IMG/VR virus record: IMGVR_UViG_3300027714_000050 | Span: 1-36,631 of that record | Strand: one strand, 5' to 3' | DNA: 36,631 bases | Origin: a virus | Taxonomy: Duplodnaviria; Caudoviricetes | Shown: positions 1-36,631 of the stretch, piece after piece | Layout of the letters: each line of letters opens with the position of its first letter | Numbering within the stretch: position 1 is the stretch's first letter | Position numbers and translations under genes: made by a program | The notes under the pieces: generated by a model | Told to the model about the DNA's origin: nothing | Database searches by the model: none | Seen by the model: only the letters and a program-made list of their open reading frames with translations

Positions 1-2
1 AT

Positions 3-44
3 GATAAAGGATCTATGGCTAAAAAATACGGTCACAAGAAATAA
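3..44 (+). CDS. 3' end of an upstream gene truncated by the window edge (...DKGSMAKKYGHKK*)
   Basis: Open frame ending in TAA at 42-44, directly abutting the next ATG at 45, like other junctions in this operon. Too short to assign. Confidence 0.35.
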   Translation, partial: DKGSMAKKYGHKK

Positions 45-467
45 ATGGGATTCAAACTAGGAAAAGAAAAAGGCTTTCAAGCAAATAATGGTGAGATTAA
101 AACTAAGTTAAGTTTTAGACGAAACCAACAAGCCGCTATTCCTGGAACGCCTATTATACCTATGCCGCTTGAAGAAAACATTATGGGCGAAGCTAATATG
201 GATGGAACTATATTTGTAAGTGATAAGCTTGATCCTGATAGTTCTGAATACAGACAAGTGGTTAATCATGAGATGAGACACGCTACTGATATGAAGCTTG
301 GTAAGTTGGCTTATGATGATGACCACATTATGTATAATGGAGAAAGATTTGAAAGAGAGGATATAAACGGAGTAGACTCCATACTAGTAGATGGAGAGTG
401 GAAGGAGGCTGGAGACACTGGCTTTCCTTGGGAGAACGATGCAAATAACGGAAATGACGTACAATGA
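45..467 (+). CDS. Small zincin-like (HExxH) metallopeptidase-domain protein
   Basis: VVNHEMRH motif, preceded by a G-x-A...G-T-I-F-V strand pair and followed by FPWENDA, which could supply the third ligand Glu. ATGA overlap with the next gene. Confidence 0.65.
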   Translation: MGFKLGKEKGFQANNGEIKTKLSFRRNQQAAIPGTPIIPMPLEENIMGEANMDGTIFVSDKLDPDSSEYRQVVNHEMRHATDMKLGKLAYDDDHIMYNGERFEREDINGVDSILVDGEWKEAGDTGFPWENDANNGNDVQ

Positions 468-856
468 GTATATTAACTAAATTATTATCAGGTGGAGCGG
501 CTAAACTTGTAGAGAGCGTAGGTGGAGTTATAGACAACCTACATACTTCTAAAGAAGAGAAGCTAGCAGCTGAATTAAAGATTAAAGAGCTAGTAGCAAG
601 CTATGAAGCAGAAATGCAAAAACAAGTAACTGAGCGTTGGAAGATGGATATGCAATCCGATTCATGGCTTAGCAAAAATATAAGACCACTAGTTCTAATA
701 TTTCTAGTAGTATCAACAGTATTATTAATATTTATTGATGCTGGAATTATTCAGTTTGAGGTTAAATCTTCGTGGGTAGACTTATTACAACTAGTATTAA
801 TAACAGTGATCGGCGCCTATTTCGGTGGACGATCATTAGAAAAAGTAAAAAAATAA
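464..856 (+). CDS. Putative holin (GTA 3TM-holin-like family)
   Basis: N-terminal amphipathic helix, coiled coil, SDSWLSKNIRP motif, two hydrophobic helices and a GAYFGGRSLEK basic tail. Confidence 0.7.
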   Translation: MSILTKLLSGGAAKLVESVGGVIDNLHTSKEEKLAAELKIKELVASYEAEMQKQVTERWKMDMQSDSWLSKNIRPLVLIFLVVSTVLLIFIDAGIIQFEVKSSWVDLLQLVLITVIGAYFGGRSLEKVKK

Positions 857-860
857 AATT

Positions 861-1280
861 ATGGGACAAAATTCAACAGAGGTAGCTTATAACTTTGGCC
901 AATTTGGGTCTACGTTTTTAAAAGGCGATGGCGCTAAACTTCTTTTAACAGCTGCAACAGCTAAATATTATGTTTGCGCTGTTACAATGATAACAGACGT
1001 GGCTTTTGAGGCTTTAGAATCTCTTGACGGTGGTGTTGGTATGGGTATGGCTAATACCGCTTTTGTAGGTACCGACGTAATAGCAATAGATGTTGCATGG
1101 AATAAAACTGCAGATGTAGACACTACCGCTGAAACTAACGACGATTCTGATGCAATAGTTAATGCAGATATTTTTCCAAAAGGCATTACTATTTATGGCA
1201 TGTGGGATAATGTAGAGTTGCACTCTGGATCTGCTGTGGTTTATGTAGCGCCAAGACCAGATTACAGAAACAGAGCATAA
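861..1280 (+). CDS. Small beta-rich probable virion protein, copy 1 (paralog of 2063-2437)
   Basis: Shares FGQxGSxFL and FPxGxTIYGxW motifs with 2063-2437. TAATG-coupled to a LamG gene. Confidence 0.6.
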   Translation: MGQNSTEVAYNFGQFGSTFLKGDGAKLLLTAATAKYYVCAVTMITDVAFEALESLDGGVGMGMANTAFVGTDVIAIDVAWNKTADVDTTAETNDDSDAIVNADIFPKGITIYGMWDNVELHSGSAVVYVAPRPDYRNRA

Positions 1281-2011
1281 TGTTAGGATTAGGAAGTGCG
1301 TTAACTACTGGCTCGAATACTGAGCAATTGTATAGTATTACTCTTGACGGTACAAATGATTATATTAACTTTGGTAACGTACTTGACATAGGTACTGGGG
1401 ATTTTAGCATATCTATATGGACTAAATTTTCCGATGCTACTTCTCATAGGCTTGCCAATAAGTACGAGGACGCTAACAACACTTGGGAGCTGAAAACAAA
1501 CTCAGCCGATGTTATCATGTTCAACGGAAAAGATGGTGGTACTTCTTTTGGATCTGTAAGCGGAGGATCGGCTGTAACAGACTTAGAAAATACGTGGGTA
1601 CACATATGCGTAACTAATGATAGGGACGGTAATCATATTATATATGTAAACGGTACCACGGATACTTATGGCAATACAGGTGAATCCATGGCAAACGCCT
1701 CTTTAGACCACAATAATGATGCTGAGATATGGGTTGGTAGGGTTTTGACTGATTACGAAGAGGCTTTTTATAGTGAATTTGCAATGTGGGATGCCGTTTT
1801 AGATGCAGACGCTGTAGCGGCTATATATAACTCTGGCAAACCATTTGACCTAGCAAACAATAGAGGTAATTATGACAATTCAGGTGACTTAACAGGGTAC
1901 TGGAGAATGAATGATGGTAGTGGAACTGTACTTGTTGATAATAGTGGTAATGGTAACAATGGAGCTTTAACAAACGGTGCAACGTTTAGTCCAGATACAC
2001 CTGACGATTAA
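1280..2011 (+). CDS. LamG/concanavalin A-like lectin-domain protein (probable virion appendage or receptor binding), copy 1
   Basis: LDGTNDYI, FSISIW, WVHICVT, IYVNG, EFAMWDAVL and GYWRMNDGSG are typical LamG-like strands. Confidence 0.8.
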   Translation: MLGLGSALTTGSNTEQLYSITLDGTNDYINFGNVLDIGTGDFSISIWTKFSDATSHRLANKYEDANNTWELKTNSADVIMFNGKDGGTSFGSVSGGSAVTDLENTWVHICVTNDRDGNHIIYVNGTTDTYGNTGESMANASLDHNNDAEIWVGRVLTDYEEAFYSEFAMWDAVLDADAVAAIYNSGKPFDLANNRGNYDNSGDLTGYWRMNDGSGTVLVDNSGNGNNGALTNGATFSPDTPDD

Positions 2012-2062
2012 AACAAAAATAAAACAAATTAAATTAACTTAAATTAATTCAAAAAATAAACT

Positions 2063-2437
2063 ATGGCAAAGAAAAATCACGTTGATTTAGCATTCGGACA
2101 ATTAGGTAGTGGATTTTTAGATGGAGCTACGCTTGGTAATAGTTTAACTCCGCCGGTTAATAAGGTTATAGTAGCTATATCTTTCTTAGCAACAACACAG
2201 TTAGATGTTTTAACACCAGCTACAGATGGATTAGGAAGTGGTGGTTCTACGGCTACTGATCCAGGAGATTTATCTTTTGGGATAGCTACGCAAGATGATG
2301 GCCATGGTAGTAACAGTGAGACTGTAAGCACCGCACAAAAATTCCCGGCTGGTATGACTATATACGGAAGATGGTCCGCGGTATCTATGCAAGTAGCTGA
2401 TACTGATGGTGGTTTAATTGCTTATTATAGTTATTAA
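2063..2437 (+). CDS. Small beta-rich probable virion protein, copy 2
   Basis: FGQLGSGFL ... FPAGMTIYGRW; paralog of 861-1280. Confidence 0.6.
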   Translation: MAKKNHVDLAFGQLGSGFLDGATLGNSLTPPVNKVIVAISFLATTQLDVLTPATDGLGSGGSTATDPGDLSFGIATQDDGHGSNSETVSTAQKFPAGMTIYGRWSAVSMQVADTDGGLIAYYSY

Positions 2438-3198
2438 TGCTAGGCAGCGGAATGTTCAATATGTATGATGCAGCTAATGTTTGGGCTAATGATAGTGCGG
2501 TTTTTTTTGACGGAGTAAACGATTTTGCAGAAATAGAAATGCCAGCTGCAGTAAATGCCGGAGTAAGAAACACTTTTACTCTTAGTTTATGGGTAAAGTC
2601 TCATTCAGCAACTATCAATGCAGACTTTATGATATGGTACCACGAAGAGACAAATCCTAGTGATAATGCTTTACAGTACTTATGGTATGACGAAAGTGAA
2701 GAGCAAATTAAGTTTACTAGAACAGATAGGGATGGAAATAATCCAGCAACAAGCATAACTACCCATAGAAAAGGAAGGATGGCAGAATGGAATCATATAG
2801 TGGTAATTGTTGTACACGACAGTGATATGAAGATGTTTGTAAACGCTGCAGATGATGATGTTGTTAGCCTCGCTGATAGTCCTGATAGTTGGACCGCAGC
2901 CCCAGCTAATATGTATTATGGGGTTAATGGTACCACTAATAATGTTTTCTTTAATGGCTACATAAACAATGTGGCTATATGGAACGATAGTTTTGGTGGC
3001 ACAAAAATTGAAGATATTTATAATGAAGGTAGACCAAAAAACGAATTAGAATCCTATGATAATCTGTATTTTTACCACGTTAGTAATGAAAAAACTTTTA
3101 TTAGTGACACTGGTTATCAAGTAGCAACGTTTGGTGCGCCAACCAGCATTGAGCGCGTTGCGTATAGTGGTGCTATAGTGGTAAGCAAACCCGTTTAA
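2437..3198 (+). CDS. LamG/concanavalin A-like lectin-domain protein, copy 2
   Basis: FDGVNDF, FTLSLWVK, WNHIVV, MFVN, FNGYINNVAIWN motifs; same MLGxG start as 1280-2011. Confidence 0.75.
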   Translation: MLGSGMFNMYDAANVWANDSAVFFDGVNDFAEIEMPAAVNAGVRNTFTLSLWVKSHSATINADFMIWYHEETNPSDNALQYLWYDESEEQIKFTRTDRDGNNPATSITTHRKGRMAEWNHIVVIVVHDSDMKMFVNAADDDVVSLADSPDSWTAAPANMYYGVNGTTNNVFFNGYINNVAIWNDSFGGTKIEDIYNEGRPKNELESYDNLYFYHVSNEKTFISDTGYQVATFGAPTSIERVAYSGAIVVSKPV

Positions 3199-3464
3199 TG
3201 AAACATATTAACTACGTAATTTTAAATTACAATATTATAGAAGCTTTAGATTTCTCTTTAAAAAGAAGTACAGACAAAATTTATATAGAGATGAATAAAG
3301 AATCCGTAAGATATAACACAAACAAATTCTTTTTTCAAAGAAAAAAAGGTATTGTTAAATTTAGGGGAAAAGCTCCTAAAGAAATAGAAGGGTACAAAAA
3401 GTACAACCACAGCGAGATTTTAAAAAAAGTACAATCTAGTTGGGGACAATGGAAGTTAAATTAA
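3198..3464 (+). CDS. Small basic hypothetical protein coupled to the LamG gene (possible assembly chaperone)
   Basis: TAATG overlap. The YVIL...LDFS...VRY...VKFxG..P...YxHSEIL...W pattern resembles small proteins I recall following LamG genes in phages (not verified). Confidence 0.55.
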   Translation: MKHINYVILNYNIIEALDFSLKRSTDKIYIEMNKESVRYNTNKFFFQRKKGIVKFRGKAPKEIEGYKKYNHSEILKKVQSSWGQWKLN

Positions 3465-3472
3465 ATTAAATT

Positions 3473-3772
3473 ATGGCAACAAAAGGAACAAACGCAAAAA
3501 TTAAAGAACTTAAAGGTATTAAACCTGAAAAAATCACAACTGAGCAGTTACAAAAAGTTCAGGGTATCATTGGTGATATTAACAAAAGTCAAATGGAAGT
3601 TGGTCAAATGGAATCCAAAAAACATGCAATGTTACATCACGTAGCAGTGTTGCAAGAGCAAGTGGGTGAAATAAAAGAGGAGTTTGAAAAAGATTACGGA
3701 ACTGCTGATGTAAACATACAAGATGGTTTAATAAACTACCCGGAAAATGGCGAAGCTGATAAGAAAGATTAG
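3473..3772 (+). CDS. Hypothetical coiled-coil protein
   Basis: 99 aa, helical heptad character, C-terminal YGxxDVNIxDG motif; AT-rich leader. Confidence 0.65.
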   Translation: MATKGTNAKIKELKGIKPEKITTEQLQKVQGIIGDINKSQMEVGQMESKKHAMLHHVAVLQEQVGEIKEEFEKDYGTADVNIQDGLINYPENGEADKKD

Positions 3773-3968
3773 TATAGGTAAAGATTATAAGAATGACGCT
3801 ATGCACTATGCCGTGGGGCAAGAAGTGTATGGTGGTCATACTATATGCGATATACTAGAAGAAGAAAACAAATTCTCTGTTTATATTAAAAAAGGTAAAG
3901 ATGTACTGCCTTGGAAAGACTTTAATAAGAACATGGCTGTATCAGTAGAGTATAACTTACAATACTAA
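3747..3968 (+). CDS. Small hypothetical phage protein
   Basis: 73 aa, LIRKISIGKDYKNDAMHY; overlaps the previous gene by 26 nt and is TAATG-coupled to the next. Confidence 0.7.
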   Translation: MAKLIRKISIGKDYKNDAMHYAVGQEVYGGHTICDILEEENKFSVYIKKGKDVLPWKDFNKNMAVSVEYNLQY

Positions 3969-4579
3969 TGAAAAGCATTCGTGATTTTGTTGTATCACCA
4001 AAAGGAGAAAGATATAGTAACACTAAAAAATTAGATAACGGAGAGCTTATACTAAACACTGAAATTTATAACCATCAGTATGTTAATAGAGAGGCAACTG
4101 TAGTATCTACTCCAATACTAGGTCATGCTGACATAATGCGTGGTGATACGGTTTTGGTTCACCATAACGTATTTAGAAGGTGGCATGATGTTAAGGGTGT
4201 TGAAAAAAATAGTAGAAGCTACTTTAATGAATCAACTTATTTTATAGGTGAAGACCAAATTTTCTTATATAAAAGAGATAATGAATGGATTTGTCCTAAA
4301 GGATATTGTTTTGTAGCACCATTAAAATCTACAGATCAATTTAATGTTGAATCTGAAAAACCTTTACAAGGTATCGTTAAATATTCAGATGGTACAGTTG
4401 AAGTAAACGATCTAGTTGGTTTTAGACCAAGTAGTGAATACGAGTTTATCGTTGATGGCGAAAGACTATATCGAGTTAAATCTAATTTTATTACAATCAA
4501 ATATGAACATCAAGGAAACGAAGAGAAGTATAATCCAAGCTGGGCACAAGGCGGTAGAGGAGCTAATAAAAGTAGCTAG
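3968..4579 (+). CDS. GroES-like co-chaperonin, probably two tandem GroES-like folds
   Basis: DFVVSP...GELIL...ATVVSTP...IxxGDTVLV, then a second unit CFVAP...GIVKY...VEVNDLVGF...YEFIVDGERLY. Sits upstream of terminase. Confidence 0.6.
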   Translation: MKSIRDFVVSPKGERYSNTKKLDNGELILNTEIYNHQYVNREATVVSTPILGHADIMRGDTVLVHHNVFRRWHDVKGVEKNSRSYFNESTYFIGEDQIFLYKRDNEWICPKGYCFVAPLKSTDQFNVESEKPLQGIVKYSDGTVEVNDLVGFRPSSEYEFIVDGERLYRVKSNFITIKYEHQGNEEKYNPSWAQGGRGANKSS

Positions 4580-4778
4580 AGAAGAAATAGTTGACTCAAG
4601 CGAAGACTTAACTGCTGATAAACTAAAAAACGCAGCGGCAACTAAAAAACTAGCTATATTTGACGCATTTGAAATACTTAACAGAATACAAGAAGAAGAA
4701 GACTTGCTTGAGGGTAAAACACCTAAAGAGGCAAAGGAAAAAATCTTTAAAGGATTCGCAGAAGGTAGATCTAAATAA
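4503..4778 (+). CDS. Putative terminase small subunit (start re-assigned to ATG 4503, MNIKETK...)
   Basis: Short helical protein directly upstream of, and TAATG-coupled to, the large terminase. ATG 4503 has an A-rich leader, and a 4416 start would overlap the previous gene by 164 nt. Confidence 0.5.
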   Translation: MNIKETKRSIIQAGHKAVEELIKVAREEIVDSSEDLTADKLKNAAATKKLAIFDAFEILNRIQEEEDLLEGKTPKEAKEKIFKGFAEGRSK

Positions 4779-6991
4779 TGTACAAGCAAAGTTTAGTTAA
4801 AACGGTTGAGCCTATAAAAAAGACTACAATCAGTCGGCTTAACAAGGGTAAGAAATGGAAGTACGGATACGATAAAGAGCATGATATTATTATACTATCT
4901 CACAGCGGTCAGATAGGAGAAATAATAGAAATACAAAACTTAGTCATCGCTCTACCTAAGGTACCTAAGGATGTGTATAGCAACTCTAAAGATAAGTGGG
5001 TTAAGTTTGAGCAGCCAAAAGAATTAGAGCGCTTAAAGAACATCTTTGATTGGCGCGCGTACCCGGAAGATCAGAAAGATCAATGGCACGACTATATAGA
5101 TGAGGAGTTCAGAAGAAGAGAAGAAGGTTTTTGGTTTACTAATAACGGTAAGCCAACTTGGATAACAGGTACTCACTATATGTACTTGCAGTGGAGTAAG
5201 ATAGATGTAGGTGCAGCAGATTTTAGAGAAGCAAATAGATTATTCTTTATATTCTGGGAAGCTTGTAAAGCAGATAAAAGATGCTACGGTATGTGCTACC
5301 TTAAAAATAGAAGATCTGGGTTTTCCTTTATGTCTTCGGCTGAAACCGTTAATTTAGCTACTCTTGCGAGTGATAGTAGATATGGAATACTATCTAAATC
5401 AGGTGCTGATGCTAAAAAAATGTTTACCGACAAAGTTGTCCCTATATCAATCAACTACCCATTCTTTTTTAAACCTGTCCAAGATGGTATGGATCGCCCT
5501 AAATCCGAATTGGCTTACCGTGTACCTGCTAGTAAGTTTACTAGAAAAAAAATCACGGCTAATGAAAAGCTGGAAGATATACAAGGATTAGATACAACAA
5601 TTGACTGGAAGAATACAGGAGACAATAGTTATGATGGTGAAAAATTAGCCCTTTTAGTACATGATGAAAGTGGTAAATGGGAAAGGCCAGACAATATATT
5701 AAATAACTGGAGAGTTACAAAAACTTGTTTAAGATTAGGTAGTAGAATTATTGGTAAGTGTATGATGGGATCAACATCAAACGCTTTAGATAAAGGAGGT
5801 GAAAACTTTAAAAAACTATACAATGCTTCAGATGTTACAAAAAGAAACAGAAATGGCCAGACAAAGTCTGGTTTATACTCTTTGTTTATCCCAATGGAAT
5901 GGAACTACGAAGGATTTATTGATGAGCACGGAGTTCCAGTTTTCACTACTCCTAATGTCGATAAGTTCGACCCAAGCGGTGAACTAATAGATGTAGGTGT
6001 AATAGATAACTGGCAGAATGAAGTAGATGGTTTAAAAGATGACCAAGACGGTTTAAATGAATTTTACCGCCAGTTTCCTAGAACTACAGAGCACGCGTTT
6101 AGAGATGAAACTAAAGGAAGTATATTTAATCTTGTTAAGTTGTACGAGCAGATAGATTATAATGAAGAGATGTCAAGGACACTAGGTGTTACTCAAGGTA
6201 ACTTTCAATGGGTTAACGGTGTTAAAGATTCACAGGTTATATTTTACCCAGATCCAAAAGGTAGGTTTAAAGTTAGCTGGGTACCATCTCAACAATTACA
6301 AAATAGAGTTATAATTAAAAACGGCATTAAGTATCCTGGCAACGAACATATGGGTGCCTTTGGTTGTGATAGTTATGATATATCAGGAACAGTAGATGGT
6401 GTTGGGTCTAAAGGAGCTTTACACGGTTTGACTAGATTTTCAATGGAAGATGCTCCGGCTAATAGTTTTTTTTTAGAATACTTATCAAGACCACCAACAG
6501 CAGAAATGTTTTTTGAAGATGTTTTAATGGCTTTGGTTTTCTACGGGATGCCAATATTAGCAGAGAATAACAAACCACGTTTGTTGTACTACTTAAGAAG
6601 AAGAGGATACAGAGGGTTTAGTATGAATAGACCTGATAAAATATGGAATAAACTATCTGTAGCAGAAAAAGAAGTTGGTGGTATACCAAATTCAAGCGAA
6701 GATATAAAGCAAGCACACGCAGCTGCGATTGAAATGTACATTCAAGATCACGTGGGTATAAAGCAGGATGGAACTCACGGTGATTGTTATTTTAATGAGT
6801 TAATAAACGACTGGACAAAGTTCGATATAAACAAAAGAACAAAGCACGATGCTTCAATAAGTTCTGGTTTAGCAATTATGGCTAACAACAGACATTTATA
6901 CGCGCCAAACGCAAGCGTTAAAAAACCTAAGTTAAATATAAACGTTTCCAGATACACAAACACTGGAAATAATTCACAAATAATCAAATAA
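4778..6991 (+). CDS. terL: Terminase large subunit
   Basis: Walker-A-like YLKNRRSGFS, Walker B LLVHDESGK, coupling motif MGSTSN, RNase H-like nuclease FGCDSY ... AENN ... HDA. Confidence 0.92.
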   Translation: MYKQSLVKTVEPIKKTTISRLNKGKKWKYGYDKEHDIIILSHSGQIGEIIEIQNLVIALPKVPKDVYSNSKDKWVKFEQPKELERLKNIFDWRAYPEDQKDQWHDYIDEEFRRREEGFWFTNNGKPTWITGTHYMYLQWSKIDVGAADFREANRLFFIFWEACKADKRCYGMCYLKNRRSGFSFMSSAETVNLATLASDSRYGILSKSGADAKKMFTDKVVPISINYPFFFKPVQDGMDRPKSELAYRVPASKFTRKKITANEKLEDIQGLDTTIDWKNTGDNSYDGEKLALLVHDESGKWERPDNILNNWRVTKTCLRLGSRIIGKCMMGSTSNALDKGGENFKKLYNASDVTKRNRNGQTKSGLYSLFIPMEWNYEGFIDEHGVPVFTTPNVDKFDPSGELIDVGVIDNWQNEVDGLKDDQDGLNEFYRQFPRTTEHAFRDETKGSIFNLVKLYEQIDYNEEMSRTLGVTQGNFQWVNGVKDSQVIFYPDPKGRFKVSWVPSQQLQNRVIIKNGIKYPGNEHMGAFGCDSYDISGTVDGVGSKGALHGLTRFSMEDAPANSFFLEYLSRPPTAEMFFEDVLMALVFYGMPILAENNKPRLLYYLRRRGYRGFSMNRPDKIWNKLSVAEKEVGGIPNSSEDIKQAHAAAIEMYIQDHVGIKQDGTHGDCYFNELINDWTKFDINKRTKHDASISSGLAIMANNRHLYAPNASVKKPKLNINVSRYTNTGNNSQIIK

Positions 6992-6996
6992 TAAAT

Positions 6997-9423
6997 ATGG
7001 CAGAGTCTGGCATTAAAAGTTATTTCCCAAGTCAAACGGTTAGCGATGCTGAAAAGCTAAGCTACGACTATGGATTAAAAGTAGGTAAAGCTATAGAGCA
7101 AGAGTGGTTTAGTAACGATAGAGGTTCTAATAGATATAAATCAAACCACAATGATTTTCATAATTTAAGGCTATACGCTAGAGGCGAGCAGTCTGTTCAA
7201 AAGTATAAGGATGAGTTATCTATAAACGGTGATTTGTCCTATCTTAATTTAGATTGGAAGCCTATTCCAATTATATCTAAATTTGTTGATATTGTTGTTA
7301 ACGGAATTTCAGAAAGAACTTATGATATAAAAGCATACTCTCAATCTCCTAACGGCGTTGAAAAACGCACTAAATACATGGAAGCCATACAGAGCGACAT
7401 GGAGATGCAGCAGTTCAATCAAGAAGTGAAGTCTAGGTTTGATGTAGATATGAAAGAAAGTAGCATAGCTAATGAAGATTTACCGGAATCTAGTGAAGAG
7501 CTAGGTTTACACATGCAGCTTAGTTATAAACAGGCAGTTGAACTTGCTGAAGAACAAGCTTTAAATGTTTTATTTGAAGGCAACAAGTACGAGTTAATAA
7601 AAAAACGCTTTTATCAAGATTTAACTATACTAGGTATTGGAGCTGTAAAAACAGGATTCAATACATCTCAAGGTGTTGTTATTGATTATGTTGATCCAGC
7701 AAACTTAGTTTACTCATACACTGAATCACCTTATTTTGAAGATATATATTATGTAGGTGAAGCAAAAACAATTCCAGTAAATGAGTTAGCAAAAGAGTTT
7801 CCTCATTTAACAGCAGAAGATCTAGAGGATATAATGAAAAATAAGTCTAATAATAGATCTAACTACAACTCATCTCACAGTTACGACAAAGAAGACAACA
7901 ACACTGTTCAGGTTTTGTATTTTAACTATAAGACTTATATGAATGAAGTTTATAAAGTTAAAGAAACCAGTAGTGGTGCTGATAAAATTATACCAAGAGA
8001 CGATCAGTATGATCCACCAGAAAATAAAGAGGGTGGGTATAGTAGGATGTTAAGATCTATAGAGTGTCTTTATGATGGGGCTATGATTCTTGGCACTGAT
8101 AAATTACTTAAGTGGGAAATGGCTAAAAACATGATGAGGCCTAAAAGTGATTACACTAAGGTTAAGATGAATTACGCTATTGTAGCTCCAAGAATGTATA
8201 ACGGTAAAATTGATTCTCTTGTTAGAAGAATAACTGGTTTTGCTGATATGATTCAACTTACACACTTGAAATTACAACAAGTATTATCAAGAATGGTTCC
8301 AGACGGAGTTTATCTTGATGCCGATGGATTAGCCGAAGTTGATTTGGGTAATGGTACTAATTATAATCCTCAAGAAGCATTAAACATGTTTTTTCAAACT
8401 GGTTCGGTTATTGGAAGAAGCTTTACCTCTGAAGGTGATATGAATCCAGGTAAAGTACCTATTCAAGAAATAACAAGTGGTAGTGGTGGTGGTAAAATGC
8501 AGGCTCTTATAGGTAACTACAACTACTACATGCAGATGATAAGAGATGTGACTGGTCTTAACGAAGCTAGAGATGGAAGCACTCCAGATAAAAACGCTTT
8601 AGTTGGAGTTCAAAAACTAGCTGCCGCAAACTCTAACACAGCAACTAGACATATATTGCAAGCTGGTTTATTTTTAACCGCTGAAACAGCAGAGTGTTTA
8701 TCTCTTAGAATATCTGATATCATAGAGTACTCACCAACCAAAGAAGCTTTTATACAAGCTATTGGTGCGCATAACGTAGCAACTTTAGAAGAAATGTCTG
8801 AACTGCATCTTTATGATTTTGGTATATTCATAGACTTACAACCAGATGAAGAGGAAAAAGGTAGATTAGAAAACAATATACAAATGGCGTTGCAACAAAA
8901 AAGTATAGATTTAGAAGATGCTATTGATCTTAGAGAAATAAGAAATATTAAGCTCGCAAATCAAATGCTTAAAATGCGTAGAAAGAAAAAAGAGCAAAAA
9001 GATAGAAAGCTTCAAATGGAAAACATACAAGCGCAAACAGAATCTAACGCTAAATCTGCTCAAGCCGCAGCTCAAGTTGATGTTCAAAAAAACCAAGCGT
9101 TAAACGCTGGTAAAGCAGAGTTAATGAAAATGGAGTCTCAAATTAACTCTCAAAAAATGATGCAAGAAGTAGAAATGAAAAAGCAATTAATGGGCTTAGA
9201 GTTTCAGTACAACATGCAATTAAAAGGCGTTGAGGTTGAAGGTAAAAAATCAGGAGAAAAAGAAAAAGAAGATCGTAAAGATGAAAGAACAAAAATTCAA
9301 GCAACTCAACAAAGCGAGATGATTGAACAAAGAAATGCTGGGAAACCACCTAAAAACTTTGAGTCTGCCGGTAATGATATACTAGGTGGCGGATTTGATT
9401 TGGGTAGTTTTGATCCTAGTTAG
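6997..9423 (+). CDS. Portal protein
   Basis: 808 aa directly after terL. Contains PIPIISKFVDIVVNG and IRDVTGLNEARDG motifs and a long Q/K/E-rich C-terminal coiled coil (barrel). Confidence 0.88.
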   Translation: MAESGIKSYFPSQTVSDAEKLSYDYGLKVGKAIEQEWFSNDRGSNRYKSNHNDFHNLRLYARGEQSVQKYKDELSINGDLSYLNLDWKPIPIISKFVDIVVNGISERTYDIKAYSQSPNGVEKRTKYMEAIQSDMEMQQFNQEVKSRFDVDMKESSIANEDLPESSEELGLHMQLSYKQAVELAEEQALNVLFEGNKYELIKKRFYQDLTILGIGAVKTGFNTSQGVVIDYVDPANLVYSYTESPYFEDIYYVGEAKTIPVNELAKEFPHLTAEDLEDIMKNKSNNRSNYNSSHSYDKEDNNTVQVLYFNYKTYMNEVYKVKETSSGADKIIPRDDQYDPPENKEGGYSRMLRSIECLYDGAMILGTDKLLKWEMAKNMMRPKSDYTKVKMNYAIVAPRMYNGKIDSLVRRITGFADMIQLTHLKLQQVLSRMVPDGVYLDADGLAEVDLGNGTNYNPQEALNMFFQTGSVIGRSFTSEGDMNPGKVPIQEITSGSGGGKMQALIGNYNYYMQMIRDVTGLNEARDGSTPDKNALVGVQKLAAANSNTATRHILQAGLFLTAETAECLSLRISDIIEYSPTKEAFIQAIGAHNVATLEEMSELHLYDFGIFIDLQPDEEEKGRLENNIQMALQQKSIDLEDAIDLREIRNIKLANQMLKMRRKKKEQKDRKLQMENIQAQTESNAKSAQAAAQVDVQKNQALNAGKAELMKMESQINSQKMMQEVEMKKQLMGLEFQYNMQLKGVEVEGKKSGEKEKEDRKDERTKIQATQQSEMIEQRNAGKPPKNFESAGNDILGGGFDLGSFDPS

Positions 9424-9450
9424 AATTATTAATTATTATTATATTATATT

Positions 9451-10641
9451 ATGGAAGAAAAGTTAGAAGAAGTAGTTGAAGAAACTACACAAGCAAACCA
9501 ACAAGATCCTGGTGATCAAAACGTAGTTAAGGTTGATGAAAGTAAATTTGAGTCTGCAGGTGACGATAGCGTTATAAAAGTAGATTTAAGTAAACCCCCA
9601 ACACCAAAACAAGATGAAGTTAAAGAAAGTAACGCTGACAACGGCGGAGTGGTTGATGGCGTTGAAAATGCCGACACCACACAAAAACAAGAAGAAGTAC
9701 AACCGGAAGCACAAGCACAAGAAGCTCCAGTATTAGAAGAAATCACTGAAGAAGAAGTTGAAAAGGTTGAAGAAGCTATAGCGGAAGCCCAAGCTACCGG
9801 AAAAGCATTACCAGAAAATATTCAAAAGTTAGTTGACTTCATAGAGGAAACTGGCGGTGATATTAGTGACTATGTAAAGCTTAATCAAGACTATAGCAAA
9901 TTAGATGATACTAGTTTATTATACGAATACTACAAGCAAACAAAACCTCATTTAGATGCAGAAGAAATTAACTTCCTTATGGAAGATACATTCTCATTCG
10001 ACGAAGATGAAGACGACGATAGAGATATACGTAGAAAGAAATTAGCGCTTAAAGAGCAAGTTGCCAGCGCTAAAAGCCACTTAGACGGGCAAAAGTCTAA
10101 ATACTATGAAGAAATTAAAGGTGGATCAAAGCTTACAACTGAGCAACAAAAAGCTGTTAATTTCTTTGATAGGTACAACAAGGAGTCAGAAGTAACTCAA
10201 AAAGCAATGAAGCAAAATACAGATGTTTTTACCCAGAAGACCGAGCAGGTTTTCAATGACAAGTTCAAAGGTTTTGAATACAATGTTGGGGATAAAAAAT
10301 ATAGGTTTAACGTTAACAACGCTAACGAGGTTAAGAATACTCAAAGTGATATAAGTAATTTTACCAAAAAGTTTTTGGATAAAAATAACACATTATCAGA
10401 CGCTAAGGGTTATCATAAATCTCTTTACACAGCTATGAACGCAGATGCCGTTGCAAAACACTTTTACGACCAAGGTAAAGCCGATGCTATGAAAAATAGT
10501 ATTGCTAAAGCCAAAAACGTTGATATGAATCCAAGACAAGCTCATGGTAAAATTGAAGCGGGTGGCGTAAAGTATAAAGTGTTAGGGCAAGATTCTTCTG
10601 ATTTTAAGTTTAAAATTAAAAACAATAAATTTAAAAATTAA
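9451..10641 (+). CDS. Capsid scaffolding/assembly protein
   Basis: Acidic low-complexity N-terminus and helical core; located between portal and major capsid genes. Confidence 0.7.
   Translation: MEEKLEEVVEETTQANQQDPGDQNVVKVDESKFESAGDDSVIKVDLSKPPTPKQDEVKESNADNGGVVDGVENADTTQKQEEVQPEAQAQEAPVLEEITEEEVEKVEEAIAEAQATGKALPENIQKLVDFIEETGGDISDYVKLNQDYSKLDDTSLLYEYYKQTKPHLDAEEINFLMEDTFSFDEDEDDDRDIRRKKLALKEQVASAKSHLDGQKSKYYEEIKGGSKLTTEQQKAVNFFDRYNKESEVTQKAMKQNTDVFTQKTEQVFNDKFKGFEYNVGDKKYRFNVNNANEVKNTQSDISNFTKKFLDKNNTLSDAKGYHKSLYTAMNADAVAKHFYDQGKADAMKNSIAKAKNVDMNPRQAHGKIEAGGVKYKVLGQDSSDFKFKIKNNKFKN
9614..9736 (+). CDS. Candidate overprinted 40-aa basic ArfA-like ORF in the +1 frame of the scaffold gene
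   Basis: ATG 9614 to TAG 9734-9736 encodes MKLKKVTLTTAEWLMALKMPTPHKNKKKYNRKHKHKKLQY. A-rich leader with A at -3 and -6. Confidence 0.5.
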   Translation: MKLKKVTLTTAEWLMALKMPTPHKNKKKYNRKHKHKKLQY

Positions 10642-10652
10642 AAAACAAAATT

Positions 10653-12161
10653 ATGGCAATTACACCAGGAACTAATTTGAATAGCACGCCTGCCGCAAGT
10701 CAGATCGCGCTATCTACAAATTATCTAGACCTCAACACTTCAACAGGTTGGGCACAACAATATTTACCAGATCTTATGGAAAAAGAAGCTGAAGTTTTCG
10801 GACCGAGAACTATTTCAGGATTTCTTTCACAAGTAGGAGCTGAAGAAGCGATGTCTGCTGATCAAGTTATTTGGTCTGAGCAAGGTCGTTTACATTTATC
10901 TTACAAAGGTAAGATTGTAACAGGTGACACTAATGATGGAGCCAACACAGGTGTGGCTGTAACTACAATGGTAACAATAGAGCAAGACATGGATGGTAAT
11001 GCTAAAACTACTGACCATGGTATTAGAGTGAATGACACTGTCATCATCGCTAACGCCGCTGGTGTTCACAAGTGTTTAGTTGTTACTGCTGCCGCTAACA
11101 CAGCTACTATTGACGTTGCTCCTTATGGATCGGCTGCAATTGCTGATAGCAATGCTTCTTTGTCTTGTACTATACTAGTTTATGGTTCTGAGTATGGAAA
11201 AGGAGTTAAGTACATGACTGGTGGAGCCGCAACAACTCAAGAAGATTCTAGAGGTGCTAACGAACCACAATTCTTTACTTACTCTAACAAACCAATCATC
11301 TTAAAAGATTACTACGAAGTATCAGGTTCTGATGCGTCTAGAATTGGATGGGTTGAAACTGCTTCTGAAGCTGGTGGTACTGGTTACATGTGGTACTTAA
11401 AAGCTGAAGCTGATACAAGAGCTCGATTTACTGATTACTTAGAAATGGCTATGCTAGAAGGCGAATTAAATGACGCTACATCTGTTATCGACGGATCTGT
11501 TACAATTCCTGCTTCTGTAGCTGGCGCTGGACAAGTTGGTACTGAAGGTTTGTTTGCTGCTATCGAATCAAGAGGTAATTTAACTTCTGGTATTACTGGA
11601 GTTAACGCTGCTACTGATTTAGCTGAGTTTGACGCTATCTTAGCTGAGTTTGATAAGCAAGGTGCTATTGAGGAGAACATGATGTTTGTAAACAGAGCTA
11701 CTTCGTTGGCAATGGATGACATGTTAGCTTCTATGAATTCTTATGGAGCTGGTGGTACTTCTTACGGAGTATTTGACAATTCTGAAGATATGGCATTGAA
11801 CTTAGGTTTTTCTGGTTTCAGAAGAGGTTCTTACGACTTCTACAAGTCTGACTTCAGGTACTTAAATGACTTAGCAACAAGAGGTGGTATTAACGCTGCT
11901 AACGCTGCTAACGCTATTAGAGGGGTCATTATCCCAGCTGGTACTTCTACGGTTTACGACCAACAATTAGGAAAGAATCTTAAAAGACCTTTTTTACACG
12001 TTCGTTATAGAGCTTCTGCAACTGATGACAGAAAAATGAAGACATGGACTACTGGTTCGGTTGGAGCTGCTACATCTGCTTTAGATGCAATGCAAATCCA
12101 CATGTTGTCAGAAAGATGTTTGATTACACAAGGTGCTAACAATTTCATGTTGATGAAATAA
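10653..12161 (+). CDS. Major capsid protein
   Basis: 502 aa after the scaffold, with strong GCT/GGT/ACT codon bias of a highly expressed gene, WAQQYLP, WSEQGRLH and GTEGLFAAIESRG motifs, and a downstream terminator. Confidence 0.88.
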   Translation: MAITPGTNLNSTPAASQIALSTNYLDLNTSTGWAQQYLPDLMEKEAEVFGPRTISGFLSQVGAEEAMSADQVIWSEQGRLHLSYKGKIVTGDTNDGANTGVAVTTMVTIEQDMDGNAKTTDHGIRVNDTVIIANAAGVHKCLVVTAAANTATIDVAPYGSAAIADSNASLSCTILVYGSEYGKGVKYMTGGAATTQEDSRGANEPQFFTYSNKPIILKDYYEVSGSDASRIGWVETASEAGGTGYMWYLKAEADTRARFTDYLEMAMLEGELNDATSVIDGSVTIPASVAGAGQVGTEGLFAAIESRGNLTSGITGVNAATDLAEFDAILAEFDKQGAIEENMMFVNRATSLAMDDMLASMNSYGAGGTSYGVFDNSEDMALNLGFSGFRRGSYDFYKSDFRYLNDLATRGGINAANAANAIRGVIIPAGTSTVYDQQLGKNLKRPFLHVRYRASATDDRKMKTWTTGSVGAATSALDAMQIHMLSERCLITQGANNFMLMK

Positions 12162-12180
12162 GCACTATTTATATTTAAGA

Positions 12181-12213
12181 GGTTGGGGGTAATTCCCCAA
12201 CCCCTTTATTTTT
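12181..12213 (+). terminator. Rho-independent terminator after the major capsid gene
   Basis: GGTTGGGG (12181-88) / CCCCAACC (12195-202) perfect 8-bp stem followed by CCTTTATTTTT. Confidence 0.85.
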
Positions 12214-12236
12214 ATTAATTTATATTATATTATATT

Positions 12237-13070
12237 ATGGCAAAAGAAGAAAAAACAATTATAGACAAAGCTAAAGATGCTTTTGGTCTAAATGAAAAAA
12301 CAATTACAGAAAAAAAAGAAAAAGCAAGAGTAAGATTAAAGCCCAATGAAGAGTGGGAAATCAAAGATAGAATATACTACTTGAAAGGTGGTAAAAAACC
12401 ACTGTCTAGATCTATTAAAACGGCTGGTATATATTACTTTGACGAAGAAAAAGGTTACGAAAGAGAGTTGAAATACTGTCAAAACCAAAAAACATCTTTT
12501 GTTGATGAAATGAAAGGTGATCAAAGATTAGAGCACATTATATTTAGATCAGGATCATTGTATGTTCCAAAGGAGAAAACAGTTCTACAAAAGCTATTAT
12601 CTTTATACCACCCTCATAAAGAAAGCTTATACGAAGAGTACAAGCCAGCAGCTATTGCGGCTGATGAAATTGATGTGTTAAACATTCAGGTTGACGCTTT
12701 AATAGCGGCTAGAAATATAGATATAGATATGGCTGAAGCTATCATGCGTGTTGAAAGAGGATCTGATGTATCTAACTTGAGTTCTAAGGAACTTAAAAGA
12801 GATTTATTAGTATTTGCTCGTAACAACCCTAAACTCTTCTTAGAGTTAGCGGATGATGAAAATGTAATGCTAAGAAACTTTGGTATCAAAGCCGTTGAAG
12901 CTGGAGTACTAAGATTATCCTCTGATCAAAGAAACTTTATGTGGGGTAGTAACGGAAGAAAATTAATGGTTATACCATTTGACGAGCATCCTTACACTGC
13001 TTTAGCGCATTGGTTTAAAACTGATGAAGGAATGGAGATTTACTCCAATATTGAAAAAAGATTAAATTAA
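12237..13070 (+). CDS. Hypothetical protein of the head module (possible structural or assembly factor)
   Basis: 277 aa with host-like codon usage, located between capsid and tail genes. Confidence 0.7.
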   Translation: MAKEEKTIIDKAKDAFGLNEKTITEKKEKARVRLKPNEEWEIKDRIYYLKGGKKPLSRSIKTAGIYYFDEEKGYERELKYCQNQKTSFVDEMKGDQRLEHIIFRSGSLYVPKEKTVLQKLLSLYHPHKESLYEEYKPAAIAADEIDVLNIQVDALIAARNIDIDMAEAIMRVERGSDVSNLSSKELKRDLLVFARNNPKLFLELADDENVMLRNFGIKAVEAGVLRLSSDQRNFMWGSNGRKLMVIPFDEHPYTALAHWFKTDEGMEIYSNIEKRLN

Positions 13071-13076
13071 TCTAAC

Positions 13077-13115
13077 TGTAGATGCGGTCGCTCTTCGGGG
13101 CGATCGTAAACTACA
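13077..13115 (+). promoter_or_regulatory. Intergenic RNA hairpin with C(UUCG)G tetraloop and no U-tract
   Basis: TGCGGTCGCTC-TTCG-GGGCGATCGTA (11 bp including G-U pairs), extended by TGTAG/CTACA. Confidence 0.7.
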
Positions 13116-13132
13116 AACTAAAAAAAGAAATT

Positions 13133-13882
13133 ATGCCGGTACCTATAGATAGAGTATATCAAAAAGTTTTGGCTTTAGCCAACAAAGAGCAAAGAGGTTA
13201 CATAACACCTCAAGAGTTTAATTTGTTTGCTGATCACGCTCAGATGGAAATATTTGAACAATATTTTTATGATTTAGAAAGAGCTATAGGTAAAACTCCG
13301 GCCGACACAGAGTTTGCTGACAAAGCTACTAATCTTGATGAAAAAATAAGTTTATTTGAAATGTACAACACTCCAACTCCTGTAACCAACCAGTATGGTG
13401 ATGTAAGATTAGGCCACTTAAATATATATAGATTAGGCGCGGTTAGAGTTAAAATTAAAGGTTTTGGACCTTATCACAAGCCAGCAGAACAATTAGACAC
13501 TAAAGAGTTAGATAAATACTCTACGCCTTTAACTAACTCTCTTAACAGTCTTGCTGGTCCTTACTTTCTTAAATACGGATCGTTAGACGAGTTGAGAGTT
13601 AAAATTTATCCTCATCCAAGTAATAGTAATAGTTATGATGATGTAAGGGTTTCATATGTTAGAAGACCTCTTGTTCCAAATTGGACTTATTTTGTTACTA
13701 ATGATGGTGCTGCACTTTATAACTCTACTGGCTCTGGCCACCAAGACTTTCAACTTCATGTTTCCGAAGAAAACAACTTAGTTACTAAAATACTACAATT
13801 AGCTGGGGTTTCTATTAAAGATTATCAATTAACGGCAATAGCAGCTCAATCTGACGGGAAAACTTCACAACAAAAAAATTAA
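13133..13882 (+). CDS. Putative tail ring/adaptor (tubular) protein (start re-assigned to ATG 13133)
   Basis: VYQKVLALANKEQRGYITPQEFNLFA N-terminus; position after head genes. The track's 13082 ATG lies inside the hairpin, whereas 13133 has the A-rich leader. Confidence 0.65.
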   Translation: MPVPIDRVYQKVLALANKEQRGYITPQEFNLFADHAQMEIFEQYFYDLERAIGKTPADTEFADKATNLDEKISLFEMYNTPTPVTNQYGDVRLGHLNIYRLGAVRVKIKGFGPYHKPAEQLDTKELDKYSTPLTNSLNSLAGPYFLKYGSLDELRVKIYPHPSNSNSYDDVRVSYVRRPLVPNWTYFVTNDGAALYNSTGSGHQDFQLHVSEENNLVTKILQLAGVSIKDYQLTAIAAQSDGKTSQQKN

Positions 13883-13885
13883 TAA

Positions 13886-15271
13886 ATGGGATTACTAGAT
13901 CAACCTGGAAATAGAATAAAAGATAATGTTCATTTTGAAGAACAAGAGCACTTTGGAAGTTATCAATTTACTTCTTTAAAAGACGTTATAGGTCAGTTTA
14001 TGGTAGCATATGTTGGTGATAACAAAATAATTCGCTCAATAAAAAAAGCCGATGTAGCTTTTCATGCTCAAAGAGGTTTACAAGAATTATCTTTTGATAC
14101 TTTAAAGTCATTTAAAGGTTTAGAACAAGTTGTTCCAGCTTCTTTACAAATGAAGCTACCAAAAGATTATGTTAATTACACAAAAATTAGTTGGGTTGAT
14201 GGATCTGGTATAAAACATCCAATTTATCCAACAAATAAAACGTCAAATCCTAGCAAGTTTTTATCCGACTCAAACGATGAGTTTGTTTTTAACAGAAATG
14301 GAGAATTAATACCAGATAAAAATCTTATTTCTAACGGAACGTTTGAAACTAGTGATGGTTGGACTTTTCCTGTTTTTTCCAGCTCCTCATCAAATCCAGC
14401 TTGGATAATAGGAGATATTGATATAACTGGAGCTGGAGTTATATTTCCAACCGGTTTTACGGGATTTAAGTTTAATAACGTATTGCAAGGAGTAATTGAT
14501 GAAATTGGTTATTGTCAAATTGATGCTCCTGAAGTTATCGAGGGAAGAAGATATAGAATAACTTATGATATTGTTTATCCTTCTAACGCTGCATCTCCAG
14601 GTCAGCTTGTACTAGCTAATCACTCCACTGAAATAAGTCAATTAAACTCTCCTTCCACTACTAACAACGTTAATCTTATTAATGAATCTGTAGTTGGAAC
14701 TCACTCTGTAGAGTGGTTGCAAGGACCTAATAATGTTGGAAAAATTAGATTGTGGAACGACGCTTCTTTTGCTGGTTTAATAGATAACATAAGGGTGGTA
14801 AGGATTGGTGAGGGTACACTATCTACAACTTTAACAAACTTTAATTCTACAACTCCATCTGAAAACAACAATGATGATTATGAGGATAATACTTATTGGT
14901 CAATGGATGGAAATAGATACGGATTAGATCCTCAGCATGCTCAAGTAAACGGATCATTTTTTATAGACCAACTAACGGGAAAAATACATTTTAGCTCTAA
15001 TATTTCAGGTAAAACTGTGATCTTAGATTATATAAGTGATAGCATTGGTACTGATGGTGAAATGCAAGTACATAAGTTTGCTGAAGAAGCCTTGTACAAA
15101 CATATCATACACGCTGTGGTATCAACTTCTTCTTGGGGTCAACAATTAGTTCCTAGATTAACGAAAGAAAAGTTTGCCGCTACACGAAAAGCCAAACTAA
15201 GATTATCAAACATTAAATTAGAAGAACTTACTCAAATTTTAAGAGGTAAATCGAAACAAATAAAACACTAG
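13886..15271 (+). CDS. Putative tail ring protein with an inserted carbohydrate-binding-like module
   Basis: DVAFHAQRGLQELSFD, LPKDYVNYTKI, ILDYISD and VHKFAEEALY blocks flank a central NLISNGTFE...W...IDNIRV jelly-roll-like segment. Confidence 0.6.
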   Translation: MGLLDQPGNRIKDNVHFEEQEHFGSYQFTSLKDVIGQFMVAYVGDNKIIRSIKKADVAFHAQRGLQELSFDTLKSFKGLEQVVPASLQMKLPKDYVNYTKISWVDGSGIKHPIYPTNKTSNPSKFLSDSNDEFVFNRNGELIPDKNLISNGTFETSDGWTFPVFSSSSSNPAWIIGDIDITGAGVIFPTGFTGFKFNNVLQGVIDEIGYCQIDAPEVIEGRRYRITYDIVYPSNAASPGQLVLANHSTEISQLNSPSTTNNVNLINESVVGTHSVEWLQGPNNVGKIRLWNDASFAGLIDNIRVVRIGEGTLSTTLTNFNSTTPSENNNDDYEDNTYWSMDGNRYGLDPQHAQVNGSFFIDQLTGKIHFSSNISGKTVILDYISDSIGTDGEMQVHKFAEEALYKHIIHAVVSTSSWGQQLVPRLTKEKFAATRKAKLRLSNIKLEELTQILRGKSKQIKH

Positions 15272-15274
15272 TAC

Positions 15275-18200
15275 ATGCCAGAGATTAAAAACACTTTTGT
15301 TGGGGGTAAGATGAATAAAGATCTTGATGAAAGATTAATGCCTAATGGACAATATAGAGATGCTTTAAACGTAGAGGTTTCTACTGCAGAAGGACCTGGT
15401 ATCGGTGTTGTTAAAAACATATTAGGTAATAAAAGACTTGAAAGTATAATTCCAGATAAGTTTACTTGCGTAGGATCTATTGCAGACGAAAAAAATAATA
15501 AGTTATATTGGTTTATTACAACCCATGAAAAAGATGCTATTATTGAATATGATATTGCTAATGATTTAGTTCTACCTGTTGTTGTTGATACAAACTCTAG
15601 TAACTCTAAAGCTGTTTTAAGATTTGGAGTTACACCTATTATAACCGGTATAAACATAATAGACAATTTATTGTTTTGGACTGATAATTTAACTGATCCT
15701 AAAAAAATAAATATAGATGAGTGTAAAAAAGGAACTTTAAACATTGATACTCACACTCAATTAACATTTGAAAATGGTAGTTTTGAAGGAGTAACTATAG
15801 AAAACGTTGTGATGACACACACTGGTGTTAACAACAATGGATTGAACTTTTTAATAAAAAACGCTTTGGGTGGTAGGTATTTTTTCTTCAATGCTAAGCA
15901 AATAGGTAGGGCTTTGGGTTACGAAGGCGCGCCCCCTGACGCGCAACATTATTTTGTTCGCCAGTACAGGAATGGTTTATTTTTAAGAAGAGTTTTAGTC
16001 AAGCTGTGGACAGCAACTGATCAAAGCGGGCAATCACAGAATGGTACTCACGGTAGAGTTGCACACACTTCTCCTGATTTTCAACACGATGGCTCTAGCT
16101 CTGACAGTAATATAGTATCTGCTTCTAATGGAATAGGTTATTATGACACGCAGTTAAATCCTGATTTTATAGTAGGTGATATACTTTACGGTGATAATGT
16201 AAGTGTAGATATAGAAGAAAGACATATAACAGTTATAAAGCCAAAACCTCTTTTAGCCCCTTCTTTTAAAATAAACCACGATAAGTACAAAGGTGTTGAA
16301 GCCCGTTTTTCCATCAAAAAAAACACAAACTCTACAAGAAATATACCTAATTTATTTGAAACTAAGTTTCCAAGGTTTGCTTATAGATACAAGTTTAGAG
16401 ATGGAGAGTTTTCTGCTTTTTCACCCTTTACTGCTGTTGTTTTTAATCCAGCATATCCAAAGGATATAAACAACTCTATAGAAACCAACGTTTTTTATAA
16501 TAAGGATAATTCTTACGATATAAAAGATCCTAGTAACAAGGCTATGGCTAATTCAATACACTCTATTGAGTTAACTGATTTTATTACATACCATACGCCC
16601 GAAGATGTTATTGAAGTTGATATTTTATATAAGCAAGAAAACTCTAGTGTTATTTATTCTATCGCAACAATTAAACATAATGACCCAGAGTGGCATTTAC
16701 CAGGTAACACACAGGGTTATGATTTAGGTTATAACAAAACTATACGATATGCTCCCGATAATTTTATAGCAAATGGAGGTTTTACTAAGGGTAAGTTTGT
16801 TATTACTACAGAAAACATATATGCAGCTTTACCTGCCAACCAATTGCTTAGGCCATTTGACAATGTTCCAAGAAGAGCGTTAGCTCAAGAAGTAACTGGT
16901 AACAGAGTTGTTTACGGTAATTATTTGCAAAACTACAATTTAGGAAATCATAAAACTAAAATGAGTGCTGTTTACGGACAAAGAAATAATATTAACACCT
17001 TTGAAGCACAGGGACTACCATCTATAAAATCTCAAAGAAACTATCAATTAGGCGTTATTTATTGTGATGAACACGGTAGAGAAACACCGGTATTCACTTC
17101 AAATAAGAGCGCTGTTGCTGTGCCTTGGGCTAATGTTAATGGTTTAAAAAATGCAAGCCAAAGCAATCAACTTAGTACTAGTATAACCGCTGACTTTCCA
17201 CGGTGGGTTGATTCAATAAAATTTTACGTAAAAGAAACCTCTAACGAGTACTATAATTTAGTAATGGATAGAGCTTGGGTTGTTCAAAAAACCTACGAAT
17301 TAGACAACTCAGAAGGTCACATGTGGATTTCTTTTCCATCTTCTGACAGAAATAAAATCTCAGAACAAGATTATATTATACTAAAAAAACAAGTTGGAGC
17401 AGGGCAAGAGCAAGTCCAAGATGAAAATAAGTTTAAGATAATAGATATTTCCAACGAAGCTCCTGACGCAATAAAATATGAATTAGTAAATCAAGGTGTA
17501 ACTAACACTGAAGCTGAAACAGCTGCATTATTCGCGGATGTTGGTACTGGTGGAGAAAGACCTGATAACGCTGGTACTAACAATTTGTTTATTAACGTAG
17601 AGGCTTGGTCTAAAGGTAATAGTTTCATGGGAATTCCATTTAATGATGGTGATCCTGATATAGTAGGACCCAACACAAGAGTAAAGTTAGATGGTCTTTA
17701 TGTTTCTTGGTTTAGATTAAATCCCAACCAAAGCCAAGCATCTAAAAAATATAAAGTATTATCTGGTAGATTGGTTAGTGGTGCGGAAAATATAATGTTA
17801 AAGCTTGCTAGTGATATAACACAAATAGATGCTGACATAGCACACATCGACAATGTTTCACCAGCAGGATTTGATCCAGCAACCAATATGCATGGTGACA
17901 TTAGGTTTCAAATAGAGAAAAAAGAAGAAAAAACAGGTGAAGATTTTTCTGGTTCATTTTTTGTAAAAATATCAAAAAACCAAGTTACAGAGCTTATTGA
18001 ATCAGGAAGTAAAACTAACATTATAACTGATCATTCAGTGTCAGCTAAAACGCCGATTTTTTGGTGGAGAGATGAGATAGCTGGTGACACTGGTAGTACT
18101 GGAACTACTAATGAAATTAGAACAAATGATGATGATTATGGGCTTGCAACCTACTCTGGACTTGGTAGTCTTGCTGATGATGGAGCTGGAGACATGGCAA

Positions 18201-21200
18201 GCGACAATAGTGTTCACCATGCAGACAATAACACCGTAGGTTTTGTCGGTGGTCCTTACCATACTACTGATATAAGGTTAACTGATTATGCGGAGGCTTG
18301 GGCTGGCATACAACAAAATTATTGCGGCGGGAATAATAAAGGTGTATTCTTTTTAGATTCCATGCACATGGTTGCTGGTCAATCTGAAGCCAGTAACTAT
18401 GCTAAATATTGTTGTGTTACTTGGTCTGGCGCTGCTGGTGATAGTGCATCTGGTAGTAACATTATCCAGGGTGATTCTGCTTGGAGTTATCCCCCATTAA
18501 AATCTTGGCTAGGCACATATAGTAACGATAAATCGGTGGTAGATGATTTATTAGCAGGTGTAAGTGGTCAAGGATTATTGTCAACTTCTCCAGTAAAAGC
18601 CGAAAACGAAGACTACGAAGATAAAAAATTAGATGGTTGGGTTGGACACCCCCAATACGTTAAGCGAAGAATTCAAGAAGCTGATCCCGCTTATGCTCAA
18701 CATGCTGGATTAACACACGTTAACGGTTTAGAGGGTGTAGTTACCTCCAACGTAAACCACTCAAAACGAGCTAGAAGATGGTTTAGCGGAATAACTAGTG
18801 GTCAAACCGAAGATGGCAATGGGGTTGATACTAAAACTTATTCTAATGACGATGAAGAAGGAAGGCACTTTATGCATTTATCATTTTTTGCTCCAGGAAA
18901 AGACTTAACTGGAGATGCATCATCATTTTCAGATATTCCTGGCTCATTTGAGTTATTTGGCGAACGGGCTGTTGGTAATAGATTGCAAGGTATATGGGGT
19001 GGAGGACATTTTACTGGTGAAAACCCTAGTGATGTATTTGGTGCCGGAACAGTAAAGCACTCTCAAATATGTATGGAAGGTAATTACGATGACAATGGAG
19101 GTTATCTTGATGAACCGCCTGGTCCTGGCGTTGGTTTTGGTTATGATATAAGATATAAAGAACTTCACGAAAGACAATGGGATCCAACTTTTCCTTCTGA
19201 CCCTAATAATAGAACACGTGATTTTATAAGAAAATTACATACGGGCTCTCAGTTTAAGTTTAAGCCAAACTTATATGAAACCATGTCGGTTGCCAACAAG
19301 CAAAAAGCTAATGAAACTATTTACACTATAAAAAGTGTTTCTATCAAAAAATTATATAATCATACTTCCTGGAGAAACACGTTTAATAGATGGGAATACG
19401 GCGAGGGTTATAAAGCTCCAAATGATGATAGAGCTTATTGGTCTGTAGAAAGAGCAACTATGAATTGGCTTACGCATATAAAAGACAATGGCATAAAAGA
19501 ATATTCTACGCAGTGGGCAACGGATTCTGATTTAATGAGAGACAAATTAATTGATTTTGGTGCATCTCACAATAGAAGACTTTGTTATATAATAGAGTTG
19601 GATAAAGATCCAGATCATAACGAAAACTTTAACCCTATACAAGAAGGTATGGGTGTGGGTTTATTAACTGCTGATCTGGATAATAATGAGTTTCACAATA
19701 TTGAATTTTTAGAAAAAACCAAAAAAGTAGCTGGAGTTGGTGATTTAAATAAATTCCCAGCAATATGGGAGACTAGTCCAGAAAAACAAGAGGTAGATTT
19801 AGATATATATTTTGAAGCTAGTAGTAACATACCTGTTAGGCTTAACGAAAGAACAAATGAAATACTTGCTCCATTAGGTTGTTTTGTTGAACTTGTAGAT
19901 GCTCCTGTTTCAGGCACATCATATTTGATAGATTGGAACGGTTTCGAGGCTACTTTTGAACCTGGTTTTCCACTAACAGATGGAACAAACGAAATAGATT
20001 ACTCTAACGCTTCTTTTAAATTTATTAAAGGTGATGGTGGATATGTTACTGCAAGGGCAGATACAAATATACTAACTGGTTTTTCAAATGATCCTCTTGC
20101 TAAAAGAAAAACAATAGTTTTTAGAGAAGATATCGCGGAGGTTATGAATGTTGGTTTAGCTTGGAATAATTGCTTTTCATTTGGAAATGGTTTAGAATCT
20201 AATAGAATTCAAGATGACTTTAATAAAATGTTTATGCAGAATGGAGTTAGAGCATCAATAACTACACAGCAAACATACGAGGAAGAACGTAGGTCAACAG
20301 GGTTGATATATTCTGGGCTTTATAACTCTAACTCAGGTATAAACGATCTTAATCAGTTTATAATGGCTGAGAAGATCACTAAGGACTTAAATCCTACGTT
20401 TGGTAGTATACAAAAGCTATTTCAAAGAAGAATTAGTTTGGTTGCTTTTTGTGAGGATAGAGTTGTTAGTATAATGTCAAACAAAGATGCTATATATAAC
20501 GCTGATGGAAACCCACAGTTAATATCATCTAACAACGTGTTAGGTGACGCAAATCCTTTTGAAGGTAATTTTGGTATATCTAAAAATCCAGAATCATTTG
20601 CATCAGAATCTTACAGGGCTTACTTTACAGATAAAAACAGAGGAGCCGTTATTAGATTATCTAAAGATGGTTTGACACCAATATCTAGCGCTGGTATGCA
20701 TGATTGGTTTAGAGATAATTTAACTAAATACGATGCTTTGATAGGTTCGTTTGATAGTTACAAAGAAGACTACAATATAACCTTATCAGATTCTTTTGGA
20801 GAAAATCTTTTGTTCAATAGTAAAGTTAGTAGTGGGGTTGATCAAGGCACTGTGTCTGGTGGATTTGTAAATAATATAGAAAATCCTAGTGTTTATAATG
20901 GTGATAACATGACATATCCTTATCAAAGTGTTGATATGCTAGACCATGTTGATTTTACATGGGGTAGTAATAACTCCTCTTTATTGAGCACTGGTAGAGT
21001 AACTAATCACGCGGAAATTTTGGTTGGTGGTGTTTATGAGGGTCAAAGTTTTGAGGGTACTACATATAATACGAGCGCTTACTCAAATCAAAGTTACAGT
21101 GATATTGTAGATGAAAGTACTCCGGGTGAATACACTTCTTATCAATATAATTATGATGATACATTGTTAGAGGAAAACGGAGGTAATTACACTGAAACTT

Positions 21201-24200
21201 CTCAGATATATTTAGATAGTTTTGGTATAACTTTCACTGAAAACTTAACGCAGGTTAGTTACAACGCTATAGTTTATGATAACAAACCTTCATATGTTAC
21301 GGGTTTTGGCAATATTGCAGATAGTGGAATTCTTTTTTCAGGTATTTTTGATGATGGAGCAATTGGAACGCTAACACTTTTTGAAAGTGATAATAATACG
21401 CCGTTACTTTATGGTAATAGATACTGTAATCCAACTAGACGTTTTAGGGCAGGTCTTCCTACACTTGTATACCCAAATAACAGTGTCCTTTATTATAATC
21501 TTATTTACACCCCACATCCTAACTCAACTTATATAACTGATGGTACGTTTGGTAGTTACAACAGTACAAATGAAGTAACTGGTTTTCCTTCATATGATAG
21601 CGGAAATGGTAAAAAGTATTTATTGGGTTGGATTTTCAAAACATCCAGTGGTAGGATTATTTTTAATAAACTGTGGAACAGTCAAGATGTTTGGGATGAT
21701 TGGGTTGAGTTTAGGGATCTTGGGTTTAATTCTTACGATTGGGATGGAACATACAGCCAAACCGCAACCCCGTTAATGAATCAAGAGTATGACACTGCGG
21801 TTAGTAATTCAACGCTACCTGGTTTGCTTACTGACATCAATGATTCAGCTCTTGCAAGCAGCTTTTTTGATCCTGGCAATGTACCAAACTCAATATATAA
21901 CGGTGAAGAAATAAAAGTTACGCTTAGGTTTAGAGTGCCAGCAAGTTATAATAATTCTCCTCCTCCTATGGTGTACAATAATTCTGGAACTACTCTTCCT
22001 AGTTCATTCAATCACATTATACCTAGAATAGAGCTTAGGGATGGTCCTGGTGATGGTGTAGGTACCGTTATACCACCTAACGTAATAAAAGGTGTTGAAT
22101 CAATTCTTACTTTTCCTTCGACTGGTGGGTTTAAGCCGCACGGTAGTAAAGATATTAACAACGAAAATTACAATGCAAATTTCAGTATACAAACCAATGC
22201 TTATACAACTAACTTGGATCTTGCAGTAAACGCTCTTGGTTGGAGTTCTTCTGGAACTCTAAGCTATGACTTTGAGCACTTGAAAGGTTTTTCGCCCTCA
22301 AGTATTGTAGATTTTCCTCTTACACATTTTGGACCAACACCAACCGCAACTAATAGTGGTTATGGAGATCTATTCGATCAAATAGATCAACAAGGGCGGA
22401 CAGATCCTAATGTTACACACGCGATTTATTCGTGTTCAGTATACTTTAAATTTACAGATCCTAACCAAAGTATTTTGTTACCAACAAACGGGATTGTTGA
22501 TTTTATAGACACGTCTTCAATTGAAGTTGAATCAAGAATTGTTGTTCAAGATTTAGTTGTTAGAGTAGGTCAAGTTAATCCAGATGTTTACACTAGTTAT
22601 TGGCCACTAACTGGTACTGAACCTCTTAAACCACAGTGGGAAATAATATCTCTTGATGTTGAAAAAGTAGTTAATGTAACCGCACCACAATCTTATTTGT
22701 TAGGAGGAATTAGCAGTAATACAGATGCGGTTGTTGGAAACACCGGTACACCAGGCGTAGTAGATAGTAATGGCCAACCTTTTATCGATAAAATACCCAC
22801 CGATGCAGAAGGAGCAATTCCCGCTTGGACTGAAGTTCAAAACATGGGTATAAATGGTTGGGCTAGCGCTACGATGTTAGGAACTAACAACTCTCAATTG
22901 CAACAAGAAGTAGAATTTGGTAACACATATTCTGGGTTAGTGAAAAGTAGAGAAGCTGGTGGACAAACTTATAATTGGTTAGAGCCAGATTTAACTTTAG
23001 ATGCCAGTATTCACGGTACCACTGGTTACACGGGTTATAACGTTCTACCAGCTGTATCAGGTACAATACTTGAAGAGCTTGAAGCAGGTGATTTAATTAC
23101 AGACTTTGCAAACGAATACTATAGAGTGCAACAATCAGGCACCGATGCAATGTTTGACTTAACATATACTCTTTCTAATGCAAACAAATGGGAAGATAAT
23201 CACTGGTATTTAATAGATGTAGAGTTTGAAGGAGATGAGGTTCCCGATGGTGACAGTTTAACAGGTACTGGTAGTGGTCATGGTAAGTTAGTTATTGTAG
23301 GCGTAACCAATCTTCCAGCTGGTGGTGTTCACGGTGACATTGTTGATAGCCGAGGAGTTGGTACTCATTCTACAACCACTATTGTGGGTTCAACACCACA
23401 AGCAAACATAGAGCTAGTTCCAACAGAAAGAAATGAGTATGGTAATGTAAATGGCTCTGGTGATGGAAAAATTGTTTTAAGAGCGATTTTTAAAGTTCAC
23501 GAAAATAGCTTCGTGGCTTCAACATCTGTGGAAAGACTAAAACTAAAGTTAAGGTTTGCTAGGTTTACCATTGGCACTAAAATAACAAAAATAATTTCTA
23601 AAAAATTATCTAAACTACCTAATGGTGGAGAAGCTGAAAGCTGGACACACTCGTCAGACACTACCGTGCACTCGCTACAAAAAAGATCAATGTACTTTGA
23701 CAATCTGTCTGTTGGAATAGGCTCTGCATTAATGTGGGAAAACAGGCAGACAACAGGAAGTTCAGGAACCAGTTCTTGGGATCAAACATTTGCTCCAGGA
23801 AATGCACCGCAAACTTCAGGTAAACACTGGAGACTTCGTTTTAAGGTTAGTGATAACCCAAATACAGAATCGATGACTGGTAGTTTAAATTGCATTATAC
23901 AGAATGATTTTGGTGATTTTGCTTCTGGACAATGTAACGGGATGCTATTGACTGGAATAACCGATCCTGGTACTTATGAGTTTACGTTTAACATAGGTGG
24001 TCCTGATGGAGGTGATGGTTTTAATGCGGTTGATGATGAAGGAAATCCTGTTTGGAAAGCCAGTAAAATAAACGATGCTAGTTGGACACCAAGCCAATTT
24101 AGAGTTAGTGGATACACAACTACCTCAAGCTTAAAAAATAAAATCAGGTTTTGGGGAGGTACTGATGGTTCAAGCCCATTGACATGTGCTGTTAGTGAAA

Positions 24201-25324
24201 TTTTATTAACTGATGAAACAGAAGTTTTAACAGGTGGTACAGCTAACTCTTGGAGTTGGAATGGTTTTGACGATGCTTTAGAGAGTTATATTTTTTGGAA
24301 CCAAGAATTAGGTAGGATTGAATATACAGCTTGCCCTGTTATTGACCCATTATACAACGTTGGTGGCGCTGCTGAACAAATAAGTGTAAGCCAATTTATT
24401 GAACTACCTATTAAAAAAGGCGAAAGGTATAAGGTAAGCGTGAAGCACGAAATAAGTGAGGGTAGATTAGGTGTTTACTACTATAATGCTCAAGGATTTG
24501 GATTTAGAATGTTTGATATAGGACCTGGTGCTGGTACATCTACTGGTACTTTTGTTGTTGGAGAATATCAGTGGAGTAGCTTAAACCCTGCTGATAATTC
24601 ATATTTACCTGAGTTAAAAAGTACTTTTGTTATAAGACAACACGATGACAGTCCAGAAGTCAATGGTAATATTGACGACATAACTATGATGAGGCAATAT
24701 GATTTAACACAACAACAACCAATTACTGTTTCTTTTAATGAAAGAATAAATGGATGGACTAGTTTTAAAAGTTTTGTACCAGAAAGTGGTTTAAGTTTAT
24801 CTAAAAAATACTTTACGTTTTTAAACGGTGGTTTATGGCAGCATTACATGCCCATGCAGTATAACACTGCTTTAGGAAAGTGGGATACATCTTCTGTTGA
24901 AGATGCTACAAACTATAATATATTTTACAATAATAACTATGATTATAATAAGCCGGCAAGTATAACAGCTGTTTTAAACAATGAGCCCTCGGTAGTAAAA
25001 GTATTTAACACTTTAAACTACGAAGGAAGTCAATCTTTAGTTAAAGTTCCACAAACAATTGGATCAATCACGGCGGAAGCTCAAGTAACAATAAATAACG
25101 TTATTGCCTGGAACAACGTGCACAGTGGAGTACGTAATCACATTATGGGTTGGAGTTGCTCTAGCATACAAACCGATTTAGAAGCTGGTTCTGTAAATAA
25201 TTTTATAAAAAAAGAGGGCAAGTGGTTTGGCTACATAAAAGGACTTGAAACAGATAAACCTATAGACACTATGCTTTTTAGCGTACAGGGTATTGGCATC
25301 GCAAGTAGTGTAACGCCGATATAG
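15275..25324 (+). CDS. Giant tail muzzle/stabilisation protein (3349 aa) with large insertions
   Basis: GKMNKDLDERL, ITGINIIDNLLFWTD, GNRVVYGNY, FGISKNPESFA, AYFTDKNRGAVIRL, GWTSFKSF and FIKKEGKWF blocks recall crAss-like/P22 gp10-like tail nozzle proteins; position after the ring genes. Confidence 0.7.
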   Translation: MPEIKNTFVGGKMNKDLDERLMPNGQYRDALNVEVSTAEGPGIGVVKNILGNKRLESIIPDKFTCVGSIADEKNNKLYWFITTHEKDAIIEYDIANDLVLPVVVDTNSSNSKAVLRFGVTPIITGINIIDNLLFWTDNLTDPKKINIDECKKGTLNIDTHTQLTFENGSFEGVTIENVVMTHTGVNNNGLNFLIKNALGGRYFFFNAKQIGRALGYEGAPPDAQHYFVRQYRNGLFLRRVLVKLWTATDQSGQSQNGTHGRVAHTSPDFQHDGSSSDSNIVSASNGIGYYDTQLNPDFIVGDILYGDNVSVDIEERHITVIKPKPLLAPSFKINHDKYKGVEARFSIKKNTNSTRNIPNLFETKFPRFAYRYKFRDGEFSAFSPFTAVVFNPAYPKDINNSIETNVFYNKDNSYDIKDPSNKAMANSIHSIELTDFITYHTPEDVIEVDILYKQENSSVIYSIATIKHNDPEWHLPGNTQGYDLGYNKTIRYAPDNFIANGGFTKGKFVITTENIYAALPANQLLRPFDNVPRRALAQEVTGNRVVYGNYLQNYNLGNHKTKMSAVYGQRNNINTFEAQGLPSIKSQRNYQLGVIYCDEHGRETPVFTSNKSAVAVPWANVNGLKNASQSNQLSTSITADFPRWVDSIKFYVKETSNEYYNLVMDRAWVVQKTYELDNSEGHMWISFPSSDRNKISEQDYIILKKQVGAGQEQVQDENKFKIIDISNEAPDAIKYELVNQGVTNTEAETAALFADVGTGGERPDNAGTNNLFINVEAWSKGNSFMGIPFNDGDPDIVGPNTRVKLDGLYVSWFRLNPNQSQASKKYKVLSGRLVSGAENIMLKLASDITQIDADIAHIDNVSPAGFDPATNMHGDIRFQIEKKEEKTGEDFSGSFFVKISKNQVTELIESGSKTNIITDHSVSAKTPIFWWRDEIAGDTGSTGTTNEIRTNDDDYGLATYSGLGSLADDGAGDMASDNSVHHADNNTVGFVGGPYHTTDIRLTDYAEAWAGIQQNYCGGNNKGVFFLDSMHMVAGQSEASNYAKYCCVTWSGAAGDSASGSNIIQGDSAWSYPPLKSWLGTYSNDKSVVDDLLAGVSGQGLLSTSPVKAENEDYEDKKLDGWVGHPQYVKRRIQEADPAYAQHAGLTHVNGLEGVVTSNVNHSKRARRWFSGITSGQTEDGNGVDTKTYSNDDEEGRHFMHLSFFAPGKDLTGDASSFSDIPGSFELFGERAVGNRLQGIWGGGHFTGENPSDVFGAGTVKHSQICMEGNYDDNGGYLDEPPGPGVGFGYDIRYKELHERQWDPTFPSDPNNRTRDFIRKLHTGSQFKFKPNLYETMSVANKQKANETIYTIKSVSIKKLYNHTSWRNTFNRWEYGEGYKAPNDDRAYWSVERATMNWLTHIKDNGIKEYSTQWATDSDLMRDKLIDFGASHNRRLCYIIELDKDPDHNENFNPIQEGMGVGLLTADLDNNEFHNIEFLEKTKKVAGVGDLNKFPAIWETSPEKQEVDLDIYFEASSNIPVRLNERTNEILAPLGCFVELVDAPVSGTSYLIDWNGFEATFEPGFPLTDGTNEIDYSNASFKFIKGDGGYVTARADTNILTGFSNDPLAKRKTIVFREDIAEVMNVGLAWNNCFSFGNGLESNRIQDDFNKMFMQNGVRASITTQQTYEEERRSTGLIYSGLYNSNSGINDLNQFIMAEKITKDLNPTFGSIQKLFQRRISLVAFCEDRVVSIMSNKDAIYNADGNPQLISSNNVLGDANPFEGNFGISKNPESFASESYRAYFTDKNRGAVIRLSKDGLTPISSAGMHDWFRDNLTKYDALIGSFDSYKEDYNITLSDSFGENLLFNSKVSSGVDQGTVSGGFVNNIENPSVYNGDNMTYPYQSVDMLDHVDFTWGSNNSSLLSTGRVTNHAEILVGGVYEGQSFEGTTYNTSAYSNQSYSDIVDESTPGEYTSYQYNYDDTLLEENGGNYTETSQIYLDSFGITFTENLTQVSYNAIVYDNKPSYVTGFGNIADSGILFSGIFDDGAIGTLTLFESDNNTPLLYGNRYCNPTRRFRAGLPTLVYPNNSVLYYNLIYTPHPNSTYITDGTFGSYNSTNEVTGFPSYDSGNGKKYLLGWIFKTSSGRIIFNKLWNSQDVWDDWVEFRDLGFNSYDWDGTYSQTATPLMNQEYDTAVSNSTLPGLLTDINDSALASSFFDPGNVPNSIYNGEEIKVTLRFRVPASYNNSPPPMVYNNSGTTLPSSFNHIIPRIELRDGPGDGVGTVIPPNVIKGVESILTFPSTGGFKPHGSKDINNENYNANFSIQTNAYTTNLDLAVNALGWSSSGTLSYDFEHLKGFSPSSIVDFPLTHFGPTPTATNSGYGDLFDQIDQQGRTDPNVTHAIYSCSVYFKFTDPNQSILLPTNGIVDFIDTSSIEVESRIVVQDLVVRVGQVNPDVYTSYWPLTGTEPLKPQWEIISLDVEKVVNVTAPQSYLLGGISSNTDAVVGNTGTPGVVDSNGQPFIDKIPTDAEGAIPAWTEVQNMGINGWASATMLGTNNSQLQQEVEFGNTYSGLVKSREAGGQTYNWLEPDLTLDASIHGTTGYTGYNVLPAVSGTILEELEAGDLITDFANEYYRVQQSGTDAMFDLTYTLSNANKWEDNHWYLIDVEFEGDEVPDGDSLTGTGSGHGKLVIVGVTNLPAGGVHGDIVDSRGVGTHSTTTIVGSTPQANIELVPTERNEYGNVNGSGDGKIVLRAIFKVHENSFVASTSVERLKLKLRFARFTIGTKITKIISKKLSKLPNGGEAESWTHSSDTTVHSLQKRSMYFDNLSVGIGSALMWENRQTTGSSGTSSWDQTFAPGNAPQTSGKHWRLRFKVSDNPNTESMTGSLNCIIQNDFGDFASGQCNGMLLTGITDPGTYEFTFNIGGPDGGDGFNAVDDEGNPVWKASKINDASWTPSQFRVSGYTTTSSLKNKIRFWGGTDGSSPLTCAVSEILLTDETEVLTGGTANSWSWNGFDDALESYIFWNQELGRIEYTACPVIDPLYNVGGAAEQISVSQFIELPIKKGERYKVSVKHEISEGRLGVYYYNAQGFGFRMFDIGPGAGTSTGTFVVGEYQWSSLNPADNSYLPELKSTFVIRQHDDSPEVNGNIDDITMMRQYDLTQQQPITVSFNERINGWTSFKSFVPESGLSLSKKYFTFLNGGLWQHYMPMQYNTALGKWDTSSVEDATNYNIFYNNNYDYNKPASITAVLNNEPSVVKVFNTLNYEGSQSLVKVPQTIGSITAEAQVTINNVIAWNNVHSGVRNHIMGWSCSSIQTDLEAGSVNNFIKKEGKWFGYIKGLETDKPIDTMLFSVQGIGIASSVTPI

Positions 25325-25360
25325 TTAGTGAAATTTACAAGCAAAAAATAAAACTATAAT

Positions 25361-26917
25361 ATGTCATATCACAATAATACATCTACATCTACACCTACAT
25401 CTACACCTACATCTACATCTGCTAGGCAATCAAATACTACGCCTCCAGCTGCTAGGCAGTCTCAAGTAAATATTCCACCACCACTAGCGGATGCACCCCA
25501 ACCTCGACCTTTATTGTTAGAAGTTGAAAATTACTTGCAGCCAGAAGAAATTTTAAATAAAAAAGTTGCTCCACCGGGATACCATTATATGCCTGATGGA
25601 ACTTTAATGTTAGATTCTGTAATGCAAGTAATACCAAAAGGGCCAGAACAAGTATTTACACCTATTGATTTTTTTAATAATCAAACAATAGAACAAGTAG
25701 CAGTTGATTTAAAAACAATATATGAATTTAGTATAGAAACATCTGAAATGCCTACCGCAGAAACAACAAGAGAGTTTACTGTTACGGGAACACCAAATAC
25801 TAAATTTATAATACAAGTTGCTCAAAGTGGTACTATTAAATATTATGATTTTGTTTTAAATAGTTTTACCCTAGGCCATGTTAGTAGTAGTAATAATTTA
25901 AACGTTACATTATCATCAAATGGTAAATTTAGTGGTTCAATAAAGTTTCCTAGTGGAGGTGGTACGTATGTTATTAGCTTACTACCTTTACAAGACACGG
26001 TGATATATGGCGGTTTAAGCGTTATTAGTCAAAAAATAGAAAAAGCAGCTAGTAACGCCGTTTTAACGTTTAAAGCTTTTACAGCTAACACAAATAATTA
26101 CGCTACTTTCCCAACAAAAACTTCAACTGGAGGTCCTGGTGAGTTTGATGATTTTGATTTTGATTTTGACATAACAAATGCCTCTACAGATGCTGGTGGG
26201 TTTGGTTTAATTCCAACAAGTAGCTTTAAAGATTTAAATTTAATTAATAACTTATGGTTTTTTTCAACAACAGAAACTGTTGATGGCGCCGTGTCACCTA
26301 CTGACTATAACGGAGGTTTTGTTGTTAAAGTAGACGATTTAACTGATATAGGTACTGGTTCTTATATATCAGCGGTAAGTGCTGGTAGTTTAGTTGGGAA
26401 ACCAATAGTCACAAGTATTAACACTGATGCCAAAGAGCTAACAATAAGCATTGCTCAAACTTTTGCAAACGACATAACGCTAACGTTTAGAGCCGATGGT
26501 GTTACGGCTATTGAAAAAGCAATAGGCGTAAAAATGACTTTTAGTTTTGCAAGACTAGATGAAACAAAATTTAATAAAACAAATAAGCTAGTAAAAACAG
26601 TTAGAGCCGGTAGTAGTGGTACCACTATTAATTTAAACGGAACTTATGGTGTTGGGCATAATGATGTTGCTGCCTTTATTAGTGGGGTTGGAATAACCAC
26701 AGCTACTGTCGTAAGTGTTAGCGCTAGTAGTAGCGCTGGATCTATGGTGGTTAGTGCCTCTCAAGGAGCCCTAACTGTTGGTACATCAATTTTATTTGAT
26801 AATATAGTTCAAGTTTTTAATGTTTTTGGAAACATAAAAATAAATAGTTATTCAACCGCTAATCAAGATATATATTTAGATATAGATAAATTTTTAACCC
26901 CAGGAACAGCATCGTAA
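25361..26917 (+). CDS. Probable virion structural protein (tail fibre/appendage-like)
   Basis: T/S/P low-complexity N-terminus, APPGYHYMPDG motif, T/S/G/V-rich beta-strand C-terminal part. Confidence 0.6.
   Translation: MSYHNNTSTSTPTSTPTSTSARQSNTTPPAARQSQVNIPPPLADAPQPRPLLLEVENYLQPEEILNKKVAPPGYHYMPDGTLMLDSVMQVIPKGPEQVFTPIDFFNNQTIEQVAVDLKTIYEFSIETSEMPTAETTREFTVTGTPNTKFIIQVAQSGTIKYYDFVLNSFTLGHVSSSNNLNVTLSSNGKFSGSIKFPSGGGTYVISLLPLQDTVIYGGLSVISQKIEKAASNAVLTFKAFTANTNNYATFPTKTSTGGPGEFDDFDFDFDITNASTDAGGFGLIPTSSFKDLNLINNLWFFSTTETVDGAVSPTDYNGGFVVKVDDLTDIGTGSYISAVSAGSLVGKPIVTSINTDAKELTISIAQTFANDITLTFRADGVTAIEKAIGVKMTFSFARLDETKFNKTNKLVKTVRAGSSGTTINLNGTYGVGHNDVAAFISGVGITTATVVSVSASSSAGSMVVSASQGALTVGTSILFDNIVQVFNVFGNIKINSYSTANQDIYLDIDKFLTPGTAS
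25379..25420 (+). repeat. In-frame hexamer tandem repeat (ACAYCT)x7 encoding TSTSTPTSTPTSTS
   Basis: ACATCT ACATCT ACACCT ACATCT ACACCT ACATCT ACATCT read directly. Confidence 0.9.
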
Positions 26918-26929
26918 TAAAATAAAAAC

Positions 26930-27280
26930 ATGGCACAAATAAAAATAACTTTTGGAAAAGAAATAAACTCATCTTTACAAACTAAAGATATAGCTCATTT
27001 TTCAAAAACAAAATCAGCGTTAACAATAAGTGAGCCAACACAATTGGGTATAGTTGTTTTAGTTAGAAGAGATTTAAATTACATAGTAGTTGATGTTGAT
27101 TTAAATGATCCAGCAATCGCCGGGTTTGTAGCCCAAGATTTTGTGTTTTTTAGTAAAAATATTTCTACGAACGAGTCTAGTTTAAAGGGGTACTACGCGG
27201 CTGTAACTTTTGAAAACAACAGTAATACTAGATCAGAGTTATTTGCTGTAAGCTCAGAAATAGCTTTAAGTAGTAAATAA
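26930..27280 (+). CDS. Small probable tail-associated protein
   Basis: 116 aa, INSSLQxxD ... FFSKN ... SSLKGYYA ... ELFAVSSE; A-rich leader. Confidence 0.65.
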   Translation: MAQIKITFGKEINSSLQTKDIAHFSKTKSALTISEPTQLGIVVLVRRDLNYIVVDVDLNDPAIAGFVAQDFVFFSKNISTNESSLKGYYAAVTFENNSNTRSELFAVSSEIALSSK

Positions 27281-27324
27281 ACGGCATAAAGTGTGACTAT
27301 ATAATTACAATTAAATAAAATTAT

Positions 27325-27765
27325 ATGGACAACAACATTGAGTTTAGAACTTTTAAAAAAGGAGACTACGAAGCTTGTTGCGAATGGTGGAGATGGTGGT
27401 GGAAACGTAGTGGTCAAAATCCAATTGCAAGAGCTTTTTTACCAAAAGACGAAAGATGTTTTGTTATAGAAAAAAATGGCGTGCCAATAGCTTGTTACTT
27501 TCTTTTTATAATGGAACCTCATATAGTTGGTTGGACAACATATTTAGTGTCTAATCCAGAGTACAACGAAAAAGATAGAAGAAAAATAATAAAAACTTTG
27601 ATAACAAAGGTAGAAAAAGAAGCTGAAAAAATTGGTATAATGCAATTGTTTACCGTTTGTGGTAATGATACTATGTCAGGTATACACGAAAGCTTAGACT
27701 GGATGTTAATACCCGTGCAAAATGAAGCTTTTAAATACTTAACAAACAATTTTATAAAAAAATAA
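27325..27765 (+). CDS. GNAT-fold acetyltransferase-like protein
   Basis: 146 aa with the GNAT pattern IEFRTF...DY, FVIEKNGVPIAC, YLVSNPEY, helix ...EAEKIG..QLFT and N...HESLDW. Positioned before the ejection proteins. Confidence 0.6.
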   Translation: MDNNIEFRTFKKGDYEACCEWWRWWWKRSGQNPIARAFLPKDERCFVIEKNGVPIACYFLFIMEPHIVGWTTYLVSNPEYNEKDRRKIIKTLITKVEKEAEKIGIMQLFTVCGNDTMSGIHESLDWMLIPVQNEAFKYLTNNFIKK

Positions 27766-27771
27766 AACACC

Positions 27772-28929
27772 ATGAGCGATTTTTTTGGAAAAGGAGCTAA
27801 AAACTCTCAAACAGCAACAATGAACAAGATGATGGGCATGGCTCAAGATCAAGTTGATATGTTTGGAGAAGAGCGTGATGCAGCAAAACAACAAGCCGCA
27901 GCGTCTAGGGAGGATTTTGCTAATTTTGAATTTACAAATCCATATGCTGATGCGCAAAACGTATATGCTGGAGCAAAAAATACATTTGCCGGCGCAAAAA
28001 ATACTTTTGCTGGCATGGATAATGCTTATGCTGGTTTAGACAATAAGTATGAAGGCATGGAGAACCGCTTTGAAGATATGACGGTTGATATGCGTGCAGC
28101 TGATTTTCAAGCGCAACAAGGCCGACAACAACGATCAGACATAATGCAAGGCCTTAGAGGAGCGGCGGGTTCAAGTGGCGTAGGTGGTTTAGCCCAGTCA
28201 TTAGCTAACGCTGGTGCAATGCAATCCCAACAAATAGCAGCTGGTATTGGACAACAAGAAAGACAAAATGCTATGATGACGGCTCAAGAAGGTTCAAGGA
28301 TAGATCAGTTACAAAGAGGCGCTGGTATGCAGCTTCAGCAATTAGAAGCTGGTGGAACAATGGCAAACCAGCAAATGGCTGCACAAGGAGCTATGCAACA
28401 ACAAAACATGCAAATGTCTGGCGCAATGCAGCAACAACAAATGCAAATGGCAGGTGCCGCCGCTCAACAAGACATGATACTAGGTGGTGATGCCGCTGTT
28501 CAAGCCGCTCAGTTTGGACAACAATCAACTCTTTTAGGCATGGATTATGCTAATTTAGCTGGAGCAAATGCAGGCTACCAAAGCGCTTTAACAAATCAAA
28601 TGTCTGGTATGGGTATGAAAGCAGATATGTATGGATCGCAATCACAAAACAATATGTTTAATAATATATTAAGCGCTGGTGGGCAGGCTGCAGGAGCATA
28701 TTTTGGCGCTAAATCTGACAGAAGATTAAAGAAAAACATAAACAAAATTGGTGAATCACCTAGCGGATTAAACATATATTCATTTGAATATATAAATTCA
28801 AAAGATGGAAAAGGGTTGTGGCAAGGTGTAATGTCTGATGAAATACCACCAAAAGCAGTCATACTAATGGATAATGGTTATGATGCCGTTAACTACAATA
28901 TGTTAGACGTAGAATTTAAACAAATATAA
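27772..28929 (+). CDS. Probable ejection/pilot protein with a C-terminal Peptidase S74-like (intramolecular chaperone) domain
   Basis: Q/A/M/G-rich helical body; C-terminal SDRRLKKNI...IYSFEY...GVMSDE...AV...VNY. Confidence 0.65.
   Translation: MSDFFGKGAKNSQTATMNKMMGMAQDQVDMFGEERDAAKQQAAASREDFANFEFTNPYADAQNVYAGAKNTFAGAKNTFAGMDNAYAGLDNKYEGMENRFEDMTVDMRAADFQAQQGRQQRSDIMQGLRGAAGSSGVGGLAQSLANAGAMQSQQIAAGIGQQERQNAMMTAQEGSRIDQLQRGAGMQLQQLEAGGTMANQQMAAQGAMQQQNMQMSGAMQQQQMQMAGAAAQQDMILGGDAAVQAAQFGQQSTLLGMDYANLAGANAGYQSALTNQMSGMGMKADMYGSQSQNNMFNNILSAGGQAAGAYFGAKSDRRLKKNINKIGESPSGLNIYSFEYINSKDGKGLWQGVMSDEIPPKAVILMDNGYDAVNYNMLDVEFKQI
27937..28083 (+). repeat. Seven degenerate 21-nt (7-aa) tandem repeats, N-x-(Y/F)-(A/E)-(G/D)-x-x
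   Basis: NPYADAQ NVYAGAK NTFAGAK NTFAGMD NAYAGLD NKYEGME NRFEDMT. Confidence 0.85.
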
Positions 28930-28931
28930 AC

Positions 28932-30896
28932 ATGGCAATAAAATTAAACCAGGGTGCAGATGCAACTATAGTTGGCGCAGCTTATAGGGCTGCAATAGCT
29001 AATACTCCCGGAGATTACGGTAGAACATTTGAAAAAGCAGCTGAAAGCTACGGTAAAACAATGAAGGCACAATCAGAAACATTTGGTAACATTGTTAAAT
29101 TAGGATCTGTTATTGGTGGTAGAATGATTGCTAACGCTCAAGAGTTAACCGATATGTCTGCTAAAGCTAATCAGTTAAATCCAGATGATGCTGCATTCAT
29201 AATAGATGAAATATATGGCATTAAAGATGCTCAAAAAGAATTGTTTGGTATTGGCTTTTTACAATCAAGAGAAACTAGACAAAAAAAAGCTGAATTAAAA
29301 TTAGATCAACAAAAACTTTTTGCTGAAATAGATGGGGCTGCATTGAGTATAAAAAAAGGAACAGAAGCTGTTGCGGCGGGTTTGTTTGATGCAGATTTAA
29401 ACGAAGTAGAAGGTGAGATAGTAAATGCTATTATAAAAAGCGGTTTAAAAAACAAGATTACAGAAGAAAAGAATTTTGCTAAACTTGGTCGTGACGAAAC
29501 TACAGGGGAATTAATGTATACTTTGTATAAAGAAAATGGTGAATTAGCTGATTTAGATGGTAGCGGCAAACCTGTTACAATGACTATAAAACAATTTAAC
29601 AAAAGTATAGCTACTAACGTTAATGATGGTGGAGCTCTAGCGCAAAGCCTTGATGCAGAGGTTAATAGAATAGTAAACGCAGGTAATAAAAGTTTAAACG
29701 GTACTTATGATCCTGAAATGAAACAAATGCATTTAAATGGATTAGATAAAGTAATTAAAACTAAAACCGATTTAAAAAGAGCAATGAAAGCACAGTTTGG
29801 TATATCAAACACTTCGTTTCAAGATGACTTGCTAACGGAGGGAACACCAATATCACTTGATTTGTACAACACTTTATTGTCAGTTACTGGAAGTGGTGAA
29901 GAGATTCCTTTAGATAAAGGCATAACTCAAGGTGTTGATAAAGAAGGTAATAAAATTACTATGGAAGATACAGATGGTAGTGGTGGTATAAGCGCTACCG
30001 AGCTTCAAAACTCTAAAAACTACGGTATTTTAGCTGCTAATGTATTAGGCATGAAAGATTATGAAGTTAGTAAAGCATATTTTAAAGAGTATACAACTCA
30101 AAACTTTGAAGCTGCTTACAAATATGGGTATAGCAATAAAGCACCTGTACCTGGAAAGACAGATGGAACAGATGGTAAACTTTCTTGGGTTGGTACTAAC
30201 GAGCGATTAAATGTCCAAGGTGGTAATAGAAATGTAGATTATGAAACAGGTAAAGATATATATGATGCTTTTGAACTAGCAAGTCAGGGCGAAGCCGCTA
30301 CTTTTAATTTATTCAATGTGGCATACAGGTATGACTCTAAAAATAACACTTGGACAGATAGTAAGAATGAGAATAAAGGTAATTCTAATCAACTTAGAAA
30401 TATTTTAGGTATATCAGAGCCTGACTTTAAAGCTTTAACAAAAAATGCCGGCGTAATACAAACAGGCAAGGATGAAGTTGTTTTTTTTGATAATACCCCA
30501 GAAATGCAAACGAATAAAACAATTTTTAAAGATATAGACGTTGGTGATGATGACGATGCTGCGGAAAATTTAAATTCGCGCTTTGGGCTTGATAGAAGAT
30601 CAGACGTAATGTTTGCTCCTTATTCAAAAAGTAATTTTGGTACATACGCTCAAACCGGACAAAGCGGTATTGGTACCGATCTTTTTAACTCTGATAAATT
30701 AAATTCTAACGATATAATGATGTATGATCCAATAAAAAAAGAACCAATAAAAATTAATGGTAAAATAGTTAGGTTTAAAACAGGAGACGAAGCTTTTGTT
30801 AAAGGCGACGGTTCAAACCCTACCGCTGATGAAATAATAAGAATCCTTAAGGAAAAATACAAAATAGAATACGATCCATATAAACCTCAAAAATAA
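28932..30896 (+). CDS. Probable second ejection/internal virion protein
   Basis: 654 aa with a helical N-half; lies between the pilot-like and giant genes; contains an EF-hand-like loop DTDGSGGISATE. Confidence 0.6.
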   Translation: MAIKLNQGADATIVGAAYRAAIANTPGDYGRTFEKAAESYGKTMKAQSETFGNIVKLGSVIGGRMIANAQELTDMSAKANQLNPDDAAFIIDEIYGIKDAQKELFGIGFLQSRETRQKKAELKLDQQKLFAEIDGAALSIKKGTEAVAAGLFDADLNEVEGEIVNAIIKSGLKNKITEEKNFAKLGRDETTGELMYTLYKENGELADLDGSGKPVTMTIKQFNKSIATNVNDGGALAQSLDAEVNRIVNAGNKSLNGTYDPEMKQMHLNGLDKVIKTKTDLKRAMKAQFGISNTSFQDDLLTEGTPISLDLYNTLLSVTGSGEEIPLDKGITQGVDKEGNKITMEDTDGSGGISATELQNSKNYGILAANVLGMKDYEVSKAYFKEYTTQNFEAAYKYGYSNKAPVPGKTDGTDGKLSWVGTNERLNVQGGNRNVDYETGKDIYDAFELASQGEAATFNLFNVAYRYDSKNNTWTDSKNENKGNSNQLRNILGISEPDFKALTKNAGVIQTGKDEVVFFDNTPEMQTNKTIFKDIDVGDDDDAAENLNSRFGLDRRSDVMFAPYSKSNFGTYAQTGQSGIGTDLFNSDKLNSNDIMMYDPIKKEPIKINGKIVRFKTGDEAFVKGDGSNPTADEIIRILKEKYKIEYDPYKPQK

Positions 30897-30901
30897 ATAA
30901 T

Positions 30902-33900
30902 ATGTTTGAATTAAACGGAGAAGAAGTAACTTTAGATTTTTTGCGTAAAAAAGCGTATCAGTACGATATGGACTTTGACTCGTATTTGCAGCAAATGAAA
31001 AAACAAGGCCTTGTGGAAAAGCAAGCAGACTCGACGGTAGATCCGACGATGAGTCAAGACGATATGGGATCACAATCGGTGGATGGTTCTTCGGAATTAC
31101 CAGAAGATAAAGGTTGGTTTGAAGATATGTATACCGCTATAAAAGGCGGTGCGGCTGTAGGTGGTAGTGTTGGTGAGGCTTTTGATGTTTATAGACAAGG
31201 ACGTAATATATCAGATAAAGACTTAAAAGGTTTTATTGATGCCGCTAAAGCCATGGAGAACAATCCAGAGACTAACGAGGCTGTGTCTTGGAGAAACGAC
31301 ATGAAAAAACATGGTAGTGGTGCATTGGGTGGTTTTATGGCGTTGTTAGAAAACCCTGGTTATTTTCCACAATTTATAGCTTCTTCAATGTCTACAATGG
31401 CTTCTTCTCTTTTTGACTCAGAAGAAGTTGCAGCAGCCACAGGGGTTGGCGCTGGTAGTGGTGCAGCTGTAGGATCTGGTATTGGAGCTTTAGCCGGCAC
31501 CGTAGGTGGTCCAATTGGTAATTTTTTAGGCTATATTGGTGGCGCTGGAGCAGGAGCAATGGGAGGTGGTATGGCTGGTTTAGTAGGGGCTATGGAAACT
31601 GGCTTAACTTTAACAGACTTGTTAAGAGAAGAGCTAGGTGAAAGTGATTTTAATCAAAAAAACATTAGAGCCTTATTAAACGATAAAGATGTTATGGATA
31701 GAGTTAAATCAAAATCTTTAGCTAGAGGCCTTACTATTGGCGCTGTAGAGGGTTTAACTTTTGGTTTATCTAGAGGTGTTGGTGGTAAAATGCTTGGGGC
31801 AGCACTATCAAAAGGTACAGTTGGTTTATCAAAAGCAGGTTTAAAAACAGGTGCAAAAATAGCAGGCGCAACAACTGCTATAGAAATGACCGGGGGCGCT
31901 GGTGGTGAAGCATTAGGTATGCTAGCGGCGGGTCAAGAGCTCAAGGGTGAAGAAATATTTTTAGAAGCAATAGGTGAGGCTAAAGGTGTTGTTAACACCT
32001 CTGATTTTGTTAAAGCTGCTATTACTAAAAGCTCTTATAAGTTAAACAAAGAAGAAGTAACAGCGGCTAAAATAAAAGAAATTATAGATAACCCGAACAC
32101 CTCTCAAGCTGATTTAGCTAAAATGAACATAGAGGTAACTGGAGACAAAGCTTTCGATGCTTACGTAAAGAAGAAACAAAGTGACGCAGAAATAGACACT
32201 CAAATAGACGAAAGAATCACTGACAAAGCTGATAGAAAAAAATTAGTTGAGCTAGAAGTAAAAAGAAATAAAGCAAAAGCTGATGTTAAAAAAGAAGGTT
32301 CTTTAAAAGTTTTAAATGCCGACCAAGCATTGTTAGATGTAGAAGCTGAAATAGAAACACTTTTAAATAAATACGAAGGTGCGGTTGGTTTTGGCGAAAC
32401 AACAAGCGCTAAAGAAGTTAAAGCGGTAGTTGCACAGAAAGTGTTTGAAGGTAATATGGCATTTGCCAAAAAGCACAGTGAATTATATAATTTAAAATTT
32501 ACAGAGTTAACTCAAGCAGAAATAATAGAAAAATATAAAGGTACTGAAAATGCAGATCTAGCAAACTCCTTAGGTGGTATTATTGGAGACGAAATAATAA
32601 TAAATAAAGATCTAGCAAAAAGTAGAGTTTATGGCGATAATGTCGGTAACCATGAATTATTACATGGTATAATTAAAGCTAGTGGACAGCTAAAAAATAT
32701 AACCCAAGAAACAATAGACGATTTTTTAAACGTTATAGGCAAAGATAATGCTGCAAAAATTCAAAAAAGATTAAGTGATAATTATGATGCTGATTATATA
32801 TCTAAAAATCTTGACGAGTATTTCACTGCTTTTTCTGACGCTATAGCTAATAAAGAAATTGCTTTTAATGATAGTGTGTTTACAAAAATGGCAGATGTTA
32901 TTAGAAGAATGTTTGCTAGTATCGGGTTTGCAAAAGTAGATTTTGAAAGCGGACGTGGAGCTTATAACTTTTTAAAAGATTATAACAAAAGTATACACAA
33001 AGGCAGTTTAAGCAGTGGTATTGTTGAGGCAACAAAAGGATCCGGAGCAGTGGTTGATAGTAAGTTTTCTAAATCATCTACTAACGATATAAATAAACTT
33101 GGTAAAGTTGATAAAGACGGCAACAACCTTGAAGAAGAAGGTACTGGTAATTTTTATTACCAAGCAGAAGCTGATGATATAGTAAGAACAATAGAAGAAA
33201 AAGGTTATTTAGATGGTTTAATAAGATCTAAGTACAAAGCTGAAAAAGTTCCACCTAACTTTGTCAAACAAGTTATGTCAGAGTTATCAGCGCATATAAA
33301 AGCATATAAACCAGAAAGAAAAAATGAAAGTGGATTATTTGGTTGGATAAACTCACAGATATCAAACAAAGCAAACGCCGTTTACAATAGAGAGTACAAG
33401 GTTGATGACGAGATGAAAGGCGCTAAAGACATAGGTAAGACAACTAAAGAAGGCGAGGTTAAGGTTCAAGTTGCAGCCGAAACAGATGCTGCTGTAACAG
33501 CTTTTGAATCAGAAGATTTATCACCTGCAGCTCAAGCAAAGAAAAAAGCCGACAAAGCTAAGGGCAAAGAAAAAGTTGAGTCTAAGTTTAGAAGACAAAT
33601 AGGTATAGAAACTGGAGGTATCCTGTACAACAAAGTGTTAGATGCTGCGCGTAAATCTTTATTAAGAGCATACGAAGCAGGTACATCGGTAAGAAATATA
33701 CAAAGAAAACTAAGAGATGAAGCTAATGTATACCTGTTTAAGGACATTAAAAACTTCTTAGGTACTAAAGATTACATTAAAAGATTAAAAGAGTTTAGAG
33801 TGCCTATAATGAACTCTATATTCACCGCTGACTTAGTACAGATGGAGCGTAATACGCCTGAAGGTGAAAGAGTGTTTACTAGGTTTGTAAGAAAACTTAC

Positions 33901-36631
33901 TTCAAAAGCAGATGTGCAAACCGCAGTTGATCAAAACTTATTACCAGCCTCAGCTTTAAATATAATAGACAAAGGTACAGCTGTAAGTTTATACGAGAAA
34001 GCTAATCCAACTGAAGCTCAGTTTATGTCTTATTTTGACATACCAACTATAAATCCTAAAACAGGTGCTAGATCTGGGACGAGAGGTACTAGAAAAGATC
34101 AGCTAGCTAAGAATATGGCTGGAGCATTATCTTATGACGCTACAATGGAAGTGGCACAAGAGCAAGATGTTATAGAAAAAAGACAGCAGCTAGCAGAAAT
34201 AAAAAATGAAACCATAGATGTTAGTGACATACAAAACTTAGCAGTGGCAATAGGTCGAGATCCTAGTGTTAAATTTTCACTTAGTAGCGAGCAAATTGCT
34301 GAAAACTTACAAGATAAAATTGAAGAATTAGTTAACAAGGCTAACCAAGATAAGTTTTATTTTAACAAAATAATTACAGTTGAAAGAGACAAAAATGGTA
34401 AAGCTATAAGTTATAAGTTAAATATACCTTTAGAAAGAAACAAAAGTATGCCAGGTCCTAGGCAACATTCTAAAGAAAACAAAGAAGCAGTTGCTAGAAT
34501 TGTATATAAATATATAACAAATAATGAGTATGGATCTATAGTAGATGATAAAAAGTTACAATCACAAATATTAAGAGAAATAATACTTGACAACAAAAGC
34601 GGTAAAACAACAAACGCTGGTATAGCTCATGAAAATATAATTAAAAAGCAATTACAAAAAACAGCTAGTTTAATTAAAAACTCTATACTACAAGTTGTTA
34701 GTGGTGGTAAACTAGGTGATATATACTTATCATTAGGAAATATTAAAGTAGGTATAGAAACTAAATTACAAAAAGCAAGAAGCATCTCTCAGTCACTAAC
34801 ATTTTTAAATGATTCGTTAGATATTAATTTTCCAAATAAAAATACAACTACTAACAGCAAAGGTGGTTTGTTTGACGATATTATTGGTGAACAAGCAATA
34901 ACAGAATACAAAAAATTTCAAAAAGAATTGCGAGCTGCAGGGTTTGGTGAAGTTAAAAACTTTACGCTTAATGAATCGCAAGCTAATTGGCTAAAAAATT
35001 ATGGAAGATCTGAATTTTTAATAGAAATAGAAGTTCCAGTTAAATATTTATCTACGGGTTATGCTAGTGGTAAATATAAAAACGCACCACAAGGTTTTAT
35101 TATTATAGGTAGAAATATATACCGCATGGTTACAGGTAATCAAGATGTTGATAATTTAACTAAAGCTATTGTAGCTCAATCAGGTTTAAACATACAAGAC
35201 TTAAAATTAACAGAAGGTAAAAAAATAAAACTAGTTGGTGAGTTCATGTCAGATATTGGTAAAAACAAAAAAGTAAACTTTAGAATAGCAGGTAGAATAA
35301 ACTCTATTGATTACGTTGATTCTAACGTTGATATAACCAGTGAACAAACAAACAAAAAGTTTGTTAACGCAATCGAAAACGTATTAAATAAAGAGTCTGC
35401 GCTTAAATTAAGTAAATCAGCTATGTTCTCTCGCTCAACTAACAACCCAACTAAAGGTATTACTGTTCTAGATTTTGATGATACTCTAGCTACTAGTAAA
35501 TCTTTAATTAGATTCACTAGACCTGGTGAAAAACTATTGTACAATGCTAGTTCTAAAAGCTTAAAAGATTTAGGCGCTAGATCCGGTGTTATATACTTAG
35601 CTACAGATAAAAAAGAAGCGGATGCTTATGCCGAAAGCAATAGAGGTGATGTAAAAGAGTTCGTGGTTAACGAGTCTAGCATTGCCAATGAGGCTGCTGT
35701 TTTAAGGGAAATGAAAGAGCAAGGTATAGATACTAGTGAAGGATTGTTATATGAATTAATTGACTCTCGTTTTGAAGATTATTTTATTGGTAAGAAAAAC
35801 GTGGATAAAGTTTTTAATGCTTTAAGGAAAAAAGGAGTTAAAGCTTTTAAATATAAAGATGGATCTCAAGTGTCCAGCGGGAGCGTTGAGAGCGTAGCGG
35901 TTATTGATAAAAGTGCTTTAAACGAACGAGGAACATTAAATGCGGAGCAATACGCTAGTACTTATGAAAACTTGTCAGAGCTAGGTTATAAGTTTGACTT
36001 TTCAGAATTTACTAAAGTTGTAGATGGCAAGACAGCACCGCTGTTTAACAAAGCAATGAAATTGCAAGGTAAGTTTGGTCCTGAAAATATGTTTGTGCTA
36101 ACAGCGCGACCAATGGAATCCGCCGGCGCTATACACGCATTTTTAAAAGCGAATGGCTTGAACATACCTTTAAAAAATATTACTGGTTTAGCTAACTCAA
36201 CAGCTGAAGCAAAAGCGCTTTGGATGGCTGAAAAAGTTGGTGAAGGTTATAACGACTTCTACTTTGCTGACGATGCTTTACAGAATGTGAAGGCTGTTAA
36301 AAACATGTTGAACAACCTAGATGTTAAATCTAAAGTTCAGCAAGCTAGAGTTAAGTTTAGTAAGTCTATGGATCCAGCATTTAATGAAATGTTAGAGAGA
36401 ACTACTGGAGTACCTGCCGCCGAAACAATATCACAAGCAAGAGCAACTAAGCGTGGTGGTAAAAAAGGTAGACTTGAATTATTTGTACCACCATCAGCCG
36501 AAGACTTTTTAGGTTTATTATATAAATTTGCTGGAAAAGGAGAACAAGGAAATGCTGATTTAGCTTTTCTTAAGCAATCATTGATTGACCCACTTAATAG
36601 AGCATACACAGAATTAAACGAAACAAAGCAA
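30902..36631 (+). CDS. Giant multi-domain polyvalent/ejected protein, at least 1910 aa and 3'-truncated (missing from the ORF track)
   Basis: ATG at 30902, 5 nt after the previous stop. The frame runs to the window edge (...DPLNRAYTELNETKQ), and the track reports no closed + strand ORF here. Motifs: Gly zipper 31430-31594, HELLH 32651-32665, sigma-2-like 33200-33400, E...GD...ETK 34631-34765, HAD DFDDT 35471 / LTAR 36098 / FADD 36263, ART-like 35528-35926. Confidence 0.9.
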   Translation, partial: MFELNGEEVTLDFLRKKAYQYDMDFDSYLQQMKKQGLVEKQADSTVDPTMSQDDMGSQSVDGSSELPEDKGWFEDMYTAIKGGAAVGGSVGEAFDVYRQGRNISDKDLKGFIDAAKAMENNPETNEAVSWRNDMKKHGSGALGGFMALLENPGYFPQFIASSMSTMASSLFDSEEVAAATGVGAGSGAAVGSGIGALAGTVGGPIGNFLGYIGGAGAGAMGGGMAGLVGAMETGLTLTDLLREELGESDFNQKNIRALLNDKDVMDRVKSKSLARGLTIGAVEGLTFGLSRGVGGKMLGAALSKGTVGLSKAGLKTGAKIAGATTAIEMTGGAGGEALGMLAAGQELKGEEIFLEAIGEAKGVVNTSDFVKAAITKSSYKLNKEEVTAAKIKEIIDNPNTSQADLAKMNIEVTGDKAFDAYVKKKQSDAEIDTQIDERITDKADRKKLVELEVKRNKAKADVKKEGSLKVLNADQALLDVEAEIETLLNKYEGAVGFGETTSAKEVKAVVAQKVFEGNMAFAKKHSELYNLKFTELTQAEIIEKYKGTENADLANSLGGIIGDEIIINKDLAKSRVYGDNVGNHELLHGIIKASGQLKNITQETIDDFLNVIGKDNAAKIQKRLSDNYDADYISKNLDEYFTAFSDAIANKEIAFNDSVFTKMADVIRRMFASIGFAKVDFESGRGAYNFLKDYNKSIHKGSLSSGIVEATKGSGAVVDSKFSKSSTNDINKLGKVDKDGNNLEEEGTGNFYYQAEADDIVRTIEEKGYLDGLIRSKYKAEKVPPNFVKQVMSELSAHIKAYKPERKNESGLFGWINSQISNKANAVYNREYKVDDEMKGAKDIGKTTKEGEVKVQVAAETDAAVTAFESEDLSPAAQAKKKADKAKGKEKVESKFRRQIGIETGGILYNKVLDAARKSLLRAYEAGTSVRNIQRKLRDEANVYLFKDIKNFLGTKDYIKRLKEFRVPIMNSIFTADLVQMERNTPEGERVFTRFVRKLTSKADVQTAVDQNLLPASALNIIDKGTAVSLYEKANPTEAQFMSYFDIPTINPKTGARSGTRGTRKDQLAKNMAGALSYDATMEVAQEQDVIEKRQQLAEIKNETIDVSDIQNLAVAIGRDPSVKFSLSSEQIAENLQDKIEELVNKANQDKFYFNKIITVERDKNGKAISYKLNIPLERNKSMPGPRQHSKENKEAVARIVYKYITNNEYGSIVDDKKLQSQILREIILDNKSGKTTNAGIAHENIIKKQLQKTASLIKNSILQVVSGGKLGDIYLSLGNIKVGIETKLQKARSISQSLTFLNDSLDINFPNKNTTTNSKGGLFDDIIGEQAITEYKKFQKELRAAGFGEVKNFTLNESQANWLKNYGRSEFLIEIEVPVKYLSTGYASGKYKNAPQGFIIIGRNIYRMVTGNQDVDNLTKAIVAQSGLNIQDLKLTEGKKIKLVGEFMSDIGKNKKVNFRIAGRINSIDYVDSNVDITSEQTNKKFVNAIENVLNKESALKLSKSAMFSRSTNNPTKGITVLDFDDTLATSKSLIRFTRPGEKLLYNASSKSLKDLGARSGVIYLATDKKEADAYAESNRGDVKEFVVNESSIANEAAVLREMKEQGIDTSEGLLYELIDSRFEDYFIGKKNVDKVFNALRKKGVKAFKYKDGSQVSSGSVESVAVIDKSALNERGTLNAEQYASTYENLSELGYKFDFSEFTKVVDGKTAPLFNKAMKLQGKFGPENMFVLTARPMESAGAIHAFLKANGLNIPLKNITGLANSTAEAKALWMAEKVGEGYNDFYFADDALQNVKAVKNMLNNLDVKSKVQQARVKFSKSMDPAFNEMLERTTGVPAAETISQARATKRGGKKGRLELFVPPSAEDFLGLLYKFAGKGEQGNADLAFLKQSLIDPLNRAYTELNETKQ

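Follow-up and report, generated by a model that had tools for sequence, protein, structure and literature searches.

The locus and the nested reading frame

The window, which is the whole stretch of DNA analysed here, is a virus record of 36,631 bases that is about 66% complete. The genes and features that concern this work are listed below, with positions in the window.

4778-6991: terminase gene
6997..9423, + strand: portal gene (phrog_6547, E 1.9e-151)
9451..10641, + strand: gene of 396 aa that holds the nested ORF (here the host gene); the N-terminal region of its product is acidic, and its position makes it a putative capsid scaffold gene
9589..9613, + strand: A/C-rich unstructured leader of the nested ATG, with A at -3 and -6
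9614..9736, + strand: nested +1 gene of 40 aa, ATG to TAG, for an ArfA/DUF7230-like basic peptide
9641..9667, + strand: residues 10-18, predicted helix with conserved E12, W13 and small residue 16 (AlphaFold2 and alignment)
9671..9679, + strand: P20-x-P22, near-invariant in the nested-peptide family (alignment)
9683..9721, + strand: basic tail K24-K36 with Y29-x-R31-K32-x-K34-H35, gapless against K34-G46 of E. coli ArfA
10653..12161, + strand: virion structural protein (phrog_13704, head and packaging, E 1.6e-94)

The product of 10653..12161 is likely the major capsid protein, judging by position and size. The 396-aa protein is acidic and its gene has the portal gene on one side and the putative major capsid gene on the other, which is the placement of a scaffold. 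The name "scaffold" given in a preliminary description of this DNA thus holds for position but not for family, since the protein has no match in PHROG or NCBIfam and no meaningful match in Pfam. Its homologue in Flavobacterium phage elemoF, which lies between the portal and a virion protein, is annotated as "structural protein". Of the 87 phage records that match the terminase, 68 are labelled Flavobacterium, 15 Cellulophaga, 2 Tenacibaculum, 1 Maribacter and 1 uncultured, and the bacterial host of the window phage is therefore likely a marine flavobacterium (Flavobacteriaceae). The window holds no tRNA or tmRNA gene. It also carries a GroES-like gene (3968-4579) and two very large virion-type genes, which are an ORF of 3349 aa at 15275-25324 and a + strand ORF of at least 1910 aa at 30902-36631 that continues past the window end.

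The nested ORF is exactly as first described, with its ATG at 9614, a TAG that ends at 9736 and 40 aa in the +1 frame, and it spans codons 55-96 of the 396-aa ORF 9451-10641. The A at -3 and -6 before the ATG can be read from the sequence, in a linker that is itself A-rich. The folding energy of the 50 nt around the start is -0.1 kcal/mol, a value that just 2 of the 114 windows taken along the host gene also reach. In the available text of PMC6847099, the determinants of initiation in Flavobacterium johnsoniae are low structure and A at -3, and the near-unfolded start region of the nested ORF fits them. Initiation at the nested ATG is likely internal and independent of a Shine-Dalgarno sequence, as the leader sequence suggests. 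The codons of this region had been called CG-rich: GC content is indeed raised in the overlap (0.447 vs 0.342 in the remainder of the host gene), as is CpG (6 per 123 nt vs 27 per 1069 nt elsewhere), but GC3 of the host frame is not (10/42 vs 0.28 outside). Third-position T is scarcer in the overlap (9/42 vs 125/355 outside).

The AlphaFold2 model of the peptide has a single helix at residues 10-18, the remainder being extended, with a mean pLDDT of 84. The peptide stops on its own codon five residues past the K-H motif, without a hydrophobic extension, and the TAG directly after the tail is kept in 56/56 genes. K34 is invariant and H35 is present in at least 90% of an 86-sequence alignment, from which conservation was taken because the tail percentages of a larger set of 224 sequences, picked by the tail pattern, are partly circular.

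The scaffold gene also contains a conserved hairpin at 10042-10073, with a second stem at about 10081-10098. Synonymous codons are nearly fixed across host codons about 198-208, and compensatory changes are found at two stem pairs among 66 unique segments. The hairpin is also found in L071 and L075, loci that lack the nested gene, so it is a separate element; it is perhaps an RNA processing or regulatory site.

Codon-level evidence for the nested gene

Eighty loci were fetched by the scaffold protein and, together with the window, make a set of 81, near-duplicates included. The nested ORF is intact in 66 of them, broken in 1 by an internal stop (L042), lacking in 13 and cut off in 1, so the ATG and the stop, whose conservation the preliminary description had named as a check, are kept among scaffold relatives. 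The codon statistics cover the 64 of 79 parsed genes that have the N-terminal pattern, of which 61 are free of indels and 56 are unique. Variation falls on the third positions of the +1 frame, where entropy is 0.61, against 0.19 and 0.20 at the other two. The second check concerned synonymous variability, and the pooled pairwise dN/dS inside the overlap is 0.10 in the +1 frame, under selection, and 1.94 in the host frame (56 unique gap-free genes), ratios that are descriptive because the sets were chosen for having the ORF and the pairs share ancestry. Nine regions outside the overlap give 0.06-0.26 in the host frame and 0.8-2.0 in the +1 frame, which has frequent stops there. The reversal of selection between frames, from the overlap to the rest of the host gene, is unambiguous.

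Where a host codon for Leu, Val or Ile precedes a purine, a +1 stop results in 0/152 cases inside the overlap and in 1121/2527 outside. Across the 166 unique nested cores from all scans, amino-acid identity is 76% in the +1 frame and 56% in the host frame. These data bear on a reading in which the ORF is a by-product of Glu/Gln-rich DNA read in the +1 frame and no gene exists. The caveat that GAA/CAA-rich DNA yields Lys-rich +1 text had been raised at the outset, and it is fair for one genome: in 20,000 trials of synonymous reshuffling of the host codons the +1 frame stays open in 23%, and the choice of ORF-bearing, non-independent pairs also leaves room for it. A start together with Y-x-R-K-x-K-H appears in 0.09% of the same trials, a post hoc count. 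The ORF exceeds chance because of the comparison among relatives and not because its frame is open: the caveat does not explain the placement of variation on +1 third positions, the higher +1 identity, the complete avoidance of +1 stops or the existence of free-standing homologues. To the extent that sequence alone can decide, the comparison among relatives refutes the by-product reading, which keeps hardly any probability, and the nested ORF is almost certainly a real gene.

Ribosomal frameshifting from the scaffold frame, which would yield a fusion of the scaffold N-terminus to the peptide and no separate product, is also highly improbable. It could draw on a C-rich run before the nested start and on four proteins (P0018, P0020, P0025 and P0032) called as scaffold-like sequence joined to the peptide tail, but these differ in their join point and may be indel errors. 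An ATG is present in 165 of the 166 unique nested cores, at 24-35 codons from Y29, and is re-made at new positions as the N-terminus changes, and one locus has a GTG start. A +1 stop lies within one codon upstream of the ATG in 17 of the 166 cores, and the free-standing homologues start at the same place.

An exact-word protein search with the 40-mer returned nothing, and single-sequence searches with it found no match in NCBIfam, in PDB sequences or, by tblastn, in cultured phages, among which P0045 also had no match by tblastn. Twenty-four metatranscriptome runs contain small shares (0.08-0.13), and in the four of them that were examined assembled contigs of relatives span the overlap; such contigs give no strand or frame and have no silent control, and they are not counted as expression.

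Distribution, loss and related peptides in other phages

Scans with the peptide recover it in 74/74 new loci of one scan, each time as a +1 ORF inside the scaffold gene; in a later scan, 69 of 78 new loci have it nested in the scaffold and 9 have free-standing copies. It is retained in scaffolds with identity down to 33%. In a distant clade of 80 loci, chosen by a scaffold that lacks the ORF, it is present in 6 loci, all of a single lineage, absent from 68 and cut off in 6. A tree of scaffold C-terminal domains (109 representatives chosen from 283), with its root at elemoF, places the nested ORF as apparently ancestral in the clade of the window (support 0.97), where five lineages have lost it and two copies are broken, and in the sister clade three separate branches carry it and many do not, with 9 changes by parsimony. 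Some lineages have lost the gene as one whole. The copies of L042, L239 and L256-L261 are decayed, with internal stops or with a K-H remnant as all that is left (L239 has many uncertain bases), which makes these loci natural controls for gene loss.

At larger scale, the profile search finds 47 representatives among 1.84 billion, of which 44 were fetched and 3, which are long proteins, were excluded as likely chance, and 1877 clusters (90% identity) at E<=0.01 among 4550 candidates. A search of 185,579 species genomes gives 4 matches, each a phage contig inside a metagenome bin. The phage contigs L237, L238, L239, L242 and L236 come from bins labelled Woesearchaeota, Parvibaculum, Flammeovirgaceae and one further bacterium, and are likely mis-binned. 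The 301 genomes of the phylum of G001 give 2 matches, one a phage contig in a bin and the other weak (E 4e-4) within a 546-aa frame. A search for a host-encoded copy by phrog_18092, run without a positive control, gave 0/201. Among phages that lack the nested gene, a free copy was found in 0/5 whole genomes, again without a positive control, and in 0/2 partial contigs. The peptide, nested or free, thus represents a phage family and is dispensable, because 68 of the 80 distant-clade loci lack the gene and five of five whole genomes have no free copy.

The free-standing homologues are found in other, larger phages, where the neighbours, read from ORF lists, are metabolic, chaperone and unknown genes. 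Stops interrupt the -1 frame in 8 of 9 free-standing copies, and that of L226 overlaps a short upstream ORF. Overlap with a short upstream -1 ORF is often seen among free copies (fully in L226, 3919-4119; near 3956-3980 in L170; also in L199, L229 and L236), a hint that this gene overlaps others with ease. In a peptide tree of 32 columns, which has mixed support and lacks a true root, the 7 free-standing copies included are interspersed with 59 nested ones. The term "overprinted" used previously is accurate as far as nesting in the scaffold gene goes, but the free-standing homologues cast doubt on birth de novo inside it. Some of the larger phages have a second basic gene of 44-45 aa, with a product that ends in Y-R-G-Q-G, immediately upstream of their free-standing copy. 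The copies scanned have no Pfam or PHROG match, and the product is possibly another ribosome-directed peptide. Its positions are as follows.

L162, 3761-3895: 44-45 aa Y-R-G-Q-G gene
L199, 3735-3869: the same gene
L229, 3750-3887: the same gene
L236, 3741-3875: the same gene

The Pfam model DUF7230 (PF23876) scores the peptide at E 0.11 and 13.1 bits, below its 27-bit cut-off, and 22 of 44 relatives match it at E<=1, all below the cut-off, the best with 23.1 of 27 bits. The C-terminal N-K-K-K..R-K-x-K-H is common to the nested family, DUF7230 and PHROGs 2701, 6310, 18092 and 37108, which are matched by members of the family and are all of unknown function; phrog_37108 is also matched by E. coli ArfA. 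The N-termini differ, being an ArfA-like N-P-I-A-K in the DUF7230 type and L-T-x-x-E-W-x-x-A-L in the nested family. Neighbours of the peptide in the ESM Atlas include DUF7230 and ArfA clusters, which is a lead only.

When cultured phages were searched by tblastn with E. coli ArfA, 17 records matched. Nested copies in roseophages, all unannotated, are the following.

L247, 1189-1311 (CRP-212, MZ892988): ArfA-type ORF nested at +1 inside the acidic tail of the head-module gene gp38
L597 and L598, 722-862 (CRP-603 and CRP-2): nested ORFs of ArfA or DUF7230 type in the +1 frame of an acidic stretch of a head-module gene

Caulobacter phage Cr30 (KF301602) has an unannotated ArfA-type ORF at about 1170-1314 of L249, mostly between two annotated genes. 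Relatives of the gene that hosts the ORF in CRP-212 show such an ORF, by pattern, in 12 of 81 loci. At one site of the gp38-type gene, L247 and L255 pass the Pfam ArfA cut-off while L290 and L303 pass that of DUF7230, and because variants at one site pass either cut-off, the short K-K-K form is tied to ArfA, against which its profile probability is 91%. Five cultured phages were checked: the nested ORF is complete in CRP-603 and CRP-2, in CRP-9 the motif is present but no clear ATG is, and in HMO-2011 and CRP-1 the ORF was not found. In both roseophage host genes pN/pS is 0.16-0.19 in the +1 frame and 0.93-1.3 in the host frame (21 codons; 14 sequences each). Two scans that started from the nested peptides of roseophages returned 160 loci with 75 unique cores, made up of 5 nested and 40 free cores of the ArfA type and 28 nested and 2 free of the DUF7230 type; half of those 28 sit in the gene that precedes the major head gene of HMO-2011-type phages. 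None of five roseophage-type host proteins matches the scaffold of the window, and at least three non-homologous acidic stretches thus contain related nested peptides.

The location in the head module, which the roseophage copies share, and the small size and very basic nature of the peptide would suit a nucleic-acid-binding virion or assembly protein, which would be produced together with the scaffold, condense DNA or offset acidic charge and resemble ArfA by convergence. This is rather improbable, since the free-standing homologues do not lie beside recognisable head genes (by ORF lists, with no family scan), five whole related genomes build heads without the peptide, and conservation is position-specific (W13, P20, P22, N25, Y29 and H35), beyond what charge would require.

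Proposed function and comparison with known systems

The peptide probably binds the mRNA channel of the ribosome, and it is quite possibly, at a little under an even chance, a channel binder that rescues non-stop ribosomes in a release-factor-dependent way. In the proposed mechanism, ribosomes would begin internally at the unstructured A-rich leader on late head-module mRNA, and host ribosomes that have stalled on truncated messages would take up the peptide in their empty mRNA channel. Its basic tail and K-H motif would occupy the 16S-lined channel, and the E-W helix would take the place of the N-terminal half of ArfA at the decoding centre and position the host release factor, whose recruitment would free the stalled ribosomes. 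Degradation of host mRNA, or its cleavage by defence toxins, would supply many truncated messages; a link to anti-phage defence is speculation. The available text of PMC11633108 gives arfA in 0/1956 FCB-group and 0/2376 alphaproteobacterial genomes, and because it is absent from the FCB-group genomes surveyed, the phage would supply a factor that its host lacks. Nesting is likely cheap, because Lys codons in the +1 frame read as Glu, Gln or Lys in frame 0, which lets a basic peptide and a tolerant acidic linker share the same DNA.

ArfA (E. coli YhdL) is the nearest known system. The ArfA motif given in the preliminary description is present in the fetched E. coli sequence, and "ArfA-like" is borne out by profile similarity over about 20 C-terminal residues, but not by a match to Pfam ArfA, a GKGS loop or an equivalent of F25. 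Both peptides have an active core of about 40-47 aa and share K..Y-x-R-K-x-K-H in one ungapped register, and the short helix predicted before the extended basic tail of the nested peptide may correspond to that of ArfA. When the 224-sequence family is compared by hhalign with 26 ArfA sequences (that of E. coli and 25 more), 22 C-terminal columns align with a probability of 77%, which none of 60 column shuffles reaches, and against E. coli ArfA alone the probability is 11.6%; the aligned segment is short and Lys-rich and the N-terminal half is unaligned. Pfam ArfA (PF03889, cut-off 25.5 bits) matches neither the peptide at E<=10 nor 44 relatives at E<=1. In the gapless alignment of the family with ArfA, residues Y29, R31, K32, K34 and H35 correspond to Y39, R41, K42, K44 and H45 of ArfA, and K/R18 and hydrophobic residue 19 to R28-V29. 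The positions of ArfA G35, G37 and S38 hold N, K and K in the nested family, so the K-G-K-G-S loop is not found, and that of F25, present in 100% of the 26 ArfA sequences, is variable (D/E/Q/N). The position of E30 is a proline, within the strand that would bind RF2. None of the 26 sequences has a counterpart of P20, the position of P22 is Pro in 26% of them, and K-H occurs in only 57%. The predicted helix 10-18 sits about five residues nearer the tail than ArfA helix 15-24, with no sequence alignment there. Unlike ArfA, which is made from non-stop mRNA and repressed by trans-translation, the nested peptide has a P-x-P element, has its own stop and no hydrophobic tail, hence no non-stop regulation, and is phage-encoded and nested, in a likely host phylum without arfA.

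In the available text of PMC8012679, the basic tail and K-H motif of ArfA lie in the mRNA channel, while F25 and strand 27-30 contact RF2. The nested peptide seems to keep the channel half of ArfA and to replace the RF2 half. It is not a member of PF03889 but may work like ArfA, and "ArfA-like ribosome binder" is supported as a lead. The same division would suit a peptide that plugs the channel and recruits no release factor, as the tail is the part conserved with ArfA and the RF2-recruiting F25 and strand 27-30 are not; it might then hold or shield idle and stalled ribosomes, exclude tmRNA-SmpB or ArfB, or tune host shut-off. This is unlikely, since K/R18 and the hydrophobic residue 19 align with ArfA R28-V29, and E12 and W13 are strongly conserved, as expected of a partner surface. 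The differing N-terminus is compatible with rescue, as BrfA of Bacillus subtilis performs RF2-dependent rescue with an N-terminal helix unrelated to that of ArfA and a C-terminal K-H, which is the single feature common to ArfA and BrfA and is held in a channel pocket (available text of PMC8012679). Other functions of the nested peptide have together a small probability.

A joint reading, which is tentative and falls somewhat short of an even chance, is that a large class of ribosome-rescue peptides lies hidden in marine podoviruses and serves host groups with no known ArfA, that unrelated phages repeatedly nested these in the +1 frame of acidic head-module linkers, since a Lys-rich +1 frame is a Glu-rich frame 0, and that no ArfA-like factor before the family of the window would have been seen to work on Bacteroidota ribosomes, where it would contact the release factor through a new interface. 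If rescue is true, phages manage translation quality control in hosts without ArfA, and the family would show, by natural variation, which features of ArfA are indispensable. Cultured hosts exist for the roseophage copies, which makes function testable now. Gene callers miss nested genes, as seen from the lack of an exact-word protein match and from the unannotated copies of CRP-212, CRP-603 and CRP-2. Repeated nesting in three non-homologous genes is a clear example of a coding-level niche.

With BrfA, the peptide shares the C-terminal K-H and an N-terminal helix unlike that of ArfA; BrfA differs in having about 62 aa and in being made from non-stop mRNA, and the two were compared via PDB searches alone, which gave no match. 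The family profile has two chance matches in the PDB (E 2.3), and Foldseek gave 0 matches. Phage-borne ArfA-type peptides are described in the available text of PMC12753301 and PMC8953757: gp30 of pelagiphage HTVC027P, reported as highly expressed early and late, and g10 of Citromicrobium phage RXM. As far as these texts go, both differ from the nested peptide in that they match PF03889 and are ordinary genes, with function by annotation only. In the open-licence PMC and bioRxiv literature, no description was found of nested ArfA genes, of DUF7230 or of tested phage rescue factors.

Small genes that lie wholly inside another gene in a shifted frame are known from Rz1 in Rz of phage lambda and E in D of phiX174, and the nested gene has the same arrangement, out of frame and fully inside a larger gene. 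It differs from both in that it has free-standing homologues and dictates the shared sequence, and in that no fewer than three non-homologous host genes contain nested peptides related to its product.
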